A DNA stretch of 64,000 bases. It comes from an uncultured Gammaproteobacteria bacterium. GTDB taxonomy: Bacteria; Patescibacteriota; Patescibacteriia; Magasanikbacterales; GWA2-37-8. The position numbers were made by a program, and so were the translations under genes. Shown one piece after another: positions 1 through 64,000 of the stretch. The stretch lies in NCBI GenBank assembly GCA_964355175.1, contig CAYHBZ010000001.1, forward strand, positions 439,400 through 503,399. Direction: 5' to 3'. The notes under the pieces were generated by a model. The model made no database searches and had not been told where the DNA came from. It saw nothing but the letters and a program-made list of their open reading frames with translations. How positions within the stretch are numbered: the stretch's first letter is position 1; each line of letters begins with the position of its first letter.

Positions 1-679
1 TGACTTCTTTCACCATTTCTTTTTTGGCAAATTTGTCGCGGCGACTAAAGGCTTCACCTTTATAGATCCAAACTTTGACACCGATTTTACCATAAATAGT
101 CATTGCTTCATTCAAAGCATAATCTACATCACTGCGCAAAGTAATCAAAGACATTTTACCGGAAGCCATTTTTTCACGACGAGCAATTTCAGCACCGTTG
201 AGACGACCGGAGATACTGAATTTCACACCCTGAGCACCGGCGGACATTACTTTTTCAATAGCTTGTTTCATTACGCGTCTAAAAGGAATACGACGTTCGA
301 TTTCGGAAGCCATACTCTGACCAACAATCTGAGCGGACATCGCTGGGTTGACCACAGCCTGGATGTTCAATTTTACTTTAATTTTAAATTGCAAAATTTT
401 CTTTTCGATTTCCTTGCGGATTTCTTCCAGACCAGCGCCATTGCGACCGATGATTACACCAGGTTTAGCGGCCAAAATAGTAATACTTACTTCTTTTGGA
501 GTACGCTCAATACTGATGGCATCGATACCAGCTTCTTTTAATTTGGTATTTAAAAATTTACGAATTTTTACTTCTTGTTCTAAAACACCAGAAAATTTAT
601 CCTTGCTGGCATACCATTTGGAATCCCAAGCAAAGATGAAAGGGGTGCGATGAATTCGTGGATGTACTTTATGTCCCAT
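1..679 (-). CDS. rpsC: 30S ribosomal protein S3, 3' end cut by window edge
   Basis: Minus-strand translation from ATG at about 677-679 reads MGHKVHPRIHRTPFIFAWDSKWYASK, an S3 N-terminus. Sits after rplV in conserved S10-cluster order. Confidence 0.85.
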   Translation of the reverse strand, partial: MGHKVHPRIHRTPFIFAWDSKWYASKDKFSGVLEQEVKIRKFLNTKLKEAGIDAISIERTPKEVSITILAAKPGVIIGRNGAGLEEIRKEIEKKILQFKIKVKLNIQAVVNPAMSAQIVGQSMASEIERRIPFRRVMKQAIEKVMSAGAQGVKFSISGRLNGAEIARREKMASGKMSLITLRSDVDYALNEAMTIYGKIGVKVWIYKGEAFSRRDKFAKKEMVKEV

Positions 680-691
680 AGTATTTCAAAA

Positions 692-1060
692 TTATTTGGA
701 TAATTTCTTTTTAGGTTTTACTGTCAATTCGCCAAGTCCCAAAGTAATATGAGAAGTGCGTTCGCGAATTGGAGTAGCACGACCATGGGCTTTTGGCATC
801 CAGCGTTTCAACATCGGACCACCGTCTACCATTATGGTTTTCACACACAAATCAGCCGCCATCAAATTGTTATTGTGTTTGGCGTTGGCTACAGCGGAAT
901 TGAGTAATTTCAAAATCGGACGCGCAGCCGCTTTTTTGCTCAAAACCAAAATTTCTAAGGCTTTGGAAATCTTGCGACCACGAATCATATCGGCCACTAA
1001 ACGCACTTTGCGAGGGCCCATTCTTAGATAGCTAAGTTTTGCGGTTACTACCTGGCTCAT
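692..1060 (-). CDS. rplV: 50S ribosomal protein L22
   Basis: 122-aa ORF with an L22-like sequence (MSQVVTAKLSYLRMGPRKVRLVADMIRGRKISKALEIL). Conserved operon position. Confidence 0.9.
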   Translation of the reverse strand: MSQVVTAKLSYLRMGPRKVRLVADMIRGRKISKALEILVLSKKAAARPILKLLNSAVANAKHNNNLMAADLCVKTIMVDGGPMLKRWMPKAHGRATPIRERTSHITLGLGELTVKPKKKLSK

Positions 1061-1091
1061 ACTTAAAAGTTATTTGAAAAATTATTTAGGT

Positions 1092-1433
1092 TTATTTTTT
1101 GCCGGCTGGAGCTTTCGGCGCAGCAGCTTTTGGAGCGGCTGAAGCAGCCACTGCAGCTTCTTGTTCTTTGGCCATCTTACCACCATGGCGAATGAATTTG
1201 CGGGTTAGAGCAAATTCACCAAGACGGTGACCTACCATATTTTCATCCACATACACGGTGATAAAATCTTTACCGTTGTGTACTTGGAAAGTGACACCTA
1301 CCATTTCAGGAGAAATGACGCAGGCGCGTGACCAAGTTTTGATAGGAGTTTTTTTACCGCTGGCTTTGACTGCTTCTACTTTGCTCAATACGCGCGGATC
1401 AATGTAGAGGCCTTTTTTTAAACTTCTGGACAT
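1092..1433 (-). CDS. rpsS: 30S ribosomal protein S19 with Ala/Lys-rich C-terminal extension
   Basis: S19 core ([24 protein letters not shown]) plus a C-terminal tail [21 protein letters not shown]. Confidence 0.9.
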
Positions 1434-1438
1434 AATGT

Positions 1439-2284
1439 TTATGCGTTATTTTTCTTACGAGGAGTGACAATAAACTTGTTGCTCCATTTTTGTGGTTTGC
1501 GAGTCAATACACCGCGAGCAGCTTTACCGTAAACAGTGCGAGGACCACGTTTCTGACCAATCGGAGAGTGACCTTCACCACCACCATGCGGGTGATCTAC
1601 TGGGTTCATGTTCTTACCTTTCACGCGTGGGCGGATACCGCGCAAGCGCATACGGCCGGCTTTACCATAACGGATCAAACGATGATCGGCATTTCCAAGC
1701 ATACCAATACTGGCCATACAAGTCTTGCGGATCTTGCGAGTTTCACCGGATGGCAAACGTACCAAAGCGTATTCACCTTCGATACCGATAAACTGAGCGG
1801 ACAAACCAGCGCCGCGCACCAGCTGACCACCTTTACCAGGAGTCAATTCAAGATTGTAAACAAATAAACCAACTGGAATGTCTTGCAAAGGCATGCGATT
1901 GCCATTTTTGGCTTCGATTGCTTTGTTACTAGACATTACCATATCACCAACATTTATACCTTGAGGAGCCAAAATATAAGCTTTGGTTTTATCGGCATAT
2001 TCCACTAGGGCCAAGCGAGGACCGCGGCTTGGATCGTATTCAATAGCGGTAATTTTACCTGGAGCATCAAATTTAAACTGTTTGAAATCAACAATACGGT
2101 AATATTGTTTCACACCGCCGCCCTGATGACGAACAGTAATTTTACCTTGGTTGTTGCGACCGGCATTCTTTTTGAGAATGGTGATCAGCGCTTTCTCCGG
2201 TTCAAATTTGGTGATATCGGCAAAAGCGTCTACGCTGCTTTTGCGGCGACCCGGAGTCGTTGGTTTGTAAATTTTAATAGGCAT
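1439..2284 (-). CDS. rplB: 50S ribosomal protein L2
   Basis: 281 aa. Typical L2 motifs ([25 protein letters not shown]). Confidence 0.95.
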
Positions 2285-2304
2285 AATTTTAGGTGTTGTG
2301 AGTA

Positions 2305-2802
2305 TTAGACGCCTTCGTGAATCACGATAGTTTTGCCTTTTGGCAAGGTCACTACCGCTTTTTTGTAATCACTGCGTTTGCCGTAATGATTACCGAAACG
2401 AATTGGCTTGCCCTGAACATTGATCATATTCACGGATAGTGGCTTCACGCCATAAACTTCGAAAACAGCTTGGCGCACAGCACCTTTGTTAGCACCGTTG
2501 GCTACTACAAAAATATATTGGTTTTCACTTTGTTTTACAGCACTTTTTTCAGTTACCAAAGCGCGCACCAAAATGTTGTTTTTAATTTTAGCCGCTTTTT
2601 TATCAGCTGGCGCCACTACTTCACCAGTAGCTGTTTCAGCTTTAGCGGTTTTGGTAGTTTTTTTGGCCGCAGTTTTAGCGGAAGTCTTTTTGGCAGGAGC
2701 AGTCTTTTCATCTTTTACCGATTTTTCTTCGGCTTTAGGAGCAGACTGTTTTTCCAAAACTTCTTCTTGCTTCTTTTTGGACCATCTATCAAGTAAACCC
2801 AT
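2305..2802 (-). CDS. rplW: 50S ribosomal protein L23 with about 70-aa Lys/Ala-rich N-terminal extension
   Basis: C-terminal about 95 aa is L23-like (NNILVRALVTEKS...KAVVTLPKG). N-terminal low-complexity K/A/T-rich region. The ORF abuts the rplD stop, which supports the long start. Confidence 0.8.
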   Translation of the reverse strand: MGLLDRWSKKKQEEVLEKQSAPKAEEKSVKDEKTAPAKKTSAKTAAKKTTKTAKAETATGEVVAPADKKAAKIKNNILVRALVTEKSAVKQSENQYIFVVANGANKGAVRQAVFEVYGVKPLSVNMINVQGKPIRFGNHYGKRSDYKKAVVTLPKGKTIVIHEGV

Positions 2803-2827
2803 ATTATTAAAACTCTAAGTGATTAAA

Positions 2828-3457
2828 TTATTTTCCAAAAACTTCTTCCAGTTTTTTCACACCGTCTTTGGAAGTCAAAACTACGCCTTTTTTTAGCAAG
2901 TCCATCACATTGGCATCGCCAGCGCGTAAAGTTTTAACTGATTTCAAATTCTTGGTCATGCGCAAAACTGCTTCATCTTTGCCAGAGGTCAACACCAAAA
3001 AGTTTTTCAACTTGGTTGGCATCGCGGCGAGCACGCCCGCAAACATTTTTGTTTTTGGTTTATCAAAATTGAAATCTTCAAGCACCAAAAGATTGCCAGA
3101 TTGAGCTTTGTCGGAAAGACACATTTTGATCACGGACTGACGAGTTTTTTTGTTGATCTTGGTCTTGTAGTTGCGATCGGTCAAAGGACCAAAAGCGACA
3201 CCGCCGCCCTTCCAGATAGGAGAACGAATAGAACCGTGACGAGCACGACCAGTACCTTTTTGTTGCCATGGTTTTTTACCACCACCGCTTACTTCACCGC
3301 GATTCTTGGTATCAGCCCAAGGTTCACGTTGATTGTTGGTCTGCTGTACAAATACTTGGTGCACTACTTCCGGTTTAATTTTTACGCCGAAAACTTTGTC
3401 GGATAATTCCATTTCACCTGTTTCTTTGCCGGCTAAATTGTAAACTTTAATTTTCAT
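2828..3457 (-). CDS. rplD: 50S ribosomal protein L4
   Basis: 209-aa L4/L1e family sequence in the conserved position between rplC and rplW. Confidence 0.9.
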   Translation of the reverse strand: MKIKVYNLAGKETGEMELSDKVFGVKIKPEVVHQVFVQQTNNQREPWADTKNRGEVSGGGKKPWQQKGTGRARHGSIRSPIWKGGGVAFGPLTDRNYKTKINKKTRQSVIKMCLSDKAQSGNLLVLEDFNFDKPKTKMFAGVLAAMPTKLKNFLVLTSGKDEAVLRMTKNLKSVKTLRAGDANVMDLLKKGVVLTSKDGVKKLEEVFGK

Positions 3458-3480
3458 ATAATAAATTCTTCTGTTTCAAA

Positions 3481-4221
3481 TTAAGCGTTAGAAACTTCAG
3501 TGACTGGAGCTTCAACTACAGTAGATTCCTCTACTACAGGTGCTACAGGAGTTTGTTCCACTACAGGAGCGGATTTTTCTTCGGCCTTTGAATTTTTTGT
3601 AATTTTTAGTTCACCAGGTCCTTGGATAATAATCAAAGCATTGCGACCGCCTGGGACAGCGCCTTTGACATAAATTTCATTTGTTTCAGGATGCACTTCT
3701 ACTACTTCCAAATTCTTTACAGTTACCTGATCGCCACCCATACGACCAGCCATGCGCATACCTTTGAAAACGCGTTGTACACCACCGGCACCAATGGAAC
3801 CAGGAGCACGCAAGTTGTCTTTATGACCGTGAGATGCAGGACCACCACGGAAATGATGACGCTTCACAACACCGGCAAAACCTTTACCTTTACTAACACC
3901 AGTAACTTCAATTTCGTCACCAGCAGTAAACGTATCTACCAAAACCAAATCACCGCGGGTGAGACCCTCGGTTTTTTCTGTACTAAATTCTTTTAAAAAC
4001 TCACTGTTAGCCAAGTCTTTCAAATGACCAGCTTGAGGTTTGCTCAAACGCCATTCTTTCTTTTCACCAAAACCAAGTTGCACAGCGTCCTTCTTTACCA
4101 ATACCACGGTACAAGGTCCGGCCAAAACACGAGTTACTGGCACTACTTCACCGGTAGGTAAAAATACCTGTGTCATTGCGATTTTCTTTCCTAAAATGAA
4201 TTTCATAGTATTTTTTGTCAT
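3481..4221 (-). CDS. rplC: 50S ribosomal protein L3 with acidic/Val-rich C-terminal extension
   Basis: L3 core (MKFILGKKIAMTQVF...) plus a C-terminal tail of about 35 aa. An alternative start at the MKF codon near 4206. Confidence 0.9.
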   Translation of the reverse strand: MTKNTMKFILGKKIAMTQVFLPTGEVVPVTRVLAGPCTVVLVKKDAVQLGFGEKKEWRLSKPQAGHLKDLANSEFLKEFSTEKTEGLTRGDLVLVDTFTAGDEIEVTGVSKGKGFAGVVKRHHFRGGPASHGHKDNLRAPGSIGAGGVQRVFKGMRMAGRMGGDQVTVKNLEVVEVHPETNEIYVKGAVPGGRNALIIIQGPGELKITKNSKAEEKSAPVVEQTPVAPVVEESTVVEAPVTEVSNA

Positions 4222-4281
4222 TGCTTCCCAGACTAAAGGAAGGTAACTTAATTAAATTTCTAATCTTTTTTTAACAAAAAA

Positions 4282-4337
4282 CTAGAAGCAACAACACTGA
4301 TTAAAACCCCTTTGGTTTACAGTACTTTTGCTTCTAG
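4282..4337 (-). terminator. Attenuator-like intrinsic terminator in the rpsJ-rplC spacer
   Basis: Inverted repeat CTAGAAGCA...TGCTTCTAG (9-bp stem) with a nested AAACC/GGGTTT helix. On the minus strand it is followed by TTTTTTGTT. It lies about 60 nt upstream of the rplC start. Confidence 0.45.
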
Positions 4338-4548
4338 CCTTCTTTGCTTTCCAAAAAATTTGGTAGGCGGTATCTACTGTCACAAGACAGCAGATGAAAT
4401 AAGAATGGCTTTTAGTTTTTTATTGGTAAATATCTTTTTTTCTCCTGAGCTAAACCTGCCTGTGTAAATGTTTTTTGTTTTTTCTCCACGACTGAGTCGG
4501 GAGACAAATCTTATTTACTTAGACCTTTTAGCTAACTACTTGGTCCTT

Positions 4549-4577
4549 ATAATAGCACAATTCTTACGGTTTGTCAA
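4549..4577 (-). promoter_or_regulatory. Sigma70-like promoter immediately downstream of the rpsJ stop
   Basis: Minus strand reads TTGACA-17 nt-TATTAT. It would drive rplC and downstream genes through a leader of about 330 nt. Confidence 0.45.
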
Positions 4578-4591
4578 GGGTTTTACCCCTC

Positions 4592-4957
4592 TTACATTTT
4601 GATTTCTACATCTACACCAGCTGGCAAATTCAAACTCATCAAAGCATCTACACATTTTGGACCGGCATTGATGATATCGATCAAACGTTTGTGTACGCGC
4701 ATTTCGTACTGTTCGCGAGCGTCTTTGTGGACAAAGGTAGAGCGCAAAACAGTGAATTTGGTCTTTTCTGTAGGTAAAGGTACTGGGCCAATTACTTTGG
4801 CATCGTTGCGAGCAGCGGTGTCAATAATAGTCTTGGTGGCCTGGTCAATAATACGGTTGTCGTAAGCGCGGATTTTGATGCGGATACGAGTACCAACTTC
4901 TTCTTTTGCCTTTGGAGCTACTTTTTCAGCTTTAGTTGTAGGATTTGTAGTTGTCAT
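4592..4957 (-). CDS. rpsJ: 30S ribosomal protein S10 with about 20-aa N-terminal extension
   Basis: S10 core [17 protein letters not shown]... Confidence 0.9.
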
Positions 4958-4996
4958 GTTTTTAATTAAATAAAGGAACTAATTAAAGAACTATTT

Positions 4997-5036
4997 GAAA
5001 AAATCATAAGGGGGGGGTGTTTTTCAACACCTCCCC
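4997..5036 (-). terminator. tuf terminator
   Basis: GC hairpin GGGGGGGTGTT/AACACCTCCCC. A U-run follows on the minus strand. Confidence 0.45.
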
Positions 5037-5043
5037 AAATAAT

Positions 5044-6234
5044 TTATTTATTGATTTTTGTTACTACACCAGCGCCGACGGTACGACCACCTTCGCGGAT
5101 AGTGAATTTCATTTTGTCTTCCATAGCTACTGGAGTGATCAATTTGATTTTCAAATTGACGGTATCACCAGGCATAACCATTTCTACACCAGCTGGCAAT
5201 TCAAGTACATCACCAGTTACATCGGTAGTACGGATATAGAACTGTGGTTTATAGCCTTTGAAGAATGGCTTATGACGACCACCTTCTTCTTTGGACAAAA
5301 TATAAACTTCTGCATCAAATTCAGTATGAGGAGTGATAGAACCGATTTTGGCCAAAACCATACCGCGTTCTACTTCTTCTTTTTTGGTGCCGCGCAACAA
5401 GATACCAGCGTTATCACCGGCCTGACCTTCTTTCAAAGATTTGTTAAACATTTCAATACCAGTAACGATAGTCTTCATTGGTTCTTCACGTAGACCAACG
5501 ATAGCAATTTCATCACCGATTTTGATCATACCACTTTCAATACGGCCAGTTACTACTGTACCACGACCTTCGATGGAGAATACATCTTCAACAGGCATCA
5601 AGAATGGTTTGTCAGTAGCGCGCTGTGGCTCTGGGATATATTCATCCAAAGTCTTGATCAAGTCCATTACTGGCTTGGAAGCAACTTCGTCGGTTGGGCT
5701 TTCCAAAGCTTTCAAAGCGGAACCGCGGATAATAGGAGTGGTGTCGCCAGGGAAACCATATTTGTTCAAAAGATCGCGAACTTCAACTTCTACCAATTCA
5801 ACCAAATCTGGATCGGCCATGTCGATCTTGTTCAAAAATACTACGATGTAAGGCACACCTACCTGACGAGCAAGCAAGATATGTTCACGAGTCTGAGGCA
5901 TCGGACCATCAGCGGCAGATACTACCAAAATAGCACCATCCATCTGAGCAGCACCGGTGATCATATTTTTCACATAGTCAGCGTGACCTGGACAGTCAAC
6001 GTGAGCATAGTGACGTTTTTCGGATTCGTATTCAACGTGAGCGGTAGAAATGGTAATACCACGAGCTTTTGACTCAGGAGCTTTATCCAAATCGCCTACG
6101 CCCTTATTCTGGGCAATACCGCCATGAGCGGCCAACACCTGCAAAATAGCAGCTGTCAAAGTTGTCTTACCGTGGTCAACGTGACCAATTGTACCTACGT
6201 TCAAATGGGGCTTGGTTCTTGAAAACTCAGCCAT
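5044..6234 (-). CDS. tuf: Elongation factor Tu
   Basis: 396 aa. [22 protein letters not shown] motifs. Confidence 0.97.
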
Positions 6235-6355
6235 AGGATTAAATCTTCACGGCTCTACACCCGAGTGGTCGGGGCAGATTTTTGTCCAGCCGTTGTTTTT
6301 GTATATATATATTAATAAAAGAAACACGCTAACCAAATAGTTGATTAGCGTGGGC

Positions 6356-6384
6356 ATTATATCAGGGTTTATTGGTTTTGGCAA
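6356..6384 (-). promoter_or_regulatory. Putative tuf promoter
   Basis: Minus strand reads TTGCCA-17 nt-TATAAT. A stem-loop CACGCTAA/TTAGCGTG sits at the predicted transcript start. Confidence 0.4.
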
Positions 6385-6427
6385 GGGCCAAAGGGGTGTG
6401 GATAAATATTTGACATGAACACATTTT

Positions 6428-7000
6428 TTACTCAACAGGCTCAAGGTAGAATTTTTCCTCTTCTCCTTCGGGTAAATCAGACAAATCTTCCTCGGCAAAA
6501 TTGGTATTTGGGGTCGCTTCCGAAGCGGGCGATATTGGAGCAATATATTTGACTGGTTCAGCAGGTGGCTCTGGAATAGGCTCGGACATTGGGGCAAATT
6601 CAATCTCGTCTTCTAACTCTGAATCTTCTATTTCTTGGCTAAATTTAGCCAAATTTTCTGGTTCTTGGAGTTTTTCCGGTAAATCTTGCTCTTTTTCTTC
6701 TTCTTTGTCCATTTCCTCTTCTTCCAAATCCGGCTCTATTTCCGGCTCTTCATATTGAATTTGAGGCAAAGGGCTCTTTTTTTCATGTTGCTCCTGCCAG
6801 CGGTTGATGTCGTGATTCAGACGGCTGAGCATCTCTTCTTCGGCCAAATTTTCTACTTCGGTAGTAGTATTGAGCAAATCCTCGTACTCATCCAAATTCA
6901 TCACTACCATCGCTTCATCGGTATCTCTATCTAGTACCACAAATCTATCGCCAGTGCGTTTGACCAATCGGATTATTCTGTCCAGTTGTTTCTGTTTCAT
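6428..7000 (-). CDS. Phd/YefM-like N-terminal domain protein with long acidic C-terminal tail
   Basis: The start is placed at MKQKQLDRIIRLV because a TTGACT-17-TAGAAT promoter ends about 15 nt upstream. The N-terminal 45 aa (GDRFVVLDRDTDEAMVVMNLDEYEDLL) resemble the YefM antitoxin fold. The remaining about 140 aa are E/D/P-rich. Confidence 0.5.
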   Translation of the reverse strand: MKQKQLDRIIRLVKRTGDRFVVLDRDTDEAMVVMNLDEYEDLLNTTTEVENLAEEEMLSRLNHDINRWQEQHEKKSPLPQIQYEEPEIEPDLEEEEMDKEEEKEQDLPEKLQEPENLAKFSQEIEDSELEDEIEFAPMSEPIPEPPAEPVKYIAPISPASEATPNTNFAEEDLSDLPEGEEEKFYLEPVE

Positions 7001-7021
7001 AAAAACTAGGTTATATATTTT

Positions 7022-7050
7022 TATTCTATATAAGCAGGGACAAATAGTCA
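7022..7050 (-). promoter_or_regulatory. Promoter for the YefM-like gene
   Basis: Minus strand reads TTGACT-17 nt-TAGAAT. Confidence 0.45.
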
Positions 7051-7171
7051 ACTCAGAAAAATATTTTTCTTCGTACTCCTACATTCTATCTGGCTTTATC
7101 TTTTATGTCTAGATTTGTAAAACGAATTACGGCTCTTAATAAGACGAAAATAACTAAACCAAAGCCTCAGC

Positions 7172-7210
7172 AAATAAAAAATCCAAAGCTCTAGACTCTG
7201 GATTTTTTAT
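7172..7210. terminator. Bidirectional hairpin terminator
   Basis: AATCCAAAG...CTCTGGATT stem with a T-run on one side and an A-run on the other. It lies downstream of the minus-strand gene 7303-7644. Confidence 0.45.
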
Positions 7211-7302
7211 TGGCTCTGACTACAAAATTTATAATCAAAGTGTGGCGCGCCGGATCCTACTCCTTTTTAAGTTAGGGGGCGCGCGGGGTGGGAATGAAAT
7301 GC

Positions 7303-7644
7303 CTAGTGATGGGGCACCTCCTTCAGCTGCGGAGCGGCCAGTCGAGCCGTCTCGACTCGACGACGCCGGCTTGGATCGCGGACGTAGGCCGGAAGATGTT
7401 CTCCGGGACTGATCGAGCTGAACGCCGTCGGCAGTGGCTTGGGCTCGGTGTTGCGGCTGGTCGGCTGGCGCTGGCGCAAAGCAGCCCAGAACCAGGACAG
7501 CAGCTCCCCAGGTTCGGTGAACAACAGTCCGCCGACAATGGCTACCGTGCCGATCACAGGCAACAACGACTCAACGAAGTACGCCACGACGAGCAATGCC
7601 GCCGCGAGGTACTCCATGTAATCACGAAAGGTCCACTTTCGCAT
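7303..7644 (-). CDS. Small membrane protein in a GC-rich islet, two predicted TM helices plus Pro/Arg-rich tail
   Basis: 113-aa ORF with two hydrophobic helices (YLAAALLVVAYFVESLLPVI, GTVAIVGGLLF...SWFWAAL). GC is about 65% against a background of about 40%. The terminator lies downstream on the minus strand. Confidence 0.4.
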   Translation of the reverse strand: MRKWTFRDYMEYLAAALLVVAYFVESLLPVIGTVAIVGGLLFTEPGELLSWFWAALRQRQPTSRNTEPKPLPTAFSSISPGEHLPAYVRDPSRRRRVETARLAAPQLKEVPHH

Positions 7645-7750
7645 TTCTCCCCTTTGCCGGTAGGCAAGGCCGAATTTGGCCCTATACCGGACACAGCTTA
7701 ACTATCATAATTATAACAGAAAGTCAAGGGTAAAGATATAATTATTCAAT

Positions 7751-7790
7751 AAAAAAACCTCCCGAACAATCGAGAGGTTTTTTATTTTAT
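7751..7790. terminator. Terminator of the secreted-protein gene
   Basis: AACCTC...GAGGTT hairpin flanked by an A-run and a T-run. Confidence 0.5.
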
Positions 7791-7801
7791 TTACTTTATT
7801 T

Positions 7802-9550
7802 TTATGGTGTAACCAAATTTACTTTTACTTTTGCCCCACCCTTACCACTGTTACCTTGGTAAGTGAGCTCTACATACCCACCATTTTGTTTGAGCGCATA
7901 TTTTTTCTTGGCATTTACTTTGAGCACTACATTGGTGCTCTTGGCGCCATTTAATTTGAGCCAAACATAAGTGTTATTAAATTTCACTACTTGAAATTTG
8001 AAAACACTACCGTCAAATTTAAACCAGTTATTTTTACAAATAGTATAGATACCGTTGCCGCCCTGTTCATTGGTACAACTATCGCCGGTAGCATCCAGCA
8101 TAGTAGTATTGGAATCTACTTTGATCAGAGCGCGACCTTCGTCTCCTACACCCAAGTAAGTCAACATTACATATTTACCAGGTTTGTTGGTGACATAAAA
8201 AGTTTCTGGCTCATTGATCACCAGATCAGCATCATCTTCACTAAGATTGCTCAATAACACACTGGCGGTTTCACCATCATGATCCACTACTTTAACTTTT
8301 ACACCACTCCAGTAATGATCCACGGCATAGCCGGTACAAACAATGAAATTTACATTGCCGCCGGTGATATCCGAACAAGCTGGCAGAGATGAAGCGGAAT
8401 TGCCTGCGGTACTAGTAGCACTGCCGGCAGTATTAAATTTGAAGTAAGTATAATCAGACCACTGACCGGTAGAGCCGTTTGGAAAGACTGGCAACACACG
8501 AGTGCGGAATTGATTATCTCCGGCCAAAGGCGAAGTAGTGAAACTACTGGAATATGTTTTCCATTTAAAACTATCGGACCAATCGGCACCAACACCACAA
8601 TGATCACAAGCTACTTCCACCATGTAATTGTTGGCATTTTTTACTTCCAACCAATTGATAGTGGCAATACGAGGAAAATTGGTAAAAACAGAATTATTTA
8701 AAGGCGAAGTAATCGTAGTCTTGGATGACAAATCATAGCTTGAAATTGTTTCGGCTTTTTTGGCCTGACAAGCACCGGCTACACAGCCATTTTCACATTT
8801 ATACCACTGAGTATGTACATAATTTTTGCCATTGCCGGAGCTACAGTGAGTTTCGGCGATATAGTCACCGGAAGTTTTATTTTTATCGCCAATATAGGCA
8901 CCACAGCTATCACCATAAGTACCAGCAATACCGCTCACTTCATCATTACCGGTAGCAGTACCATAAACATAGTTATTGAAATTATCGCTTTCAGAACAAG
9001 TAGCGGCTGGAGCTACAGCCGGCTTGCCTTTACAAGCACCGGCCGAGCAACCATATTCACATTTATACCATTGAGTATGAACATATGGATTGGAGCTAGA
9101 ACCACTACAATATTTTTCAGCGATGAAATCGCCAGAAACTTGCCCTTGGTCACCCACATAATTTCCACAAGAATCTTGATAAGAACCAGCCACCTGACTG
9201 ACTTCATCTTTTCCGGTAGCGACACCAACAACATTATAATTCAAGCCACTTTCAGAATCACTGCAAGTAACTACCGGTGCGGCCGTACCAGTACAAGGTT
9301 TCCAATCTACGCGATATTGGGTAGCGGAAAGACAAGCCATAGTGTAATCTTTCAAACCATTACCGGCATCACGACATTCCGAAGTCAAAAAAGCGCTATA
9401 TGATCCATTCACTATCTGAATATCCTTGCCTACCTGAGTACATTTATCTACATTTACCGGATTCCAACCCACTTCCGGCAAAGCTGCTGACGCCATCTTT
9501 GGCGCCAAAGCTACCAGCAGTGCGGCCAGGAGCCAAACACTTTTTTTCAT
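7802..9550 (-). CDS. Secreted cysteine-rich protein with two tandem about 80-aa repeats
   Basis: Signal peptide MKKSVWLLAALLVALAPKMASA. Tandem repeats at aa 96-176 and 185-264 share CS(D/E)S...GDSCG...YVHTQWYKCE(N/Y)GC.AGAC. Native-like composition. Confidence 0.6.
   Translation of the reverse strand: MKKSVWLLAALLVALAPKMASAALPEVGWNPVNVDKCTQVGKDIQIVNGSYSAFLTSECRDAGNGLKDYTMACLSATQYRVDWKPCTGTAAPVVTCSDSESGLNYNVVGVATGKDEVSQVAGSYQDSCGNYVGDQGQVSGDFIAEKYCSGSSSNPYVHTQWYKCEYGCSAGACKGKPAVAPAATCSESDNFNNYVYGTATGNDEVSGIAGTYGDSCGAYIGDKNKTSGDYIAETHCSSGNGKNYVHTQWYKCENGCVAGACQAKKAETISSYDLSSKTTITSPLNNSVFTNFPRIATINWLEVKNANNYMVEVACDHCGVGADWSDSFKWKTYSSSFTTSPLAGDNQFRTRVLPVFPNGSTGQWSDYTYFKFNTAGSATSTAGNSASSLPACSDITGGNVNFIVCTGYAVDHYWSGVKVKVVDHDGETASVLLSNLSEDDADLVINEPETFYVTNKPGKYVMLTYLGVGDEGRALIKVDSNTTMLDATGDSCTNEQGGNGIYTICKNNWFKFDGSVFKFQVVKFNNTYVWLKLNGAKSTNVVLKVNAKKKYALKQNGGYVELTYQGNSGKGGAKVKVNLVTP
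8759..9265 (-). repeat. Tandem intragenic repeat, 2 x about 240 nt, encoding the Cys-rich modules
   Basis: Protein-level repeat mapped back to DNA coordinates. Confidence 0.5.
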
Positions 9551-9620
9551 ATTAATTTAAATTACTCTGCTAATGCAGATTAATAATATCTTTTATTATA
9601 GCAAAAATACAATAAACTTA

Positions 9621-9685
9621 CAAACAAAAACCGCCCGTCACTTAAAACTATAAATAAATTATAATCTTAAGTGAGTGCGGGCGGT
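9621..9685 (-). terminator. Imperfect hairpin terminator downstream of the cytidine deaminase gene
   Basis: CCGCCCGTCACTTAA ... TTAAGTGAGTGCGGGCGG, with a U-run on the minus strand. Confidence 0.35.
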
Positions 9686-9801
9686 CGAAGTGTTGGACCA
9701 TTTTTCCCTCCCCACTTGGCCTAATGACCAAGACATCCTTACGGACGGAGCGATTTGAAATTGCTCTACCCACCATATTTTGGAAGATGGGTTCATGCGG
9801 T

Positions 9802-10311
9802 TTACAACTCGAAACCACAAGGAAAGAAGTCGGCCATGGTACCGATGACGATCTGGCCGTTATCCTGAAGACAGAGAAAACGGATATTTCCGCCACCATA
9901 CTGGCTGAGCAGGCCGCGACAATGTCCACACGGCGTGTATCGAACGTCCGAGAGACTGACGATCGGCACCATGGTGTATTGAGGCGGACTGACAATACGC
10001 TTACTGCTCGGTCCAAGAGCGATAGCAACGGTATCGCAGAGCGCCCTGGGACCAAGAGCGCCGATCATCGCGGCCAGCGTGGCCGCTTCGGCGTGAATGG
10101 TGCTCGTCTGAGCATGATCTTCTACATTACAGCCATAGAACATGCGATCAACCCCGACAGGACGCAACGCCGCTCCCACCATGAACTGCGACACCGGCAC
10201 ACTCGCATGCTCACGCGCACGAATGGCTCGAGCCAGAAGCACACGATCAGCTTCGGACATTTCATCCCAGACACACACCCGCACACTACCTGTAATCTCA
10301 ATCGTCCGCAT
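9802..10311 (-). CDS. cdd: Cytidine deaminase (CDA-fold zinc deaminase), GC-rich
   Basis: HAE and PCGHCRGLL zinc-binding motifs. About 62% GC, but an AT-rich upstream region with TTGCAT-16-TAGTAT and a GGGAG Shine-Dalgarno. Confidence 0.7.
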   Translation of the reverse strand: MRTIEITGSVRVCVWDEMSEADRVLLARAIRAREHASVPVSQFMVGAALRPVGVDRMFYGCNVEDHAQTSTIHAEAATLAAMIGALGPRALCDTVAIALGPSSKRIVSPPQYTMVPIVSLSDVRYTPCGHCRGLLSQYGGGNIRFLCLQDNGQIVIGTMADFFPCGFEL

Positions 10312-10445
10312 TGCTATACTCCCAACCAGCCAGTTGATTGCTGATTTGCGGGCATACTAACATATATTTTAAAAAATGCAATGATTATACATTGGACAAT
10401 AAAAATCATAATTGATAGAATATGGCTATATAAATTCTAAAAAAT

Positions 10446-10775
10446 ATGGCTAAACAATATTTTGAATTAAAAAAAGATCAATATCGAAAAAATCGTGGAG
10501 GTTATTCACGCTTTCTAAATATTTTTTGTGACAGTTGTAGCGCGCATTTGGCTCTATATCAAAAAGATGGTCCAGGTGAACTAAAAAGAATGTACCTCGA
10601 CAGAATTTTGGCGCCAAAAATTAAAAAAAATAAAACTATGGACTTCAAATGCTCCGCTTGTCAAAAAGTTGTCGGAACTTTCTATAATTATAAAAAAGAA
10701 GATCGACCGGCAATCCGTTTGTACCAAGGATCGGTAATAAAAAAAGTCGGAATTGGAATTTATCCTTTAAAATAA
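10446..10775 (+). CDS. Zn-ribbon protein (CxxC...CxxC), AT-rich paralog
   Basis: 109 aa. RGGYSRFLNIFCDSCSAHLALYQKDGPGELKRMYLDRI...CSACQ. About 50% identical to the GC-rich ORF at 13157-13522. A TTGGAC-18-TAGAAT promoter lies upstream. Confidence 0.55.
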   Translation: MAKQYFELKKDQYRKNRGGYSRFLNIFCDSCSAHLALYQKDGPGELKRMYLDRILAPKIKKNKTMDFKCSACQKVVGTFYNYKKEDRPAIRLYQGSVIKKVGIGIYPLK

Positions 10776-10787
10776 ATAGCGTAAAAA

Positions 10788-10822
10788 AACAATGCCTACT
10801 GAATTGGCATTGTTTTTTATTT
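10788..10822. terminator. Bidirectional terminator
   Basis: AACAATGCC-tactgaatt-GGCATTGTT with an A-run on one side and a T-run on the other. It ends both the plus Zn-ribbon gene and the minus GC-rich operon. Confidence 0.6.
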
Positions 10823-10922
10823 TAAAGACACAATACAAATATTATGTTCTTAATACGGGGTCTGCAGATGCGGCTACAGATTATCCCCTCCCTTTTCCTT
10901 TTGTGAAATGACCGCATTCAAA

Positions 10923-11486
10923 TTAGAACGACTGGATGTAGTTGGTGAAAATCGCTTGCGCGATTCGACTGATCTGACCCTCTTGCGAGACGATCTCATA
11001 GTCGTAATCACCGACATACCCCAAAGCCCAGAAACGCTCCAGCTCCTTTTGCGCGCTAGCGAAACGCGCACCGTCGGCATCCCGACCGTCTTTTCCCAAA
11101 CGCTGACGAAGCACGTCGAGCGAAGGCGGAGAAACGTAGATCGAGAACAGTTGACCAGGGAATGCCTGCTTCATGATCGACAGTCGATCGATCGGCCAGT
11201 CCAGCACCGGGAATTTCTCGGCGGACAGAGCCGCTTCAATCGGCAACCTCGGCGTCCCGTAAAGGATTCCGCCGAAGAGTTCGTTGACCACGAGCAGTTC
11301 GCCACGTTGCGACATTGCATCCATCTGGCTACGGCTCACCGAAACCTTATTCCTCTCTCCTTCCCGAAGCGGACGAGTCATGTAGGGACAGATGTAGACG
11401 AAGCGGTCGTCGAGTTTCGACAACTCGTCGATGACAGCACTCTTGCCCACGCCCGACGGACCCAGCAACAGCATGAACCTGCTCAT
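10923..11486 (-). CDS. Guanylate kinase-like NMP kinase, GC-rich
   Basis: P-loop LLLGPSGVGKS, Gmk-like TRPLREGE, and PPSLDVLRQRL / DYDYEIV segments. The start ATG overlaps the upstream stop (TGATG). AGGAGG lies 6 nt upstream. Confidence 0.6.
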   Translation of the reverse strand: MSRFMLLLGPSGVGKSAVIDELSKLDDRFVYICPYMTRPLREGERNKVSVSRSQMDAMSQRGELLVVNELFGGILYGTPRLPIEAALSAEKFPVLDWPIDRLSIMKQAFPGQLFSIYVSPPSLDVLRQRLGKDGRDADGARFASAQKELERFWALGYVGDYDYEIVSQEGQISRIAQAIFTNYIQSF

Positions 11487-12322
11487 CACTTCCTCCTTTC
11501 CAGGTTGAGAGCTTCTTTCGTCGTGACCGTAGCCATTTGAACGGCTGTTTGCCACGACTCAGAAGCGCCTGGATAGAGCAGGCCGCGAGAAGAGTTCACG
11601 AAGACGCCGAGACCTTCCGAGTTGAGCAGTTTGCCCAGATCCTGGTAGCTTCCACCTTGAGCACCGACACCGGCGAGCAGGATCGGCATGTTGTTCGGGA
11701 TGAGCGGGCGGATATTGTTCATATCCAACCCTGCCGTCGAGGACAACACGGGGATCATGTTACCGTTGCGATTCCAACGATTCACCACCAGGTCCAGCAT
11801 GTACTGCCAGAGCATGCGACCGTCATGGAGACGGACATCCTGAACAACACCGCCGGAGATGTTGCTCGTCTTGACGAGTACAACGACAGACTTGTCTTTG
11901 AGCTCCATGAGCGGTTCGATGACATCGTCCCCCATGTAGGGGTTCACGACGACACCGTCCGCCTGGATCTCTCCAAACAGGTTGTCGATGTAGGCCGCCA
12001 TAGTGTTCTCGATATCGCCGATCTTGCAATCGACAATCACGGGAACTCCCGGCAAAGTGCGATGGACGTAGTGGACGATCTCCTTGAGTACATCATGTCC
12101 ACCGGACATGAGATCGAAGAACGCCTTCTGCGCCTTGAACGCACAGACATGTGGACCAGTAGCATCCACGGCTCCCTGCAGAAACGCCAGAACCTTTTCT
12201 TCCTTGCTCCCGGGCTGTTCCAGCACTGCGCGCGGCAGTTTGGAAAAATCCGGATCAAGGCCGGCGCACAATAGAGTGCCCTGCTCGCGCATACGCGCGA
12301 AGAGTTGCTGATTCGCAATCAT
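11486..12322 (-). CDS. Orotidine-5'-phosphate decarboxylase-like (type 2 ODCase family), GC-rich second copy
   Basis: AGLDPD and VIVDCKIGDIENT preserve the DxKxxD catalytic motif. Paralogous to native pyrF at 41352-42170. AGGAGG SD. Confidence 0.65.
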   Translation of the reverse strand: MIANQQLFARMREQGTLLCAGLDPDFSKLPRAVLEQPGSKEEKVLAFLQGAVDATGPHVCAFKAQKAFFDLMSGGHDVLKEIVHYVHRTLPGVPVIVDCKIGDIENTMAAYIDNLFGEIQADGVVVNPYMGDDVIEPLMELKDKSVVVLVKTSNISGGVVQDVRLHDGRMLWQYMLDLVVNRWNRNGNMIPVLSSTAGLDMNNIRPLIPNNMPILLAGVGAQGGSYQDLGKLLNSEGLGVFVNSSRGLLYPGASESWQTAVQMATVTTKEALNLERRK

Positions 12323-13132
12323 TTACCCCTCCTGGATGTGAAGGCCTTGATGGTTGAGGTGTTGGCCCTTGGCGGCCAAATGGCGAGCGGTATGCTCGGT
12401 GGCCGGCACGATCACCGGCACGAGCTGGTCGCTAACCTTGTAGCCGTTTTCGCCAAAGACTGTAGCCTTGTAGGGGTTGTTGGTCGCCAGATCAATAGCA
12501 CACGAAGACGGCACCTCGAAGAATTTGAGGATGCAGACGACGCCGGAGTAGGTCCGGACATCGATGACGCCACCAGGTGCCAAGAGGCTGGCCGACTCGA
12601 CCGTGTTCACCTTGAGCTGTTCTTGAAGCCAGAGGGTAGCGAGCTTGAAGGTCAAGCCCATCCCCCGGCCATCTTGACGCGGGATGTTCACGATCATACC
12701 TTCCCCGACCTCGGCGAGCGTCTGCATAGCCAGCTTGAGTTGCTGACAGCATTCGCACGTCCGATCGCCGAAGACCTGGCCGGTTTCGCATCCCGAATCG
12801 GTACGCAAAACCAACCGTTCCTTCCGCTTGAAGACGGGGTTGAGGGTATTGAGGTCGATCTCGCCCCGAAGCAGCACGGAGTATTTCTCCCACTGGTCGT
12901 CGATGGCGAAATTGTACTGCCAAAACGACCCGAACTCGGTGTTGAGAACGCCGAGACCACGACGCTCCACGAAGTAGAAACGCCTGTCTCCAGCCTCCAC
13001 GACATCGATGCGCTTCTGCACCGGCTGCATAGAGCTCTGGACGAGAGCGATGAACTTCTCAACTTCCTGAGGGGACATGCCCGACTTGGCAATGATCTTG
13101 ATCATGTCGGGCGGGGGAACGCTGATAGCCAT
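12323..13132 (-). CDS. GTP cyclohydrolase II-like protein, GC-rich, with a non-canonical residue at the ring-opening Tyr position
   Basis: LRTDSGCETGQVFGDRTCECCQQL matches RVHSECLTGD..CDCGxQL (zinc Cys). NIPRQDGRGMGL matches YHRQEGRNIGL with Tyr replaced by Ile/Pro. LATNNPYK matches LLTNNPKK. AGGAGG SD. Confidence 0.65.
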   Translation of the reverse strand: MAISVPPPDMIKIIAKSGMSPQEVEKFIALVQSSMQPVQKRIDVVEAGDRRFYFVERRGLGVLNTEFGSFWQYNFAIDDQWEKYSVLLRGEIDLNTLNPVFKRKERLVLRTDSGCETGQVFGDRTCECCQQLKLAMQTLAEVGEGMIVNIPRQDGRGMGLTFKLATLWLQEQLKVNTVESASLLAPGGVIDVRTYSGVVCILKFFEVPSSCAIDLATNNPYKATVFGENGYKVSDQLVPVIVPATEHTARHLAAKGQHLNHQGLHIQEG

Positions 13133-13156
13133 GGCTATCCTCCTGATGCTTGATGG

Positions 13157-13522
13157 TTACAGATTGGTCGGCGGGTACATCCCGTCGCTCTTCTTCTTGC
13201 CGAAGGAGCCGGGCACCATACGGAAAGCCAGACGATTTTCCGGTTCGTACACCATGGGGGTGGCGATGAGCACATTGCACTGAGGGCAGAGCAGGTTGGG
13301 CAGCGCCTTCTTGTCGAGGGCCTTGCCCTTCAACTCGGCCAAAGTCGGCGGAGCGAAGATGCGATCGACATACATGCGCAAGAGCGCGCCAGGGCCGTCC
13401 TTTTGGTAAAGGGCGACATGGGCGTGGCAAGCGCAGCAGACGATGTTGAGGAAGCGAGAATCGCCTCCACGAGCCCGCGAGTAGCTGTCCCGCTTGGCCT
13501 GAAACTTGATTGGTTCGGTCAT
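13157..13522 (-). CDS. Zn-ribbon protein, GC-rich paralog, first gene of the operon
   Basis: 121 aa. RGGDSRFLNIVCCACHAHVALYQKDGPGALLRMYVDRI...CPQC. 24 nt upstream of the GCHII-like gene. Confidence 0.5.
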   Translation of the reverse strand: MTEPIKFQAKRDSYSRARGGDSRFLNIVCCACHAHVALYQKDGPGALLRMYVDRIFAPPTLAELKGKALDKKALPNLLCPQCNVLIATPMVYEPENRLAFRMVPGSFGKKKSDGMYPPTNL

Positions 13523-13648
13523 GGTTCCTCTGTTAGGTGAGAGTGGATGGTTGTTTGAGCTTTTGGTTAATCATTCATTATCAAAGAACCGGCCCTAGAC
13601 TACCACAATTTTTTGTTTTAAGCAAGGGTACGAGCTATTAATAAATTT

Positions 13649-15406
13649 CTAAAATTTTTGTTTATTCCATAATTCAAAAAATCTACCTTTCTCTTCCATC
13701 AAACTTTTAAAATAACCAGTCTCAATTAATTCTCCATTTTCGAGCAATAAAATTTTATCCATTTCTTGGATAGTGGTGAGGCGATGCGCAATCACTATTG
13801 CCGTCACTTCTTGAAAAAATTTATGCAGTGAATCTTTTATTTTTTCTTCGGATTCCAGATCCAAATGAGAAGTAGCTTCATCCAAAAATAAAATATCCGG
13901 CTTTTTAAAAATCGCTCGGGCAATACCGACTCTCTGCTTTTCTCCACCAGACAACTTTACACCCTTTTCCCCTATCAAAGTATCTAGACCTTCTGGCAAT
14001 TTCGACATGAAATCCGTAATATGAGCCACACCCACAGCCATTTGCAAACGCTCTTTGGACTCTATATTACCGCCGGCCATAATAATATTTTCTTTAAGAG
14101 AAAAATTTAAAACTTCTGTATCCTGCAAAACCACGGCCGTATTTTGGTAAAACGAACTCTTTTTAATTTTGCGGATGGAAATATTGTCGAGCAAAATATC
14201 GCCGGTAAAATTTTCGTACTCCTTGAGCAATAATTTAAACAAGGTGGATTTGCCGGCTCCAGATAATCCCACTATTCCAACTCTTTGCCCGCGTTTGATC
14301 TCAAAGGAAATATTCTTTAACACCGCGCGATCACCGTAAGAAAAAGAAACATTTTTAAATTGAATAGTCTGCCAATTGATTGGAAAATTTATTTTGTTGG
14401 CATCGTTGTCGATCAAAACTTTTTCGTTTAAAACATCTTTTAGACGGCTGACATGATATCTGGCTACTACCAATTCCTGAGAAACGTGGGAGAGCTCCTC
14501 TGCCGAAGTGCGCAGGTTGATAAAATAAAGATTAAACAGCAACAAAAATCCCAAATCATAACGCCCCGCCGCAATACCAAAAGCTATTAAAACCATGGCG
14601 CCGACGCGAAAAAAATGTGACCAATTGCTTTGGATAAAAATTTTGACGGCAAAAATATTAATACGTCTGGCTGTGCTTTTATAAACCTTATCAGCGTAGT
14701 TTCCCAACTTAGGAAAAAGCTGACCAAACATACCCATTACTTTGATACTGCGAATATTGTTGAGAATTTCAAAAGACAGACCATGCAAATCTTCTTCTTG
14801 GCGACTTACTTCCTTAGCTGCGGCCACCACCCGTCTACTTATCGGCATTACCGCCGTGAGATAGGTGACTAAAAATACAAGCACAATCAAAGCCACGCGC
14901 CAATCGATAAAATACAAAATAATTATCATGCCGACAAAGTTGACCCCAATTTCAATCAAATTGTTTATCCAAATTCGCAAAGAGGTTTCTATGCCAAGCC
15001 CGCCACTCTCGATGCATTTGAGGCGATTGCCGGTATTTTCTTTTTCATGCCAAGCAATATCTAGCAGACTGATATGACGAAACGCGTTTACCTGAGTTTC
15101 CAAATTTACTTTTTTGCCAACCTTACTACAAAGAAATTTGCCGGCTTGACGAACATTGTTGGAATAGATATAGGCCAGAGTCCAGATAATAAGTATATAC
15201 CAAAAAGGCTTCAAAGAATCGCCGGGATTATAGTGATTGAAAAAAGAAATAACTTTGGCCAAAGCCAAAGAGGTGTATAGGTAAATGCCGTCGGCGCTCA
15301 AACGCAACAAAGTGGCTAACCAAAATTTACCCTTTTGATTACCCAGAGAGCTATAAACATCGGAAGCAAGAGAGAAATAGGAGTAGTCGGTTTTTGAATT
15401 CTTCAT
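13649..15406 (-). CDS. ABC exporter, fused permease + ATPase (MsbA/MdlB-like)
   Basis: Six predicted TM helices followed by Walker A GLSGAGKST, signature LSGGEKQR and Walker B ILFLDE. Start chosen at MKNSKTD. The ORF track extends to 15466, but the repeat/terminator abuts it. Confidence 0.75.
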   Translation of the reverse strand: MKNSKTDYSYFSLASDVYSSLGNQKGKFWLATLLRLSADGIYLYTSLALAKVISFFNHYNPGDSLKPFWYILIIWTLAYIYSNNVRQAGKFLCSKVGKKVNLETQVNAFRHISLLDIAWHEKENTGNRLKCIESGGLGIETSLRIWINNLIEIGVNFVGMIIILYFIDWRVALIVLVFLVTYLTAVMPISRRVVAAAKEVSRQEEDLHGLSFEILNNIRSIKVMGMFGQLFPKLGNYADKVYKSTARRINIFAVKIFIQSNWSHFFRVGAMVLIAFGIAAGRYDLGFLLLFNLYFINLRTSAEELSHVSQELVVARYHVSRLKDVLNEKVLIDNDANKINFPINWQTIQFKNVSFSYGDRAVLKNISFEIKRGQRVGIVGLSGAGKSTLFKLLLKEYENFTGDILLDNISIRKIKKSSFYQNTAVVLQDTEVLNFSLKENIIMAGGNIESKERLQMAVGVAHITDFMSKLPEGLDTLIGEKGVKLSGGEKQRVGIARAIFKKPDILFLDEATSHLDLESEEKIKDSLHKFFQEVTAIVIAHRLTTIQEMDKILLLENGELIETGYFKSLMEEKGRFFELWNKQKF

Positions 15407-15466
15407 ATATGCAAATATGCAAATTACTATAACATAATAAAATTCAAAAAACAAAGCTGAAAACAA

Positions 15467-15503
15467 AAGACGCCTTTTGATGAAGGCGTCTTACAATGTG
15501 CAG
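15467..15503. repeat. 37-bp direct repeat, left copy
   Basis: AAAGACGCCTTTTGATGAAGGCGTCTTACAATGTGCA matches 16607-16643 at 35 of 37 positions. Contains the hairpin GACGCCTT/AAGGCGTC. Confidence 0.6.
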
Positions 15504-15561
15504 AAGAACGGGTAAGGTGACAAATTATTTTAGATAATTTAAAATAAATTATTTTCTAAAT

Positions 15562-16491
15562 CTAGATATCTTTACGTTCCAGGATATTAAACCCATCCAA
15601 CACCGCATCACACAAAAAATTTTCTAATTGGCTATTATCTTTTTTAGTTTGGGCTTTATATAAAAAAGTATAATATAATCGTTTCTGTTGTTGGTGAATA
15701 ATGGCGGGGGCAAAATTATGTCGCAATAACATTGCCGTCATAAGCAAACGACCAACGCGCCCATTACCATCGGAAAAAGGATGCACCTGTTCAAACTGTC
15801 TGTGGATATCAGCCGATAATGAAATAATATCGCTATTTGATTTTGCGGCCAAAATAACTATCTCGTCAATCAATTTTGGCACACTCATAAAATTGGCAGT
15901 GGCTAAATTTACTCCCAAAATTCTCACGCCATGCCGACGATACAATCCGGCGTCAGATTGAATACCGTTCATCAAAATACTATGTAATTTTAAAATAAAA
16001 TTTTCGTCAATCTTTTTCTTTTTGAGGACATGCTCAAATAAATAATTCAAAGCAGTCTGGTGATTTTTTGCCTCCATTTGTTCGGCCAAACTTTTGTTGG
16101 GCAAGGCCACATTATCAAAAATAATAGCCGCGGTATCCGGCTCTGTCAAGGTACTCCCCTCGATACTATTACTATGGTAGGTCAACTTTAAAATAAACTG
16201 ATCACGGATATCCGGATTATCCAAAATTTCCTTCACAATATTTTTGTGTTCAGATGACTTTTTACTTAAAAATTGTTTTTTGGCAATTAATTGGGTGGCC
16301 GGAATAATTTTTTGACCGGTCATTTCTAAAAACAATTCATCTATGGCTATCTGCATTTTTACTCTTGGTACAGATTTTTCATTCCACCAATTATTGAAGG
16401 CCACAAAAGATACCCCCAGTTTATAGGCTATTTTAGTCTGAGTAAGACCAGACATTTTCTGAATTGTTTCAAGTTTTTGCTTGATTGTCAT
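15562..16491 (-). CDS. HTH-Fic fusion protein (Fic/Doc family, N-terminal XRE-like HTH)
   Basis: Fic motif HPFSDGNGRVGRLL. Inhibitory-helix-like SNSIEG. N-terminal HTH MSGLTQTKIAYKLGVS. Confidence 0.85.
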   Translation of the reverse strand: MTIKQKLETIQKMSGLTQTKIAYKLGVSFVAFNNWWNEKSVPRVKMQIAIDELFLEMTGQKIIPATQLIAKKQFLSKKSSEHKNIVKEILDNPDIRDQFILKLTYHSNSIEGSTLTEPDTAAIIFDNVALPNKSLAEQMEAKNHQTALNYLFEHVLKKKKIDENFILKLHSILMNGIQSDAGLYRRHGVRILGVNLATANFMSVPKLIDEIVILAAKSNSDIISLSADIHRQFEQVHPFSDGNGRVGRLLMTAMLLRHNFAPAIIHQQQKRLYYTFLYKAQTKKDNSQLENFLCDAVLDGFNILERKDI

Positions 16492-16500
16492 AATATAACC

Positions 16501-16529
16501 ATATTAGCAAACTTTATAAAGTTTGTCAA
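16501..16529 (-). promoter_or_regulatory. Fic promoter with palindromic operator in the spacer
   Basis: Minus strand reads TTGACA-17-TAATAT about 10 nt before the ATG. An 18-bp perfect palindrome CAAACTTTATAAAGTTTG fills the spacer. The half-site CTTTATAAAG recurs near 16548. Confidence 0.45.
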
Positions 16530-16606
16530 ATACTCTGATTCTTTATAAAGTTATAAATAGTACGCCTGGAGTGGCAAACTCCATTTCTTCAGTTAGTTGA
16601 GATAAA

Positions 16607-16643
16607 AAAGACGCCTTTTGATGAAGGCGTCCTACATTGTGCA
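16607..16643. repeat. 37-bp direct repeat, right copy, overlapping the tRNA-Arg 3' end and its terminator
   Basis: See the left copy. The last 4 nt overlap the tRNA 3' terminus. Confidence 0.6.
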
Positions 16644-16711
16644 CTCATTAGGAGTCGAACCTAAATTTTCGGCTTCGCAGGCCAATGTCCTATCCATTGA
16701 ACGATGAGTGC
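16640..16711 (-). tRNA. tRNA-Arg (anticodon GCG)
   Basis: Manual cloverleaf. Acceptor stem GCACTCA/TGAGTGC. D-loop AATGGATA. Anticodon stem TTGGC/GCCGA with loop CTGCGAA. T-arm TTAGG-TTCGACT-CCTAA. Discriminator A. 72 nt. Confidence 0.8.
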
Positions 16712-16770
16712 AAATTTAGCTTCAATACTGTACTAAAAAAAGTTGATTTTGTCAACTTTCTTAGTATTTT

Positions 16771-17274
16771 TTAAATTTTCATGATTCGGCCCATTCTGTC
16801 GCTGAGCGGCTCCTCCTCTTGTTCCAAATCCTCTTGCAAAAATTGATTCAAATAATCGCGAATCGGACGCGGATCAAAATCGTACAGAGGCACCTGAATG
16901 CGGTGATGCAACAGGCTATCCTGACTAAAATATAAATTTTTGGTAAAGGGCGGATTATAAATTATCCAAAAATTGTTTAATTCACTGTAGCGATAATACT
17001 TTTTGCCCACCACTATGCCGGTATTGGTAAGAGCGAAATACACTTCCATCGGCTCTACCATATCCTGCATAAATAAAATGATACCAAAAAGGACAGTGAT
17101 AAGCGCGAACAAATAATTGCCCGACACTACACCGTAGGCGACCATCGCGGCGCCAAGCAGTCCCATGGCTACGTACCAACCTTTTCCGCGTTCGTGCCGT
17201 TCGTATTCTTTCACACTCCATTCGTATTGCACGTTTCCGATATTGACGTCGGAATTTAAAATATTTTGCGACAT
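16771..17274 (-). CDS. Hypothetical membrane protein, 2 TM
   Basis: 167-aa ORF between two tRNAs. Hydrophobic segments with an acidic C-terminus. Confidence 0.45.
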   Translation of the reverse strand: MSQNILNSDVNIGNVQYEWSVKEYERHERGKGWYVAMGLLGAAMVAYGVVSGNYLFALITVLFGIILFMQDMVEPMEVYFALTNTGIVVGKKYYRYSELNNFWIIYNPPFTKNLYFSQDSLLHHRIQVPLYDFDPRPIRDYLNQFLQEDLEQEEEPLSDRMGRIMKI

Positions 17275-17291
17275 ATTGAAAATTTGACCAG

Positions 17292-17365
17292 TGGATGATA
17301 CTGGATTTGAACCAGTGACCTTTGCAATGTGAATGCAACGCTCTAACCAACTGAGCTAATCATCC
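17292..17365 (-). tRNA. tRNA-Val (anticodon CAC)
   Basis: Manual cloverleaf. Acceptor stem GGATGAT/ATCATCC. D-arm GCTC-AGTTGGTTA-GAGC. Anticodon stem TTGCA/TGCAA with loop TTCACAT. T-arm ACTGG-TTCAAAT-CCAGT. Discriminator A. Confidence 0.75.
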
Positions 17366-17432
17366 TAAAAAAGGATTACAAAGGGTTGTTTTCATATTAT
17401 CACATGGTAATAAAAAAATCAACTGAAAAAGG

Positions 17433-17461
17433 TTGCCAAATCACATTTTTTGTGCTATAAT
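17433..17461 (+). promoter_or_regulatory. Consensus promoter of the LCP gene
   Basis: TTGCCA-17 nt-TATAAT. The ATG at 17474 is about 5-6 nt after the predicted transcription start, so the mRNA is near-leaderless. Confidence 0.5.
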
Positions 17462-17473
17462 TTTTTTACTTCT

Positions 17474-18958
17474 ATGATTGAAAAAGAACCGATAAACTTA
17501 TTACAGCCCCAAACATTGGAGCAAGAAGAGCCAAAGCCAAAAAAGAAAAAATTCCTTTGGCTATTTTTAATTATTGCCGTTTTATTGGTCGTGGGCTGTA
17601 AAGTACAGCGCACTCTCACCCTTTCGGCCTGGCCCAACGACGCCACCAATTACGACTTGAAGACTTTGAAACCCAAAAATGTGGGTGTGCTTGAGACCGT
17701 AAAAAACTTTATTTTGCATTCTGATAATATCTTGGACGGCCAAAAAGATGACCGTATCAATATTTTATTGCTAGGAATTGGCGGTCCTGGACATGATGGC
17801 GCCTATTTATCCGATACCAACATTATTTTGAGCATTAAGCCAAGCACTCAGGAAGTCGCTTTGATTTCTATACCGCGTGATTTGGGTGTGCCTATTGCCG
17901 GACACGGTGTGCGCAAAATAAACTCGGCCGATGCTTTTGGCGAAGCTGAAAACCCAAGATTTGGTGGTGAATATGCGCGTCAAGTTTTTGAAAAAAACTT
18001 TGGCTTGGATATCCCCTACTATGTACGCGTAGATTTCAAAGCTTTCCAGGAAATAGTAGACGAAGTGGGTGGTGTGACTGTAAATGTGCCACGCACTTTT
18101 TCCGATTCGGAATTCCCGGGTGAAAATTTTTCTTATCGCACCATTAGTTTTACTGCCGGAATACAGACCCTGAACGGCGCCAAGGCGCTAGATTTTGCCC
18201 GCAGTCGCCATGGTAATAATGGCGAGGGCTCTGATTTTGCCCGCAGTCGCCGCCAACAAATTATTTTATCGGCCCTGAAAGAAAAACTTTTATCTTTTGG
18301 CACTTATACCAATCCGGTGCATGTGCAAAATATTCTCACTTCCCTTTCCAACCACATTACTACCAATTTAAATTTTGGTCAGATGATGTATTTGGCTAGC
18401 ATGGCCAAGGAGGCGAATAACGAAATTAAAAATTTAGTGATTGATAATGGCAATAATGGTTTTCTCAAATCCTATATCGCCGACAGTGGTGCTTTTATGC
18501 TGGGGCCGACTACCGGAAACTTTGATCAGATAAATTTGGCAATGAAAAATGTCTTTGAAGAAAACCTCGCCAAACCGGGCCAAAATCTGGTCGAACAAAA
18601 CAAAACCATCTTCCCAAGTGGCAGAGTGCAGGTACTCAATGGTACCTGGCGCGCCGGACTGGCGGCCAAATATCAGCATGATTTGGAAAATGTTGGGCTC
18701 TCTACTCTCTCCTCTGGTAATAGCCCACGCCGTCCGATAGATGTTACTTCCATATATGTAATTAATCCAAAAGTTTCACCAGATGTTATCAAGGCTGTTC
18801 AAGCCGCCGTCCCTGGCCAGCTCAAAGTGGGCGCACCGGACTGGCTATTGGCGTCGAGCACTACCGCTGTTTACGGTAGCGCCTCTTCTACCGCCAATTT
18901 GAATTTTAACCCGGAAGCCGATATACTGTTAATATTAGGAACTGATATAAAAAATTAA
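17474..18958 (+). CDS. LytR-CpsA-Psr (LCP) family cell-envelope phosphotransferase
   Basis: N-terminal TM. RINILLLGIG...DTNIILS...IPRD core. LytR_C-like C-terminus. Start moved from the track's 17450 to ATG 17474. Confidence 0.8.
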   Translation: MIEKEPINLLQPQTLEQEEPKPKKKKFLWLFLIIAVLLVVGCKVQRTLTLSAWPNDATNYDLKTLKPKNVGVLETVKNFILHSDNILDGQKDDRINILLLGIGGPGHDGAYLSDTNIILSIKPSTQEVALISIPRDLGVPIAGHGVRKINSADAFGEAENPRFGGEYARQVFEKNFGLDIPYYVRVDFKAFQEIVDEVGGVTVNVPRTFSDSEFPGENFSYRTISFTAGIQTLNGAKALDFARSRHGNNGEGSDFARSRRQQIILSALKEKLLSFGTYTNPVHVQNILTSLSNHITTNLNFGQMMYLASMAKEANNEIKNLVIDNGNNGFLKSYIADSGAFMLGPTTGNFDQINLAMKNVFEENLAKPGQNLVEQNKTIFPSGRVQVLNGTWRAGLAAKYQHDLENVGLSTLSSGNSPRRPIDVTSIYVINPKVSPDVIKAVQAAVPGQLKVGAPDWLLASSTTAVYGSASSTANLNFNPEADILLILGTDIKN

Positions 18959-18961
18959 AAT

Positions 18962-20335
18962 ATGTCTACACCCGCAAAAATAGTTGATTGGAATCTGCCG
19001 ACAGTCGCACTCGTAGGACGCGTGAACGTAGGCAAGTCTACTTTATTTAATCGTCTCACTGAAAGCACCCAAGCTTTAGTTTCCGATATTCCCGGCACCA
19101 CTCGTACTCGCAATTCCGCGCAGGCTATTTGGCGTGGTAAACAAATCCGCATCGTGGATACCGGTGGTCTTACTTTTTCCGATGAAGTATTGCTAGAAAA
19201 AGATATTATCAAACAAACCGAAGCTGCTCTCAAAGAAGCCAATGTCATAGTTTTTGTCACCGATATTCGCGATGGCTTATTGCCTCAAGAAAAAGAATTG
19301 GCCAAATTGTTATTGCAAAAGAAAAAGAATTGTCCGATTATTTTTGTGGCCAACAAAGCGGATAATCCTCTGGACCAATCCCTAAAATACGAACGCGCTT
19401 GGCTCAAACTTGGCTTTGGCGCGCCCATGGCCATATCCGCGCAAAATGGTTCAGGTCTCGGTGAACTGATGGAAGAAATTTTCAAACATTTGAAAAAAAA
19501 TCCAAAGAAACCAAAAGTTGTTCCAGATATAAATCCAATCAAAGTAGCCTTAATCGGCAAACCAAACGTCGGTAAATCCGCGCTATTTAATAAATTAATT
19601 GGCGAGGATAGAGTAATTGTCAGCGACATGGCCCATACTACTCGTGAACCACACGACACTCTAGTAGAAGTTGATGGTGATCATATTTTATTTATCGACA
19701 CCGCCGGTATTCGTCGCAAAGCCAAAGTTGGCGGCCACTTAGAGCGCCAGGGTATTGGCAAAAGTATTGAAGCGATGAAACGCGCCGACATTGTTTTGTT
19801 TTTACTCGACACCACTTCCCCGATTACGGATCAGGACCAACAGCTTGGCGGTTTGCTACGCGAGAGCACCAAGAGTGTAATCATCGTGGTAAATAAATGG
19901 GATCTCAGCGATGAAAATACCGATGATTTCCGCAACGAGGTCAAAAAAGATATCCTTAAACAATTCCCGCATATTAGTTACGCGCCGATTGTGTTTGTCA
20001 GCGCGGCTACAAACTACCGCATCCACCAAATCTTCCCACTGATCAAACGCGCCTACGCCGAACGCCAGACAGTGATTGATGAAGAAACTATCGAAGCCTT
20101 CATAAAAGGCATGGTCAAAAAACACCTCCCATCGCGCGGCAAAGGTGTGCGCCATCCGCAAATAAAAGGCTTTCACCAGATCAATGCCGGCCCACCAATT
20201 TTTGAATTGTTTATCAAATACAAAACTTCGCTCAATATCTCTTACGTCCACTTTTTGGAAAATCGTTTGCGTGAACAATTTAGTTTTTTTGCCGCGCCGA
20301 TTATTATCAAATTGACCAAAACTAAGAGAACTTAA
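18962..20335 (+). CDS. der: Ribosome biogenesis GTPase Der (EngA)
   Basis: Two G domains (GRVNVGKST and GKPNVGKSA) plus a KH-like C-terminus. Confidence 0.9.
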   Translation: MSTPAKIVDWNLPTVALVGRVNVGKSTLFNRLTESTQALVSDIPGTTRTRNSAQAIWRGKQIRIVDTGGLTFSDEVLLEKDIIKQTEAALKEANVIVFVTDIRDGLLPQEKELAKLLLQKKKNCPIIFVANKADNPLDQSLKYERAWLKLGFGAPMAISAQNGSGLGELMEEIFKHLKKNPKKPKVVPDINPIKVALIGKPNVGKSALFNKLIGEDRVIVSDMAHTTREPHDTLVEVDGDHILFIDTAGIRRKAKVGGHLERQGIGKSIEAMKRADIVLFLLDTTSPITDQDQQLGGLLRESTKSVIIVVNKWDLSDENTDDFRNEVKKDILKQFPHISYAPIVFVSAATNYRIHQIFPLIKRAYAERQTVIDEETIEAFIKGMVKKHLPSRGKGVRHPQIKGFHQINAGPPIFELFIKYKTSLNISYVHFLENRLREQFSFFAAPIIIKLTKTKRT

Positions 20336-20336
20336 A

Positions 20337-20882
20337 ATGAACATGAAATTAATTATTGCTTTGGGCAACCCTGGCCGAGAATATGAAATGACCCGACATA
20401 ATGCCGGTTGGTTGGCTTTGGATAAATTAATCAAAGAAGAAAATTTGATCGGCAAAAAATTACCAAAAGCTCACTCGGAAGTTTTTGATTTGAAGATTGA
20501 ACGCGAAAAAATATTATTGGCCAAACCGCAAACTTTCATGAATGATTCCGGCTTGGCGGTAATGGAACTGATGAAATTTTATAAATTGACCAACAAAGAT
20601 ATTATCGTGATTCACGATGATAAAGACATTCCTGCTGGTGATATTCGTGTCCAGACCGATCGCGGCGCCGCCGGACACAATGGCATCAAATCCGTGATAG
20701 AGCGTTTGGGCACCAAAGATTTTACCCGCATCCGCATCGGTGTTGGCCCAATCGGCGAAGAAAAAATTCAAGTTATTAGCAACTTTGTTTTAAATAAATT
20801 CACTAAGGAGGAATTTAAAGTATTACAAACCGGGCTTGATAGTACCATAAAGGAAATCAAGCGACTCTCCTTGGTGGCGTAA
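20337..20882 (+). CDS. pth: Peptidyl-tRNA hydrolase
   Basis: LIIALGNPGREYEMTRHNAGW motif. Confidence 0.9.
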   Translation: MNMKLIIALGNPGREYEMTRHNAGWLALDKLIKEENLIGKKLPKAHSEVFDLKIEREKILLAKPQTFMNDSGLAVMELMKFYKLTNKDIIVIHDDKDIPAGDIRVQTDRGAAGHNGIKSVIERLGTKDFTRIRIGVGPIGEEKIQVISNFVLNKFTKEEFKVLQTGLDSTIKEIKRLSLVA

Positions 20883-20891
20883 TTTTAAATT

Positions 20892-21992
20892 GTGAATTAT
20901 CAAGCTTGGTTGGCCCACTTCCCCAAGATCACTTATATTCGATACGCCCGACTCCGGGCGTATTTTGGCGATCTAAAAAATTTGTATGCCGCCGAGCTGG
21001 ATGAAGTAGTGAAAGCAGGTATCGAAGAAAATATCGCTGTGGAATTTTTGACTTGGCGTGATAAAAATCCAATAGAAAAAATTTTGGAGCGTATGGAAAA
21101 AGAAAACATCCGCGCGGTTTCTTTGGGCGAGCCTGATTATCCTCCCCTACTTTCTCAAATCAATGATCCGCCTCACACTTTATTTGTACGCGGCACTCTG
21201 CCCTCTTGCGACCAGCCAACTTTGGGCGTGGTAGGTACGCGTCGTTTTACTACTTACGGCAAAGTAGCTTGCGAAGATATGGTCACACCGCTAGCGGCAC
21301 AGGGCATAGTGATTGTGAGCGGCCTGGCTCTAGGTATCGACGGTATTGCTCACAGTGCCACCCTGGAAGCGGGCGGTACCACTATTGCCGTACTAGGATC
21401 GGGAATAAATAAATCTCATGTTTTCCCATCGACTCACAAACTCTTGGCCGAAAAAATTATTGCCACTGGCGGGGCCGTAATATCAGAATATCCGGTAGAT
21501 TTTTTACCAACTCAATATTCTTTTCCGGCGCGCAATCGAATTATTGCCGGGCTATCTTTGGGCACTTTAGTCATCGAAGCACCACTCAAATCCGGCGCAC
21601 TCATCACTGCCCGCTGTGCTCTAGATTACAATCGCGAAGTCATGTGTGTGCCCCACGCAATCACCTCGCCTACCGGAGCCGGACCAAACAACCTGATAAA
21701 ATTCGGCGCCAAAATGGTCACCGAACCAAATGATATTTTGGAAACGCTGAATCTGCAAGAAATAAAACAAATTATTCCGGTAAAAAAAGAAAAAATAGAT
21801 ATAAATACTCCTGAAGGAAAAATATTAAACTGCCTGACCAAAGAGCCTAAAAATATAAACGAGATAATTCTGAAAACAAAAATAGATAGTGCCACCATGA
21901 GTGCCACACTGACCATCATGGAAATAAAAGGGCAAATAAAAAATCTAGGTGGTAGGTGGAATGAATTATATAAAAAAATAATCCCGACTTAG
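20892..21992 (+). CDS. dprA: DNA processing protein DprA/Smf
   Basis: Rossmann core LGVVGTRR..GLALGIDGIAH..VLGSG plus a winged-helix C-terminus. GTG start. Confidence 0.85.
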   Translation: MNYQAWLAHFPKITYIRYARLRAYFGDLKNLYAAELDEVVKAGIEENIAVEFLTWRDKNPIEKILERMEKENIRAVSLGEPDYPPLLSQINDPPHTLFVRGTLPSCDQPTLGVVGTRRFTTYGKVACEDMVTPLAAQGIVIVSGLALGIDGIAHSATLEAGGTTIAVLGSGINKSHVFPSTHKLLAEKIIATGGAVISEYPVDFLPTQYSFPARNRIIAGLSLGTLVIEAPLKSGALITARCALDYNREVMCVPHAITSPTGAGPNNLIKFGAKMVTEPNDILETLNLQEIKQIIPVKKEKIDINTPEGKILNCLTKEPKNINEIILKTKIDSATMSATLTIMEIKGQIKNLGGRWNELYKKIIPT

Positions 21993-22003
21993 TCGGGATT
22001 ATT
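21977..22003. terminator. Bidirectional terminator, AATCCCGAC/GTCGGGATT family
   Basis: 12-bp stem AATAATCCCGAC-tta-GTCGGGATTATT followed by a T-run. Confidence 0.55.
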
Positions 22004-22009
22004 TTAATT

Positions 22010-22816
22010 TTATTTATTTTCAGGATTTTTTCTGGTCATCCGAAACCATCCTGTCGCTTTCTTCCATAAACCAGGATCGGCCTCTACCGCTCTCTCTTCA
22101 GCGACCAGATCAATCTTTGAACTTGGCGCCTGCATTCTAACTTCACCTACTTTAGTAATATTTTGACCTTTTCTCAGACCCTGGCCTTTCATATTTATTA
22201 AATCAACTTCTACTACTGGCCTACTTTCGCCAATTTGAGCTCTTAATTCCACAGTCAGCGTTGCCAACGGCGCAAGATCTTCCATTTTCCAAGCACCAAC
22301 CGGATCATTTTCTCCTCCAAATAATTCTTTTACAAATTCTTTAAATTCTTTAACATCCTCAAATTTTTTATTACCCATCCAACGCTTAATAAAACCCACC
22401 ACCTCAGCTTCACGGTTACTTTTTACATCATCAAATACATGACTTAATTCAACCGGATCAACCACAACTTCTTTTTGTTTACCTTTAGATGTATCTGATT
22501 TAGTTTGCACCAAACGGTCGCGCAAATCTCCTAAGTCAAATTCGGTAACAGTATCTACTTTAGGATTTATAGGCTTTGTGACTACACGAGACACAACCGG
22601 AGTTTTTTCATCATCGTCCAATGGTTCTATTGGTTCTATACTTGGATCTTGAGGAACATCAAAAAATTTAACTGGCCCAGACACTTGATCGTCGATTAAC
22701 TCTGCACCGGTATCAGAACGTTTGATTGCCGGAATACTTACACGAGCGTCTCCAGAACACTCACCTGTGCGATGCGCTCCTTGGCAAACTCTACAGATTG
22801 ATTTTCCTTCATTCAT
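22010..22816 (-). CDS. Hypothetical protein with N-terminal CxxC Zn-ribbon-like motif
   Basis: Likely start MNEGKSICRVCQGAHRTGEC. The track ORF extends to 22849. No recognisable family. Confidence 0.4.
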   Translation of the reverse strand: MNEGKSICRVCQGAHRTGECSGDARVSIPAIKRSDTGAELIDDQVSGPVKFFDVPQDPSIEPIEPLDDDEKTPVVSRVVTKPINPKVDTVTEFDLGDLRDRLVQTKSDTSKGKQKEVVVDPVELSHVFDDVKSNREAEVVGFIKRWMGNKKFEDVKEFKEFVKELFGGENDPVGAWKMEDLAPLATLTVELRAQIGESRPVVEVDLINMKGQGLRKGQNITKVGEVRMQAPSSKIDLVAEERAVEADPGLWKKATGWFRMTRKNPENK

Positions 22817-22850
22817 ATAATAATATTTATACCAAAATTCTACCACCAAA

Positions 22851-22879
22851 TTGACATTTCTGTCAAAATGGATTATTGT
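22851..22879 (+). promoter_or_regulatory. Putative topA promoter inside the palindrome TTGACATTTCTGTCAA
   Basis: TTGACA-17-TATTGT. The -35 element is part of a 16-bp palindrome. Confidence 0.3.
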
Positions 22880-22900
22880 TGAGTCAAATAATTTTGTCTT

Positions 22901-24955
22901 ATGTCCAAACTTGTTATCGTAGAGTCACCAGCTAAAGCTAGAACTATTTCCAAATTTTTGGGAAGAAAATTCGTGGTCAAATCTTCTTTTGGCCATGTTC
23001 GCGATCTTCCAAAAAGTAAAATGGGGGTAGATGTAAACAATAATTTTGAACCTCATTATATTGTCAGCCGCGACAAAAGCAAAGTAGCCAAAGAACTCAA
23101 AGCCGACGCCAAAGGCACCGACGAAATCCTATTCGCTACCGATGAAGACCGTGAAGGAGAAGCTATTTCTTGGCATTTGGCGCAAATTTTGGGAGTAGAT
23201 CCAGCCAAAGCCAAACGTATTGTTTTCCACGAAATTACCAAAACCGCGATTGAAGAAGCAATAAAAAATCCCCGTCCGCTAGATCTCAAAATGGTAGATG
23301 CCCAACAAGCTCGCCGCGTACTAGATAGACTGGTGGGTTATGAACTCTCCCCATTCCTCTGGCGCAAAGTAGCCAAAGGATTGTCCGCCGGTCGTGTACA
23401 AAGTGTAGCCATGCGTCTCACCGTGGAGCGTGAACGCGAAATTTTGGCTTTCAAACCAGAAGAATATTGGACAGTGGAAGGTGTTTTTGCCAATACTCAA
23501 AAAATAAATTTCAACGCTAAATTATCAGCCACTCCAGAAAAAAAACTGGAAAAATTGGATATTGCCAATCAAGAAATGGCTGACAAAATCATGGCCGATC
23601 TCAAGGGCGCTTCCTATATAGTAAACGAAGTCGAAAAAAAGACCACTCACCGCAACCCACCACCTCCATTTACCACTTCTACTATTCAGCAAGATGCCAA
23701 CAATCGTCTAGGCTTTTCTGCCAAGCAAACAATGCGCCTGGCCCAACAACTATACGAAGGTATGGAAGTTGGCTCCGAAGGCTCGGTCGGTCTTATTACC
23801 TATATGCGTACCGATTCGGTAAACATGGCCCAGAAATTTTTGACCGACGCTCACGGTGTAATCAAAGCCGATTTTGGTGATAAATATTTGGTAGACAAAC
23901 CTCGTATTTATACCAATAAAAGTAAAAACGCTCAGGAAGCCCATGAAGCTATCCGTCCTACTGAAGCCGGCCGCACCCCAGATATTGTAAAACCATTTTT
24001 GGATAAAAATCAATTCAAACTTTATGAATTGATTTGGAACCGCGCGATGGCCACTCAGATGAATGCTGCCGAAATTTCCTCTACTGGCGCTAATATCGTT
24101 TCTCAAAATAAATATACTTTCCGTGCTACCGGACAATTTGTAGTGTTCGATGGTTATCTCAAATTATACCCAGATAAAAACAAAGACAACTCTTTGCCAA
24201 ATTTGGAAAATGGTCAAAAGGTAGAATGCCAAGAATTAAAGCCCGAGCAACATTTCACCGAACCGCCAGCACGCTATAATGACGCCGCTTTGGTAAAAGC
24301 ACTGGAAGAACACGGCATTGGCCGCCCTTCTACTTATGCGCCGACTATCGCCACCATCGAAGACCGTGGCTACGTAGAGCGTGATGAAAAAAAACGCCTG
24401 AAACCACGCGACATTGCTTTTACCGTGAATGATCTTTTGGTACAACATTTCCCAAATATTGTAGATTTAGAATTCACCGCCAAAATGGAAGAAAGTTTTG
24501 ATGAAATTGCTCGCGGTGAAAAAGAATGGCAACCAGTGATTGGTGAATTTTATTTCCCTTTCAAAGAAAATCTCAAAGTAAAAGAAACGGAAATTGCCGA
24601 AAAAGTAAAAATACCAGACGAAACCACCGACGAAGTCTGTGAAAAATGCGGCAAACCAATGGTCATAAAAAATGGCCGCTTTGGAAAATTCATGGCTTGC
24701 TCCGGCTATCCTGATTGTAAGACTACCAAAAATATTGCCAATCTTACCGGCGTAAAGTGTCCAAAATGCAATCAAGGCGAATTAGCCGGTCGCAAAAGTA
24801 AACGCGGTAAAATGTTTTATGGCTGCAACCGTTATCCAAATTGCGACTTCGCGCTTTGGGACAAACCAACCGGTGACAAATGCGAAAAATGTGGATCGCT
24901 AATCACCCAAACTTTCAAAGGCGAAGTAAAATGTTCCAACAAGGAGTGTAAATAA
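22901..24955 (+). CDS. topA: DNA topoisomerase I
   Basis: TOPRIM domain (IVESPAKA), active-site Tyr region, and three C-terminal C4 zinc ribbons. Confidence 0.95.
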   Translation: MSKLVIVESPAKARTISKFLGRKFVVKSSFGHVRDLPKSKMGVDVNNNFEPHYIVSRDKSKVAKELKADAKGTDEILFATDEDREGEAISWHLAQILGVDPAKAKRIVFHEITKTAIEEAIKNPRPLDLKMVDAQQARRVLDRLVGYELSPFLWRKVAKGLSAGRVQSVAMRLTVEREREILAFKPEEYWTVEGVFANTQKINFNAKLSATPEKKLEKLDIANQEMADKIMADLKGASYIVNEVEKKTTHRNPPPPFTTSTIQQDANNRLGFSAKQTMRLAQQLYEGMEVGSEGSVGLITYMRTDSVNMAQKFLTDAHGVIKADFGDKYLVDKPRIYTNKSKNAQEAHEAIRPTEAGRTPDIVKPFLDKNQFKLYELIWNRAMATQMNAAEISSTGANIVSQNKYTFRATGQFVVFDGYLKLYPDKNKDNSLPNLENGQKVECQELKPEQHFTEPPARYNDAALVKALEEHGIGRPSTYAPTIATIEDRGYVERDEKKRLKPRDIAFTVNDLLVQHFPNIVDLEFTAKMEESFDEIARGEKEWQPVIGEFYFPFKENLKVKETEIAEKVKIPDETTDEVCEKCGKPMVIKNGRFGKFMACSGYPDCKTTKNIANLTGVKCPKCNQGELAGRKSKRGKMFYGCNRYPNCDFALWDKPTGDKCEKCGSLITQTFKGEVKCSNKECK

Positions 24956-24964
24956 TCGGCTAAT

Positions 24965-24993
24965 CTTGACAAAAACCCATATTTAGGCTAAGA
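24965..24993 (+). promoter_or_regulatory. rplA promoter
   Basis: TTGACA-17-TAAGAT. It precedes an about 70-nt leader holding a small hairpin TCCGATCTAATCGGGA. Confidence 0.45.
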
Positions 24994-25075
24994 TATAAAC
25001 AATTAATTAGGTGGGATCTCGACCACTCGAGAGTTTGTACCACTAAGTTCCGATCTAATCGGGATTAAAAAAATT

Positions 25076-25762
25076 ATGGCTAAATTAAATAAGCGCGCAG
25101 CCGCCAATGCTGCCAAGGTAGATAAAAACAAAGTCTACTCTATCGATGAAGCTATCAAGCTCATCAAAGAAACTTCCGGCGTTAAATTTGACGCTAGTGT
25201 AGAAGTGCACGCCAATTTGGGTATTGATCCAAAAAAAGGCGAACAGCAGATTCGCTCCACAGTAGTATTGCCTCACGGTATTGGCAAGACCAAGAAGATC
25301 GCTGTGTTCGTTTCTTCCGATAAAGAAAAAGAAGCCAAAGAATCCGGCGCTGACGTAATCTACATGGAAGAAGATATCAAAAAATTAAAAGATACCGGCA
25401 AAATCGACTTTGAAATTGCCGTGACTACTCCAGACATGATGCCAAAAATGGCCGCGGTGGCCAAAGTGCTTGGTCCAAAAGGTTTGATGCCAAACCCAAA
25501 GACTGAAACTGTCGGACCAAACTTGAAAAAAATGGTTGATGAATTAAAAAGAGGTAAAATCACTTTCAAAAATGATGACACTTCTAATATCCACCAATTA
25601 GTTGGCAAAGTAAGTTTTGATGAAGCGAAACTAAAAGAAAATATCACTATTTTCGTGGATGCTTTGAAAAAAGCCAAGCCAAGCTCTTCCAAAGGAACTT
25701 ACATAAAAAATCTCGTGCTCTGTTCCACTATGGGACCAGCAATACGATTGAGTGAGAACTAA
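25076..25762 (+). CDS. rplA: 50S ribosomal protein L1
   Basis: 228-aa L1 sequence (MAKLNKRAAANAAKVDKNKVYSIDEAIKLIKE). Confidence 0.9.
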   Translation: MAKLNKRAAANAAKVDKNKVYSIDEAIKLIKETSGVKFDASVEVHANLGIDPKKGEQQIRSTVVLPHGIGKTKKIAVFVSSDKEKEAKESGADVIYMEEDIKKLKDTGKIDFEIAVTTPDMMPKMAAVAKVLGPKGLMPNPKTETVGPNLKKMVDELKRGKITFKNDDTSNIHQLVGKVSFDEAKLKENITIFVDALKKAKPSSSKGTYIKNLVLCSTMGPAIRLSEN

Positions 25763-25770
25763 AATAATAC

Positions 25771-25799
25771 ACCCCTCAATTTTTGAGGGGTGTTTTTTC
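25771..25799 (+). terminator. rplA terminator
   Basis: CCCCTCAA-ttt-TTGAGGGG followed by TGTTTTTT. Confidence 0.6.
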
Positions 25800-25801
25800 G
25801 T

Positions 25802-26833
25802 ATGCTAATAATCGCCACTATTGTACCGAAGACCGAAGAGGCTATTATAAAAAAAATTATTCTCGCCGGAGCTGACGCTCTTAGGTTTAACTTTTTTTAC
25901 GATACAGTTGAAAAAAATATAGAACTAATACAAAGAGCAGACGGCATAATAGACGAACTCAATTCTAAAACCAGAATTTTTGTAGAACTACCATTAAATA
26001 AAATTGCTTTGGGAGATTTTGATCTAAAAATATTTGCTGTAAGAGAGCATGACGAGTTGATTTTTCAATCCGCCCCTTTTTCTCCAGATTGTCACGAATT
26101 TATTCCAGTGGATATTCCGTATTTAGGAGAACAGGTGAGAATTAATCAAACTATCAGTTTGGCCAATGGTAAAATTTCCATGCAGGTAATAGAGATAATT
26201 AATCGTAATACCATTAAAATCAAAATCCTAAACAACGGGGCTATCAAAGCTAAACAAACTTTCAACAACGGGGTCACTCTGCCGGATGAAGTAATGATCG
26301 AAAAATATAAAAAAATCATAAAAAGCATAGAAAATTTACCGATACGCTTTTTGGCTATCCCATATATCAACGAAAATTTCATCAACACCATCAAAAAAAC
26401 CGATTTACTAAGCAAATTGGATCCAAAAACAAAGATCGTCATAAACATAGAGAGGGAAATAAAGAACGCTGAAATAGAAGCATTATGCCAGGATGAAAGC
26501 TTCAACATTATTAATATTGATCGGGGCGAGCTTGGCGTAAATATGGCATTTGAAAGATACGGTATCTATCAGAAAAAAATAATCAACATAGCCAAAAAAT
26601 TTAATAAAAAACTATTTTTTTGTTCACACATTCTGCCGAGTATTATTGATAATTATATACCCGCCCGATCGGATATTGCCGATCTTACATATATAGCCTA
26701 TGAGGATGTCGCGGCTGGCATAATATTTAGTAAAGAGACTGGAGCCAGCAACCGACCGGCTTATGCCATCAGCGCCGCTCGTAAAATTATAAACGAAGTA
26801 GAAAAAGCAAAAAAAATTAATAGTGATTTTTAA
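25802..26833 (+). CDS. Pyruvate kinase-like TIM-barrel protein with no PK C-terminal domain
   Basis: IDRGELGVNM matches PK VARGDLGVE. IFSKETGAS matches PK MLSGETAKG. The N-terminal IATIVPKT..AGADALRFNFFYDT matches PK IVCTIGPAS..AGMNVARLNFSHG. Start moved past the rplA terminator. Confidence 0.5.
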   Translation: MLIIATIVPKTEEAIIKKIILAGADALRFNFFYDTVEKNIELIQRADGIIDELNSKTRIFVELPLNKIALGDFDLKIFAVREHDELIFQSAPFSPDCHEFIPVDIPYLGEQVRINQTISLANGKISMQVIEIINRNTIKIKILNNGAIKAKQTFNNGVTLPDEVMIEKYKKIIKSIENLPIRFLAIPYINENFINTIKKTDLLSKLDPKTKIVINIEREIKNAEIEALCQDESFNIINIDRGELGVNMAFERYGIYQKKIINIAKKFNKKLFFCSHILPSIIDNYIPARSDIADLTYIAYEDVAAGIIFSKETGASNRPAYAISAARKIINEVEKAKKINSDF

Positions 26834-26845
26834 AAATAGGCACCT

Positions 26846-27934
26846 ATGCCCAAAAAATCCGTTAAAAAAATCACTTATCCATCCATTACCGAATGGATCA
26901 AAAGAATTTCTTTACCAAATTCTGAACTTTTTATTAATGAAGACAGAACAAAATACGAACGTCTAAAAATTTTACACAAGGTTATCAATTTACCTTACTT
27001 ACCACCTACTGAATTTACTTCAAAAGAAATCTTGGAACAAAGCAAATCTTTTAAAAAATTTTTTAATAAAAAAAAGAATAATTTGTGCACTCTTCGGTTG
27101 ACCCCATTAATACCCGAACTTTCAAAAATTAGAAAAAGAGGCGGATCTCTGGCAGATAATATAAAATGGTATCTAAAACAAAAAATAGATCATAGCAGCT
27201 ATAAATTGGAGGTTGTCCCTAGAAGTAACAACGTACTCTGGTCAGGAATTTTTGTTGCTGATCACCATGGAATACTCGGAGAAATGAATAAGAGTGGGAT
27301 CACCCAAATGGTAAAAGGCGACCACACTCAAACACCGACTATATTTTCCTATAATTTTAAAGACTGGAAATTTTCAAAAAATAACAAGCGCATCCAAAAA
27401 ATAATTAAAAAAGTAATAAATAAAATACAAATAAAAAATCCAATAAAAAGAGAGAAAATAAAAAATGATCTACAGACTGAATTTACCAAAAATAATTTCA
27501 TGCGCGGTTACTTTGAGTTTACTATCTGGCCCAAATTAGGCCTGCGCTTTGTGGATTACAATCGCTTTCATATTAATATTCAAAAAGAAAAAGACGCTTG
27601 GGAAAAAAATAAAGAAAAGAAAATGATTGGTGTTTGCGCTGGCGTAGGCAAAGCAATTGGCAAAGCAAAAATAATTTTAAACCCAAACAAAAATAACAAA
27701 TTCAAAAAAGGAGACATCTTGGTCTGTAAAAATATTAATATCGATTACCTTCCAATCATCGGGCTAGCTTCCGGAATAATCACCGAAAAAGGCGCCTTAC
27801 TGTCTCACGCCGCTGTGATCTGTCGCGAATTAAAAAAACCTTATATCGTTTTGGTAAAAAACGCTACCACTAAAATTAAAAACAACGAGAAAATTAAAAT
27901 GGATGCCAATACCGGATCGATTCTGAAGATATAA
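26846..27934 (+). CDS. Protein with C-terminal PEP-utilising-enzyme mobile (phosphohistidine) domain, paralog 1
   Basis: C-terminus GIITEKGALLSHAAVICRELKKPYIVLV matches the GGxTSHAAIIARELGxP catalytic-His motif of PEP synthase / PPDK / Enzyme I. The N-terminal about 270 aa are unassigned. Confidence 0.5.
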   Translation: MPKKSVKKITYPSITEWIKRISLPNSELFINEDRTKYERLKILHKVINLPYLPPTEFTSKEILEQSKSFKKFFNKKKNNLCTLRLTPLIPELSKIRKRGGSLADNIKWYLKQKIDHSSYKLEVVPRSNNVLWSGIFVADHHGILGEMNKSGITQMVKGDHTQTPTIFSYNFKDWKFSKNNKRIQKIIKKVINKIQIKNPIKREKIKNDLQTEFTKNNFMRGYFEFTIWPKLGLRFVDYNRFHINIQKEKDAWEKNKEKKMIGVCAGVGKAIGKAKIILNPNKNNKFKKGDILVCKNINIDYLPIIGLASGIITEKGALLSHAAVICRELKKPYIVLVKNATTKIKNNEKIKMDANTGSILKI

Positions 27935-27953
27935 AAATACCTAACCGCTTGCT

Positions 27954-27980
27954 TAACAGGCGGTTTTTTAATACAATTAG
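27954..27980 (+). terminator. Hairpin between the two PEP-utiliser paralogs
   Basis: AACCGC-ttgcttaacag-GCGGTT followed by TTTTT. Confidence 0.45.
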
Positions 27981-27999
27981 TATTATAATTTATAAATTT

Positions 28000-29082
28000 A
28001 TGGCTATTTCTGAAATCATCGATAAACAGATGCCCTCCCTTACTGAGTGGCTAGAGCAGGCCGGATTTAAACAGTCTCAAGAATTCCGCCAAGAAGATAA
28101 TTCAAAGCGTGATCGTTTGGAAATTCTATTTCAAACTACCGGCTTGGCCTATGATCGACCAGCCAAATTTAGCGCACTGGAATTAAAGAATAGAGAACAA
28201 AAATTTACAGAGTTTTTTGATCAAGCCGGTGATAAATTGTGCGCATTAAGATTAATACCACTGACAGCAGAATTACCAAAACTACGCGTTCGTGGAAAAA
28301 CTTTAAAAGAAAATTTACACTGGTTTGACGAACAAAATATTGATGTGGAGAAATATAAAGTAGAGGTGGTTCCACACAGCGGCCATGACCAATTTTCTGC
28401 CACTTTTTTAATCAACGACCACGGCGTAGTAGGAGAAATTGTGCAAGGATTACACTGGCAACTCACCCAAGGCCTGCACGAAAACGAACCTACTTATTTC
28501 AATTTTGACTTTAATAACTGGAATTTTTCTAAAGAAGACAACGAAGCCATAAAATGGTTAAAACAGGCCGTGTCTTCTTTACAAATCACCAAGGATAAAC
28601 AAAATTTAATCCAACAGCAATTATCCGCCGAATTTACCTCTCAAAATTATTTAAAGGGATACTTTGAATTTGTTGTCTGGCCGGATAATAAAATTTATTT
28701 TATAGATTATAATCGAATAATCTATAAATCTTTAAAGGACTTAAAAAGTCATAATTTATCGCCACTCTCTTCTCTATCCGGGATATGCGCTAGCCCAGGA
28801 AAAGTTTCCGGTCTAGCAAAAATAATCTTGGATCCAAAAAATTCCAGCCTAAACGACGGGGATATTTTAATTTGTTCTATGACTATGATTGAATATGTGC
28901 CTCTCATGAAAAAATCCGGTGGGATCATCACAGCCCAAGGGAATATTTTATCCCATGCCGCGATTGTAGCGCGAGAATTAGGAAAGCCTTGTTTGGTAGG
29001 AGTTAAGGACATTTTAACAAAAATAAAAGATGGACAAAATATCACTTTGGATACCGACCAGGGACTGATAATTTTGAACTAA
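28000..29082 (+). CDS. Protein with C-terminal PEP-utilising-enzyme mobile domain, paralog 2
   Basis: GIITAQGNILSHAAIVARELGKPCLVGV. The N-terminal domain is homologous to paralog 1 (LRLIPL...KYKVEVVPHSG). Start moved to MAISEI after the hairpin. Confidence 0.5.
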   Translation: MAISEIIDKQMPSLTEWLEQAGFKQSQEFRQEDNSKRDRLEILFQTTGLAYDRPAKFSALELKNREQKFTEFFDQAGDKLCALRLIPLTAELPKLRVRGKTLKENLHWFDEQNIDVEKYKVEVVPHSGHDQFSATFLINDHGVVGEIVQGLHWQLTQGLHENEPTYFNFDFNNWNFSKEDNEAIKWLKQAVSSLQITKDKQNLIQQQLSAEFTSQNYLKGYFEFVVWPDNKIYFIDYNRIIYKSLKDLKSHNLSPLSSLSGICASPGKVSGLAKIILDPKNSSLNDGDILICSMTMIEYVPLMKKSGGIITAQGNILSHAAIVARELGKPCLVGVKDILTKIKDGQNITLDTDQGLIILN

Positions 29083-29106
29083 TTTTAGCCTAAAATCAAA
29101 GAAAAA

Positions 29107-29143
29107 ATAGCTATTGGCAATAATAGCTATTTTTGTTAAAATA
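29107..29143. terminator. Perfect 13-bp inverted repeat terminator
   Basis: AAAAATAGCTATT-ggcaat-AATAGCTATTTTT. Confidence 0.55.
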
Positions 29144-29168
29144 ACCACTATAATTAGCTATTAATTTT

Positions 29169-29660
29169 ATGACTGAAGCACAATACCGTCGTCCCACTTG
29201 GGATGAATATTTCATGGAGGTTTGCCGGGCTGTTGCCAAACGCGCCACTTGTGACCGCGGCCGTAGCGGATGTGTGATTGCCCGAAACAAACAAATCTTG
29301 GTCTCAGGCTACGTAGGCTCACCCAAAGGACTACCCCACTGTGACGAAGTCGGCCACCAGATGAAAACCATGACTCACGAAGACGGCCGCCAGACCCAAC
29401 ACTGCGTCCGCACGGCCCACGCCGAACAAAATGCCATTATCCAAGCCGCCAAAGTGGGTGTCGCGATTAGCGGCGCCACTCTTTATTGCAAAATGACCCC
29501 CTGTGCCGTCTGTGCCAAAATGATCATCAACTCCGGAGTAAAAAAAGTAATCTGCGAAAAACGCTATCATGCCGGCGAAGAAAGCGAAGAGATGTTCCGC
29601 AATGTAGATGTAGAATTGGTTTTTTTTGATGAGAGCGTAGAACAATATTCCAAACAATAA
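29169..29660 (+). CDS. Deoxycytidylate (dCMP) deaminase
   Basis: HAEQNAI and PCAVCAKMI zinc motifs. dCMP deaminase-like length with an N-terminal CDRGRSGCV. Confidence 0.8.
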   Translation: MTEAQYRRPTWDEYFMEVCRAVAKRATCDRGRSGCVIARNKQILVSGYVGSPKGLPHCDEVGHQMKTMTHEDGRQTQHCVRTAHAEQNAIIQAAKVGVAISGATLYCKMTPCAVCAKMIINSGVKKVICEKRYHAGEESEEMFRNVDVELVFFDESVEQYSKQ

Positions 29661-29661
29661 T

Positions 29662-30213
29662 ATGGCAAAATTGATTATCGGAATTATCGGCGAAAATGCT
29701 TCAGGCAAAACTACGGCTACCGAATATCTAAAAAATAAATTCAACGCCATTACTTTTCGTTTTTCCGATATGCTGGGCGATATTTTGAAAAGAATGTATA
29801 TCGAGCCGACCAGAGCCAACTTCCAACTATTATCTACGATATTACGTCAAAATTTTAGCGAAGACATAATGTCCACCGTCATTGCCCAGGATGCCAAAAA
29901 CGCCGCCGCCGATGTAATTATCACTGAAGGGGTGCGCCGTCCGAGCGATGTAATACACTTACGCGAGCTTTCCAATTTTATTTTGATCTATATTAAAACC
30001 GACGAACGCGTGCGCTTTGACCGCCTGGCTAATCGTGGCGAAAAACCCGATGATGCCACCAAAACCTGGGAAGAATTTCAGGCCGAAGGCCAACAAGAAT
30101 CCGAACAAAAAATATTGGAAATTGCCGCCGAAGCCAATTATATTGTCGATAATAACGCCAGTTTAAAGAACACCTATTCTCTACTGGATACTATCGTCGC
30201 CAAATATCTTTAA
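29662..30213 (+). CDS. P-loop nucleotide/nucleoside kinase family protein
   Basis: Walker A GENASGKTT. Small (183 aa) NMP-kinase-like fold. Specificity unknown. Confidence 0.5.
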   Translation: MAKLIIGIIGENASGKTTATEYLKNKFNAITFRFSDMLGDILKRMYIEPTRANFQLLSTILRQNFSEDIMSTVIAQDAKNAAADVIITEGVRRPSDVIHLRELSNFILIYIKTDERVRFDRLANRGEKPDDATKTWEEFQAEGQQESEQKILEIAAEANYIVDNNASLKNTYSLLDTIVAKYL

Positions 30214-30216
30214 ATT

Positions 30217-30648
30217 ATGCAAGTAAAAATCAAGCGCCTGGAAAAATCCCTTCCCCTACCAAAATACCACACCGATGGCTCGGCTGGTTTTGATTTTTAT
30301 GCCGCGCAAGATGTCACTATCACTCCCAAAGAAATCGCCCGCATCCCTACCGGCTTAATCATTGGCACGCCACCCGGATATTTTTTGGCAGTTATAAATC
30401 GCTCCAGTATGCCCCAAAAAAAGGGGCTATCTATGCCCAATGGTGTCGGCGTGATAGATAGCGATTATTGTGGAGAAACTGATGAAATAAAAGTACTAAT
30501 GTATAATTTTACCGAACAACCGGTAACTATTGAAAAAGGTGAACGCATCGCCCAAGGTTTATTTCTAAAGGTAGACCAAGGCGTATGGGAAGAAACGGAA
30601 ACAATGAACGAAGAATCGCGCGGCGGATTTGGGTCTACCGGTAACTAG
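30217..30648 (+). CDS. dut: dUTP diphosphatase
   Basis: GSAGFDFYA, RSSMPQKKGL, GVIDSDYCGE motifs. Confidence 0.9.
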   Translation: MQVKIKRLEKSLPLPKYHTDGSAGFDFYAAQDVTITPKEIARIPTGLIIGTPPGYFLAVINRSSMPQKKGLSMPNGVGVIDSDYCGETDEIKVLMYNFTEQPVTIEKGERIAQGLFLKVDQGVWEETETMNEESRGGFGSTGN

Positions 30649-30694
30649 CCATATATATAAGCTATCAAGGCTCATGCGGTAATTTTTTAAAAAT

Positions 30695-30865
30695 ATGAAA
30701 TTGGATTTTACAAAAAAGGCCAACGAACTAGCCTGGGCTTTGAAAAAATTTTTCAAAAAAGAAGAATCTATTCAAAAAGACAGTCGCGCACTAATAAAAG
30801 ATGCCTTGAATAAAAACAATACTAAAAAAATTGAAGATACAAAAAATAAAATAAAAGAATTATAA
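30695..30865 (+). CDS. Possible small Lys-rich ORF of 56 aa, below the track threshold
   Basis: MKLDFTKKANELAWALKKFFKKEESIQKDSRALIKDALNKNNTKKIEDTKNKIKEL, found in the 220-nt gap between dut and the His-rich gene. Confidence 0.2.
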   Translation: MKLDFTKKANELAWALKKFFKKEESIQKDSRALIKDALNKNNTKKIEDTKNKIKEL

Positions 30866-30869
30866 TAAT

Positions 30870-32558
30870 ATGTCTGAACACGGACACTCTCACGAACATC
30901 AGGCTCCCAAAAAACCCAAAACCGAATCATACTTGCCGATAAAAAAAGACACTCCCGTGCCTAGAAAAAAATTAGGGGACAAACTGCGCAATTTTTTTAG
31001 TTTTCACAAATCAGAAAATCCTCAGCTGGAAGAAATTAATTTTTTCAAACATGAATTATTGGACAACAAAGATGCTCTGCTATCCGAGATAAACAACACT
31101 ATTCATAATGAGGCGAGCGCGGTAGCCAATGATATAAAAAATCAAATAAAGATTGTTCATAAGATGTTGGAAAATGGAATGATAAACGGAAAACAAGCCC
31201 AGGAGCTGTCCGAGGCTCTTACCGTGAAACTTCAAGAGGCCAAGGAAGCCGAACAAGCCGTAATAAGCGAACTGACTAGAATAGATCCGGATTTTAACAG
31301 CCATACCGCTCCTCAAGTCAAAGAAAAAAAATCAGCTGAAAAAAGATACAAAAGAGCTTCTGAAATTTTTGCCGCTATCCAAAAAGGTGAAATTATGACC
31401 GCCGATATTTTGACCAAAGAAGAAAAACAGCTAATGATAAATACCCTCACCGAAAAATATAAGGATTTCTCAAATTCCTTTCGACCTCAAGGACAACAAC
31501 CTTACGATGCAGACAAAAGCTACAATAATATAAAAGACGATTCCGAACATGAATATGAATTTTATCTGGATTTGGCCAACCGTATTGGTTTTGATGGAAG
31601 ACTTGATATTTCCAAAAAAGAAAAACCGGCTACCTACACCATGATTATTACCGGACAAAAAAGAAAAAAGGTACCATCTGAAAACCAATCTGCTCCAGCA
31701 AAGCATGATAGCGATAGCCAACCTCACGGCCATGCCAAAGCGGCCGAAGCTCATACCACTCATCCAGCTCCTGTCCACGACAAACATAGCGCTCCAGCCA
31801 TTGTCACTGGTCCACATGAAAGCCATTCTGGCGGCGGTGTAGCTCATGACAAGCCCGATCATCCAGCCAAAGAAGAAAAACCAGAACACGCTCCTGCCCC
31901 AGCCGAAAAAACACCTGACCATACCCACACCGAACCTCCTAAACACGGTCATGGACATGAGACTGAACCGTCCAAACCGAAAACCGACCACCACGCTGAA
32001 AAAGTTGACCACAAACCCGAAACAAAAAAATCAGAACAACTACTTGCGGAAAAATTACGTACCGGTGATCATTTTGTAATCTTAAGAATCGTAAATGCCA
32101 TTTCAAATAAAGAGATTAACAAAGAAAATGTAAATTTTGTACTAAATGAATTGGTATTTAAAGATAAAGTTTTCCCTCAACCTGATAAAATTGTCAGATA
32201 CCTGGTATACAAATCTCTAAAATTAAAAGATTTTGAACTAGCCAAACAAATTGCCGAACTGGGCGACGATGAGGCTCAAAAAGAAATGAATAGAAGTTTG
32301 GTAAAAACAACCGAACTAATCAAAACCGGTCAACTCAATACACCTGAGCAAATCAGACAAAATATCGACGCTATTGCCGATGACAAATTGCGCGATGACA
32401 TTATCATCATAGCGCTCGACAGCATCGCCAAAGTTAATACTGATTTAGCCAAAGAATATTTTGGTAAAATTAGTAGCGAAAGTGCCAAAAATGAGGCTTT
32501 ACTGACATTGTCCGCCGAAAATTCCGATCTGGCAAAAGAATTACGAGCCAACAATTAA
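30870..32558 (+). CDS. Histidine-rich hypothetical protein
   Basis: N-terminus MSEHGHSHEHQ. Central region of about 110 aa carries repeated HxH/HGH motifs. Helical C-terminal domain. Confidence 0.5.
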   Translation: MSEHGHSHEHQAPKKPKTESYLPIKKDTPVPRKKLGDKLRNFFSFHKSENPQLEEINFFKHELLDNKDALLSEINNTIHNEASAVANDIKNQIKIVHKMLENGMINGKQAQELSEALTVKLQEAKEAEQAVISELTRIDPDFNSHTAPQVKEKKSAEKRYKRASEIFAAIQKGEIMTADILTKEEKQLMINTLTEKYKDFSNSFRPQGQQPYDADKSYNNIKDDSEHEYEFYLDLANRIGFDGRLDISKKEKPATYTMIITGQKRKKVPSENQSAPAKHDSDSQPHGHAKAAEAHTTHPAPVHDKHSAPAIVTGPHESHSGGGVAHDKPDHPAKEEKPEHAPAPAEKTPDHTHTEPPKHGHGHETEPSKPKTDHHAEKVDHKPETKKSEQLLAEKLRTGDHFVILRIVNAISNKEINKENVNFVLNELVFKDKVFPQPDKIVRYLVYKSLKLKDFELAKQIAELGDDEAQKEMNRSLVKTTELIKTGQLNTPEQIRQNIDAIADDKLRDDIIIIALDSIAKVNTDLAKEYFGKISSESAKNEALLTLSAENSDLAKELRANN

Positions 32559-32583
32559 AACTAAAAACGCGAATAATAACCAT

Positions 32584-33456
32584 ATGCAGAACTACCTAGA
32601 TATTGTACAAAAAGTTTTGGCTGAAGGAGTGCAAAAAAATAACCGCACCGGTACCGATGCCCTATCTATCGCCGGCGCTATCTTTGAACACGACATGAGT
32701 TTGGGCTTTCCCCTGCTCACTACCAAAAAAATGCCTCATAAAATAATCGCCTCCGAATTGGAATTTTTTATCAAAGGCATTACCGACAAAACTTGGCTCC
32801 AAGAAAGAAACAACCACATCTGGGATGAATGGGCCTATCCAAAAAAAGCACCCTACGGTCATGACGAAGCCGCCCAGAAAAAAATGAAAGAAGAAAGAGA
32901 CTTGGGCCCTATCTATGGCTTCCAATGGCGTCATTACAATGCTCCTTATTATAGTTTTAATGCCGACTACACCAACCAAGGCGTGGATCAATTCCAGCGT
33001 CTGGTAGACAAGCTCAAAAGCGACCCCAACGATCGCCGCATGATCGTAATGGCCTGGAATCCTTTGGCTTTGCAAGATATGGCCTTGCCTCCTTGCCATT
33101 ATGGCTTTCAGGTTACGGTAATAAAAAACAAATTAAATTTGCTTTGGAACCAACGCTCGGTGGACACTATGCTTGGTCTGCCTTTTAATATCGCCAGCTA
33201 CGCCACCTTACTACACCTCCTGGCCAAAGAAACTGGCTATGAAGAAGGAAAATTGGTAGGCTTTTTGGCCGATGTGCATATTTATATAAATCATCTCGAC
33301 GGCGCGCGCGAACAGCTCACTCGCGATCCAAACACCTATCCTTTGCCAAAAATTATTACTGAAAATTTCACTTCAATTTTTGATTGGCAATATACCGATA
33401 CCAAAATTGAAGGCTACCAAAGTTACCCTCGCATCGAATTACCAATTGCTGTCTAA
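32584..33456 (+). CDS. thyA: Thymidylate synthase
   Basis: PPCHYGFQV active-site Cys. DTMLGLPFNIASYATLLHL. Confidence 0.9.
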   Translation: MQNYLDIVQKVLAEGVQKNNRTGTDALSIAGAIFEHDMSLGFPLLTTKKMPHKIIASELEFFIKGITDKTWLQERNNHIWDEWAYPKKAPYGHDEAAQKKMKEERDLGPIYGFQWRHYNAPYYSFNADYTNQGVDQFQRLVDKLKSDPNDRRMIVMAWNPLALQDMALPPCHYGFQVTVIKNKLNLLWNQRSVDTMLGLPFNIASYATLLHLLAKETGYEEGKLVGFLADVHIYINHLDGAREQLTRDPNTYPLPKIITENFTSIFDWQYTDTKIEGYQSYPRIELPIAV

Positions 33457-33458
33457 AT

Positions 33459-33932
33459 ATGTTTTCTCTCATTGCCGCTATCGCCGAAAATAACTGTATC
33501 GGAAAAAATAATAAAATCCCCTGGAATATTCCGGAGGATTTTCAATATTTCAAAAGAATGACTCTGGGCAAAACCTGCGTCATGGGACAAGCGACTTTCG
33601 AATCCATCCTGGGCTACCTTGGTAAACCGTTGCCAGGACGCCAAAATGTAGTGGTAACTTCCAGAGCAGATTACTCCGCACCGGAAGGAGTATGGATTTT
33701 CCACTCTTTGGACGAAGTATTTGAAAAACTAAAAAACAAAGATGTTTTTATCTGCGGCGGGGCCAGTATTTATCACCAAACGATAGATAAAATGGATAAT
33801 TTATATATCACTCACATTCACCAGTCTTTTGACGGCGACACTTTTTTCCCGGAAATCAATAAAAATATTTGGAAAGAAACCAATCGTGATGACCGTGACG
33901 GTTTTTCTTTTGTCACTTACCAAAAAATTTAA
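33459..33932 (+). CDS. folA: Dihydrofolate reductase
   Basis: LIAAIAENNCIGKNNKIPW N-terminus. 157 aa. Confidence 0.85.
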   Translation: MFSLIAAIAENNCIGKNNKIPWNIPEDFQYFKRMTLGKTCVMGQATFESILGYLGKPLPGRQNVVVTSRADYSAPEGVWIFHSLDEVFEKLKNKDVFICGGASIYHQTIDKMDNLYITHIHQSFDGDTFFPEINKNIWKETNRDDRDGFSFVTYQKI

Positions 33933-33938
33933 ATCAAT

Positions 33939-34643
33939 ATGTTTATAATGATCGACGGTATAGATGGTGGCGGCAAAAGCACTATTATCGACGCTTGGAA
34001 AGAATATTTATCCAACCAAGGTAATGCTATTTTTGATTTAAAAAAATATTTTTTAGAAAATAACCGCTATCCGGAAATTTCCGAAATGGGTCATTATGAT
34101 TTTATTTTTTCAGCAGAGCCGACCCATACCGGAGTGGGCAAAATTTTACGCGACGAGTTGGCTAGCACCAAAAATAATTATCCGCCGGAAATTATTGCCG
34201 AAGCCCACTCGGTGGATCGCATGATTTTATACACCAAAGCAATTATTCCAGCCCTAAAAAATGACCGCATTGTGATTCAGGACCGTGGAATAAGCACTTC
34301 GCTAGCCTATCAACCTTGCCAGGATCCCGCTCTCACGGTGCAAAAAGTGTCTCAATATGCCGGCAATCGCCTGGCCACAGAATACCGACCGGATCATTTG
34401 GTAATCGTGGATATTGATCCACAAGTAGCCTATGACCGCCTCACCTCCCGACACGATAAACAGGATAATGCCGTTTTTGAAAAATTGGATTTCATGAAAA
34501 AATCTGTCGAAAAATTTAAAGACAATGAATTTAAAAACTTCTTTTTAGGATTAGGCACACAGCTTCATTATTTGTCGGGAGAGGAAAAAATTGATATAAT
34601 GAGAGGACAGGCTATAGACCTGCTAAAAACTATTTTAAAATGA
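33939..34643 (+). CDS. tmk: Thymidylate kinase-like P-loop kinase
   Basis: IDGIDGGGKST Walker A typical of dTMP kinase. The lid region is diverged. Confidence 0.6.
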   Translation: MFIMIDGIDGGGKSTIIDAWKEYLSNQGNAIFDLKKYFLENNRYPEISEMGHYDFIFSAEPTHTGVGKILRDELASTKNNYPPEIIAEAHSVDRMILYTKAIIPALKNDRIVIQDRGISTSLAYQPCQDPALTVQKVSQYAGNRLATEYRPDHLVIVDIDPQVAYDRLTSRHDKQDNAVFEKLDFMKKSVEKFKDNEFKNFFLGLGTQLHYLSGEEKIDIMRGQAIDLLKTILK

Positions 34644-34647
34644 CACT

Positions 34648-35397
34648 ATGTTAATCTCGCTCTCCGAATTATTCGTCCAGAGTCTGGAGAAATATTCCAA
34701 ACACTTTGGCAAGACTCTTCCGTATTTGGCCGTATTACTCACCGCCTTTTTATTGCGCTATGGCGCCGGATATTTTGGGGTCTACCTTACTTTCAATACC
34801 CGCTTATCCAACAACGCTTCCGACTTCGTCGTTTTAGTTCTGCTAATTGTATTATTTGTATTAGGTTTTTGGGGTACAGCCGCCTTTACTAAAGTTGCTC
34901 AAAATGTAGATCAAAATCAACCTCTATTACCTTTCAAACAACAATTTTTATCCGTAAAAAAATATTTAGCGCCAGTGTTCTTTATTATTTTGGTAAATGT
35001 ATTTCTCATTGCGCTGGGCGGAATTTTATTATTTATCCCGGCCGTAATATTTTTTGTCTGGTATTACTTTAGTAACTATATCGTAATTTTTGAAGACAAA
35101 AAAGGACTTGGCACCTTGGCTGAAAGTAAAAATCTGGTAGTGGGCCGCTGGTGGCCAATGGCTTGGAGAATTGCCGTACCAAAAGCGGTCTTTTCGCTTG
35201 TTTCAGGTTTTTTAGCCAAAGCCATAATTGCTCTGTTTGTAATAATTTTTAGTCCTTCGCCGATTGTCTATGATCTAGCTTTTGAATTCATCGTCGGCTT
35301 GGTGGCTTTACTAATGCTTCCTCTCTTTGTCTGGCAAGATATTACCCTGTACTACAGCGCCAAAAAAACACCGACAAACACTCCTATCACCCAGTAA
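34648..35397 (+). CDS. Hypothetical polytopic membrane protein
   Basis: Four or five hydrophobic helices. No family recognised. Confidence 0.45.
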   Translation: MLISLSELFVQSLEKYSKHFGKTLPYLAVLLTAFLLRYGAGYFGVYLTFNTRLSNNASDFVVLVLLIVLFVLGFWGTAAFTKVAQNVDQNQPLLPFKQQFLSVKKYLAPVFFIILVNVFLIALGGILLFIPAVIFFVWYYFSNYIVIFEDKKGLGTLAESKNLVVGRWWPMAWRIAVPKAVFSLVSGFLAKAIIALFVIIFSPSPIVYDLAFEFIVGLVALLMLPLFVWQDITLYYSAKKTPTNTPITQ

Positions 35398-35407
35398 ATA
35401 CTCACTA

Positions 35408-35436
35408 AATCCCGATCTTATCGGGATTTTTTTATT
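35408..35436 (+). terminator. Terminator, AATCCCGAT/ATCGGGATT family
   Basis: AATCCCGAT-ctt-ATCGGGATT followed by TTTTTT. Confidence 0.6.
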
Positions 35437-35437
35437 C

Positions 35438-35466
35438 TTGCTAAAAAGAAAAGAAAGTGATAATAT
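35438..35466 (+). promoter_or_regulatory. gatB promoter
   Basis: TTGCTA-17-TAATAT. The ATG at 35481 is about 8 nt after the predicted transcription start. Confidence 0.45.
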
Positions 35467-35480
35467 TGTCTAATAACAAT

Positions 35481-37031
35481 ATGCCTAAATATCTCCCTAT
35501 TATCGGTCTGGAAGTCCATGTAGAGCTCAAGACGAAGAGTAAAATGTTTTGTGCTTGCCCTAATTCTCCAGATTATGCCGCACCCAATACCAACATTTGT
35601 GAAATCTGCTTGGCTCATCCCGGGACTTTACCTTTACCCAACAAAGTGGCTATTGAAGCTACGGTAAAAATCGCCAAAGCTATCGGGTGCAGAGTAAATG
35701 AATTCTCCAAATTTGACCGTAAACATTATTTTTATCCGGACTTACCAAAAGCCTACCAGATCTCTCAGTATGACCTGCCTATTGGTGAGCACGGTGGCAT
35801 AAAACTAGAATTTTTACCTGGCAAAAATCACCGCGATACCGCTAAAGTCGGTATTACCCGTATCCATTTAGAAGAAGACACCGCCAAGCTCACTCACGGC
35901 AACGACGGCTCTACTTTGGTAGATTTCAACCGCGCCGGAGTACCGCTGGCTGAAATCGTATCCGACCCGGATGTGCAGAGCGCCTTGGAAGCCAAAACCT
36001 ACTGCCAAGAATTACAGACAATTTTGCGCTATTTGGAAGTGAGCGACGCCGACATGGAGCGCGGCCATATGCGCTGTGAAGTGAATATCTCTATCCAAGA
36101 AGAAGGTAAATTTGAAATCGTGGATGGCGTGATCAAACCAATCGGTAATTATCAACTAAATAATAAAATAGAAGTAAAAAATATCAATTCTTTTCGCGCG
36201 GTAGAAAAAGCGATTGACTACGAAACTATTCGCCAGACTGAAATGATCAAAAAAGGTGAAACCTGGGGACCAGAAACTCGTGGTTGGAACGACGAAAAAA
36301 GCCAAACCGTATTACAGCGCGTAAAAGAATCCGCCGCTGACTATCGTTATTTCCCCGAGCCAGATATTCCTCCTTTTCATCCTCTCAAAATTGCTTTGAG
36401 TACCAGCATGCCTGAATTACCTAGCGCCCGCCGTAGCCGTTTTCACAGTGAATATGGCTTTTCTTGGGCTGACGCTCAAATTCTGACTGCCGACAAAGAC
36501 TGGGCCAATTTTACCGAAGAAGTTTATAGCGAATTATTAAATTGGATAAATGATTTAAAGAATTCAAATTTAAAAAATACTCAAAACACGGTTGGCTCTT
36601 CTACCCAGCTGGCTAAACTAGCCGGCGGCTATCTAACCACCAAATTAGCCGGTGCCATGTCCGAAAGAAAAATTGATATTAAAATCCTAAAAATCAAACC
36701 AGAAAATTTTGCTGAATTAATCGCTTTGGTTTTCACCGATCGCCTCAATTCCACCAACGCCCAAAAGGTACTCGCTGATATGCTCGACAGCAATACGGAT
36801 ATTGACCCTACTCATATCATGGAAGAAAAAGGATATGGCCAGATTGCCGACGAAGGCCAACTCAGCGCAATAGTGGACGAAGTAATAAAAAATAATCCAG
36901 TCCAAGTAGAACAATTTAAAGCCGGCAAAGAGCCGCTAATGCAGTTCCTCAAAGGCATGGTAATGAAGGCCACCGAAGGCAGTGCCGATCCGGCGGTAGC
37001 GGAAAAATTACTCCGAGAAAAGCTCAAATAA
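35481..37031 (+). CDS. gatB: Asp/Glu-tRNA amidotransferase subunit B
   Basis: LPIIGLEVHVELKTKSKMFCAC N-terminus. C-terminal GatB/YqeY domain. Confidence 0.9.
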   Translation: MPKYLPIIGLEVHVELKTKSKMFCACPNSPDYAAPNTNICEICLAHPGTLPLPNKVAIEATVKIAKAIGCRVNEFSKFDRKHYFYPDLPKAYQISQYDLPIGEHGGIKLEFLPGKNHRDTAKVGITRIHLEEDTAKLTHGNDGSTLVDFNRAGVPLAEIVSDPDVQSALEAKTYCQELQTILRYLEVSDADMERGHMRCEVNISIQEEGKFEIVDGVIKPIGNYQLNNKIEVKNINSFRAVEKAIDYETIRQTEMIKKGETWGPETRGWNDEKSQTVLQRVKESAADYRYFPEPDIPPFHPLKIALSTSMPELPSARRSRFHSEYGFSWADAQILTADKDWANFTEEVYSELLNWINDLKNSNLKNTQNTVGSSTQLAKLAGGYLTTKLAGAMSERKIDIKILKIKPENFAELIALVFTDRLNSTNAQKVLADMLDSNTDIDPTHIMEEKGYGQIADEGQLSAIVDEVIKNNPVQVEQFKAGKEPLMQFLKGMVMKATEGSADPAVAEKLLREKLK

Positions 37032-37048
37032 TTATGCACAGCCGTCAG

Positions 37049-37077
37049 TTGTCAACCACTAGAAAGAATGTTAATAT
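37049..37077 (+). promoter_or_regulatory. pyr operon promoter
   Basis: TTGTCA-17-TAATAT. Confidence 0.45.
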
Positions 37078-37087
37078 GAGTGGAAAT

Positions 37088-37123
37088 ATGATCAAATTTT
37101 TTACCAAAATTTATTTTCATTAA
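37088..37123 (+). CDS. Putative pyr leader peptide of 11 aa
   Basis: MIKFFTKIYFH is encoded in a U-rich tract. Its stop codon lies 6 nt before the attenuator hairpin. Confidence 0.3.
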   Translation: MIKFFTKIYFH

Positions 37124-37128
37124 TAATC

Positions 37129-37157
37129 GGCCACCCGTAATTGGGTGGCTTTTTTTA
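37129..37157 (+). terminator. pyrBI attenuator (intrinsic terminator in the leader)
   Basis: GGCCACCC-gtaatt-GGGTGGC followed by TTTTTTT, about 15 nt before the pyrB ATG. Confidence 0.55.
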
Positions 37158-37171
37158 AACAATTTAAACCT

Positions 37172-38107
37172 ATGGCCACGAACCTCACAGGCAGAGACAT
37201 CATCTCGATAAAAGAAATAGGCAAAAACGAAATCTTGGCGGTTTTAAAAAATGCCAAACAATTAAAAAAGAACCCCCAACCACAACTCCTAAAAAATAAA
37301 GTAATGGCCAGTTGTTTTTTTGAGCCTTCTACTCGCACCCGCCTTTCCTTTGAGAGTGCCATGCAACATTTGGGCGGCTCCGTAATAGGATTTGCCGATC
37401 CGGGCGTCACCTCCACTAAAAAAGGTGAGACTTTGTACGACTCTATAAAAATCATCGGACAATACGCCGATGTCGTAGCTATGCGTCACCCAATGGAAGG
37501 TGCCGCCCGCCGCGCTTCCGATGCTACCGACAAACCAATCTTGAACGGCGGCGACGGTGCCAACCAACATCCAACCCAAACTCTGCTGGATTTATTTACT
37601 ATCCAAGAATGTCAAAAAAAATTAGAGGGGTTGGATATCGCCCTAGTCGGTGATCTAAAATATGGCCGTACTACTCACTCCCTAGCTCAAGCATTGATAC
37701 ATTTTGGCGCGCACTTATATTTTGTGGCGCCCGATTCATTACAAATGCCGGAATATATTTGTGAAGAATTAAAAGAAAATAAAGTGAAATTCTCCCTGCA
37801 TTCCAAAATTGAAGAAGTAATAAACAAAGTAGACATACTATATATGACACGCATTCAAGGCGAACGTTTTGCCGATCCAATGGAATATGAAAAAATAAAA
37901 AATGTCTTTGTGCTCAATGCTAAAATGCTAGAAAAATCTCGTTCTAATATGCGGGTCTTACACCCTCTACCAAGAGTAAACGAAATTACCACTGACGTAG
38001 ACAAAACCAAACATGCCTACTATTTTGAACAAGCGGAGAATGGCTTATATGTGCGCCAGGCCCTTTTAGCGATGGTGCTCGGCAAATTAACTAATACCCT
38101 TAGATAA
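37172..38107 (+). CDS. pyrB: Aspartate carbamoyltransferase catalytic subunit
   Basis: [13 protein letters not shown] and HPLPRVNEI motifs. Start placed at MATNL after the attenuator. The track start of 37145 lies inside the hairpin. Confidence 0.85.
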
Positions 38108-38113
38108 TTTTGT

Positions 38114-38590
38114 ATGAAAAATAAAGAACAAATTCGCGCTTTCAGAGTATTTGCCATCAAAGAAGGTACTGTCATTGATCATATCCCGGCCAAACAAGCT
38201 TTAAAAATTATTCAATTTTTAAAACTATATAACAACGAAAAAATAGTTACTGCTGGCTTTAATTTTCCAAGTAAAACCCTAAAATTAAAAGATATTATCA
38301 AAATAGAAGGACGAGAATTGACAGAAGAGGAGGCCAACCAGGTGGCAATTTTGGCACCTACCGCTACCATCAATATTATTAAAAACTTTGACCTGGTGAA
38401 AAAATTCCCCGTAATGATACCCGCTCAAGTGGAAAAAATAGTTATCTGTCCAAACCCAAAATGCATTACCAATAACGAAAATATGGAAACGATTTTTTAT
38501 ACCAAAGCTCGCGGAGCCAAGGTAGACCTACAGTGTCGTTACTGCGAAAAAACTTTTTCTCAAGATGACATCAAGCAATACCGAGTTTAA
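38114..38590 (+). CDS. pyrI: Aspartate carbamoyltransferase regulatory subunit
   Basis: C-terminal zinc domain CPNPKCITN...CRYCE. Confidence 0.85.
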   Translation: MKNKEQIRAFRVFAIKEGTVIDHIPAKQALKIIQFLKLYNNEKIVTAGFNFPSKTLKLKDIIKIEGRELTEEEANQVAILAPTATINIIKNFDLVKKFPVMIPAQVEKIVICPNPKCITNNENMETIFYTKARGAKVDLQCRYCEKTFSQDDIKQYRV

Positions 38591-38599
38591 TTTCCTGAC

Positions 38600-39787
38600 A
38601 TGAAAATAAAAACTTATAACAATTTAGAAATTGAATTGGATTTGCCTCCCAACTCGGACACTACCAATCTAATAGCTTTACCTGCCCTGATTGATACCCA
38701 CGTGCATTTTCGCACGCCTGGCGCGGAATACAAAGAAAATTGGGAAAGTGGTGCCAAAGCGGCCATTGCCGGCGGCGTGACCAGCGTACTGGATATGCCC
38801 AATAATACTCCGTCTATTACTACCGAGGCAATTTTGGATGAAAAAATAAAAATAGTAGAAGCACAATTAAAAAAGGTTGGCATTCCCCTGCATCCTTATT
38901 TTTATCTTGGCGCCACCTTGGATAATTTGGAAGAAATAGAAAAATGTAAAAATAAAATAATCGGAGTAAAAATATTTATGGGCGCCAGTACCGGTAATTT
39001 ATTGGTATCAGATTACGAAACGCAAAGAAATATTTTTAAAAAATGTGCCGAGCTAAATATAGTAGTGGCTGTACATGCTGAGGATGACGATATCATCAAC
39101 GCTCAAAAAAATAAATTTCCTAGCGCCACCGTAAACGACCACGGAAAAATTCGCCCCAATATTGCGGCCCTGACTGCCGTAAAAAAAGCGATAAATTTGG
39201 CACGCGAAACTGGCGCTATTTTGTATATTCTCCATAGTAGCACTACTGAGGAAATAGCGCTGATTCGCCAAGCCAAAAAAGAAGGACTCCGGGTATTTGC
39301 CGAGGTCACTCCTCACCACCTATTTCTCACTGAGGAGGCCTATGGCACACTTGGCGCCAAAGCGCAGATGAACCCGCCTTTACGCTCCAAAGATGACCAC
39401 AAAGCCCTCTGGGAGGCCATAAAAGACGGCACCGTGGACACCGTAGGTACCGATCATGCTCCCCATACTTTACAGGAAAAAACCTTACCTTATCCACAGT
39501 CACCATCAGGTGTGCCGGGCATTGAAACCTACTTACCACTATTGCTTGACGCCTATAATGCGGGTAAAATTACTTTGGAGAAAATTGTGGAATTAACCCA
39601 TACTAATCCCCAAAAAATCTTTGATATAAAAGAAACCGGTGACCTGGTTTTGGTGGATTTAAACCAAGTGAAAAAAATAAAAAATGAAGATCTAAAAACT
39701 AAATGTGGTTGGAGTCCTTTTGCCGGCAAGGAATTAAAAGGTACGCCAAAATTTACAATTTTAAATAATATAATTTATAAAATTTAA
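38600..39787 (+). CDS. pyrC: Dihydroorotase
   Basis: LIDTHVHFRTPG metal-binding motif. Amidohydrolase fold. Confidence 0.8.
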   Translation: MKIKTYNNLEIELDLPPNSDTTNLIALPALIDTHVHFRTPGAEYKENWESGAKAAIAGGVTSVLDMPNNTPSITTEAILDEKIKIVEAQLKKVGIPLHPYFYLGATLDNLEEIEKCKNKIIGVKIFMGASTGNLLVSDYETQRNIFKKCAELNIVVAVHAEDDDIINAQKNKFPSATVNDHGKIRPNIAALTAVKKAINLARETGAILYILHSSTTEEIALIRQAKKEGLRVFAEVTPHHLFLTEEAYGTLGAKAQMNPPLRSKDDHKALWEAIKDGTVDTVGTDHAPHTLQEKTLPYPQSPSGVPGIETYLPLLLDAYNAGKITLEKIVELTHTNPQKIFDIKETGDLVLVDLNQVKKIKNEDLKTKCGWSPFAGKELKGTPKFTILNNIIYKI

Positions 39788-39790
39788 TCT

Positions 39791-40738
39791 ATGCGTCATC
39801 TCATCTCACTCAAGGAGCAAAGCAAGGAAGATATTTTGAAAATGCTCGATATGGCAATCAAATTAAAAGCTAAACGCCAAGCCAGAGAGTTGACAAATAT
39901 TTTACCAAACCAGACATTGGTAATGCTATTTCAAAAAACTTCTACTCGCACTCGCCTATCATTTGAAGCCGGCATGACAGAGCTTGGCGGTCATGGTATA
40001 TTTTTGGACAGCCGCACCTCACAGCTTTCACTCACTGATTTTGGCGATGAAATTCAAGCTATCATGCGCTTTGGACAAGTGCTAATGTTCCGCGCGCTTA
40101 AAGCCGATGATGTAATCAAAGCCGCGTCATATAATCGCGTACCGGTAATCGATGCTTGTAGCGAAAAATATCATCCAGCTCAAGCCCTGAGTGATTTGCT
40201 CACTATGGCCGAAAAATCAAACGGCATTGAAAATGTAAAAAAAATAACTTGGCTTGGTGTAGAAAATAATGTATCCAACACTCTCATGCTCGCCTGCGCC
40301 AAACTTGGTATCCAAATAGCCATCTGCGCTCCGGAAGCCAACACCCAGAGTATTGATCCGGAATTAAACGCCGTGGCCGAAGCTACCGGCATGGTGACAC
40401 GCACTACCAACCTACAGGAAGCTCTCAAAGACACCAACTATGTACATACCGACACTTGGATGGATATGGAATTTTTTGAAAATGGCCAAGTGAAACCTAG
40501 TTTCCAGGCGGAATATGATCGCCGCAAAACTACGTTTATGCCTTTTCAACTCAACGCCAATTTAATAAATATTTACTCTCCTCAAGCAAAAATAATGCAC
40601 TGTATGCCATGTCACATCGGCTATGAAATTACTCGCGACGCTATTGATCATCCAAATTCCGTAATTTATGATCAGGCCGAAAATCGTATGCATATGCAAA
40701 AGGCGATGATTCTTTGGTTACTGAACAAAGAAGTTTAA
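39791..40738 (+). CDS. Ornithine carbamoyltransferase-like enzyme with non-canonical substrate loop
   Basis: STRTRLSFE carbamoyl-phosphate site. HCMPCH matches OTC HCLP. The OTC DxxxSMG loop is replaced by TDTWMDMEF. Confidence 0.55.
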   Translation: MRHLISLKEQSKEDILKMLDMAIKLKAKRQARELTNILPNQTLVMLFQKTSTRTRLSFEAGMTELGGHGIFLDSRTSQLSLTDFGDEIQAIMRFGQVLMFRALKADDVIKAASYNRVPVIDACSEKYHPAQALSDLLTMAEKSNGIENVKKITWLGVENNVSNTLMLACAKLGIQIAICAPEANTQSIDPELNAVAEATGMVTRTTNLQEALKDTNYVHTDTWMDMEFFENGQVKPSFQAEYDRRKTTFMPFQLNANLINIYSPQAKIMHCMPCHIGYEITRDAIDHPNSVIYDQAENRMHMQKAMILWLLNKEV

Positions 40739-40750
40739 AAAAATAAATTT

Positions 40751-41350
40751 ATGATCAGAGAAGAATTGGTAAATAAACTATTTGAAATCAACGCTGTAAA
40801 ATTTGGCGAGTTCAAACTCAAAAGCGGTATCATGTCGCCAGTATATATCGACCTACGCGTAATTGTTTCCTATCCGGAAGTACTCAAAGCGGTCGGCGAA
40901 GCCATGTGGGAAAAAGTAAAAAATCTAAAATTTGATCTACTCTGTGGCGTACCATATACGGCTCTGCCAATCGCCACGGCTATCTCTCTAAAGCATAATA
41001 TTCCGATGATTATGCGCCGTAAGGAAGTAAAAGATTATGGCACTAGAAAAGCCATTGAAGGCGCTTTCACTGCCGGTCAGCAAGTATTGGTGGTGGAAGA
41101 TTTAGTCACCAGCGGCAGCAGTGTTTTTGAAACCATCGAGCCACTTGAACTCGAAGGATTAAAAATCAACGATGTCATAGTAATGCTTGATCGCGAGCAA
41201 GGCGGCAAAAAACATATCTCTGAAAAAGGAAAGAATTTGCACTCGGTAATTACTATGAGCGAGCTGGTAGATACTCTAGAAAAAAATAATAAATTGGACA
41301 CGCAAACCGTACAAAAAGTGAAAGAATTTATCCAAAACAATCAGGTCTAA
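40751..41350 (+). CDS. pyrE: Orotate phosphoribosyltransferase
   Basis: PRPP-binding VLVVEDLVTSGSS. Confidence 0.85.
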   Translation: MIREELVNKLFEINAVKFGEFKLKSGIMSPVYIDLRVIVSYPEVLKAVGEAMWEKVKNLKFDLLCGVPYTALPIATAISLKHNIPMIMRRKEVKDYGTRKAIEGAFTAGQQVLVVEDLVTSGSSVFETIEPLELEGLKINDVIVMLDREQGGKKHISEKGKNLHSVITMSELVDTLEKNNKLDTQTVQKVKEFIQNNQV

Positions 41351-41351
41351 T

Positions 41352-42170
41352 ATGATAATGGAAAAAGTAAAAAATATTATCGCCAAAAATAATTCGCTGG
41401 TCTGTGTGGGATTAGATACGGAAATTTCCAAAATTCCCGCTCATTTAAAAAATGTAGAATTTCCTCAATTTGAATTCAACAAAGCCATTATTGACGCCAT
41501 TGCCGATTTAGTATGCGCCTTTAAACCCAACACTGCCTTTTACGAAGCTCAAGGCGAGCAAGGAATACACGAACTAAAAATGACCTGCAATTATTTGAAA
41601 GAAAAATATCCAGCAGTACTTTTAATCCTCGATGCCAAACGCGCCGACATTGGGAATACCAACAACGGCTATGTAAAATTTGCTTTTGATTATTTGCAGG
41701 CCGACATGATTACTCTTCACCCCTACTTGGGACAAGAAGCACTCGCGCCATTTCTAGACCGCGCCGATAAAGGCAGTGCCATTCTGTGTCGCACTTCCAA
41801 TATTGGCGCCGGAGAATTTCAAGATCTGAGAATAAACAACAAGAGTCTATTTGAAATAGTAGCCGAAAAAGTGGTAAAACTTTGGAATACAAATAATAAT
41901 TGTTTATTGGTAATAGGAGCCACTTATCCTGAAGAAATGGAACTGATCAGATCCAAAACCGACACTATGTTTTTCTTGGTTCCAGGCATTGGCGCTCAAG
42001 GCGGCGATCTGGAAAAAACTTTATTATCCGGATTAAATTCAGAAAAAAGTGGTTTGATAATTAGTTCTTCCCGTGGCATAATTTTTGCCGACAACACCGA
42101 AAATTTTGCCATCAAAGCGCGCGAGGAAGCGCTGAAATTAAAGGATGAAATTAATAAATACAGAATCTAA
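41352..42170 (+). CDS. pyrF: Orotidine-5'-phosphate decarboxylase, type 2
   Basis: VGLD and LILDAKRADIGNT motifs. Last gene of the pyr operon. Confidence 0.85.
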   Translation: MIMEKVKNIIAKNNSLVCVGLDTEISKIPAHLKNVEFPQFEFNKAIIDAIADLVCAFKPNTAFYEAQGEQGIHELKMTCNYLKEKYPAVLLILDAKRADIGNTNNGYVKFAFDYLQADMITLHPYLGQEALAPFLDRADKGSAILCRTSNIGAGEFQDLRINNKSLFEIVAEKVVKLWNTNNNCLLVIGATYPEEMELIRSKTDTMFFLVPGIGAQGGDLEKTLLSGLNSEKSGLIISSSRGIIFADNTENFAIKAREEALKLKDEINKYRI

Positions 42171-42182
42171 AAAAAATAAAAA

Positions 42183-42212
42183 AACTCCCGACACGCGAGA
42201 GTTTTTTTATTT
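42183..42212. terminator. Terminator between pyrF and ruvA
   Basis: AAACTC-ccgacacgcga-GAGTTT flanked by A and T runs. Confidence 0.4.
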
Positions 42213-42220
42213 TAAAATAT

Positions 42221-42808
42221 TTATTTTATAATCCTCAATGCTTCGCGCAATAATTGTTCGCTTGTCTTTCCATCCGTTTCAATCTTCTTGAGTGTTTCGC
42301 GCGCCTGTAATACAGTATACCCCAAAGTAATTAGACCTTCGAGCGCATCATTTACACTTCCACTTTCGTGTTCAGACAAAGTTACCTTACCATATTCAGT
42401 TTGCTGTTTCTGCATTTTTTCACGCAATTCTACCACTATTCTCTCCGCCGTCTTTTTTCCAATACCACTTACCTTAGTCAAAAAATCCATGTCCCCTCTG
42501 CCCACTGCCAAAGCAATTTCTTCTACACTGCCCAGTGAAAAAAGATGCATCGCGGTTTTTGGTCCAACCCCCGAAACCGATACAAAATTTTTAAATAATT
42601 TCTTTTCCGAAACATTAGCAAAACCGTACAAATCCAGAGCGTCTTCTTTTACCACCAAATGTGTTTCCAAATTTACTTCATTTCCTATCACACAAATCTG
42701 CGCGGCGCTTGGTGAAACCAAAAGACTATATCCAATTCCGCTATTGGTCATAATCACTGCCTCGGACCCTACACAACTGACTACTTTTCCTTGAATTAGA
42801 GCGATCAT
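42221..42808 (-). CDS. ruvA: Holliday junction branch migration protein RuvA
   Basis: 195 aa. OB domain plus HhH pairs (VSGVGPKTA, VSGIGKKTAERI). Confidence 0.9.
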   Translation of the reverse strand: MIALIQGKVVSCVGSEAVIMTNSGIGYSLLVSPSAAQICVIGNEVNLETHLVVKEDALDLYGFANVSEKKLFKNFVSVSGVGPKTAMHLFSLGSVEEIALAVGRGDMDFLTKVSGIGKKTAERIVVELREKMQKQQTEYGKVTLSEHESGSVNDALEGLITLGYTVLQARETLKKIETDGKTSEQLLREALRIIK

Positions 42809-42851
42809 ATTTTATTTATTACCCCCATATTTTAGCATAGTTTAAAAAATA

Positions 42852-42879
42852 AAAAAACCCCGATTTCTCAGGGTTTTAA
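42852..42879 (-). terminator. Terminator downstream of the Nif3-like gene
   Basis: AAACCCTGAGAAATCGGGGTTT hairpin with a U-run, read on the minus strand. Confidence 0.45.
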
Positions 42880-42883
42880 TAGC

Positions 42884-43852
42884 TTATTTTTTACCTTTCT
42901 TCACACGACTCACACGGATCAGACCACCGCAAACCAATACTTCAATTCCACGTTTTTCTAATTCATCAAGCCATAGATTCATTCCTAAAGAATCTGATGA
43001 CATGTGGCCAGCAATAATAATATTCATATGACCTTCATTGGAATTACGAATAGCGTCTTCTCTCATATGCATTCCCACTATAGTACTTATACCATATTGT
43101 GAAAAACGCTCATATACTTTAGGAGAAGGATTTGTGCCGCCCGTCATCTCTAACATCCATTTACCCACTCTATGATTGGGCCCGCCCGCAACAATCCTCG
43201 GACCAGCTCCCTGTTTTTGAGCGATTTGATATTCCGGCAACTCAAGTAAAACTTTTACTATTTCTCCTACTGTTTCCGGACCTTTTTTTATTAAGTATTC
43301 ACGAACAAATTTATCTACTAAATTATCAGTAATAGTATGAGTATTAATGAAATTAATATTTAGATGTTTAGCAATATCTATTGCTTGAAAATGATTAAGC
43401 GGATGGAACCCCCGCCCCACTTCCCTAATACGATCTTCGGTTAATTTTTCGGCCATATGTACTGGAATACCATACATAGGATAAACATCCGTATACATTT
43501 CCATCACTTCGTGTAAATTGGCCAAAGCTTTTCCCTCTGGATGGTGGGCAATTACCAGATCAATTTTTTTACCACGCTCATTTAGTTGACTAGCTAATAA
43601 AATTTCAGGACCATTTATATCAATTCCAGCCAATACTCTCTTTACTTTTGTTTTACCATCATCAACGTGTATAAAGCTGTCCGGAAAAGGAACGACTAAT
43701 TTTTCAGTATCAAACAATTTTTTATCTTCCAAATTTAAACTTTCATACTGTTTTTTAACCCTTTCCAAATATTTTTTTATTCCTTTTGGCCCTCTTGGAT
43801 CAGCCTCCACACCAATTTTATTAGCCAGATCAAAGACTTCTTTTACATTCAT
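42884..43852 (-). CDS. Nif3-like dinuclear metal centre protein (tentative)
   Basis: 322 aa. His-rich metal-site candidates (IAHHPEG, IIAGHMSSD). Family assignment is by overall pattern only. Confidence 0.4.
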   Translation of the reverse strand: MNVKEVFDLANKIGVEADPRGPKGIKKYLERVKKQYESLNLEDKKLFDTEKLVVPFPDSFIHVDDGKTKVKRVLAGIDINGPEILLASQLNERGKKIDLVIAHHPEGKALANLHEVMEMYTDVYPMYGIPVHMAEKLTEDRIREVGRGFHPLNHFQAIDIAKHLNINFINTHTITDNLVDKFVREYLIKKGPETVGEIVKVLLELPEYQIAQKQGAGPRIVAGGPNHRVGKWMLEMTGGTNPSPKVYERFSQYGISTIVGMHMREDAIRNSNEGHMNIIIAGHMSSDSLGMNLWLDELEKRGIEVLVCGGLIRVSRVKKGKK

Positions 43853-43892
43853 ATAGTTCTAAAATAATAATTACTAAATTTAGTTTAACTCA

Positions 43893-43921
43893 AAAAAATA
43901 GCATTGTCAATCGCTATTTTT
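43893..43921 (-). terminator. Terminator downstream of the FemAB-like gene
   Basis: AAAAATAGC-attgtcaatc-GCTATTTTT. Confidence 0.45.
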
Positions 43922-43939
43922 GTCCAGAATTACATTAAA

Positions 43940-44830
43940 TTATTGATAAAAAGTATACTGCGGAGACTTGTCTAAATGCCACAATTCTTTCCATCCACAG
44001 TCTCCACAAAAAGCATCAAAAGACTTGGCACCATTTACAATAGCCTGATCAATATTATAAATGGTTAAAAAAGTAGTAAAATTTTTAAATGCCTCTTCGC
44101 TAATCCCAAAATTTACAAACGCATAATCCTCTTGATACAGAATTGATAAAGAAACACCTTGCAAAGCATCATTTAAATAAAAAGAATTTAAAAATATTTT
44201 TAACGGTAGTTTTAAAATATCTCTAAAAATTTCTTTACGGTACGGCCAATTAAAGGTTGAAGACTCGCCAAATCTACCAATTTTAAATTGCATTAATTCT
44301 TCTATATTCAACAAATTATTACTTACAACTTCAACTTTTTCTTGTTGAATTTTTTTAAGCTTACGTTTCAATTTTCCTCTTGATTCAGAATCAAAATAAT
44401 TCTGTAAGTAATCCTCGCTACTTTTTAAAGTATCCAATTTTAAAAAATATTTTTGATCCAATACTTTTAAATTTTTAGTAAAATCATCCTCGCCAATGAC
44501 ATATTCCAACTTTGCTGGTCCTGGCAAATTTTCGTAAAAATTGGAAACATACTGTCGGGCTTCAAATTTTATTGAAACCCTATTATTTTCCATAAAATTA
44601 CCTCCAAAAAACTCTAAATAGCCGGCATCCGTATTTTTCTGTAGGGGCAACAATCCTACTGCAATATCATTAATAAAACCTACCTTAAAATAGATAGGGT
44701 AATTAAAATACTTATAAAAACAATACCTAAAATCCCAATTATCAAAAACTGATTTTTGTTCTACGAATAAATCCCAATAAAATTTAGCCTCAATTAAATT
44801 TTCGACTATTTTAAAATCAATTTTGCTCAT
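43940..44830 (-). CDS. Hypothetical protein, possibly a FemAB/CelD-like GNAT-fold acyltransferase
   Basis: 296 aa. Weak resemblance only. Confidence 0.3.
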   Translation of the reverse strand: MSKIDFKIVENLIEAKFYWDLFVEQKSVFDNWDFRYCFYKYFNYPIYFKVGFINDIAVGLLPLQKNTDAGYLEFFGGNFMENNRVSIKFEARQYVSNFYENLPGPAKLEYVIGEDDFTKNLKVLDQKYFLKLDTLKSSEDYLQNYFDSESRGKLKRKLKKIQQEKVEVVSNNLLNIEELMQFKIGRFGESSTFNWPYRKEIFRDILKLPLKIFLNSFYLNDALQGVSLSILYQEDYAFVNFGISEEAFKNFTTFLTIYNIDQAIVNGAKSFDAFCGDCGWKELWHLDKSPQYTFYQ

Positions 44831-44906
44831 ATTATGGTCTACTTAGCCAATAATATAGAATAAAACGACCTGTGTCAAATATAGATTAAATATAATTTAT
44901 AAAATA

Positions 44907-44935
44907 TTGACAAAAATAATAAAAAATGCTAATAT
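44907..44935 (+). promoter_or_regulatory. Promoter of the 44960 gene
   Basis: TTGACA-17-TAATAT. Confidence 0.45.
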
Positions 44936-44959
44936 TCTTAAGTTATTTTAACTTCTCGT

Positions 44960-46498
44960 ATGGAAGAGTATAATCAATTATTGGAGAATTTTCAGCTACT
45001 AAAACAAAAGGTTTTAGAAAAAAGACCGGTATTAAAACAACTTCTCAAAAAGAAGGGCACCAAGAACATCCTGGAATACGCCAACCAATACGTGGATGTA
45101 AACTTAAACCCAACCATACCTAAAAGACAGATAGAATTTTTAGACATAATCAACCAAACCGTTGAGGAAAGATTTGGCAAAAAAATTGCCGATTCAGTTG
45201 TAAGACAATTAAAGAAATACTACTTTGTCTCTACTTCCGACCATACCGGACCAATCACCCACCCTTTCTTTGTAAATTCAAATTTACTAATAGCCGCTTC
45301 AATCTTACAGCACGAGGATCCTGACTTACAAAACATTGTTGTTTTAAGCTGTTCTCGCGTATCCGTAGACAACTCTTCCTTCCCGAGGGGTCTTTTTTTT
45401 CATAATTATTTAGATGGTAAATTAGAAACTCACCGTTTTGCTTTCTTTTCTAGCAATACTAGACCTCCTCTTATTTATACCATGCGCCCATATGGCCGAG
45501 AAGAATTGGATCAAATTTATGGCACTTTAGATAAAAAACTAAAGAAAAAAGAGATCTCTCAAGAACAATACGAAAAAATTCTAAACGTTTTTAAAGAAGT
45601 ATACGATAGCCCCGAGATGCTTAATTTATCAACCTATACCGAACAAATAAGCAAAACTAATTTTTTGCTATGGCAAAAATTCTTTTCGGAAAGTAATATT
45701 AAAATGCCAAATTTAATATACTTAGAAATTGAAGATATCGTTACTAAGCTTATTATCAAATATCATTTAAACCAGGACACTATCATCAATCATGTTTTAT
45801 TTGATCCAGAATATGAGCCTTATATAAACAACTATTTTGAAAATATTTTTGGATCTTTCTCTAGACAAGATGACGCGGGTACATATCTATTTTGGGCTCT
45901 ACCAGAAGGAGCCAGATACAACCTTCAATTATGGAGAGAGGGCAATTATTTAGTATCCAAAGATGGTAGTTATAAAATCGAGCTAACACCAGAAGCAATA
46001 AAGGAGGCCTTGCTTAAAAAGGAACTAATTCCTGGCTTATTGCTGGATTTCATGGTAGTTTCTTTTTATTATGGCTTAAAATGTTTAGGTGGATTTAACC
46101 AGATCAACTACCTAACACTAATGAAAAATAGCTATATTAAAATGAATGTTGATCTAGAAAACTATCGCAGTATTGAAATCTGCGCTCGCGCCCAAACTAA
46201 AGAAATCTGTGACGGCTTAACGGTAGCTTATGTTGGATATAATGGCGATAAACAAATGATACTTGCCAGCGGCTTGGATCTAATCCTATATCAAAATAAA
46301 GATAGTTGGAAAACTTTGATGAACCTGATCAATAATATTACTATTGAAAAAGCTCTCGAACCTTTATTGCCGGAAATTTATAAAATTACCTACGACCAAA
46401 AAGAGTGGGATGAAAAACTAACCAACATCACCGATAAAGACATCACCAATCTAAATGGTCTAAATCAAAAAATAGAACCATGTATTTTTATAAAATAA
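44960..46498 (+). CDS. Hypothetical protein of 512 aa
   Basis: Long ORF with native composition and no recognisable motifs. Confidence 0.4.
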   Translation: MEEYNQLLENFQLLKQKVLEKRPVLKQLLKKKGTKNILEYANQYVDVNLNPTIPKRQIEFLDIINQTVEERFGKKIADSVVRQLKKYYFVSTSDHTGPITHPFFVNSNLLIAASILQHEDPDLQNIVVLSCSRVSVDNSSFPRGLFFHNYLDGKLETHRFAFFSSNTRPPLIYTMRPYGREELDQIYGTLDKKLKKKEISQEQYEKILNVFKEVYDSPEMLNLSTYTEQISKTNFLLWQKFFSESNIKMPNLIYLEIEDIVTKLIIKYHLNQDTIINHVLFDPEYEPYINNYFENIFGSFSRQDDAGTYLFWALPEGARYNLQLWREGNYLVSKDGSYKIELTPEAIKEALLKKELIPGLLLDFMVVSFYYGLKCLGGFNQINYLTLMKNSYIKMNVDLENYRSIEICARAQTKEICDGLTVAYVGYNGDKQMILASGLDLILYQNKDSWKTLMNLINNITIEKALEPLLPEIYKITYDQKEWDEKLTNITDKDITNLNGLNQKIEPCIFIK

Positions 46499-46505
46499 TA
46501 ATCTT

Positions 46506-47834
46506 GTGAAAAAAGTTCTATTAATTGGAAGTAGCGCTTGTACGGTGGCCATTGGCCAAGTATACAAAAATAGTGGGGCTAAAATTTTTGTTTACGCCGA
46601 AATTTTGAATCCTGGCTTGGCAGATATTGCCCAAGACTACCAACTAGGAGCTTTTAAAGATTCTGAGAAATTAAAAAGATTCGCCAACAAAATAAAACCG
46701 GATTTTGCTTTTATAGGCCCACCAAAGGCACTTTTTTGTGGTGTGGTGGATGCTTTAAAAAAAATAAATATACCCTCAATCGGACCAACTCAAAAAAATT
46801 CTAAACTGGAATCATCCAAATCTTTTACTCGCAAACTTTTAAATAAGTATAAAGTGCCGGGTAGTATAAAATATAAAATTTTTACTTCTCCTAAAGGAAT
46901 TGAGAAATTTGTCGATAGACTCGGAGGAAACTTTGTGGTCAAGGCCGACGGACCAATGTCAGTAATGGGTGTTCAGGTTTCAGGTGACCATTTTAAAAAA
47001 AATTTTCAAGGTATAGCTTTCGCCAAAAAATGTATTAAATTGCACGGACGAGTTGTTATTGAAGAAAAATTGATTGGCGAAGAATTTAGCTTGATGAGTT
47101 TTTGTGATGGCAAATCCTTATCTCATATGCCGGCCGTCCAAGATTTTAAACGCGCTCTAATAAACGACAAGGGTCAAAATACCGGCGGAATGGGAGCTTA
47201 TACAGACAGAAATCATCTTTTGCCTTTTATAAGCAAAGAGGATTATCTACGGGCTGGCGAAATAAATAATTTAGCTATTCAAGCTCTACAAAAAGAAACT
47301 GGCATAAAATATAAAGGTGTTATATTTGGTGGTTTTATGATAACTGCAAAAGGCTTAAAGGTTTTAGAATTTAATGTACGCACAGGGGATCCAGAGGGCA
47401 TCGTAGCTTTCTCACTTTTAAAAACAAATTTAGTAGATATTTCCAACGCCATAATTGCTGGCAGACTCGGTCAATTGAATATAAAATTTGAAAATAAGGC
47501 TGGAGTTTGTAAATATGTTGTACCAAAAGGTTACCCTGAAAAAGGGCAAAAAAATAAAAAGATAAAAATCATGTCTCTGCCCAAAGGCGCTACACCATTT
47601 ACTGCTTGGGTCAAAAAAACCGACTCTGGTTTAGTTATAAATGGAGACACTGATATCGGCAGATCTATAGCCATCTTTGCCAAAGGTAAAACTTTAAAAG
47701 AGGCAGAAAATATATCTGAAGCTGGATGTAGACAAATCAAAGGCCCACTTTATCATCGTAGCGATATTGCAAAAACCGATATAATAAATAAAAAAATTAT
47801 TAGAATGAAAAAAATAAAAAATAAAGCCTTGTAA
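46506..47834 (+). CDS. purD: Phosphoribosylamine--glycine ligase-like ATP-grasp enzyme
   Basis: ATP-grasp core VVKADGPMSVMGVQV...NTGGMGAYT matches PurD NTGGMGAYSP. GTG start. Confidence 0.7.
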   Translation: MKKVLLIGSSACTVAIGQVYKNSGAKIFVYAEILNPGLADIAQDYQLGAFKDSEKLKRFANKIKPDFAFIGPPKALFCGVVDALKKINIPSIGPTQKNSKLESSKSFTRKLLNKYKVPGSIKYKIFTSPKGIEKFVDRLGGNFVVKADGPMSVMGVQVSGDHFKKNFQGIAFAKKCIKLHGRVVIEEKLIGEEFSLMSFCDGKSLSHMPAVQDFKRALINDKGQNTGGMGAYTDRNHLLPFISKEDYLRAGEINNLAIQALQKETGIKYKGVIFGGFMITAKGLKVLEFNVRTGDPEGIVAFSLLKTNLVDISNAIIAGRLGQLNIKFENKAGVCKYVVPKGYPEKGQKNKKIKIMSLPKGATPFTAWVKKTDSGLVINGDTDIGRSIAIFAKGKTLKEAENISEAGCRQIKGPLYHRSDIAKTDIINKKIIRMKKIKNKAL

Positions 47835-47850
47835 GGCTTTATTTTTTATT
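47822..47850. terminator. Bidirectional terminator between purD and ileS
   Basis: AAAGCCTT-gta-AGGCTTT followed by TTTTTT. Confidence 0.5.
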
Positions 47851-47853
47851 AAT

Positions 47854-50754
47854 CTATTTTTTTACTAACCAGACATTAAATATTTGTTCATCAACTAATT
47901 TACTTTCTTCAAAAATTAAAGCCGTGGCTAAAACTGACTTTTGAATTTCATCAGCACAATCTCTGAAAGCGGAAAGCACTGAAATGTCTGAAGAAAAATA
48001 CTTAACTTCCACCTCATCATTGATAGTCAACCCCTGTTCCTTGCGCATCTGATTGATAGTACGAATAATTTCACGCGCCAAACCTTCTTTTTTCAGCTGT
48101 TCGTCCACCACAGTATTGAGCCATACCTTATTTTTACCATCTTCTTTGGCCACCCATCCCCCATCTACTACCGCTTCGGCATAGCCTACTTTTTTTACAT
48201 TGAGTTCATCAGCCATCATTTCCAGAAGCTGAGCAGAAAAATGTTCATAGTTCATTCTCAGCTCGGCAAGCGGCTGGCGCACTTTTAATTTGTTTTCATT
48301 GCGCAAAGCTAGACCCATTTCTACAAATTGTCGGGCTTTGTCCATATGCTCAAGCACGGTGCTGTGATATTTTTCTTCTTTATAGTCTGGCCATATTTCC
48401 AAATGCACACTTTCCAATTTTCCACCCAATTGCAAATAGATTTTCTCCGCAATAAAAGGAGTAAATGGCGCCATCACTTTACTCAAAGTCAATAAAACCA
48501 TTTTCAAAGTAGCCGAAGCTTTGGCTTTATCTTCCGCGTCACTACCTTTGAAACGATCGCGACTGCGACGCACATACCATTGAGATAATTCAGTAATAAA
48601 TTCTACTATCGGTCGGCTGGCGCTAGCTAGATGATATTCTTCCATCCCCACAGTCACCGCTTTCACCAGTTCATTTAGCTTGGCCAAAACCCATTGATCA
48701 AGCACGTGGTCAGAAACCAAATTTTCCGTATTAGCCACCGGATACATTTGATAAAATTCCACTACATTCCAGAGAGTGTTTACCACTTTATTGTACATTT
48801 CACGCACACCGGTTTCAGAGAAATTCAATGCTTCTGATTCCATTACCGGTGAAGTGATCAGATAATAACGCATCGCATCCGCGCCGTATTTTTCGAGTAA
48901 TATATCCGGCTCTGGATAATTTTTCAGACGCTTACTCATTTTTTTACCATCTTCAGCTAGCACGATACCATTTACAATTACATTACGAAAAGCCGGCACA
49001 CTGGCTTCTTTTGGTATGGACGGTTTATCACCCAGAGTAAGGGCGGCGGCCAAAATATGCAAAGTATAAAACCAACCGCGAGTTTGATCTTGGCCTTCAG
49101 CAATAAATTCCGCTGGGAATCCAGCTTCAAATTTATTTTTATTTTCAAAAGGATAATGCATCTGACCGTAAGGCATCGAGCCGGATTCAAACCAACAATC
49201 CAAAACTTCCGGCACACGGTGATAAACCTTGCCATCTTTTTTTATTTCTATTTTATCGATAACATGTTTGTGCAGATCGCTTACTTTTACACCTGATAAT
49301 TCTTCAAGCTCCGCCACACTGCCTACACAGATAGTGTTTTCACCATCCTCGCTCTCCCATACCGGCAAAGGGTCGCCCCAATAGCGATTGCGTGATACCG
49401 CCCAATCGCGCGCGCCTTCAAGCCACAGACCAAAACGACCGTCTTTAATATGTTCTGGCACCCAATTTATCTGCTGATTATTTTTTAGTAACTGTTCTTT
49501 TATTTCCGTTACTTTTACAAACCAACTATTGGTGGCAAAACTCAAAAGCGGAGTATCACAACGCCAACAATGCGGATAACTATGTTCTACTTTCAATTTA
49601 GAAAACAAACTACCGTTGGCTGCCAGCCATTTGATAATCTCCACATCCGTAGCCGTTGGTTCGGTAGCTGGTTTCACTTCGTGGCCAGCAAAATCTTCCA
49701 CTTCTTCTATAAAGCGACCGTCCATAGTAATATGTTGAACCAATGGTACGCCTTCACGTTTAGCCACCTGATAATCTTCATCACCAAAGGCGGGAGCAAT
49801 ATGCACAACACCAGTACCTTCGGTAATAGTAACAAAATCCGCTTCTACTACCCGGAAAGAATTTGGATTGTTTTTGAAATATGAAAATAGCGGTGCATAA
49901 GTTAGGGCAACCAAATCTCCGCCTTTTAATTCTTTAATAATACTAAAATTTTTATCTTTCAAAACTGTTTCCACTCTGTCTTTGGCTAATATAAAATTTT
50001 CATTTTCTATTCTAGCCACCACATAATCCAATTCTTTATTTACAGCCAGCAAAACATTACCCGGCAAAGTCCAAGGTGTAGTGGTCCAAGCCAACACAAA
50101 CACATCACTATCTAGACCTAATTTTTCTTTAGCATTGGTTAATTTAAATTTAGCAGTCACTGTAAGATCCTTCACATCCTTATATCCCTGGGTCACTTCA
50201 AAGTTTGAAAGCGGAGTCACACAACGAGTACAGACATGCATTACTTTATGACCTTTGTAGAGCAAATCTTTTTTATATAATTCCTTGAACACCCACCACA
50301 CACTCTCCATGTATGACAAATCCATGGTTTTGTAATCATTTTCCATGTCCACCCAGCGACCCATGCGACGCACGGTCTTTTTCCACTCCTGCGCATATTT
50401 CAATACGGTAGCGCGACAGGCTTCATTAAATTTATCCACCCCAAACGCCTCAATATCTTTTTTACTATTGAGATTTAATTCTTTTTCAATAATATTTTCT
50501 ACTGGCAGACCATGACAGTCCCAACCCCATTTTCTATCTACGCGAAAACCGCGCATCGTCCAGTATCGCGGCACCGTATCTTTCATAAGCGAGGCCACGA
50601 TATGGCCATAATGTGGCAAGCCGGTAGCAAAAGGAGGGCCATCATAAAAAACATACGGCTTTTTCTCGTCACGCTGTGATATCGATTTTTCAAAAACTTT
50701 TTTATCGTCCCAATACTTGAGAATTTCTTGTTCGTTTTGTTCTGAATTATACAT
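47854..50754 (-). CDS. ileS: Isoleucyl-tRNA synthetase
   Basis: PPFATGLPHYGH (HIGH) and KMSKRLKNYP (KMSKS) motifs. 966 aa. Confidence 0.95.
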   Translation of the reverse strand: MYNSEQNEQEILKYWDDKKVFEKSISQRDEKKPYVFYDGPPFATGLPHYGHIVASLMKDTVPRYWTMRGFRVDRKWGWDCHGLPVENIIEKELNLNSKKDIEAFGVDKFNEACRATVLKYAQEWKKTVRRMGRWVDMENDYKTMDLSYMESVWWVFKELYKKDLLYKGHKVMHVCTRCVTPLSNFEVTQGYKDVKDLTVTAKFKLTNAKEKLGLDSDVFVLAWTTTPWTLPGNVLLAVNKELDYVVARIENENFILAKDRVETVLKDKNFSIIKELKGGDLVALTYAPLFSYFKNNPNSFRVVEADFVTITEGTGVVHIAPAFGDEDYQVAKREGVPLVQHITMDGRFIEEVEDFAGHEVKPATEPTATDVEIIKWLAANGSLFSKLKVEHSYPHCWRCDTPLLSFATNSWFVKVTEIKEQLLKNNQQINWVPEHIKDGRFGLWLEGARDWAVSRNRYWGDPLPVWESEDGENTICVGSVAELEELSGVKVSDLHKHVIDKIEIKKDGKVYHRVPEVLDCWFESGSMPYGQMHYPFENKNKFEAGFPAEFIAEGQDQTRGWFYTLHILAAALTLGDKPSIPKEASVPAFRNVIVNGIVLAEDGKKMSKRLKNYPEPDILLEKYGADAMRYYLITSPVMESEALNFSETGVREMYNKVVNTLWNVVEFYQMYPVANTENLVSDHVLDQWVLAKLNELVKAVTVGMEEYHLASASRPIVEFITELSQWYVRRSRDRFKGSDAEDKAKASATLKMVLLTLSKVMAPFTPFIAEKIYLQLGGKLESVHLEIWPDYKEEKYHSTVLEHMDKARQFVEMGLALRNENKLKVRQPLAELRMNYEHFSAQLLEMMADELNVKKVGYAEAVVDGGWVAKEDGKNKVWLNTVVDEQLKKEGLAREIIRTINQMRKEQGLTINDEVEVKYFSSDISVLSAFRDCADEIQKSVLATALIFEESKLVDEQIFNVWLVKK

Positions 50755-50940
50755 AACAAAGATTTAATAAAAAAAACACGAAAAATATTCGTGCCAAGAG
50801 CCCCGACGAAGTCGAGACGGTACCATCTTGAGCTTTTACTTAATTAAGGCGATAACGGGCCTGCCCGGAAAGGTCTACTTTTCTCTAAATTAGCGAATTT
50901 CTACTTTCAGCTCCCCGCTGATGACGGGTAAAATGCTTTA
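50755..50940 (-). promoter_or_regulatory. T-box-like leader of ileS with terminator
   Basis: Minus-strand leader contains AGAGA, then CAAGAUGGUACCGUCUCG (T-box core UGGUACCG), then terminator CACGAA-uauuuu-UUCGUG plus U7 ending about 12 nt before the ATG. Candidate promoter TTGACA-17-TAAGGT at about 50948-50976. Confidence 0.4.
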
Positions 50941-50985
50941 TGCCTTAACCTTAACAAAACCTAGCCTTTTTGTCAATTTTAATGT

Positions 50986-51015
50986 TTGCCAAGGCTAGCA
51001 AAAAAATGCTATAAT
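50986..51015 (+). promoter_or_regulatory. rpiB promoter
   Basis: TTGCCA-18-TATAAT. Confidence 0.45.
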
Positions 51016-51038
51016 TAAAGCACTAAAACCCATAAAAT

Positions 51039-51482
51039 ATGCTATACATCGGCTCGGACCACCGTGGCTATCAACTCAAAAAAAAGCTATCTACTTATAT
51101 CCAAACTCAACTTCGAAAGAAATTGGTAGATGTTGGCCCAAAAAAATACGACAAGGAAGATGATTTTACCAAATATTCTATCGCTCTTACCAAAAAGGTG
51201 GTCGCTAATAAATCCAACAAAGGAATTTTGCTCTGCGGCACCGCGCACGGTGTCTGCATGGTTGCTAACAAAATAAAAGGCGGGCGGGCGGTCGTAGGCT
51301 ACAGTATTGAAGGCGCTGAATTCGGACGCAAACATGAAGACGCGAATATTCTATGTTTGGCAGCTGACTATTTATCCTTTGAACATGCCAAAGCAATAGT
51401 AAAAAAATTCTTAGGAACTGATTTTGAAGCGCTCGACAGAAGAGTCCGCCGTATGGAAGTGATTTCCGATTTAGAAAAATAA
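51039..51482 (+). CDS. rpiB: Ribose-5-phosphate isomerase B
   Basis: RpiB/LacAB family (LLCGTAHGVCMVANK). Confidence 0.85.
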   Translation: MLYIGSDHRGYQLKKKLSTYIQTQLRKKLVDVGPKKYDKEDDFTKYSIALTKKVVANKSNKGILLCGTAHGVCMVANKIKGGRAVVGYSIEGAEFGRKHEDANILCLAADYLSFEHAKAIVKKFLGTDFEALDRRVRRMEVISDLEK

Positions 51483-51488
51483 AATAAT

Positions 51489-52127
51489 ATGATCATTCCC
51501 GCCATCTTGGTCAAAACTTTTGCCGAGTTTGAAGAACAGGCCAAAAAACTGTCCTTTTCTCCGATTATTCAGATTGATGTCATGGATGGAAAATTCGTTG
51601 CCAATAAATCTTTTGAAGATGCTGAAAAAATAAACGGCCTTAATCTCAAAAATGAATGGGAGCTACACCTAATGGTAGAACATCCTATCGCCGAATTGGA
51701 AAAATGGAAAAATGTAAAAAATATTTTACGCGTGATCTTTCATCTGGAATGCGCGGACAACACCGAACAAACAATTGAAACTATTAAAAAATACGGTTTT
51801 GAGGCGGGTATCGCCATCAATCCCGAAACCGACGTACAAAAAATTCATCCTTTTTTAAAAGATATTGAAATCGTGCTTTTCATGACTGTCCATCCTGGCA
51901 TGCAAGGGGCGCCGTTTGTGCCAACTGTAGAAAAACATGTTAAAAAATTAAATAAAATTTTGGCGGAAAGAAATTTCAGACCACAAATCGCGGTGGACGG
52001 GGCAATAAAACTAGAGAATATTGAAAGAGTGAAAAAATGGGGCGTAAATAATTTTTGCGTCGGTAGCGCTATCATCGGCTCGCCAGATCCGAAAGAAGCA
52101 TTTAATCAGTTAAACAACTTAATCTAG
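51489..52127 (+). CDS. rpe: Ribulose-phosphate 3-epimerase
   Basis: IQIDVMDGKFV and TVHPG motifs. Confidence 0.85.
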   Translation: MIIPAILVKTFAEFEEQAKKLSFSPIIQIDVMDGKFVANKSFEDAEKINGLNLKNEWELHLMVEHPIAELEKWKNVKNILRVIFHLECADNTEQTIETIKKYGFEAGIAINPETDVQKIHPFLKDIEIVLFMTVHPGMQGAPFVPTVEKHVKKLNKILAERNFRPQIAVDGAIKLENIERVKKWGVNNFCVGSAIIGSPDPKEAFNQLNNLI

Positions 52128-52129
52128 GT

Positions 52130-53068
52130 ATGTTCGATCTAATCATCATCGGGGGATCAGCGGCGGGAAGCAGTGCGGCCATCTATGCCGCCAGACGTAA
52201 TCTAAAATTTAAAATTGTTACCGTGGATGTCGGCGGTGAAGTAGCGTTATCAGGCGTGGTAAATAATTGGCCTGGTATTATTGAAATTCAAGGATATGAA
52301 TTGGCCAAAAAATTTAACGAGCATGTAAAATCCTACGGTGTGGAAATTGATATGGGATATAAAGTAGAAAAAATTACCTCCGAAAAAAATTATCATACCG
52401 TGGTGGCCAAAGACGGCTCCGGCATGGAAAAAGAATACCAGACCAAGACCATAATTATTGCCACCGGCATTCATCCGCGCCAATTGGGAGTACCGGGAGA
52501 AAAAGAATTCTCTCAAAAAGGCGTCACCTACTGCACGGTCTGCGACGGGCCATTGTTTAAAAATAAAATTACCACTACGGTCGGATCCGGCAACTCCGCC
52601 TTGGAGTCCGCTATTATGATGGCCGGCATTGCCAAAAAAGTTTACTTACTTAGCAAATTTTCCAACACTCAAGAAAATAATTTTGGTTTTCCTAAAGGGG
52701 AAAATATATTAATTGATAAACTTAAAACTTTCCCTAATGTAGAAATAATTTATAATGCGGCGACCACTGAAATTTTGGGTGAAAAATCCGTGACTGGCCT
52801 AAAATATATCACTGAGGGCGTAGAAAAAACTACCGAAACTCAAGGCATAATGATACACATCGGCCAAATTCCAAATTCTCAATTTATCGACAGTGTGAAA
52901 AAAAATAAAGTGAATGAAATTATGGTAGATTCCAAATGCCAAACCAACATACCGGGTATTTTCGCCGCCGGCGATGTCACAGATGTTGCTTACAAACAAA
53001 TTGGTATATCTGCCGGACAGGGTATTACCGCTGCTTTGGCGGCCATTGAATATATTAACAGAAATTAA
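52130..53068 (+). CDS. trxB: Thioredoxin-disulfide reductase
   Basis: FAD site IIGGSAAGSSAAIYAARR. Redox CTVCDG. Confidence 0.85.
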   Translation: MFDLIIIGGSAAGSSAAIYAARRNLKFKIVTVDVGGEVALSGVVNNWPGIIEIQGYELAKKFNEHVKSYGVEIDMGYKVEKITSEKNYHTVVAKDGSGMEKEYQTKTIIIATGIHPRQLGVPGEKEFSQKGVTYCTVCDGPLFKNKITTTVGSGNSALESAIMMAGIAKKVYLLSKFSNTQENNFGFPKGENILIDKLKTFPNVEIIYNAATTEILGEKSVTGLKYITEGVEKTTETQGIMIHIGQIPNSQFIDSVKKNKVNEIMVDSKCQTNIPGIFAAGDVTDVAYKQIGISAGQGITAALAAIEYINRN

Positions 53069-53076
53069 TAAAAAAT

Positions 53077-53688
53077 ATGAACCCAGACAAAAGAGGTGAA
53101 ATGCCTAGCGGTAAACAAAACTGTGAAAATCTAAAATTAGCCTTAAAGGGCGAGGAAATGGATTCTGACCATATCAATCATATCAAAGTAAATTTGGATT
53201 TACTAAATAAAGAAATTACTAGAGTAAAAGGTGATATTGCTAAGTTGGGTATCAGCCTGGATGATTTAAAATATATTGACCGAAAACTCACGACTAAAGC
53301 TACAAATTTGGGGGCTGATTTCCCAGCTGAACAGGTGGGAGCTTTTCAGGAAATCCTCAAACAGGCTGAGCAAGCGCCGGCTCCGGAAAAACTAGCCGAA
53401 GTAATCGATTTGGATGCGGTCAGGACAAGAAAAGAATTACAGAAAAAAGAAGCCACAAGTAAAGAACAAAGTTTGGTGAAATTAGTGGCAATCAAATTAA
53501 AAAATGATCTGGATTTTAATACCATGGATGCTAAATTTATCGAAACAAAAAAACAGGAACGCGGCTATCCACAAAATATATCTGAAAAACCATTAAACAC
53601 CGACGAATCCAATCGTTTATTTGACGAAGTAGAAGCGAAATTAAGAAAGTTTAAAGCGGAACAAAAACAGACAGGACAGGCCGCATAA
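53077..53688 (+). CDS. Hypothetical coiled-coil protein
   Basis: 203-aa ORF with native composition. Confidence 0.35.
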   Translation: MNPDKRGEMPSGKQNCENLKLALKGEEMDSDHINHIKVNLDLLNKEITRVKGDIAKLGISLDDLKYIDRKLTTKATNLGADFPAEQVGAFQEILKQAEQAPAPEKLAEVIDLDAVRTRKELQKKEATSKEQSLVKLVAIKLKNDLDFNTMDAKFIETKKQERGYPQNISEKPLNTDESNRLFDEVEAKLRKFKAEQKQTGQAA

Positions 53689-53723
53689 ATTTATCAACTT
53701 AATATTTTTTATTAATTAATTAT

Positions 53724-54035
53724 ATGAACTTTCTTTTCAAAATGTTCCCTGGCCTGCCTATGGACCCCACGGTAATTGTGATGAACATTATCGCTATGGC
53801 CGGTGCCACTTTGCATATTTATGGAGTTTTTTTGGAAACAGAAAAGCGTCGCGACTTGGTATTTATTTTAGGCGGTGTTTGTCTATTTATTTACGCGCTC
53901 TGGATTAACAATAAAATTTTTATGCTGGCCATGGCTGGTTTTACCATCGGTAGCTTAATTGAATTTATTGAAATTATGGCTGGCTACCACAAACATAGCC
54001 AATCTCAAGTAGAAGATTACGAAAAAAATAAATAA
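53724..54035 (+). CDS. Hypothetical small membrane protein
   Basis: 103 aa with 3 hydrophobic helices. Confidence 0.3.
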   Translation: MNFLFKMFPGLPMDPTVIVMNIIAMAGATLHIYGVFLETEKRRDLVFILGGVCLFIYALWINNKIFMLAMAGFTIGSLIEFIEIMAGYHKHSQSQVEDYEKNK

Positions 54036-54036
54036 T

Positions 54037-55014
54037 ATGAATCACATTGTCGCTATTGGTGATTTGGTTATAGATACTCATGTCAAAATTGATGATGCCT
54101 CGATAGAGTGTAATTTAGATGGTCATAATTGTAAACTTTGTCTGGACTACGCCGCCAAAGTACCAGTCACAGACAGCTTTCAAACTGTCGGTGGCAACGC
54201 CGCCAATCTAGCACTTGGTACCAACAAACTTGGTATCAACACCGCCATCATCAGCACTATCGGCGATGATTCCAACGGAAAAATCATCAATGCCGAATTG
54301 AAAAAAAATAAAATAAATACTGCGGCAATTATTAAAGATAAAAAAGAAAAAACTCGCTATTCAATTGTTTTGAATTTCAAAGGCGAACGCACCATTTTAT
54401 CTTATCACAACAAAAAGAAATACCACTGGCCAAAAAAGATGCCAAAATCTGACTGGATATACTACACCAGTATGAGCGATGGATTTGCTCCCCTGCAAAA
54501 AAATCTAATCAAATTTTTAAAACAAAATAAAAATATAAAATTGGCTTTTAATCCCGGCAGTTTCCAATTGAATCACAGCCTCAATCTATGCAAAGAAATA
54601 CTGCCTTTGACAGATTTATTAATTGTAAATTTGGAAGAGGCAAAAATAATTAGTGGGGTGAACCTGAACCAGTCTGCCAAGACTTTGGTTGGAGCGCTAC
54701 TAGGAATGGGTGTGAAAGAAGTAGTAATCACCGACGGTGCTCGCGGCGCCTTTGCCGGCAATGCCGACGGTATCTGGGAAATGACCCCCTACAATGTACC
54801 AATAGTATCCAAAACCGGTGCTGGAGATTCCTTCTCCGCCGGATTTATCTCTGCCAAAATATTTGGCCATGACCTACCCACCTGCTTAATCTGGGGCACA
54901 GCCAACAGCTGCTCAGTCCTAGGCCACTTCGGCGTAGAGCAAGGACAGCTAAACCAAAAAGGAATTAAAAAAATGATAGAAAAATATAAAGCAGTTCAAC
55001 CCGTCAGATTATAA
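54037..55014 (+). CDS. PfkB-family carbohydrate/nucleoside kinase
   Basis: Ribokinase-like signature TGAGDSFSAGFI near the C-terminus. Confidence 0.7.
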   Translation: MNHIVAIGDLVIDTHVKIDDASIECNLDGHNCKLCLDYAAKVPVTDSFQTVGGNAANLALGTNKLGINTAIISTIGDDSNGKIINAELKKNKINTAAIIKDKKEKTRYSIVLNFKGERTILSYHNKKKYHWPKKMPKSDWIYYTSMSDGFAPLQKNLIKFLKQNKNIKLAFNPGSFQLNHSLNLCKEILPLTDLLIVNLEEAKIISGVNLNQSAKTLVGALLGMGVKEVVITDGARGAFAGNADGIWEMTPYNVPIVSKTGAGDSFSAGFISAKIFGHDLPTCLIWGTANSCSVLGHFGVEQGQLNQKGIKKMIEKYKAVQPVRL

Positions 55015-55036
55015 ATTTAAATAAAATAAAAAAATT

Positions 55037-55066
55037 TACCGCTATCAGGTAAATTTTTTTGTTTTA
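55037..55066. terminator. Bidirectional terminator
   Basis: AAATTTACC-gctatca-GGTAAATTT flanked by A and T runs. Confidence 0.55.
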
Positions 55067-55073
55067 TTTAAAT

Positions 55074-55697
55074 TTATAATCCCGCTGTCTTAATCTTCAC
55101 CCATTTATTAATACTCAAATGCCAATCCGCCGCATCACAGGTCTGCAATAAATCCCATAGTTCTTTTGCGGAATTAGTATAGAGTTTTTCCTCACGAATC
55201 ATCTGTCTAAATTTAGCCCATTTTTTTGGCAACTGCGATCCCCTTTCTTCAAATTCTTTTAATTCTAAATCTACATCCAAATTATCTGCGTCTTTGACAA
55301 TCTTGGCTTCAATAGAATCACGATCTTCATAATTACAAAAAGTTTTATAAAAATCGTCGACTACAGTTCCTTCAAATATTTCTTTACACGCCACCTCTTC
55401 ATCGCCTTGGGCATACACCTTTTGGACATAGCTCAAATCGGACACCCTAGTTTCTGGTAGATCATGAACCAACGCCATCTTCATCACCTTTTCTTCATCC
55501 TTTACACCCTCGGCCCTGGCCAAAATAAGGGAAATCCAAATCACGCGATACGAATGTTCTAGCACCGTAAAACAATCCATGCCCAAATGTTGTCTCCAGC
55601 CGCGCTGGATATTGTGCATCGATCCCATTTCAAACAATAATTCCACATCTTTTTTGGAAATAGCCATATTATTCTTCGGTATAAAAATCAATTTCAA
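55074..55697 (-). CDS. HD-domain phosphohydrolase
   Basis: HD motif (VHDLPETRVSD). 207 aa. Confidence 0.65.
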   Translation of the reverse strand: MKLIFIPKNNMAISKKDVELLFEMGSMHNIQRGWRQHLGMDCFTVLEHSYRVIWISLILARAEGVKDEEKVMKMALVHDLPETRVSDLSYVQKVYAQGDEEVACKEIFEGTVVDDFYKTFCNYEDRDSIEAKIVKDADNLDVDLELKEFEERGSQLPKKWAKFRQMIREEKLYTNSAKELWDLLQTCDAADWHLSINKWVKIKTAGL

Positions 55698-56391
55698 TAG
55701 TCTCGTGAATTCCGCGCAAGCGATTTAACTCCTGTTTGCGCCCCACAAAAAATTCATGGGCCTGCACCACTTCCTCATGCTCAAACTCCGGAGCCAACAA
55801 GCATAAACCGTGTTCAAACGACTTTACTCTTTGAGCAATTTCATTGGCCAACATTGGATGATCCCCTTCGTTTCTGGCCAAATCACGCAATTTCTCCAAC
55901 CCGTCTTTAATTTTTAATAAAATCTTTTTAAATTCCTCAACTTTTTTTAAATAATTTTCTTTTCTTAGTCCCACTACTTCGCGCGTGGTAAAATCTTTTA
56001 CCGCTCTATGTGTGGCTACCAATGCTTCGGCCACGCTGACACGATCCTCGTCATTGAAATAATGAGCCGTACGACCGGTATGGATATCTTCCCAAGTCAT
56101 ACCTAGCTGACGATATTCATAATATTTTTTTTGCAAGTAAACATTTAAATGACCGGAAAAAAAATCATCACCCATCTTTTCTTCGGTTACACTCATAAAT
56201 TCACGAAAGGCTTGATTCCATGGCCAGATTTCATAACCAATTTGGATCATTTTTTCTTCCAACTTTTCCAAACTTATCGGCTCACTTTGAATATTCTTCA
56301 ATTCTTTTCTTATACGATACGACAAGTCATCCGACAAAAGCGGAGGCAAATTATCTACCAGCTGAGCAAAGAGTTGAATAGTGGATTCCAT
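55669..56391 (-). CDS. Hypothetical protein
   Basis: 240-aa ORF overlapping the downstream HD gene by 29 nt. Confidence 0.4.
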   Translation of the reverse strand: MESTIQLFAQLVDNLPPLLSDDLSYRIRKELKNIQSEPISLEKLEEKMIQIGYEIWPWNQAFREFMSVTEEKMGDDFFSGHLNVYLQKKYYEYRQLGMTWEDIHTGRTAHYFNDEDRVSVAEALVATHRAVKDFTTREVVGLRKENYLKKVEEFKKILLKIKDGLEKLRDLARNEGDHPMLANEIAQRVKSFEHGLCLLAPEFEHEEVVQAHEFFVGRKQELNRLRGIHETIEIDFYTEE

Positions 56392-56393
56392 AT

Positions 56394-56861
56394 TTAAAAT
56401 TTTGAAGAAATATAATACATCGTGATGCCGGCTGCCACACTGACATTGAGGCTTTTCTTTTTACCTTTCATATTCAGTTCAATCTCAGTATCGCAATATT
56501 TAAGCAAGCTTTTGGAAACTCCATCCACTTCATTTCCCACTACCAGGGCCAAAGGAAATTCCGGTTTCCATTGATATATATTAACACTTTTTGGCGTCTG
56601 CTCCAAGGCGACAATTTTATAGCCATTTTCCTTTAGTTTTTTAAGCAGGCGTCCGGTCTGTTTGGCATATTCCCAGGGTACCCATTTTTCCGCTCCCAAA
56701 GACACTTTATCCAGGCGTGGATGCGGCGGACAAGGCGTGTAACCAGTAAGATAAATTTTATCTACCCCAGCCCCATCAGCGGTACGAAACATCGCGCCGA
56801 CATTGTGGGCGCTACGAATATTGGGCAATATTAAAACAAATTTTTCTTTATTTTCCAACAT
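56394..56861 (-). CDS. trmL: SpoU/TrmL-family tRNA 2'-O-methyltransferase
   Basis: SPOUT motifs (ILPNIRSAHNVGAMFRTADGAG). Confidence 0.75.
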   Translation of the reverse strand: MLENKEKFVLILPNIRSAHNVGAMFRTADGAGVDKIYLTGYTPCPPHPRLDKVSLGAEKWVPWEYAKQTGRLLKKLKENGYKIVALEQTPKSVNIYQWKPEFPLALVVGNEVDGVSKSLLKYCDTEIELNMKGKKKSLNVSVAAGITMYYISSKF

Positions 56862-57573
56862 AAGTTATTTCATCTTCACTAAGACGGCGCAAACCAGCGT
56901 CATTTATTGTTTCTTCATAAATATGAGCTACTAATCCTGGCACGCGACCGGCAATGAATACACCTTTCATAATTTTTGGATCAAAACCCATATCAGCCAA
57001 AATAGCTCCCATTGCGCCATCAATATTTAATGGTAATGGTTTACTAGAAATTTTATTTAATTCTTTTTCTACCACTTCAGCCACTTTACAGCACTCTTTA
57101 TAAAATCCTAATTTTTTAGCCATTTTTAAAAGTTCGGTACTGCGCTCATCTTTGACCAAAACCGCATGACCAAAACCAGCCAAACGCACTTTTTTATCTT
57201 TTAATTCTTTTATTGTCTGTGCCAAATTTTTATTATCTTTATTTTCCACAAAAAATTTTGCTGCTGATTCAATAGCACTACCGTGACGCTCTCCCATTGC
57301 CAATATACCGGCCGCTAGCGAGGTGTGCAGACTATTTTTGGCGGAAGATACGATTCGAGCCGTCATTGCCGAGGCTGTGCCCGTGCCGTGGTCTATAGCC
57401 GATACCAACAAAGCATCCAACATTTTTATTTCTGCCGGTTTTGGCATTCTGCCCTGCCAAATTAAAAATATAGTTTCGGTAAAAGTATTGGCTTTAATTA
57501 AACCAGCTAATTTTTTACCTCGAATAATTTCTTGTCCATCATTTATATTTGTAATTGCGGTTTCCCATTTCAT
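56848..57573 (-). CDS. Citryl-CoA lyase-like protein (citrate synthase-fold small domain)
   Basis: GFGHAVLVKDERS matches citrate synthase GFGHRVYK. MGERHGSA matches the CS HGGANE loop. 241 aa. Overlaps trmL by 14 nt. Confidence 0.5.
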   Translation of the reverse strand: MKWETAITNINDGQEIIRGKKLAGLIKANTFTETIFLIWQGRMPKPAEIKMLDALLVSAIDHGTGTASAMTARIVSSAKNSLHTSLAAGILAMGERHGSAIESAAKFFVENKDNKNLAQTIKELKDKKVRLAGFGHAVLVKDERSTELLKMAKKLGFYKECCKVAEVVEKELNKISSKPLPLNIDGAMGAILADMGFDPKIMKGVFIAGRVPGLVAHIYEETINDAGLRRLSEDEITYVGK

Positions 57574-57721
57574 ATTTTTTATATTAAGTATTAAAGCCGA
57601 TTAGATATTAATTTTCGCCGCGAGAACTGTTTGAAGTAGCGAGAAACAATCTAACCATTTGCAGGAAGATCGATTCGCTACAAGTTTTCGAGCAAGAAAA
57701 TTCATATCTATGAGGCGTCCG

Positions 57722-58618
57722 CTATGCAAACGGCTGAATTTTAGAAACTAAATCTTCATAAGTATCCGCAATTAGCACACCCACAGATTTCAAAGCCGCT
57801 TCTTTTTCCGCCGCACTCTGTCCTCTACCAACAATTGCACCAGCGTGGCCAATATTCATACCCTCGGGAAATAGATTGGCAAATTTCCCACCAATATATA
57901 CAGCGAGCGGCTTAGTAAATTCTTTTTTATTTATCAAATCCACTATTTCAAATTCATATCCTCCACCATGTTCACCAAAAATTACTACGGCTTTGGTCTG
58001 TTCATCTTTTTCAAATAATTTTAATAGATCGGTATAGGTAGTACCCATAAGTAGGTCACCTCCCACATGTACCGCACTACTCTGACCAAGTCCGGCGCGA
58101 CGAATTTGCCAAGACAGCTCATTGGTCATACCACCCGAACGAGAAATTACACCAATACTGCCGGGCTGAAACACTTGGTCAGCCAAAGCTTTTGGACCAC
58201 CCACCACACCCACACGCGCTTGTCCTGGGCTAATATACCCCAGAGAGCTCGGACCAATAATGCGAATATTTTTTTCTTTGGCAGCAGCCAAACAATAGGC
58301 AGTGTCCTGAATTGGAATACGCTCTACAATGGTATTAATTATCGCTATATCATTTTGAATTGCTTCGAGAATTGCTTCTTTGGCCGCAAACGGCGGGACA
58401 TAGATTGTGGTGGTAGAAATATCCGGAAATGCGACCTTAGCTTCGGCCACCGAATTAAAAACCGGTACACCTTCCACCACTTCTCCACCTTTGCCTGGGC
58501 GCACACCGGCTACCACTTGGGTACCATATTCGCGCATCGCCGTGGCCGCTTTCTGACCTTCTTTGCCAGTGATGCCCTGCACCAACACTTTGGTATTTTT
58601 ATCTATTAGGATACTCAT
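57722..58618 (-). CDS. Succinyl-CoA synthetase alpha-like subunit (CoA-binding, phospho-His)
   Basis: VLVQGITGKEG and NIGHAGAIV phosphohistidine loop. Confidence 0.8.
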   Translation of the reverse strand: MSILIDKNTKVLVQGITGKEGQKAATAMREYGTQVVAGVRPGKGGEVVEGVPVFNSVAEAKVAFPDISTTTIYVPPFAAKEAILEAIQNDIAIINTIVERIPIQDTAYCLAAAKEKNIRIIGPSSLGYISPGQARVGVVGGPKALADQVFQPGSIGVISRSGGMTNELSWQIRRAGLGQSSAVHVGGDLLMGTTYTDLLKLFEKDEQTKAVVIFGEHGGGYEFEIVDLINKKEFTKPLAVYIGGKFANLFPEGMNIGHAGAIVGRGQSAAEKEAALKSVGVLIADTYEDLVSKIQPFA

Positions 58619-58619
58619 A

Positions 58620-59762
58620 TTATTTTAAAATCATTTCTGCCAAAACTTTGGCAGTTTCACCCATGGCGATTTCTTTACCAAAAATTTTCATATTCAAATT
58701 ATTGCGCTCTGCACATTCTTGCATCAATCTTTTCCCTTCAGCTTCATTTGGTCCGGCGCGGCGGATTACTATTGGATAAGACGGCTTTACTTCATCGAGC
58801 GCGTCAATAATTCCCTGAAAAGTAGCGGCGATATCCGTAAAATTGGCTACCCCACCGGCAATCCACAAACCTTTTAAACCTGGCTTGGATAAAACAATTT
58901 TAGCAAGCTGGGCCACTTTTTCGCGCGGTGGATTACCAGAGTATTCGGTATAGTTTGCTGGTTTCAAACCAGCTTTAATTAACTCATCCATATTGGCGAT
59001 ACTAGCCCCACCACCCGAAAACAATACCGCCACATCACCTTCCATCTCAATATATTTTCCAGCCGTACCACGATAATAGTTTTCACCTTCATCAATTTTT
59101 TTTACCTGCAATTCTCTATCGGTAGGCAAACGACCAAGCATGGTGCGTGGTTCAAATTCCCAATCTTTGTGACGATAAAAAGCATCTTCATCGATCGCGA
59201 TCTTAGAATCAGCCGCCACCCAACGACCGTCGTCAGTTTTTACCAACGGATTTATTTCCACTACACGCGCGTCGGTCTGCAAAAAACACCGCCACAGCTC
59301 ATCGGCATAAGGCACCGACAAACCGGTTTTTTCTTGGCGGATATCCAAATAATGTTTATTGATTTCGTTGTGCTCTACTTCTTCGATATCCATACCACCA
59401 CTTTCACTATAGATCAAAAGCGGTTGTTTTCTGTTTGTATCATAAGTGATAGACAAATAATGTTCTTCGGCAATGTTCAATTTTTCTTCCATAAAAACCG
59501 CGGCCACATATTGGCCGTTTAGATTGGAAGAAAAAATCTTCTCTGCTGCCGCTTTTGCTTCGTCAGCTGTAGAAGCAAATAAAATACCATTATTTTTGCC
59601 GCGTTTACCGGATAACACTTGGGCTTTGAGCACGACATCTTTTAGGCCAAATTGTTCATAGGCACTCACAACACCATCTTCGCGACGCAGCAAAACCGAC
59701 TTCGGTGTTTCGACACCAAATTTTGTAAAAATATTTTTTCCTTCAAATTCGTAGAGATTCAT
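58620..59762 (-). CDS. Succinyl-CoA synthetase beta-like ATP-grasp subunit
   Basis: MNLYEFEGKNIFTKFGV N-terminus. ATP-grasp plus ligase-CoA domains. Confidence 0.8.
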   Translation of the reverse strand: MNLYEFEGKNIFTKFGVETPKSVLLRREDGVVSAYEQFGLKDVVLKAQVLSGKRGKNNGILFASTADEAKAAAEKIFSSNLNGQYVAAVFMEEKLNIAEEHYLSITYDTNRKQPLLIYSESGGMDIEEVEHNEINKHYLDIRQEKTGLSVPYADELWRCFLQTDARVVEINPLVKTDDGRWVAADSKIAIDEDAFYRHKDWEFEPRTMLGRLPTDRELQVKKIDEGENYYRGTAGKYIEMEGDVAVLFSGGGASIANMDELIKAGLKPANYTEYSGNPPREKVAQLAKIVLSKPGLKGLWIAGGVANFTDIAATFQGIIDALDEVKPSYPIVIRRAGPNEAEGKRLMQECAERNNLNMKIFGKEIAMGETAKVLAEMILK

Positions 59763-59780
59763 ATCAAAAATTGATTCAAA

Positions 59781-60689
59781 TTATTTACTACTCCATCTAG
59801 CAAAAATACCACATGGCAACAAACGACCACTTTTACTTTCTTGCAAGGTTAATTCCCCTTTTTCTGTCTGACCGCCGTATTTTTTTAATAACATCTGCAA
59901 ATTATTTTCATAGGCGATTGCGGAGTATCCGGCAGCATAACCATTGATAAGAAAAAACAATGGAGTGTCAGATAAAATCTCACTGCACATATCCACCAGT
60001 CCCACAAAATCTTTTTCTACTTTCCACATTTCACCGTTTGGCCCATGTCCAAAAGCCGGTGGATCCATCAGAATACCATCGTATTTTTTACCGCGCTTTA
60101 CTTCGCGTTTTACAAATTCGACAGCGTCATCCAAAATCCAACGAATTGGTTTTTCTTTTAATCCAGACAATTCCGCATTGTCGCGTGCCCAACCAATTGC
60201 CACTTTGGATCCATCTACATGACACACCTGCGCTCCCGCTTGCGCGCAAGCCAGACTAGCACCACCAGTATATCCAAACAAATTCAAAACATGAATTTCT
60301 GGTTGTTTCGGCAAACGCTTTTTAATTACTTCGCGCATCCAATTCCAATTGCCTTCTTGCTCTGGAAAAAGCCCAGTGTGCTTGAAAGCCGTTGGACGAA
60401 TATTAAATTTCAATCCGCCAAAATTTATGGTCCATTTTTCTGGAGTACCAGGACGGATATCCCAATCCGCAGCGCGGCCATCACGAATAAACACAGCGTG
60501 GGCATTTCCCCAATCTTTATTAAGTGACAAATTTTTCTTCCAGAGCGCTTGAGGATCTGGGCGACGAAAAACCACTTTTCCATAGCGTTCCAATTTTTCC
60601 CCATCACCGCTATCGAGCAATTCGTAGTCGGCGCTAGGCAAAGTAGATAATATTGATAAAGTTTGCATGGACATAGAGTAGATTGACAT
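59781..60689 (-). CDS. Class I SAM-dependent RNA methyltransferase, RlmI-like
   Basis: LNLFGYTGGASL SAM motif. DPPAFGHG catalytic motif. Confidence 0.65.
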   Translation of the reverse strand: MSIYSMSMQTLSILSTLPSADYELLDSGDGEKLERYGKVVFRRPDPQALWKKNLSLNKDWGNAHAVFIRDGRAADWDIRPGTPEKWTINFGGLKFNIRPTAFKHTGLFPEQEGNWNWMREVIKKRLPKQPEIHVLNLFGYTGGASLACAQAGAQVCHVDGSKVAIGWARDNAELSGLKEKPIRWILDDAVEFVKREVKRGKKYDGILMDPPAFGHGPNGEMWKVEKDFVGLVDMCSEILSDTPLFFLINGYAAGYSAIAYENNLQMLLKKYGGQTEKGELTLQESKSGRLLPCGIFARWSSK

Positions 60690-60712
60690 TTTTAAATGAT
60701 TTATGATAGTAT
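60683..60712 (+). promoter_or_regulatory. Promoter of the candidate ncRNA
   Basis: TTGACA-18-TAGTAT. Confidence 0.4.
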
Positions 60713-60718
60713 AATATT

Positions 60719-60892
60719 AGTTGGAAAATTTATCTAGAGCGGTGCGAGGGATTCGGCCCGATGACCACCCAGCAACCCCCTAAACCGGGGTGCTAATTCC
60801 GACCCTATTTAGGGAAAGATTTGTCCGTTTTAAACGGAAACAGTTTGCTTGTAGTCTGTTATCTTTCTTTATTTAGATAACGGATTTTTTTG
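60719..60892 (+). ncRNA. Candidate structured ncRNA or riboswitch-like leader of about 170 nt, family not recognised
   Basis: Bounded by its own promoter and an intrinsic terminator (CTGTTATCT-ttctttattt-AGATAACGG plus T7). Internal hairpins CCCTA/TAGGG and TCCGTTT/AAACGGA. G/C-rich paired segments GGCCCGATGACCACCC...CCGGGGTGC. No ORF. Confidence 0.35.
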
Positions 60893-60990
60893 TTCTTTTC
60901 ATTGTGTTGAGTTATAGGACACACCTTTGCTTTCTTAAAAAATCAGAGGAGTGTTCTGTAGCTTCAACCGCTTATCCCGTGAGGTGCCCC

Positions 60991-61266
60991 ATGTCCCAGC
61001 CCATCTCCTTCTCCGACAGCCAAGTCACCGAGCTGGCCCGGCTGATCGTTCGCTTCATCAGCCAGAGCGAGCTCTCCACCTTCCAACGCGTGGTCAGCCG
61101 CGTCGAGTACGAGGCTCCCTGGTTTGTCTGGGTCGCTCTGGCCAATGACGGTACCGAACTGGGCCGCTCAGACGAGTTCCGCTTCGTGGCTGCCAACGTC
61201 CGGCCGGTCGTGACCGCCCAGACCGCCCGCGACATCATGAAAGGAATCGCTGATCACACGTCGTGA
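60991..61266 (+). CDS. GC-rich hypothetical protein of 91 aa
   Basis: ATG preceded by GAGGTG. About 62% GC in an AT-rich context. No family recognised. Confidence 0.4.
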   Translation: MSQPISFSDSQVTELARLIVRFISQSELSTFQRVVSRVEYEAPWFVWVALANDGTELGRSDEFRFVAANVRPVVTAQTARDIMKGIADHTS

Positions 61267-61289
61267 TCGCAAGTGGCCTCCGGGAACCG

Positions 61290-61328
61290 GCCGGCGTCGC
61301 ATTCATTGCGCGCCGGCCGGACACTCCC
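61290..61328 (+). repeat. GC-rich 14-bp inverted repeat
   Basis: CCGGCCGGCGTCGCA-ttcat-TGCGCGCCGGCCGG directly after the 91-aa ORF. Confidence 0.5.
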
Positions 61329-61338
61329 ACCTATCGCC

Positions 61339-61366
61339 CCCTCGCATAATTGAGGGTTTTTTATTT
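61339..61366 (+). terminator. Terminator
   Basis: CCCTC-gcataatt-GAGGG followed by TTTTTT. Confidence 0.55.
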
Positions 61367-61696
61367 TTAAAGATCCATTCTAAATTCCAATCCATAATCT
61401 TCAAACCCTAATTTTTTATACCACACATGCACATTTTCTCTGCTTTTCCGACTAGTACCAATTAATTTATAACACCCTCTTTTTTTTGCTTCTTCTATAG
61501 CGGATTTTAAAAGATCATTTCCAAATCCTTGTCCGCGTGCCGTTTCATTCACAAATACATCTTCGAGCAATCCGTACGGCTCTTGATGCAGGTCGTTATA
61601 TACCAAATACAGCCAAGCTCGTCCAAGCTCCACACCGTTTTCCTCTACTGATATTTTTATTCCCAAAGTTTGTTTTTCAGTTTTTTTAATATTCAT
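61367..61696 (-). CDS. GNAT family N-acetyltransferase
   Basis: Acetyl-CoA motif RGQGFGNDLLKSAIEEAKKRG. Confidence 0.7.
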   Translation of the reverse strand: MNIKKTEKQTLGIKISVEENGVELGRAWLYLVYNDLHQEPYGLLEDVFVNETARGQGFGNDLLKSAIEEAKKRGCYKLIGTSRKSRENVHVWYKKLGFEDYGLEFRMDL

Positions 61697-61742
61697 ATTA
61701 TCGTGATAAGATCCCTCGCTACGCTCGGGATGACAATCTCTA

Positions 61743-62696
61743 TTACTTTAAAACTTCTTTTAATTTCTTTCCTAATTTTATTGAGCACAATCCTCCACCA
61801 TCACGCTCATAATCAAAACTTATTACCTTATAATCTTTCAATTCTTTGGTATTGTCTAGTAACAAACCCCATTTTTTTTCTTTATATCTTTTATTTTCTG
61901 CCGCAGTTAACTTATGATTATTATACAACACTGTATCAATCTTGCGTGGCAAATACCGCTGAAGCTCCCTCACCGCGCCGGCCACATCTTCCGGACCAGT
62001 TTCACTATCGGTGCGATAAGCATTACCCGTAACAAAAATTATTTTAGCTTTGTTATTTTTTATAGCAACTTGTATGCCTACTGGCAATAAAGTTGCCACC
62101 ACGCTGGTATAGAGACTGCCGGGACTAAGAATAATATAATCCGCTGATTTGATAACTTTCAAGGATTCACTATAGGCCGAAACTTCCGGCTCTAAAAATA
62201 CTTTTTTTATTCTCAAACTACGATCGTACTCAGGACTATCAATTTTTGCTTCACTAAAAACTTTTTGTCCATTGCTCAGCTCTGCTACTAAATCACTACT
62301 ATGTAGGGTAGCTGGAAATACCTTACCTTGCACTTCCACACTCTGTCCAAGGGCTCGCACCGCCGACATCAATTCTCCGCTATATCGCGTAGCCAGGGTA
62401 AAAAATATATTACCTAGATTATGTTTATCTAGCTTATCCTTACTTTCAAAACGATTGGAATAAAAAATTTTCTTCAGCAATGGATAATCATATTTGGATA
62501 AGGCTAAAACCGCGCGCATAATATCTCCGGGTGGTAAGACTCCCAATTCTTTTCGTAGTCGGCCGGAAGATCCACCGGAATCGCTCATCGCCACAATACC
62601 GACAATATCAAATTTATCGACATTTTGTTTCAATGCCACCAGTGATACCGCACTACCATTTCCCCCTCCCAAAACTACAACTTTCTTTTTATTCAT
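61743..62696 (-). CDS. YvcK/CofD-family protein (gluconeogenesis factor-like, UPF0052)
   Basis: VVLGGGNGSAVSLVAL...AMSDSGGSSGRLR...GDIMRAVLAL pattern. Confidence 0.7.
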   Translation of the reverse strand: MNKKKVVVLGGGNGSAVSLVALKQNVDKFDIVGIVAMSDSGGSSGRLRKELGVLPPGDIMRAVLALSKYDYPLLKKIFYSNRFESKDKLDKHNLGNIFFTLATRYSGELMSAVRALGQSVEVQGKVFPATLHSSDLVAELSNGQKVFSEAKIDSPEYDRSLRIKKVFLEPEVSAYSESLKVIKSADYIILSPGSLYTSVVATLLPVGIQVAIKNNKAKIIFVTGNAYRTDSETGPEDVAGAVRELQRYLPRKIDTVLYNNHKLTAAENKRYKEKKWGLLLDNTKELKDYKVISFDYERDGGGLCSIKLGKKLKEVLK

Positions 62697-62697
62697 A

Positions 62698-63348
62698 TTA
62701 AAATAAAAATTTATTTATTCTCTCATCCCCGAAAGAATCAATTTGTAGATCAGCCAATGAATAATCGCCGCGTGTCCACTGTTGGTTCACCAAAGCAATA
62801 CAGCTCATACCGGCTTTCTTGGCCGACACCACACCATTTTGAGCATCTTCAAATACCAAACAATCTTCCGGACTAACACCGAGCGTTTTGGCGGCATGCA
62901 AATAAATAAATGGATCGGGCTTACCAATATGACCCACATCGTCGCTGGATATTAATTGTTTAAAATAGTTTCTCCAATTAAATTTATCCACCACTTCATT
63001 TATTAATTCATGGCGTGCACCCGACGCAATTGCCTGTGGATAGATCACACTAATTTTGGATAATAAATTTTCTACCAGCGGCAGTGGTTTGATACTGTCC
63101 TTATAAATTTTATCCGTAAAACTTCGTCTTTCTATTATCAACTCTTCCACTGTTCCCGGCAAATTAAATTTTTCTTTTAACCAAGAAACATTTTGAATTT
63201 CACTCCTGCCCGTAAATAATATGGTCATTTCTGGAGTGGTCGCCATATTATATTTTTTTAAAAATCCTTCTTCAGCAGCGCCCCAATATTGCTCACTGTC
63301 AATGAGCACTCCATCCATATCAAAAATTACCGCTTTGAATCTTTTCAT
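62698..63348 (-). CDS. HAD-superfamily hydrolase (subfamily IA, beta-phosphoglucomutase-like)
   Basis: Motif I FDMDGVLIDSE. C-terminal VFEDAQNGV. Confidence 0.75.
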   Translation of the reverse strand: MKRFKAVIFDMDGVLIDSEQYWGAAEEGFLKKYNMATTPEMTILFTGRSEIQNVSWLKEKFNLPGTVEELIIERRSFTDKIYKDSIKPLPLVENLLSKISVIYPQAIASGARHELINEVVDKFNWRNYFKQLISSDDVGHIGKPDPFIYLHAAKTLGVSPEDCLVFEDAQNGVVSAKKAGMSCIALVNQQWTRGDYSLADLQIDSFGDERINKFLF

Positions 63349-63350
63349 AA

Positions 63351-64000
63351 TCATTCTACTGTTACACTCTTGGCCAAATTTCTTGGTCTATCCACATCTT
63401 TGCCGAGCAACACTGCGGTGTGGTACGAAAAAAGTTGCAGAGCCAAAGTATTCACGAGCGGCTCGAGTAGCTCCATAGTTTGTGGTACATATATCACATC
63501 GTCAGCTATTTCCTTGGCTTCCACATCACCCTCAGTGGCAATCAAAATTACCGGTGCTTTGCGAGCCTTGGCTTCTTGGATATTGCTAATCATTTTTTCG
63601 TATAGTTGATTTTTGGTAGCAATCGCGATGATTGGAAAATTGTCCGCCAAAAGCGCGATTGGACCATGCTTCATCTCACCGCCCGGATAACCTTCGGCAT
63701 GAATATAGGAAATCTCTTTGAGCTTGAGAGCGCCTTCCAAAGCCACCGGATAATTTATACCGCGTCCCAAAAAGATACAATCCGTATAATCTTTATATTT
63801 TTGTGCGATCGCTTTTATCTTATTACTTTGGGCCAAAACCAATTTCATCTTTTCCGGAATCTCCAAAAGTGCGTGTAATAATCTTTCACCAGTGGCCACA
63901 CTCACACGATTCAGGCGACCAAACTGCAAAGCATATAAAATTAAAACCGCCACCATATTCGTATAAGCTTTGGTAGAGGCGACCGCCAACTCTGGTCCAG
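63351..64000 (-). CDS. glmS: Glutamine--fructose-6-phosphate aminotransferase, C-terminal SIS part; N-terminus lies beyond the window
   Basis: Ends with the canonical PRNLAKSVTVE. SIS-domain GYPGGEMKHGP. Confidence 0.85.
   Translation of the reverse strand, partial: GPELAVASTKAYTNMVAVLILYALQFGRLNRVSVATGERLLHALLEIPEKMKLVLAQSNKIKAIAQKYKDYTDCIFLGRGINYPVALEGALKLKEISYIHAEGYPGGEMKHGPIALLADNFPIIAIATKNQLYEKMISNIQEAKARKAPVILIATEGDVEAKEIADDVIYVPQTMELLEPLVNTLALQLFSYHTAVLLGKDVDRPRNLAKSVTVE

Follow-up and report, generated by a model that had tools for sequence, protein, structure and literature searches.

In staphylococci, SCC and pseudo-SCC elements insert serially at the 3' end of rlmH, and short direct repeats of the site bound the elements. 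Their recombinases are the large serine recombinases CcrAB/CcrC, and many units without a recombinase of their own are thought to be moved in trans. Integrons hold co-oriented, mostly one-gene cassettes, with homogeneous attC sites in sedentary chromosomal integrons, and arrays of this kind without an integrase are known as CALINs. Islands of the Islander type are outlined as insertions at the 3' side of tRNA genes, with a regenerated tRNA and a displaced tRNA fragment as the repeat (PMC4383910). The tycheposons of Prochlorococcus have their own integrase, replication hallmark genes and multi-gene cargo, and older elements move inward each time another integrates at that tRNA, with att remnants between them (bioRxiv 10.1101/2020.12.28.424599).

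Gene exchange is poorly known in CPR bacteria, which have tiny genomes, live on other cells and are not yet routinely grown. We analyzed a 64,000-nt stretch of DNA (hereafter the window) from a member of the Magasanikbacteria, in which an HTH-Fic gene lies between direct repeats beside a tRNA-Arg gene. The comparison with relatives points to the tRNA-Arg locus as an undescribed gene-capture hotspot in Magasanikbacteria, and we put at roughly 0.55 the probability that positions 15498-16638 (1,141 bp) are a gene cassette, complete in itself but without an integrase, which entered by site-specific recombination with the recombinase supplied in trans. A defined hotspot with a cassette signal would offer a concrete, testable mechanism of gene flow for CPR bacteria. 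It would also aid the mining of accessory and defence genes, including GC-rich genes that maybe come from host organisms, would be a possible insertion site and signal once CPR genetic tools exist, and would be a case of integron-like stockpiling that evolved at a tRNA gene without integron machinery.

Direct repeat, Fic gene and ends of the proposed cassette

All features described here are on the minus strand and, in the sense of the tRNA, the order of the cassette is terminator hairpin, 5' element, promoter, HTH-Fic gene and el3. The proposed attB-like anchor, which forms the left partner of the junction, is the 3' end (...GAGTGCA(C)) of tRNA-Arg (anticodon GCG), located at 16639-16711 by ARAGORN and at 16640-16711 by Rfam (62 bits). 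The direct repeat is one 38-nt family according to a repeat finder, with copies at 15465-15502 and 16606-16643 that are identical at 36 of 38 positions (95%). The right copy consists of the last 4-5 nt of the tRNA (16640-16643), AATGTAG, a terminator hairpin (16608-16633) and a T-run, and its other 33 nt are downstream of the tRNA gene; the left copy consists of the CTGCAC end of el3, ATTGTAA, a hairpin (15467-15492) and a T-run. Both are terminator-like on the minus strand, with a 10-bp stem, a 6-nt loop and folding energies of -15.5 and -15.6 kcal/mol (z ~ -4), and the left copy terminates the enclosed HTH-Fic gene. The hairpin is a good intrinsic terminator and its conservation could stem from that alone, a point that speaks against a cassette.

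The first-pass annotation had described this repeat as a 37-mer with 35/37 identity, which is correct, as is its right copy (16607-16643) with the terminator hairpin inside and an overlap with the tRNA-Arg end (4-5 nt; ARAGORN, Rfam). Its left copy was rightly set just ahead of an ABC exporter, and lies at 15466-15502, one base off the 15467-15503 given there. Neither the 37-mer nor its 22-nt hairpin core has a further copy in the 64-kb window at up to 3 mismatches, and 0 chance copies of either were found in 100 shuffles. Both repeat copies are matched at 100% identity by a separate Logan assembly (L001, 4610 nt), and five contigs have the same arrangement as the window, thus an assembly artefact is excluded. 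Rfam searches of the repeat, el3 and the 5' element gave no match. The right copy has the spacer AATGTAGG, which recurs unchanged at the left ends of cassettes in L018, L023 and L008, and the spacer of the left copy, ATTGTAAG, is a private variant found in that copy only, a pattern that fits a crossover at GCAC|A. Positions 16568-16643 are 96% identical to two junctions in L018. We infer that the right copy came in with the cassette and that the left one was the terminator of tRNA-Arg before the insertion moved it away.

The only ORF between the repeat copies is the HTH-Fic gene (15562-16491; 309 aa; Pfam Fic, E 3e-18), for which the earlier annotation of a sole enclosed gene with an HPFSDGNGR motif was confirmed by ORF and Pfam analysis. 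The protein is laid out as an RstR/XRE-like HTH (~residues 1-58), SNSIEG and HPFSDGNGR. It contains the class II active-site motif HxFx(D/E)GNGRxxR (HPFSDGNGRVGR, aligned to HPFQDGNGRIGR of 4x2e), and its PDB matches are CdFic of Clostridioides difficile (4x2e, E 6e-23) and also human FICD. In class II Fic enzymes the (S/T)xxxE(G/N) motif is inhibitory. SNSIEG (~residues 106-111) precedes the Fic core within one polypeptide and aligns with SNKIEG of CdFic (YHSNSIEGST vs. YHSNKIEGST in 4x2e); the PDB entry 4x2c carries A at the S and E positions of this motif. Judged from its motifs, the protein is a predicted auto-inhibited class II AMPylase.

Among PADLOC profiles, the protein matches PDC-S04 (E 3.2e-45) and SoFic (E 6.2e-28). 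Its scores for the NCBIfam SoFic and NmFic equivalogs are far under the cut-offs, the Doc model gives 20.1 bits against a cut-off of 38.65, and the sub-threshold NCBIfam matches are "mobile mystery protein B" and an RstR HTH. No second ORF that could encode an antitoxin partner (FicT/FicA or Doc/Phd type) is present between the repeats. The gene had been labelled toxin-like, which is loose given the inhibitory SNSIEG, the lack of an antitoxin partner and best profile matches that are phage-defence candidates. The protein most likely serves in phage defence, and AMPylation-driven abortive infection by SoFic is reported as protective (PMC12249575). The promoter/operator region of the gene (16501-16552), located by a promoter scan, has a -35 TTGACA (16524-16529) and an extended -10 TAATAT (16501-16506), with a perfect 18-bp palindrome, CAAACTTTATAAAGTTTG (16508-16525), between them and a half-site, CTTTATAAAG (16541-16550), upstream of the promoter. 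The palindrome accompanies the Fic gene in L008, L011, L012 and L027. Fic probably represses its own promoter through the N-terminal HTH.

The 3' end of the unit is a conserved 45-nt element, el3 (15497-15540; nhmmer 45 bits, E 1e-12), which the earlier annotation had missed. Its pattern is ...AGTTTGCCACCTTACCCG-N5-CTGCAC and its terminus in the window is ...ATCTAAAATAATTTGTCACCTTACCCGTTCTTCTGCAC|A, where CTGCAC mimics the tRNA end GTGCAC. The window has a single el3, and 13 unique copies were found in eight contigs, 5-25 nt from the stop codons of unrelated genes (AT-rich Fic, helicase-like, methyltransferase, PIN and GC-rich ORFs) and 85-100% identical to one another. Behind each el3 lies another copy of the hairpin found downstream of the tRNA. 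Across 12 aligned junctions el3 is conserved in sequence with no predicted pairing, and the downstream terminator alone pairs; thus an identity as attC was rejected. A coding C-terminus was rejected because el3 always starts past the stop codon of unrelated genes, and a tRNA fragment because a T-arm/acceptor pattern is lacking and likeness is confined to the final TGCAC (11/19 positions identical to the tRNA 3' end by eye, mostly through these nucleotides). Profile searches found no further el3 elsewhere in the window or in 20 other loci, and genome and metagenome scans found it in Magasanikbacteria contigs only, plus about two matches expected by chance. The strains that bear el3 number only about six, all of them metagenome assemblies, which weighs against the cassette reading.

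At the opposite end, between hairpin and promoter, the cassette has an optional 5' element ("P-prime arm"; 16568-16603), ATCTCAACTAACTGAAGAAATGGAGTTTGCCACTCC. It includes a small hairpin (16567-16583) and another AGTTTGCCAC motif, the second of the cassette, and the two copies of this motif are direct, not inverted. There is one copy of the 5' element in the window, and the element recurs between the hairpin and unrelated genes in L008 and, twice each, in L011 and L018.

Variation of the tRNA-Arg hotspot among relatives

The DNA past tRNA-Arg is variable in Magasanikbacteria and its content differs among six related lineages, while the tRNA is the same or near-identical across all relatives. 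The conserved left flank (16771-17365), which contains tRNA-Val(CAC) and a gene for a 167-aa lineage-specific protein, served as the synteny anchor. One-gene units are stacked at the hotspot, with Fic, helicase-like, PIN and methyltransferase genes and GC-rich ORFs as their content. The slot taken by the Fic unit differs: directly behind the tRNA in the window, second in L008 (tRNA, 224-aa, Fic, 554-aa, ...) and at the end in L011. The nearer relatives L002/3, L004, L005-7 and L036 do not have Fic directly after the tRNA. The closest relatives (L002/3) end 7 nt past an el3, where Fic could be the next cassette, and this counts against the proposed insertion of a cassette. At least 12 other units have the same tidy layout with el3, most of them with one gene and a few with two to three, and L018 packs three el3 units within 1.9 kb. 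The hotspot is polymorphic in the presence/absence and the position of units, and all el3 copies of any one genome are confined to it.

Junctions were compared at 20 places in nine contigs. On the left stands the tRNA-Arg 3' end (...GTGCAC) in some and el3 (...CTGCAC) in the others, and GCAC|A is the exact point at which identity changes over. The same lineage-specific flank X is joined to the tRNA in L005 (tRNA|X) and to el3 in L020 (el3|X), a pair that matches the prediction for attB versus attR. In several samples the assembly breaks at tRNA-Arg or at a junction, as expected for repeats or strain variation.

Counted from the likely ATG (15406) of the ABC exporter, the left repeat copy is 59 nt upstream. 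The exporter, a fused permease and ATPase (13649-15406; Pfam ABC_membrane and ABC_tran; NCBIfam MsbA-related), belongs to the hotspot content downstream of the Fic cassette. No el3 is found behind the exporter, and the exporter is missing from this position in all relatives examined. The rest of the variable hotspot (10777-13648) is a GC-rich (57%) block of four genes with its own terminator, which encode a 121-aa Zn-ribbon-like protein, a GTP-cyclohydrolase-II-like protein, pyrF type 2 and a guanylate-kinase-like protein (Pfam, NCBIfam). The conserved flank restarts at 10776; in L011, positions 6989-8144 align to window positions 10776-9624 right after the Fic junction. If the Fic unit was inserted as a cassette, the empty site would be tRNA-Arg|ATTGTAAGACGCC..., with 16639 joined to 15497. 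An exact empty site, with tRNA-Arg directly before the ABC exporter as the first-pass annotation had predicted, was not found among the relatives examined, and no circular or excised form of the cassette was seen; both results count against a cassette.

Other parts of that annotation fared better. Its view of Fic as an insertion at the tRNA-Arg 3' end with att-like direct repeats and no integrase inside agrees with our results, the relatives do vary past the tRNA with the same Fic unit in different positions across genomes, and the 37-mer is not a dispersed terminator, as repeat and el3 occur at the hotspot only. The islet proposed there holds as an insertion; it looks less like a remnant left by decay of a larger, integrase-bearing island than like a member of a tidy one-gene cassette family. 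Likewise, the proposed tRNA-targeted att repeat does overlap the tRNA end and is no classical partial-tRNA repeat, with just ~5 nt of tRNA duplicated.

Proposed mechanism of insertion and rival explanations

The cassette would have entered at the outermost 3' end of tRNA-Arg(GCG) through site-specific recombination, presumably with a crossover in or next to TGCAC|A. One end of the cassette would be el3 closing in CTGCAC, and the other would open with a copy of the tRNA-downstream terminator; with such ends, insertion would leave two copies of GCAC, A-rich spacer and hairpin, i.e., the direct repeat. The original tRNA terminator (left copy) would now end Fic transcription. Repeated acceptance of further cassettes at the same site would give the arrays seen in relatives. 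The recombinase would be supplied in trans, and one candidate is the large serine recombinase (LSR) of an element that, in the relative L011, has the same crossover point. A tyrosine integrase would fit as well, with the AGTTTGCCAC motifs paired at the two ends of the cassette as its arm-type sites.

Against this mechanism, no recombinase gene lies in or near the cassette, and none of the 28 window ORFs tested has a recombinase domain. Likewise, in an indirect search, the best 120 matches to the L011 recombinase include no close homologue on this genome's 953,736-nt contig. The additional 2.7 kb of the L008 array contained no recombinase, and the arrays showed no tyrosine recombinase. In L011 the LSR element, a bona fide integrative element, lies between ...GGGTGCAC|A and ...CTCCTGAGCGCTGCAC|A, with the same crossover point GCAC|A. 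LSR domains (Resolvase, Recombinase and Zn_ribbon_recom) are present at the hotspot in L011/L013, again with att-like ends at GCAC|A. The right end of the element mimics the tRNA end at 12/16 positions, and a 155-nt scar of such an element is found at the same place in L036/38/40. Relatives of the L011 recombinase lie ~1 kb from tRNA-Thr in L024 and ~2 kb from tRNA-Ser in L025, the latter in an ICE-like T4SS region. By eye, the tRNA/H1-hairpin site and the reconstructed attP of the LSR element have a (C/G)TCC(T/C) block 9-13 nt either side of a TG|CA centre. An argument from sequence for a shared recombinase was dropped because el3 lacks this block. el3 has no likeness to the right end of the LSR element past GCTGCAC, and no dyad symmetry between el3 and the hairpin side was found by eye; both observations also count against the mechanism. 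A likeness of GTGCACAATGTA to E. coli dif, in the XerC arm and the centre, is possible.

Homologous recombination (RecA-type, or gene conversion after DNA uptake) could instead have shuffled the units, with the repeats as portable homology rather than att sites and with el3, the hairpin, the 5' element junctions and the conserved flanks as homology arms. We regard this as unlikely, but several observations speak for it: no recombinase was found, dprA and other competence-related genes are found at a distance of a few kb, 38-115 nt of near-identity suffices for low-frequency homologous exchange, and the junction repeats are more uniform within than between genomes (the H2-type hairpins of L008 are 97-100% identical, and the window, L018 and L023 have H1-type), which suggests concerted evolution. 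However, shuffling can explain neither the first pairing of one 45-nt element with many unrelated genes nor the base-precise exchange of a tRNA end for el3 at GCAC|A and the pair of el3|X and tRNA|X, and the LSR element and its scar show site-specific recombination working at exactly that point. A larger tRNA island with its own integrase that decayed until only Fic was left between attL and attR is distinctly improbable. There is indeed one cargo gene between direct repeats at the 3' end of a tRNA, and both the decay of tRNA islands and tandem integrations parted by att remnants are documented, e.g., in tycheposon islands. Nevertheless, the non-coding DNA flanking the Fic unit amounts to only 85 nt and 64 nt, with no integrase pseudogene or debris, the tRNA contributes just 4-5 nt to the repeat, and at least 12 other units would have had to decay independently to equally clean boundaries with el3, which is improbable.

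The Fic gene could also have been inherited vertically with no mobility at all, in which case the left repeat copy would be a local duplication or a convergent terminator. Both copies are indeed strong intrinsic terminators, and the Fic family is near-universal and highly conserved across CPR phyla (72-77% protein identity), with a fixed gene context in Staskawiczbacteria. A proof of transfer from the 91% identity of Fic against 75% of the neighbouring 167-aa protein was rejected, given the 72-77% identity of the family across phyla. Viral contigs were without el3, the 5' element, the hairpin or a close Fic relative, so a viral origin is not supported, and the Fic relatives on phages, satellites and plasmids are all at most 35% identical. 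Vertical inheritance is largely refuted by the comparative data, and we give it hardly any weight: the locus varies among close relatives with Fic in different slots, the repeat runs past the hairpin into the tRNA end, and el3 and the 5' element are common to unrelated genes in other genomes at 96% identity. We favor the cassette inserted by site-specific recombination. A broader proposal, which we offer tentatively and hold to be possible yet rather doubtful, is that Magasanikbacteria own a novel integron-like capture system, with tRNA-Arg(GCG) as the primary site, el3 and the 5' element (AGTTTGCCAC) as cassette signals and a host-encoded recombinase in trans, which stockpiles promoter-bearing defence and other genes, including foreign GC-rich ones. 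In such a system el3 may be a double-stranded, cassette-borne site of 45 nt.

Comparison with known systems

The Fic protein resembles CdFic (4x2e), FICD, SoFic and PDC-S04 in its HPFxDGNGR motif and N-terminal SxxxEG helix, and differs from these class II AMPylases in that an XRE/RstR-type HTH is fused to its N-terminus and its promoter contains a palindromic operator. TIGR02612/TIGR02613 ("mobile mystery protein A/B") are presumably an HTH and Fic protein pair on mobile DNA. The Fic part of the protein matches TIGR02613 at 40.6 bits against a cut-off of 124.4, and the HTH and Fic are fused in one polypeptide here, whereas they are separate proteins in mobile mystery A/B.

As in an Islander-type island, the Fic cassette lies at the 3' side of an intact tRNA with direct repeats at its ends, and the hotspot shows presence/absence polymorphism at the same tRNA. 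In contrast to such islands, where the integrase is usually of the tyrosine type, it has no integrase, no displaced tRNA fragment (4-5 nt only) and a size of ~1.1 kb. The hotspot shares with tycheposons the streamlined genomes, stacking at the same tRNA and adaptive or defensive cargo, and a minority of tycheposons use large serine recombinases. However, the Fic cassette is a single gene without integrase or replication genes, and the hotspot units are separated by el3, ~5 nt of tRNA and a terminator rather than by partial tRNAs of the tycheposon type.

Like SCC, the hotspot has serial units at the 3' end of one conserved gene, short repeats and units without a recombinase, with an LSR, here a candidate for moving the el3 units, in some arrays only (L011). 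Its target is a tRNA gene instead of rlmH, its units are single genes of ~0.7-2 kb instead of 3-60 kb, and SCC has no counterpart of the el3 present in every unit. The hotspot is like integrons and CALINs in its co-oriented one-gene units, homogeneous end repeat, single primary anchor and lack of a cassette recombinase, and its cargo, as in integrons, abounds in toxin-antitoxin genes, defence genes and genes of unknown function. Unlike attC, whose imperfect inverted repeats (R''-L''/L'-R') fold into a single-stranded hairpin, el3 forms no imperfect palindrome, and its GTTTGCC misfits the GTTRRRY core; the Fic cassette has its own promoter and terminator, whereas integron cassettes are mostly promoterless, and the anchor is tRNA-Arg rather than attI and Pc beside intI, with no IntI-type gene seen. 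The finding adds a variant to tRNA-anchored cassette arrays.

Direct repeats and the Fic gene

Every gene of the locus lies on the minus strand. In that sense, tRNA-Val (17291-17365) is followed by the gene of a 167-aa protein (16771-17274), tRNA-Arg(GCG) (16640-16711), the right repeat copy, the HTH-Fic gene (15562-16491), the left repeat copy and an ABC exporter gene with its ATG at 15406. A repeat finder returned one two-copy, 38-nt family around Fic in the window (15465-15502 and 16606-16643, 95% identity), and a pattern search of the 64 kb with the degenerate 37-mer of the first-pass annotation matched at 15466-15502 and 16607-16643, with no third match at up to three mismatches and none in 100 shuffles. 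A 22-nt hairpin core likewise occurs only twice in the window. The direct repeat said to bracket the Fic gene is thus borne out, and its description was accurate apart from a left copy placed one base off. Both copies are called as intrinsic terminators, with folding energies near -15.5 kcal/mol (z about -4). Since an independent assembly of the locus matches both copies without a difference and the same arrangement recurs in five contigs, the repeats are not an assembly artefact. Positions 14001-17000, covering Fic and the ABC exporter, have 36-39% GC, compared with 40-45% in most of the window, which is weakly consistent with a foreign origin.

The Fic protein carries HPFSDGNGR and, upstream of it, SNSIEG, which lines up with the motif that inhibits Clostridioides difficile Fic (4x2e, E 6e-23; next best match FICD). 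By these motifs and the alignment it is a self-inhibited AMPylase of class II and not a toxin that depends on a separate antitoxin; no ORF for an antitoxin lies alongside. The N-terminus is an XRE/RstR-type HTH, and a perfect 18-bp palindrome between the -35 and -10 of the promoter accompanies the gene at four further loci; together they make autorepression plausible. The family is very widespread and well conserved in CPR (6096 hits, 72-77% identity across phyla) and has a fixed context in Staskawiczbacteria, therefore the gene as such is not always mobile. A 90-nt direct repeat in a Staskawiczbacteria contig (L027, 3046-3135 and 4941-5030, 80% identical) encloses a 212-aa gene and a Fic homologue; the first copy forms the 3' end of a gene for 97 aa, and the second duplicates that C-terminus in degenerate form (RLVLKNTSNPSVKAT...). 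This is a second, independent small integrase-less Fic insertion, here into a protein-coding gene.

Variable DNA after tRNA-Arg

The 167-aa protein was used as synteny anchor (orthologues in relatives 94, 92, 86, 84 and 75% identical); its homologues and those of Fic bear the names Candidatus Magasanikbacteria or Patescibacteria. The left side is kept in these relatives (DprA, Pth, Der, LytR, tRNA-Val, the 167-aa gene, tRNA-Arg), and the content after tRNA-Arg is different in each: a small GC-rich gene (L002/3), a 234-aa gene and a helicase (L004), a helicase (L005-7), a 155-nt scar with a repeat-protein gene (L036/38/40) or a multi-gene array (L008/9). In L011, a locus in which the conserved right flank starts directly after the Fic junction, that flank aligns to the window from 10776 downward, so positions 16638 to 10777 make up the window's variable region. 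Within it are the Fic unit, the ABC exporter and four genes that form a GC-rich block (10880-13620, minus strand, 57% GC in a genome of roughly 40%). The block encodes 121-aa Zn-ribbon-like, GTP-cyclohydrolase-II-like, type 2 pyrF and guanylate-kinase-like products, the pyrF being bona fide (TIGR02127, 182.7 bits, exceeding the cut-off); it gave no PADLOC match and looks like a foreign nucleotide-metabolism operon. Further GC-rich cassettes occur in L002, L008, L011, L018, L019 and L023.

The Fic unit occupies the first slot in the window, the second in L008 and the last in L011. Of the six sample assemblies of one strain (86% related), three stop inside tRNA-Arg or just past it (contig ends L035, L037 and L039), and the L002 and L003 assemblies stop 7 nt past a copy of the 45-nt element el3; such breaks are compatible with repeats in the hotspot or with strain heterogeneity there.

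A structured GC-rich RNA of roughly 184 nt was also observed (window 9618-9800, minus strand; L011 7967-8150; L008 5673-5858 and 10934-11120). It has 54 predicted pairs, 11 with compensatory changes among only four sequences, terminates in a long terminator stem and has no Rfam match in L008 or L011. In the window and L011 it stands behind a dCMP-deaminase-like gene just right of the hotspot; L008 has it twice within its array, where it comes after GC-rich ORFs. L019 (1320-1466) and L018 (259-379) show weaker matches immediately before el3, and L005 has one more.

The el3 element and the junction at GCAC|A

The array of L008, whose Fic protein is 91% identical to that of the window, reads tRNA-Arg, hairpin, a GC-rich 224-aa gene, a 78-nt repeat, Fic, the 78-nt repeat, a 554-aa gene and the 78-nt repeat again. 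The 78 nt consist of the 45-nt el3 (...TCTCAAAAATAGTTTGCCACCTTACCCG-N5-CTGCAC) and the hairpin, and the left repeat copy of the window is the tail of one such unit, with el3 at 15497-15540. A profile search found 13 distinct el3 copies on eight contigs and no further copy in the window or the other loci. Pattern matches in species-representative genomes and metagenome contigs fell in Magasanikbacteria contigs only, plus about two chance matches, as expected, and every copy in a genome lies in one locus, the hotspot. The repeat is thus not a dispersed terminator, the outcome that would have counted against the first-pass annotation: el3 turned up at the hotspot alone, and the 37-mer has no extra copies in 64 kb.

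The sequence of el3 is conserved and no structure is predicted for it; pairing, with some compensatory changes, is confined to the hairpin downstream. It starts a few bases past the stop codons of unrelated genes, namely Fic, a methyltransferase, a PIN_12 protein, GC-rich ORFs and a helicase-like protein with PbeA / type IV restriction-like matches. A 5' element (ATCTCAACTAAC...GAAATGGAGTTTGCCAC, window 16568-16603) follows the hairpin ahead of six el3-associated genes and has the AGTTTGCCAC motif in the same orientation as el3. The promoter and operator of Fic always go with the unit, and el3 is always behind it.

An alignment of twenty junctions shows two kinds of left partner, the tRNA-Arg end (...GTGCAC) and el3 (...CTGCAC). 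On the right stands either a lineage-specific flank or a hairpin of one family (H1 or H2), and similarity changes exactly at GCAC|A. One identical flank follows tRNA-Arg in L005 and el3 in L020, the pattern expected of an attachment site in its empty and its filled state. The spacer of the right copy in the window, AATGTAGG, equals cassette left ends in three other contigs, and this copy with the 5' element is 96% identical to two L018 junctions; the spacer of the left copy, ATTGTAAG, is a private variant. The spacers fit a crossover within or beside GCAC|A that brought in the right copy, the left one being the native sequence. GC-rich stretches starting GGAGTCGAAC(G/C)... (L005 6685-6800; L020, minus strand, after el3; L011 277-297) include the T-arm of tRNA-Arg in inverted orientation (GTTCGACTCC) and adjoin the tRNA or fall within a recombinase 3' end.

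Recombinases, cargo and known systems

Directly after tRNA-Arg, L011 and L013 carry a 2.6-kb element encoding a large serine recombinase (Resolvase, Recombinase, Zn_ribbon_recom) and a 182-aa gene. Its far end, CTCCTGAGCGCTGCAC|A, is a 12/16 mimic of the tRNA end and is followed by the usual hairpin. A 155-nt remnant of a serine-recombinase element, between tRNA-Arg and hairpin (L036, about 2955-3110; alike in L038 and L040), has the same kind of end; it finishes in GTCGAACCTGAGCGCTGCAC, which copies the tRNA 3' end in degenerate form. One relative of the recombinase lies about 1 kb from tRNA-Thr (L024) and another about 2 kb from tRNA-Ser, within an ICE-like type IV secretion region (L025). 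Site-specific recombination therefore operates at GCAC|A of tRNA-Arg. As mover of el3 cassettes the L011 enzyme is no more than a candidate: the likeness of el3 to the L011 element end is limited to GCTGCAC, no recombinase was found among the 28 window ORFs tested, and none of the best 120 homologues of the L011 recombinase is on the 953,736-nt contig carrying the window Fic. In the Patescibacteria contig L025 (1-8509), the 46%-identical relative adjoins PrgI, TraC-like and TraG/AAA_10 genes, which suggests that this CPR bacterium has an ICE-like element equipped for type IV secretion.

We favor, at a probability of about 0.55, a Fic unit that is a site-specific cassette mobilised in trans, a reading that joins the exact switch point to a recombinase encoded elsewhere. 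Shuffling of the same units by homologous recombination, to be set beside both the near-identical repeat copies and the sharpness of that switch, is unlikely. It is quite doubtful that the unit is what is left of a larger, decayed island, given a tRNA duplication of a few nucleotides. That the unit has no mobility is hardly credible beside its three different slots. No relative examined showed tRNA-Arg joined straight to the ABC exporter, and no excision product was seen.

Fic matches PDC-S04 (3e-45) and SoFic (6e-28) in PADLOC, SoFic being reported in PMC12249575 to be an abortive-infection AMPylase, and the other array cargo includes PIN, helicase, methyltransferase and HicA genes; on these matches the hotspot looks like a defence-gene depot. 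An internal W/E/L-rich repeat of roughly 55-75 aa (ELENAF.EW...W; L008 7850-8800, L011 4480-5100, L036 3179-3874), without a Pfam family, is common to the 554-aa protein, the helicase C-terminus and a 232+-aa ORF and appears to be a recurrent cassette-encoded module.

The layout works like that of three known systems: SCC units that lack ccr, in composite islands of staphylococci; tycheposon remnants lying in tandem at tRNAs; and the cassette arrays of integrons. Unlike in SCC, the target is a tRNA gene, not rlmH, and the role of a Ccr-type enzyme on these cassettes is only putative. In contrast to tycheposons and classical tRNA islands, the Fic cassette contains no integrase and the tRNA duplication is only 4-5 nt, whereas integron cassettes differ in having attC structure and IntI, both absent here, where the cassettes have promoters. 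On these differences we class the Fic locus among tRNA-anchored cassette arrays as a variant of its own, outside these families.

What the first reader, a model, noticed from the sequence alone, without database searches (positions are those of the whole stretch)
25802..29082. Pyruvate-kinase-like barrel gene followed by two paralogs ending in a PEP-utiliser phosphohistidine domain: a candidate split PEP-dependent phosphotransfer system
ORF 25802-26833 aligns to the PK A-domain barrel (RGELG matches RGDLG; SKETG matches SGETA) but lacks the PK C-terminal regulatory domain. Immediately downstream are two tandem paralogs, separated only by a hairpin. Their last about 80 aa carry the catalytic-His signature (G..LSHAA(V/I)..REL.KP) of the swivelling domain of PEP synthase, PPDK and Enzyme I. 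Their shared N-terminal about 270-aa domain is unassigned. The arrangement resembles a PEP synthase or PPDK broken into separate polypeptides, or a PEP-dependent small-molecule kinase in the style of rifampin phosphotransferase, with the PEP/pyruvate barrel supplied in trans.
Basis: partly seen in the sequence, partly recalled or inferred. Interest (0 to 1): 0.6.

Follow-up and report, generated by a model that had tools for sequence, protein, structure and literature searches.

The report
Split phosphohistidine relay with pyruvate-kinase barrel
Three adjacent genes of a Patescibacteria-type bacterium look like a dismantled phosphate-shuttling enzyme: a stripped-down pyruvate-kinase barrel sits where relatives carry an ATP-binding donor domain, next to two carrier proteins whose target-binding domain has not been described, inside a pyrimidine-nucleotide gene cluster.

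Summary
ORF 25802-26833 is a pyruvate-kinase (PK) A/B barrel with no C-domain. ORFs 26846-27934 and 28000-29082 are paralogs (39% identity) that end in a PEP-utiliser swivel domain with the catalytic His, and a terminator-like hairpin separates them.

The unassigned N-terminal domain of about 250 aa ("NDOM") models with high confidence as an ATP-grasp fold. Its best structural matches are the dikinase type (HpeI, rifampin phosphotransferase, PPDK). It has no sequence-level link to PPDK_N.

The decisive result is architectural. In relatives, NDOM+swivel is fused behind a canonical PPDK_N domain, or a PPDK_N gene lies immediately upstream. One relative is a PK-barrel-NDOM-swivel fusion in the same synteny. 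So the PK barrel holds the donor position and NDOM holds the acceptor position of an RPH/HpeHI-style dikinase.

- Only 23 of 43 informative PK-short loci carry a swivel gene.
- The window's PK-like protein has lost Lys270 and Arg120, yet it is under purifying selection.
- The acceptor is unknown. The pyrimidine/dNTP context and several fusions hint at a nucleotide.

I rate it an uncharacterised new variant of a known enzyme class.

The parts
25769..25793 (.). Terminator-like palindromic hairpin (11 bp stem) between rplA (L1, 25076-25762) and the PK-like gene
25802..26833 (+). PK-short: pyruvate-kinase A+B barrel, 343 aa, no C-domain. Active-site changes relative to canonical PK (rabbit numbering): K270N (VINIERE), R120A (NKIALG), S77F (NFFYD), D296E (DRGELG), T328S/E332P (CSHILPS). 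R73, E272, S362 and E364 are kept.
   Evidence: dN/dS 0.074 against the 83%-identical ortholog
26846..27934 (+). Paralog A ('A-type' acceptor module), 362 aa: divergent ATP-grasp-like NDOM (about aa 1-255) plus swivel domain (aa 286-357). Catalytic His321 is at nt 27806-27808. It starts 12 nt after the PK-short stop.
   Evidence: dN/dS 0.052
27943..27965 (+). Intrinsic-terminator-like hairpin with T-run between the two paralogs
28000..29082 (+). Paralog B ('B-type' acceptor module, the widespread conserved form), 360 aa: NDOM aa 1-250 (nt 28000-28749) plus swivel domain (about aa 285-355). Catalytic His319 is at nt 28954-28956. Family-invariant NDOM residues: E16 W17 E32 D33 R39 R96 G145 G158 G220 Y221 E223 D236; nearly invariant: K36 R84 K94 R98 H126 E146 N238 R239.
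   Evidence: dN/dS 0.090
29169..29660 (+). dCMP deaminase (context). A B-type swivel protein is fused to this enzyme in P0035.
29662..30213 (+). Small P-loop kinase (AAA_17/AAA_18, weak dNK/DNMK/Tmk similarity) (context)
30217..30648 (+). dUTPase (context)
32584..34643 (+). ThyA (32584-33456), DHFR (about 33459-33932) and thymidylate kinase (33939-34643): the rest of the conserved dTTP-pathway cluster (context)

Best explanation
The locus encodes a split phosphohistidine-relay phosphotransferase of the dikinase class (PEP synthase / PPDK / rifampin phosphotransferase / HpeHI).

Each paralog is an acceptor module. A very divergent ATP-grasp-like domain (NDOM, no Pfam model) is followed by a swivel domain whose His (H321 in A, H319 in B) carries the phosphoryl group. 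The modules have no recognised donor domain of their own (inferred from architecture). In relatives the donor is a canonical PPDK_N ATP-grasp, either fused in front of NDOM or encoded by the gene immediately upstream. In the Magasanikbacteria-type lineage that same position is held by a C-domain-less pyruvate-kinase barrel.

Proposed mechanism (inferred):
1. The donor domain charges the swivel His, from PEP on the PK barrel or from ATP on PPDK_N.
2. The swivel domain carries the phosphate to NDOM.
3. NDOM passes it to a bound, phosphate-rich acceptor. This is probably a (deoxy)nucleotide, given the fold, the Mg/phosphate-type conserved residues and the pyrimidine/dNTP gene context.
4. Two modules (A and B) share one donor, as in the multi-module fused relatives.

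Shown here: the folds, domain orders, fusions, synteny and purifying selection. Inferred: the direction of transfer, PEP as donor, and the acceptor. In this particular genome the PK-like protein has lost Lys270 and Arg120. Its donor chemistry may therefore be altered or lost, and it may act mainly as a docking subunit.
For: Fold:

Architecture:
- A profile search with NDOM against 1.84 billion representatives gave 252 hits.
- Eighteen of the longer hits were checked and carry PPDK_N. Those whose domain order was resolved read PPDK_N-NDOM-swivel, or PPDK_N followed by two to six [domain+swivel] modules.
- One hit, P0279, is PK-short-NDOM-swivel. It lies in the same synteny, L1 -> fusion -> dCMP deaminase -> kinase -> dUTPase -> ThyA. 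The second half has no in-frame start codon at the junction.

Gene neighbourhood:
- Standalone PPDK_N genes lie directly upstream of B-type genes in L004 and L007. A PPDK_N-X-swivel gene lies upstream in L167.
- PK-short is followed by a swivel gene in 23 of 43 informative metagenome loci, usually with gaps of 0-30 nt.
- In the PK-anchored loci, every divergent A-type copy lies directly after PK-short.
- In the window, PK-short and paralog A are 12 nt apart and are bracketed by terminator-like hairpins.

Selection:
- All three genes are under purifying selection (dN/dS 0.05-0.09, like their neighbours).

Precedent:
- HpeHI is a two-component dikinase with a separate ATP-grasp subunit and a subunit carrying the acceptor domain plus swivel (PMC12167813). 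RPH has the order ATP-grasp / acceptor domain / swivel (PMC4844700).

Nucleotide link:
- The window cluster runs from dCMP deaminase to Tmk, then pyrB/C/E/F.
- Fusions exist to dCMP deaminase (P0035) and to an ITPase/XTPase-type NTPase (P0265).
- Neighbours include NT5C, NUDIX and HAD enzymes.
Against: - There is no biochemical evidence, and no multimer model could be run.
- The PK fusion is a single sequence from one assembly.
- 20 of 43 informative PK-short loci lack any swivel gene. PK-short keeps its place next to dCMP deaminase regardless, so it must also work without them.
- Swivel genes occur with no donor gene nearby (L002, L006, L168).
- The window's PK-like protein and its closest relatives have K270N. 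E272 is also lost in P0123 and L087, and R120 is lost in three of the four. Mutation of the equivalent Lys is described as impeding phosphoryl transfer in B. subtilis PykA (PMC9009071).
- NDOM keeps ATP-grasp-type phosphate/Mg residues, so it could itself load the His from a nucleotide.
- The fused PPDK_N-NDOM-swivel genes that I looked up are not in nucleotide-metabolism contexts.
Confidence: 0.45

Rival explanations
1. Split PEP synthase / PPDK. NDOM is the ATP/AMP-binding domain, the swivel His is the carrier, and the PK barrel replaces the PEP-utilizers_C TIM barrel as the pyruvate/PEP site. Together they catalyse ATP + pyruvate <-> AMP + PEP (+Pi/PPi). If the acceptor in the main explanation were AMP, this would be the same machine run in reverse.
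For: - The best structural matches of NDOM are dikinase ATP-grasps.
- Conserved K/R/E...D-x-N-type residues are present.
- The PK barrel binds PEP/pyruvate in canonical enzymes.
- Barrel and swivel genes are adjacent, and one fusion exists.
- NCBIfam's best partial hits for the swivel region are PEP synthases.
Against: - Many relatives are PPDK_N-NDOM-swivel: two ATP-grasp domains and no pyruvate domain. This puts NDOM in the acceptor slot.
- hhalign finds no sequence relationship between NDOM and PPDK_N.
- PK-short occurs without swivel genes in about half of the loci.
- The window's barrel lacks Lys270 and Arg120.
- The locus sits in a nucleotide cluster, not a glycolysis or gluconeogenesis cluster.
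Confidence: 0.2
2. Functionally independent neighbours. PK-short is a stand-alone, unregulated pyruvate kinase that serves the pyrimidine cluster as a PEP-driven (d)NDP kinase. The swivel proteins are separate enzymes of the same pathway that obtain phosphate elsewhere (their own ATP-grasp, or a distant donor). Adjacency reflects shared metabolism rather than direct phosphotransfer.
For: - PK-short always lies between rplA and dCMP deaminase, with or without swivel genes.
- Most PK-short proteins keep the canonical catalytic motifs (KIE, DRGELG, STQILES).
- The PK active site is reported to phosphorylate (d)NDPs promiscuously (PMC9009071).
- Other nucleotide enzymes (NUDIX, cytidine deaminase-like) occupy the same slot in some loci.
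- B-type genes occur without PK.
Against: - The in-frame PK-NDOM-swivel fusion.
- The parallel with PPDK_N in the identical position.
- In the PK-anchored loci every A-type copy lies directly after PK-short, with near-zero spacing.
- The window's PK-like protein lacks Lys270 and Arg120, and a large swivel-less subgroup has D296K/K270R. A plain PK/NDP-kinase role is therefore doubtful for many members.
Confidence: 0.25
3. Regulatory pairing. The swivel domain acts like the PEPut extension of Bacillus-type pyruvate kinases. It modulates the PK-like protein, or reports metabolic state, rather than carrying phosphate to a substrate.
For: - PEPut regulates B. subtilis PykA activity (PMC9009071).
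Against: - The regulatory Thr of the TSH motif is Leu here (LSH).
- A strictly conserved 250-aa NDOM with catalytic-looking residues is not explained.
- The same module is fused to PPDK_N, where no PK is present.
Confidence: 0.05

Closest known systems
HpeHI and phenylphosphate-synthase-type two-component small-molecule dikinases
   Different: The donor-position gene here is a PK barrel, not a PPDK_N ATP-grasp. The acceptor domain is ATP-grasp-like, not RIF-binding-domain-like. The context is nucleotide metabolism, not aromatic catabolism.
Rifampin phosphotransferase (RPH)
   Same: The domain order is donor / acceptor domain / C-terminal swivel His. This is reproduced exactly by the fused relatives PPDK_N-NDOM-swivel and PK-NDOM-swivel. 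The swivel domain matches at E about 1e-17.
PEP synthase / pyruvate phosphate dikinase
   Same: A swivel phosphohistidine domain (best sequence hits, E 3e-19), an ATP-grasp fold of the dikinase type, and a PEP/pyruvate-binding barrel as partner.
   Different: There is no PEP-utilizers_C barrel, and a PK-family barrel on a separate polypeptide takes its place. The domain order differs (the swivel is C-terminal). No PPDK_N signature is detectable by Pfam or hhalign. There is no regulatory Thr before the Ser-His.
Bacillus/Geobacillus/Staphylococcus pyruvate kinase with a fused PEPut domain
   Same: The only described natural association of a PK catalytic barrel with a PEP-utiliser swivel domain (2e28, 3t05).
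   Different: Those enzymes keep the C-domain and all catalytic residues. The PEPut follows the C-domain directly, with no ATP-grasp-like domain, and acts in regulation.
Succinyl-CoA synthetase / NDP-forming acyl-CoA synthetase / ATP-citrate lyase
   Different: The His sits on a loop of a different subunit fold. There is no swivel PEP-utiliser domain and no homology beyond the ATP-grasp fold.

Membership tests
Pyruvate kinase (EC 2.7.1.40) | PK A/B barrel domain (PF00224) | tested here: met
   E=7.7e-30, HMM positions 4-327 of 328. PDB PKs match down to E=1e-19.
Pyruvate kinase (EC 2.7.1.40) | C-terminal alpha/beta domain (PF02887) used for tetramerisation and allostery | tested here: not met
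   The protein ends at aa 343. Canonical PKs in A2 continue for about 130 aa and carry PF02887.
Pyruvate kinase (EC 2.7.1.40) | Catalytic Lys270 and the nucleotide/phosphate-contacting Arg120 (rabbit numbering) | tested here: not met
   VINIERE (K->N) and NKIALG (R->A) in the window. The same K->N is found in P0122, P0123 and L087. Most other PK-short proteins keep KIE and NKIR.
Pyruvate kinase (EC 2.7.1.40) | Mg2+ ligands Glu272 and Asp296, and PEP-binding Arg73 | tested here: inconclusive
   R73 and E272 are present. D296 is Glu across most of the PK-short clade (DRGELG), although subgroup II has Lys there (NRGKLGL). The effect on catalysis is unknown.
Pyruvate kinase (EC 2.7.1.40) | Score above the curated NCBIfam equivalog or subfamily cut-offs | tested here: not met
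   Best scores are 133 bits against a cut-off of 432 (NF004491) and 125.5 against 306.4 (TIGR01064).
PEP synthase / PPDK | PPDK_N nucleotide-binding domain recognisable by sequence | tested here: not met
   No Pfam hit in the N-terminal 270 aa. hhalign against a PEPS N-domain profile gives probability below 1%. Only the fold is similar.
PEP synthase / PPDK | Swivel phosphohistidine domain with the catalytic His | tested here: met
   PF00391 hits at E=1.4e-19 and 4.6e-23. The His is invariant in alignment A1.
PEP synthase / PPDK | PEP-utilizers_C TIM barrel on the same polypeptide | tested here: not met
   Both paralogs end within 5 aa of the swivel domain.
RPH / HpeHI-type small-molecule dikinases | Acceptor-binding domain followed by a C-terminal swivel His domain | tested here: met
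   Domain order NDOM-swivel. In fusions NDOM lies between the donor and the swivel.
RPH / HpeHI-type small-molecule dikinases | PPDK_N-type ATP-grasp donor (fused, or a partner subunit) | tested here: not met
   None was found in the annotated parts of the window or in the locus, where a PK barrel holds the donor position. PPDK_N is present in relatives (L004, L007, L167, P0275 and others).
RPH / HpeHI-type small-molecule dikinases | Acceptor domain homologous to the RIF-binding domain | tested here: not met
   NDOM is an ATP-grasp fold. Full-length RPH scores no better than its ATP domain alone.
RPH / HpeHI-type small-molecule dikinases | ATP-dependent phosphorylation of a small molecule through the His | not testable with these tools
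   This needs enzyme assays.
PTS Enzyme I | HPr-binding subdomain and a PEP-utilizers_C barrel | tested here: not met
   Only the swivel subdomain matches (E about 1e-3 to 1e-9).

The most novel reading that the evidence does not exclude
NDOM+swivel modules are a previously unrecognised route to nucleoside triphosphates in reduced-genome Patescibacteria and DPANN archaea. A donor domain (PPDK_N with ATP or, uniquely, a PK barrel with PEP) charges a swivel His. The His then phosphorylates (deoxy)nucleoside mono- or diphosphates bound in a second, diverged ATP-grasp site. Different modules (A-type, B-type, and up to six per polypeptide) would handle different nucleotides. The PK-barrel version would be the first PEP:His phosphotransfer catalysed by a pyruvate-kinase-family barrel.
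Probability: 0.2. Interest if true: 0.85.

Novelty: new variant of a known kind. Interest (0 to 1): 0.62.

Why it matters
If the model holds, three points follow.
- A pyruvate-kinase barrel can be swapped for the ATP-grasp donor of a dikinase. That would extend the known modularity of PEP-utilising enzymes, and it would give the puzzling PK-PEPut association of Firmicutes a mechanistic relative.
- There is a sizeable, unannotated family in Patescibacteria and DPANN: 252 representatives at 50% identity, and more than 1000 clusters at 90%. It is built from a new ATP-grasp-derived acceptor domain plus a swivel His, and it is sometimes chained into polypeptides with up to six modules.
- Because the family sits in pyrimidine/dNTP clusters and fuses to nucleotide enzymes, it may fill gaps in nucleotide phosphorylation in organisms with minimal genomes.

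All of this can be tested directly with recombinant proteins.

Tried and rejected
- The genome-contig scan with the family alignment used the generic swivel motif. It returned mostly ordinary PEP synthases. Only L007-L009 were useful, though the PEPS genes later served to build a PPDK_N profile.
- hhalign of NDOM against PPDK_N, and against the 450-500-aa PPDK_N+swivel proteins of CPR/DPANN, gave no signal, and a forced global alignment was meaningless. The NDOM-PPDK_N motif equivalences I suspected (K36~Lys22, R84~Arg117, E223~Glu297 of RPH) therefore remain unverified and are not used as evidence.
- A profile search of the full family against PDB sequences hit only the swivel domain.
- The afdb50 library was unavailable.
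- I tested whether loss of PK catalytic residues tracks the presence of swivel genes. It does not. Most PK-short proteins next to A-type genes are canonical, and a large swivel-less subgroup is the most degenerate.
- I looked for a PK remnant in the L1-swivel gap of L006 and found none.
- I asked whether the PK-like gene is a decaying pseudogene. This is rejected: the ORF is intact and dN/dS is 0.07.
- I asked whether NDOM is a diverged PK C-domain. This is rejected by the fold searches.
- Literature searches for the system in CPR or Magasanikbacteria found nothing relevant.
- A homolog search with paralog A found 26 proteins and no PK fusions.


Full report
OBSERVATION

The window is from a Patescibacteria (CPR) genome close to Candidatus Magasanikbacteria. 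Identical proteins lie on a 953,736-bp NCBI contig, and named homologs are almost all Magasanikbacteria or other Patescibacteria.

- ORF 25802-26833 (343 aa) matches the Pfam PK barrel over its whole length (E=7.7e-30, HMM 4-327 of 328). It therefore holds the A and B domains.
- It stops where canonical PKs continue with the about 130-aa C-domain.
- It scores far below NCBIfam's PK cut-offs (133 against 432 bits).
- ORFs 26846-27934 (362 aa, "A") and 28000-29082 (360 aa, "B") are 39% identical (E=7e-89). The ATG at 28000 is the start used by all homologs, rather than the TTG at 27949.
- Both end in a PEP-utilizers swivel domain with the catalytic His.
- A terminator-like hairpin (27943-27965) separates A from B. 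Another (25769-25793) separates rplA from the PK-like gene. PK-like and A are 12 nt apart.

THE UNASSIGNED DOMAIN

The N-terminal domain of about 250 aa (NDOM) has no Pfam, NCBIfam or PDB sequence match, even with a family profile.

At the sequence level there is no detectable relation to PPDK_N (hhalign probability below 1%).

The family-invariant residues are rich in charged groups (E32 D33 K36 R39, R84, K94 R96 R98, E146, E223, D236 N238 R239). E223 and D236/N238 lie on the last beta-hairpin of the domain. From my own knowledge of the fold, that is where classical ATP-grasp enzymes place their Mg2+ ligands. I did not verify this with coordinates.

ARCHITECTURES ELSEWHERE (THE KEY RESULT)

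A profile of NDOM alone, searched against 1.84 billion representative proteins, found 252 relatives. Most are NDOM+swivel proteins of about 360 aa. The longer ones, analysed with Pfam and local HMMs, have these architectures:
- PPDK_N-NDOM-swivel (P0275, P0284, P0301, P0321; P0285 carries the same Pfam domains with matching NDOM coordinates).
- PPDK_N-X-swivel-NDOM-swivel (P0271, P0283, P0300).
- Three to six [domain+swivel] modules behind one PPDK_N (P0270, P0272, and P0330 at 2648 aa).
- NDOM-NDOM-swivel (P0264).
- ITPase/XTPase-type NTPase + methyltransferase + NDOM + swivel (P0265).
- One PK-short-NDOM-swivel fusion (P0279, 729 aa).

P0279 lies on a 5.9-kb contig in exactly the window's synteny: L1, the fusion, dCMP deaminase, a kinase, dUTPase, ThyA. 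At the junction there is no in-frame ATG, GTG or TTG from which the second half could start on its own. That argues against a trivial artefact. It is nevertheless a single sequence.

Where the proteins are split, a standalone PPDK_N gene lies immediately upstream of the B-type gene in a Saccharimonadales genome (L007) and in L004. A PPDK_N-X-swivel gene lies upstream in L167.

Hence NDOM occupies the slot that the rifampin-binding (acceptor) domain holds in RPH and HpeH (PMC4844700; PMC12167813). The PK barrel occupies the slot of the ATP-grasp donor.

CO-CONSERVATION

Fifty metagenome loci were retrieved through PK-short. All that extend far enough upstream show rplA directly or shortly before PK-short. 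In almost all that extend downstream (not L098 or L120), the dCMP deaminase / P-loop kinase / dUTPase / ThyA series follows.

Of the 43 loci informative downstream:
- 23 have a swivel gene after PK-short: 21 directly, and 2 after a NUDIX or cytidine-deaminase-like gene.
- 20 have none.
- Two copies occur in L089, L092 and L099, as well as in the window and its 83%-identical relative L169.
- Some loci are near-duplicates of each other, so these are counts and not independent events.

Clustering separates two forms. The conserved B-type is found across CPR and DPANN-like genomes and carries the motifs PH, GE and HWQLTQG. Several divergent A-type lineages, in these loci, always lie directly after PK-short.

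B-type genes also occur without any donor gene nearby. L006 is fused to dCMP deaminase, L002 follows NUDIX and an IMPase-like gene, and L168 precedes an NT5C 5'-deoxynucleotidase.

The association is frequent and is reinforced by a fusion, but it is not obligatory.

THE PK-LIKE PROTEIN OF THIS WINDOW

Across the PK-short clade most members keep the canonical PK motifs (RxNFSY, NKIR, KIE, DRGELG, STQILES, ETA). The window's sub-lineage is different.
- K270N is present in all four members (window, P0122, P0123, L087).
- E272 is lost in two of them.
- R120 is lost in three.
- S77F and T328S also occur.

A large subgroup without swivel genes is even more altered (K270R, D296K). The equivalent Lys is the phosphoryl-transfer residue probed by K220A in B. 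subtilis PykA (PMC9009071).

Yet against L169 the PK-like gene has dN/dS 0.074. Paralog A has 0.052, B has 0.090, and the neighbours range from 0.02 to 0.09. dS is near saturation, so the ratios are rough. The protein is maintained, but probably not as a standard pyruvate kinase.

CONTEXT

Downstream of the three genes lie dCMP deaminase, a small P-loop kinase, dUTPase, ThyA, DHFR and Tmk. Further on are two ATCase/OTCase paralogs, a dihydroorotase-like amidohydrolase, PyrE and PyrF.

Together with the dCMP-deaminase and NTPase fusions and the NT5C, NUDIX and HAD neighbours, this points to nucleotide metabolism. However, the two fused PPDK_N-NDOM-swivel genes that I looked up sit in unrelated contexts.

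INTERPRETATION

The best-supported reading is a split RPH/HpeHI-style phosphohistidine relay. A donor domain (here the PK barrel, elsewhere PPDK_N) charges the swivel His. The His delivers the phosphate to an acceptor bound on NDOM. Two acceptor modules share one donor, as in the multi-module fusions.

The acceptor is unknown. The ATP-grasp fold, the basic and acidic conserved residues, and the genomic context make a (deoxy)nucleotide the leading candidate. The step His~P + NDP -> NTP at an ATP-grasp site has a precedent in succinyl-CoA synthetase-type enzymes (my own knowledge).

Rival readings:
- A split PEP synthase / PPDK, with NDOM as the ATP site. This is chemically the reverse of the same machine if the acceptor is AMP.
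- Independent enzymes that merely share a pathway, with PK-short as a (d)NDP kinase.
- A PEPut-like regulatory pairing.

I put about 0.45 on the relay with PK-short as functional partner, 0.2 on the PEPS/PPDK version, 0.25 on independence and 0.05 on regulation. For this particular genome the loss of Lys270 and Arg120 is the main unresolved conflict.

NOVELTY AND VERDICT

I found no paper on the family, the domain or the PK association. Public records call the proteins "PEP-utilizing enzyme", "pyruvate kinase" or hypothetical.

The enzyme class is known. What is new is the ATP-grasp-derived acceptor domain, the chained modules, and a PK barrel in the donor position. I classify it as a new variant of a known kind, with moderately high interest (0.62).

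Noticed in passing
window 10900-13200 (minus strand): A GC-rich island (GC 0.49-0.52 against about 0.40 for the window). It encodes a guanylate-kinase-like protein (10923-11555), an OMP-decarboxylase/HUMPS-family protein (11486-12322) and a GTP cyclohydrolase II-like protein (12323-13132). Long mirror ORFs lie on the plus strand. It may be a horizontally acquired nucleotide-related trio.
   Followed up: partly
window 30870-32558 (+): A 562-aa His/Pro/Lys-rich ORF with no Pfam hit, inserted between dUTPase and ThyA. It is absent at this position in the 83%-identical relative L169, where ThyA follows dUTPase directly.
   Followed up: partly
loci L115-L129 (PK-short 'subgroup II'): A large group of PK-barrel-only proteins with NRGKLGL (Mg2+ ligand Asp296 replaced by Lys), K270R and N75S. 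They have no swivel neighbour but hold the same rplA-to-dCMP-deaminase position. They cannot be ordinary pyruvate kinases, and their role is unexplained.
   Followed up: partly
L009:2-2515; P0330, P0270, P0272: [Domain+swivel] modules chained in single polypeptides, with up to six swivel domains behind one PPDK_N in a 2648-aa protein. At least three NDOM+swivel-type units are fused in L009. The intervening domains of about 230-390 aa other than NDOM were not characterised.
   Followed up: partly
window 37145-42170 (+): A de novo pyrimidine block with two ATCase/OTCase-family paralogs (37145-38107 and 39791-40738) flanking an amidohydrolase (dihydroorotase-like, 38600-39787). PyrE and PyrF follow, and PurD lies at 46506-47834.
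   Followed up: no
window 60727-60825 (+): A SAM (S-box) riboswitch aptamer, 57 bits against a gathering score of 44.4. The downstream gene was not examined.
   Followed up: no
window 61743-62696 (-); L004:10774-11784: A CofD/YvcK-family gene in the window. A CofD gene also lies about 0.5 kb downstream of the PPDK_N + swivel gene trio in L004. This may be coincidence.
   Followed up: no
L093:7990-9085: The A-type swivel gene after PK-short is split into two overlapping ORFs (203 and 166 aa). This is either a frameshift or pseudogene, or a sequencing error.
   Followed up: no
window 57722-59762 (-): A pair of succinyl-CoA-synthetase / ATP-citrate-lyase-like subunits: CoA_binding/Ligase_CoA, and ATP-grasp_2 + Citrate_bind.
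   Followed up: no

Follow-up and report, generated by a model that had tools for sequence, protein, structure and literature searches.

How pyrB comes to be expressed from directly behind an intrinsic terminator is the question raised by the locus studied here. The DNA analyzed (the window, 64,000 nucleotides) belongs to a genome of Candidatus Magasanikbacteria (Patescibacteria, candidate phyla radiation, CPR), and among GTDB genomes and JGI metagenomes the nearest pyrB loci are labelled as Magasanikbacteria, with protein identities of 64-90%. CPR bacteria are uncultured and have tiny genomes with few recognisable regulators. To our knowledge almost nothing is known of their gene regulation, and our literature search found no paper on attenuators in this radiation. 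On the plus strand of the window the gene order is tmk, an uncharacterised gene, a terminator, gatB, the putative attenuator region, pyrB, pyrI, pyrC, an ornithine-carbamoyltransferase-like (OTC-like) gene, pyrE and pyrF (Table 1). Judged from the sequence and its relatives, the element between gatB and pyrB is probably a ribosome-gated transcription attenuator of the pyrB-pyrI-pyrC-OTC-pyrE-pyrF operon, a reading to which we give a probability of roughly 0.6.

Table 1. Features of the gatB-pyrB region and its surroundings in window coordinates.
Feature	Position	Strand	Remarks
gatB	35457-37031	+	
DnaA-box-like 9-mer TTATGCACA, right after the gatB stop and 8 nt upstream of the -35 hexamer	37032..37040	+	one mismatch to TTATCCACA
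-35 hexamer TTGTCA	37049..37054	+	TTGnnn with 17-nt spacer in most relatives aligned
Extended -10, TGtTAATAT (TG 37069-70; TAATAT 37072-37077)	37069..37077	+	TGnTAnnnT in most of the 25 lineages
Predicted start of transcription at A residues, 7-9 nt past the -10	37084..37086	+	predicted from the -10 position
Leader mini-ORF, 11 codons (MIKFFTKIYFH) and TAA	37088..37123	+	ORF of 11-34 codons in all 25 lineages
AAAAUUU motif, candidate pause/loading site, 23 nt before the hairpin	37106..37112	+	
Intrinsic terminator/putative attenuator, stem 37129-37137 / 37142-37150, loop UAAU, U7 37150-56	37129..37156	+	-16.1 kcal/mol
pyrB (aspartate carbamoyltransferase catalytic chain), first gene of the operon under putative regulation	37172..38107	+	TIGR00670, 2e-113
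Remainder of the operon: pyrI, pyrC, ornithine-carbamoyltransferase-like gene, pyrE, pyrF	38114..42170	+	
Operon-end terminator-like hairpin	42177-42209		A/T runs on both sides

A sequence-only reading of this region had described a TTGTCA-17-TAATAT promoter, an 11-codon ORF, and a hairpin followed by U7 about 15 nt ahead of pyrB, and each of these elements was recovered where it had been placed, with a spacer of 17 nt between -35 and -10 and 15 nt between U7 and the ATG of pyrB. The codons of the mini-ORF are ATG, ATC, AAA, TTT, TTT, ACC, AAA, ATT, TAT, TTT and CAT, and its stop codon (TAA, 37121-23) is followed by a second in-frame TAA (37124-26). The stop lies just ahead of the hairpin as had been claimed, at a distance of 5 nt instead of the 6 nt reported. 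The start of pyrB was set to ATG 37172 and not to 37145 because the alignments of pyrB homologues begin at residue 1 of the ATG-37172 protein; the GTG at 37145, which had also been discarded in the sequence-only reading, falls within the 3' arm of the hairpin. The hairpin at 37129-37150 is the sole terminator downstream of gatB and also ends the gatB transcript, a dual use that had been overlooked.

Taken on its own, the window contains a single element standing out from chance, namely the terminator, whose stem comprises nine pairs including two G-U pairs. The promoter has an ordinary score of 9/12 matches (31 such sites in 8 kb vs 20 expected), and the mini-ORF is insignificant, as 17% of leader shuffles gave an ORF of 11 or more codons that ends at the hairpin (P=0.17). 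The significance of the mini-ORF derives instead from the conservation of the layout in relatives. Regions upstream of pyrB were extracted from 58 Magasanikbacteria-type loci (individual loci are given as L numbers), and the succession of promoter, mini-ORF, terminator and pyrB was found in 25 distinct Magasanikbacteria lineages. The promoter consensus of the relatives is TTGnnn-17-TGnTAnnnT, and a GC-rich hairpin with a U-run precedes pyrB across the 25 lineages; its stem shows compensatory changes at 5 of 7 pairs (16 lineages). The stop codon is located between 10 nt before the hairpin and 18 nt inside it, most often 5 nt before. Combination of the shuffle tests by Fisher's method gave P = 5e-16 for the leader ORF across the 25 lineages, a value that overstates their independence because the lineages are related. 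The end of the hairpin is separated from pyrB by 8-49 nt in most lineages and by 95-176 nt in a minority with inserted repeats. That promoter, short ORF and intrinsic terminator form a unit, as had been proposed, thus finds backing in their joint conservation in about 25 lineages and in their tie to the pyr operon.

The leader sequences themselves are largely unalignable among the 25 lineages. A comparison of the window with L003 revealed a 3-nt indel that preserves both the reading frame and the 5-nt distance from stop to hairpin. Neither a regulatory codon run nor a conserved peptide is common to the 25 leader peptides, and weak resemblances, MK(K/H)Y.H(K/Q) and K(I/F)Y, are confined to subsets of leaders. 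In close pairs the substitutions within the leader ORF are mostly nonsynonymous (3/3 between the window and L001, 4/4 between L003 and L083), and it is therefore the open frame and not the peptide that is under selection. Free divergence of the peptide is what the attenuator model leads one to expect, because only the act of translation would matter. The proposal that related genomes should be searched for a conserved leader therefore has a divided outcome: the ORF layout is kept in 25 lineages, the peptide sequence is not conserved. The same substitutions weigh on the idea that the unit of about 70 nt from promoter to terminator is an independent small gene neighbouring pyrB, encoding a small RNA or an 11-residue peptide. 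The unit is a complete transcription unit and bears a weak, sub-threshold Rfam resemblance to Hfq-type sRNAs. However, these sRNA matches are far under the gathering scores and overlap the terminator, the peptide changes even between close relatives, and the hairpin stays within 8-49 nt of pyrB in most lineages, so that we consider an independent gene very improbable.

The leaders, about 40 nt in length, are essentially unstructured (-0.037 vs -0.137 kcal/mol/nt in coding controls; Wilcoxon P=4e-7), and their pooled composition is A 42%, U 31%, C 18% and G 8.5%, compared with 19% G in the operon. Folding gave no alternative (antiterminator) structure in the leaders. A weak 5' helix considered as an antiterminator in the window was rejected; it needs bases upstream of the predicted transcription start and is absent in relatives. 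An Rfam scan of positions 36500-37700 at E<=10 yielded no PyrR element (RF00515) and no riboswitch, but only sub-threshold sRNA and Phe_leader matches overlapping the terminator, the latter with 20.3 bits against a gathering score of 55. The claim that no PyrR binding loop is evident was thereby confirmed for this interval. This poverty in G and in structure excludes antiterminator hairpins, aptamers and sites of the PyrR type. Nothing in the leader RNA rivals the terminator, and therefore a trans-acting object is left, most simply the ribosome.

A different trans-acting object would be a protein or small molecule that binds the leader independently of translation, in the manner of PyrR or a riboswitch, with (C)AAAAUU(U) as the binding site. 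This is suggested by the positional enrichment of an AAUU-containing motif: AATT starts 17-30 nt before the hairpin in 17/28 leaders vs 6.6 +/- 2.1 in shuffles, and AAAATTT occurs in 7 leaders vs 1.06 expected. Moreover, GCCGACAATTC is common to L102 and L111 although its reading frame differs between the two, a hint of nucleotide-level conservation. The lack of any Rfam family, including PyrR, at E<=10 apart from terminator-driven noise speaks against such a site, as do the shortness and openness of the leaders and the conservation of ORF and stop register in place of sequence. Binding independent of translation therefore appears unlikely.

The ATG follows the -10 element at a distance of 9-12 nt in most relatives, with a purine at position 7 after the -10. 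In the window the predicted 5' UTR of the mini-ORF would be about 2-4 nt long, placing the AUG at about +3 to +5; only about 3-4 nt would then separate the predicted 5' end from the AUG, and the mini-ORF would be effectively leaderless. Shine-Dalgarno (SD) sequences precede only 3 of 54 window genes. Because the genome is nearly SD-free, their absence before the mini-ORF and before pyrB is normal, and the missing SD was dropped as an objection to the mini-ORF. Furthermore, the leader ORFs begin as the genes of this genome do, with (a/g)atATG followed by AAA, AAT or ATC. Reiterative transcription and start-site switching were rejected as mechanisms, no homopolymer being conserved at the predicted start among relatives.

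A second promoter, TTTACC-16-AATAAT (37100-37127), could in principle start transcription within the 5' arm of the hairpin and supply terminator-free, constitutive pyrB transcripts, in which case the upstream unit would not be the main control. The promoter scan gives 9/12 matches for this site, and TAA-rich stop regions produce -10-like hexamers in many relatives. Yet the score is at chance level for an AT-rich region and the relatives have no conserved -35 at the right spacing, which makes control by an internal promoter highly unlikely.

The specificity of the layout was examined by scanning 360 kb (both strands of the window and of 49 distinct loci, with 237 terminator candidates) for a promoter, an ORF of 8-40 codons and a terminator. 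Within these 360 kb, all matches lay ahead of one of three kinds of gene: pyrB, the gene heading a pyr operon (L004 and L005), or guaB. In L004 and L005 the layout precedes an amidinotransferase-like gene, which is the first in an operon with pyrB, pyrI, a carbamate-kinase-family gene and an amidohydrolase-family gene, presumably pyrC. The guaB gene (IMP dehydrogenase) is preceded by the layout in L008 and L009, the only two lineages in which guaB was covered. No leader is present at pyrB where this gene directly follows carB (L007, L010, L019, L021, L022, L110, L113). Since the matches are confined to these sites, the element tracks the first gene of nucleotide-biosynthesis operons.

This distribution also bears on the possibility that the hairpin is a mere terminator or insulator of the gatB unit, that promoter and ORF have no role and that pyrB is expressed by leaky read-through. 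Such a role would agree with its position as the only terminator after gatB and with several other window genes that begin <30 nt after a terminator. It would also agree with the arrangement in L002, L082 and L085, in which promoter and mini-ORF are missing and the gatB stop codon lies 6 nt ahead of the same hairpin, followed by pyrB; here a gatB ribosome could act likewise, or the hairpin could be a leaky gatB terminator. In contrast, promoter, ORF and terminator recur irrespective of the upstream gene, and in L004 and L005 they have moved to the gene that heads the operon. Apart from those before guaB, the 360 kb contain no other terminator with the layout, and the P value for ORF conservation is that given above. 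A hairpin serving gatB alone is accordingly an improbable explanation. None of these alternatives accounts both for the conservation of the ORF register and for the confinement of the layout to nucleotide operons.

Other sites in the window with a terminator before a gene (15492, 16633, 1461) proved to be a tRNA terminator and ordinary sites lacking the attenuator layout. Ordinary gene-end terminators in this genome are positioned 5-11 nt after stop codons, and several genes start <30 nt further on. The stop-hairpin register of 5 nt is thus also seen at ordinary gene ends and is not unique to the leader. Since gene-end terminators share this register, translation-gated read-through may be general in this organism and reused by the mini-ORF.

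A ribosome-gated attenuator would operate as follows. The sigma-70-type extended -10 promoter would give a transcript with the AUG about 3-4 nt from its 5' end. By default the polymerase would get to the hairpin and U7, about 70 nt from the start, ahead of any ribosome, and transcription would end; termination by default is expected from the very short ORF. If the polymerase were slow relative to the ribosome, the 11 codons would be translated and the ribosome would come to rest on the stop codon, 5 nt short of the hairpin, where it would occlude or melt the base of the stem. The terminator would then fail and pyrB would be transcribed. With the first 3-4 nt of the stem masked, its calculated stability fell from -16.1 kcal/mol to a range of -9.2 to -5.9 kcal/mol.

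Experiments in E. coli provide the physical precedent. A stop codon 5 bp before the terminator tR2 cuts termination from about 90% to <10% in a translation-dependent manner, and full termination needs >27 nt between stop and hairpin (PMC4824070). The 5-nt distance in the window equals that of the repressing construct tested by Li et al. 2015 (PMC4824070), which demonstrates a general physical effect in a synthetic E. coli reporter and not a natural regulatory element. Terminators in the first 100 nt of an ORF do function, the ribosome having not yet caught up, except where, as in pyrBI, polymerase and ribosome become coupled through pausing (PMC4824070; PMC5021804). The earlier proposal that a ribosome near the stop codon blocks the terminator is strengthened by this agreement in distance, and the logic of the ribosome blocking the terminator can be regarded as well supported by the comparative data. 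The transcription start, the translation of the mini-ORF and the nature of the signal are inferred.

The signal had been assigned to UTP, sensed by pausing in a U-rich tract. The window leader does contain runs of U6, U3 and U4. This feature is shared with few relatives: runs of at least five U were present in 6/25 leaders, the U content given above is 31%, and U-richness is not conserved. Furthermore, the guaB leaders, which share the layout, are not G-rich. The occurrence of the layout at guaB argues for a signal more general than UTP, so that general NTP supply, polymerase speed or translation capacity may be sensed rather than UTP alone. The AAAAUUU motif is a candidate loading pause because the polymerase would be located there as the 5' AUG emerges. 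Our best guess is that nucleotide supply is read out through polymerase speed, with the AAAAUUU/U-run region acting as the pause site in this leader. Overall, the attenuator reading is partly supported: strong comparative evidence speaks for its architecture and logic, and the UTP-specific part is not supported.

A motif that had been overlooked so far, resembling a DnaA box, lies beside the -35 hexamer (Table 1). The 9-mer TTATCCACA is the E. coli DnaA consensus. Exact copies of TTATCCACA or its counterpart TGTGGATAA were found 15 times in 296 kb, where about 2 are expected, and 11 of the 15 belong to this promoter in relatives, where they precede the -35 by 5-10 nt in either orientation. The tuf promoter of the window has an exact box at the equivalent position. 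In E. coli, DnaA prefers paired boxes, and the genes with DnaA bound upstream include purH, nrdA and polA (PMC11317965). No paired boxes are evident at the window promoter. The putative site for DnaA or another factor probably represents a separate, promoter-level control in addition to the proposed attenuator, and DnaA-box-flanked promoters would link replication control with nucleotide supply.

With these elements combined, we tentatively consider that Magasanikbacteria, and perhaps other SD-poor CPR bacteria, may use an undescribed minimal class of attenuator. It would do without any RNA switch and consist of a near-leaderless mini-ORF of 9-34 codons that stops directly at an intrinsic terminator, placed specifically before nucleotide-biosynthesis operons (pyr and guaB) behind DnaA-box-flanked promoters. 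Nucleotide supply would in this way be coupled to the speed of the polymerase, the availability of ribosomes and the replication initiator. If the attenuator reading of the window is right, it would provide a concrete and testable cis-regulatory mechanism for pyrimidine and probably guanine nucleotide synthesis in CPR bacteria, and a working hypothesis for the expression of genes directly behind terminators in compact genomes. Interest would grow if the links to guaB and to the DnaA box hold more widely.

Several known systems invite comparison. In PyrR attenuation (Bacillus and others) and in the reiterative antitermination of pyrG, pyrimidine genes are likewise controlled at a terminator in the 5' leader. 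In contrast to the former, the present leader has no PyrR binding stem-loop, and in contrast to the latter it has no conserved GGGC-type start or homopolymer at the predicted start. The trp, his, leu and phe attenuators share with it a leader peptide, a terminator and a read-out of transcription-translation coupling, but the hairpins of antiterminator and anti-antiterminator and the regulatory codon run are missing here. Short regulatory ORFs on leaderless transcripts are found in mycobacteria, with cysteine-responsive examples. Leaderless transcripts and small proteins have been documented there (PMC4633059), and as in the window a mini-ORF stands at or near the 5' end of a transcript upstream of a biosynthetic operon. 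Here, however, no regulatory codon runs are present, the terminator follows 5 nt after the stop, and another phylum and nucleotide instead of amino-acid genes are concerned.

The closest counterpart is the pyrBI attenuator of gammaproteobacteria. In E. coli its leader gene, pyrL, has 44 codons. Nine gammaproteobacterial pyrBI loci (Vibrio, Photobacterium, Endozoicomonas; L024-L052), with PyrB proteins about 60-63% identical to that of the window, were used as comparators. Their leader ORFs are SD-led and 30-36 codons long, with stop codons between -4 and +16 nt relative to the start of the hairpin; U-runs of 4-6 and a conserved RNA hairpin region are also present in these leaders. Both versions have a pyrB-pyrI operon, an intrinsic terminator a few tens of nucleotides before pyrB, and a leader ORF that stops just before or inside the hairpin, and U-runs also occur in the window leader. 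Neither has an antiterminator, and therefore the ribosome itself must block the hairpin. In contrast to the comparators, the ORF of the window is three times shorter, with 11 codons; the Magasanikbacteria version is SD-less, near-leaderless and without pause hairpin, its U-richness is unconserved, and the same design also precedes guaB. A blastn search (word size 7) against the nine gammaproteobacterial leaders returned only matches of the GC-stem/T-run tail (E >= 0.11). The label of an E. coli-type attenuator had to be given up as a statement of membership, as no sequence similarity to the Vibrio, Photobacterium and Endozoicomonas leaders was detected. As far as the sequences tell, the element would work like the pyrBI attenuator and cannot be filed as a pyrL homologue. 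If this reading is true, the pyrBI-like logic of the ribosome as antiterminator extends beyond the Proteobacteria, in a stripped-down, SD-less and near-leaderless form.

A leader of the pyr type, in which a promoter and a short ORF precede an intrinsic terminator hairpin, was also found upstream of guaB (IMP dehydrogenase) in two of the two lineages for which this gene was available. Both guaB leaders consist of an extended -10 element, an ATG located 8 nt downstream, an ORF of 9 or 12 codons and a hairpin. Two further loci, L004 and L005, carry a leader in front of an amidinotransferase-like gene. This gene heads an operon in which pyrB and pyrI are accompanied by one member each of the carbamate-kinase and amidohydrolase families, the latter presumably pyrC. 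The leader spans 33 codons encoding the peptide MKHQSPIPNHDLFKLKSG(A/V)FVSQFIINFITTIR, and its stop codon lies within the terminator. Two of the three differences between the two copies are synonymous.

The promoters of the pyr leaders share an additional element. The DnaA-box consensus TTATCCACA or TGTGGATAA was present 5-10 nt upstream of the -35 region, in both orientations. In 296 kb of sequence from relatives, 11 of the 15 exact consensus copies occupied this position. An exact TTATCCACA was also detected in the promoter region of a 396-aa gene, followed after 5 nt by TTGGCC-17-TGaTATAAT. Judged from its N-terminal sequence alone, this gene would be tuf, encoding EF-Tu. No mini-ORF follows this promoter; its predicted transcript would begin directly with a hairpin of 12 bp and a U-rich tail, a structure which may represent another attenuator or a stabilizing 5′ hairpin. 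Elsewhere in the window, six DnaA-box-like 9-mers with one mismatch each are clustered in approx. 900 bp within or between minus-strand ORFs; this region could serve as an origin or in DnaA titration.

Comparison of the regions upstream of pyrB revealed several variants of the leader. At three loci (L002, L082 and L085), a hairpin of the leader type was present 20-50 nt upstream of pyrB without promoter and without mini-ORF. Here, the gatB stop codon precedes the hairpin by 6 nt, and pyrB follows 18-27 nt behind it. The leader frame of the window and of L001 extends uninterrupted back to an ATG starting 2 nt past the gatB stop codon, giving an ORF of 29 codons; this extended frame is not kept in L003 or L083. 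On read-through transcripts, ribosomes terminating at gatB could reinitiate at the 29-codon ORF and continue translation as far as the terminator. In several lineages, palindromic repeat-like insertions of 50-140 nt part pyrB from the terminator or from the upstream gene carB. L005, L011 and L093, which lack a mini-ORF attenuator at pyrB, display a second conserved pyrB-proximal motif, tattaaatcagtRtaatYaat...ATG, which is not accompanied by a terminator.

Features of the window and of related pyrB loci (L numbers)
Feature	Location	Remarks
guaB leader	L009 1270-1340	
guaB leader	L008 975-1081	
Leader before amidinotransferase-like gene	L005 1600-1740	
Leader before amidinotransferase-like gene	L004 1800-1940	
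DnaA-box-like 9-mer	window 37032-37040	one mismatch to consensus
pyr-leader DnaA-box consensus	L095, L096, L097, L106, L009, L015, L048, L006, L111	~145-255 nt upstream of pyrB
Promoter of 396-aa gene	window 6405-6325	minus strand; gene at 5044-6234
DnaA-box-like cluster	window 62490-63400	
29-codon ORF	window 37034-37123	
Palindromic repeat-like insertions	L048, L088, L097, L013, L010, L110	in the terminator-pyrB or carB-pyrB interval
Second pyrB-proximal motif	L005 2930-3000; L011 and L093	upstream of pyrB
Ornithine-carbamoyltransferase-like gene	window 39791-40738	inside pyr operon
Amidinotransferase-like and carbamate-kinase-family genes	L005 1878-2801 and 4503-5447	
Genes with Shine-Dalgarno-like sequences (in high-G+C block)	window 11486-13522	
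Terminator hairpin pair	window 15492-15467 and 16633-16608	minus strand

The pyr operon of the window includes an ornithine-carbamoyltransferase-like gene, and carAB is absent from the 64 kb. In place of this gene, L005 contains the amidinotransferase-like and carbamate-kinase-family genes. Together, these gene contents suggest that carbamoyl phosphate for pyrimidines derives from arginine or citrulline breakdown in lineages of the window and L005 type. In other lineages, carB is located immediately upstream of pyrB.

Throughout the window, Shine-Dalgarno-like sequences precede 3 of 54 genes, all of them inside a block of unusually high G+C content (0.49-0.52, compared to ~0.40 outside it). 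This block may be of foreign origin. Two near-identical terminator hairpins, (A/G)GACGCCTTcatcaaAAGGCGTCTT, are positioned 1.1 kb apart, one of them directly 3′ of tRNA-Arg.

Several binned contigs labeled 'uncultured Gammaproteobacteria' encode PyrB proteins with 74-82% identity and are evidently Magasanikbacteria-type; among those with a readable upstream gene, gatB precedes pyrB in L003 and L012. The nearest PyrB relatives outside Patescibacteria are gammaproteobacterial (Vibrio, Psychromonadaceae), with 60-64% identity.
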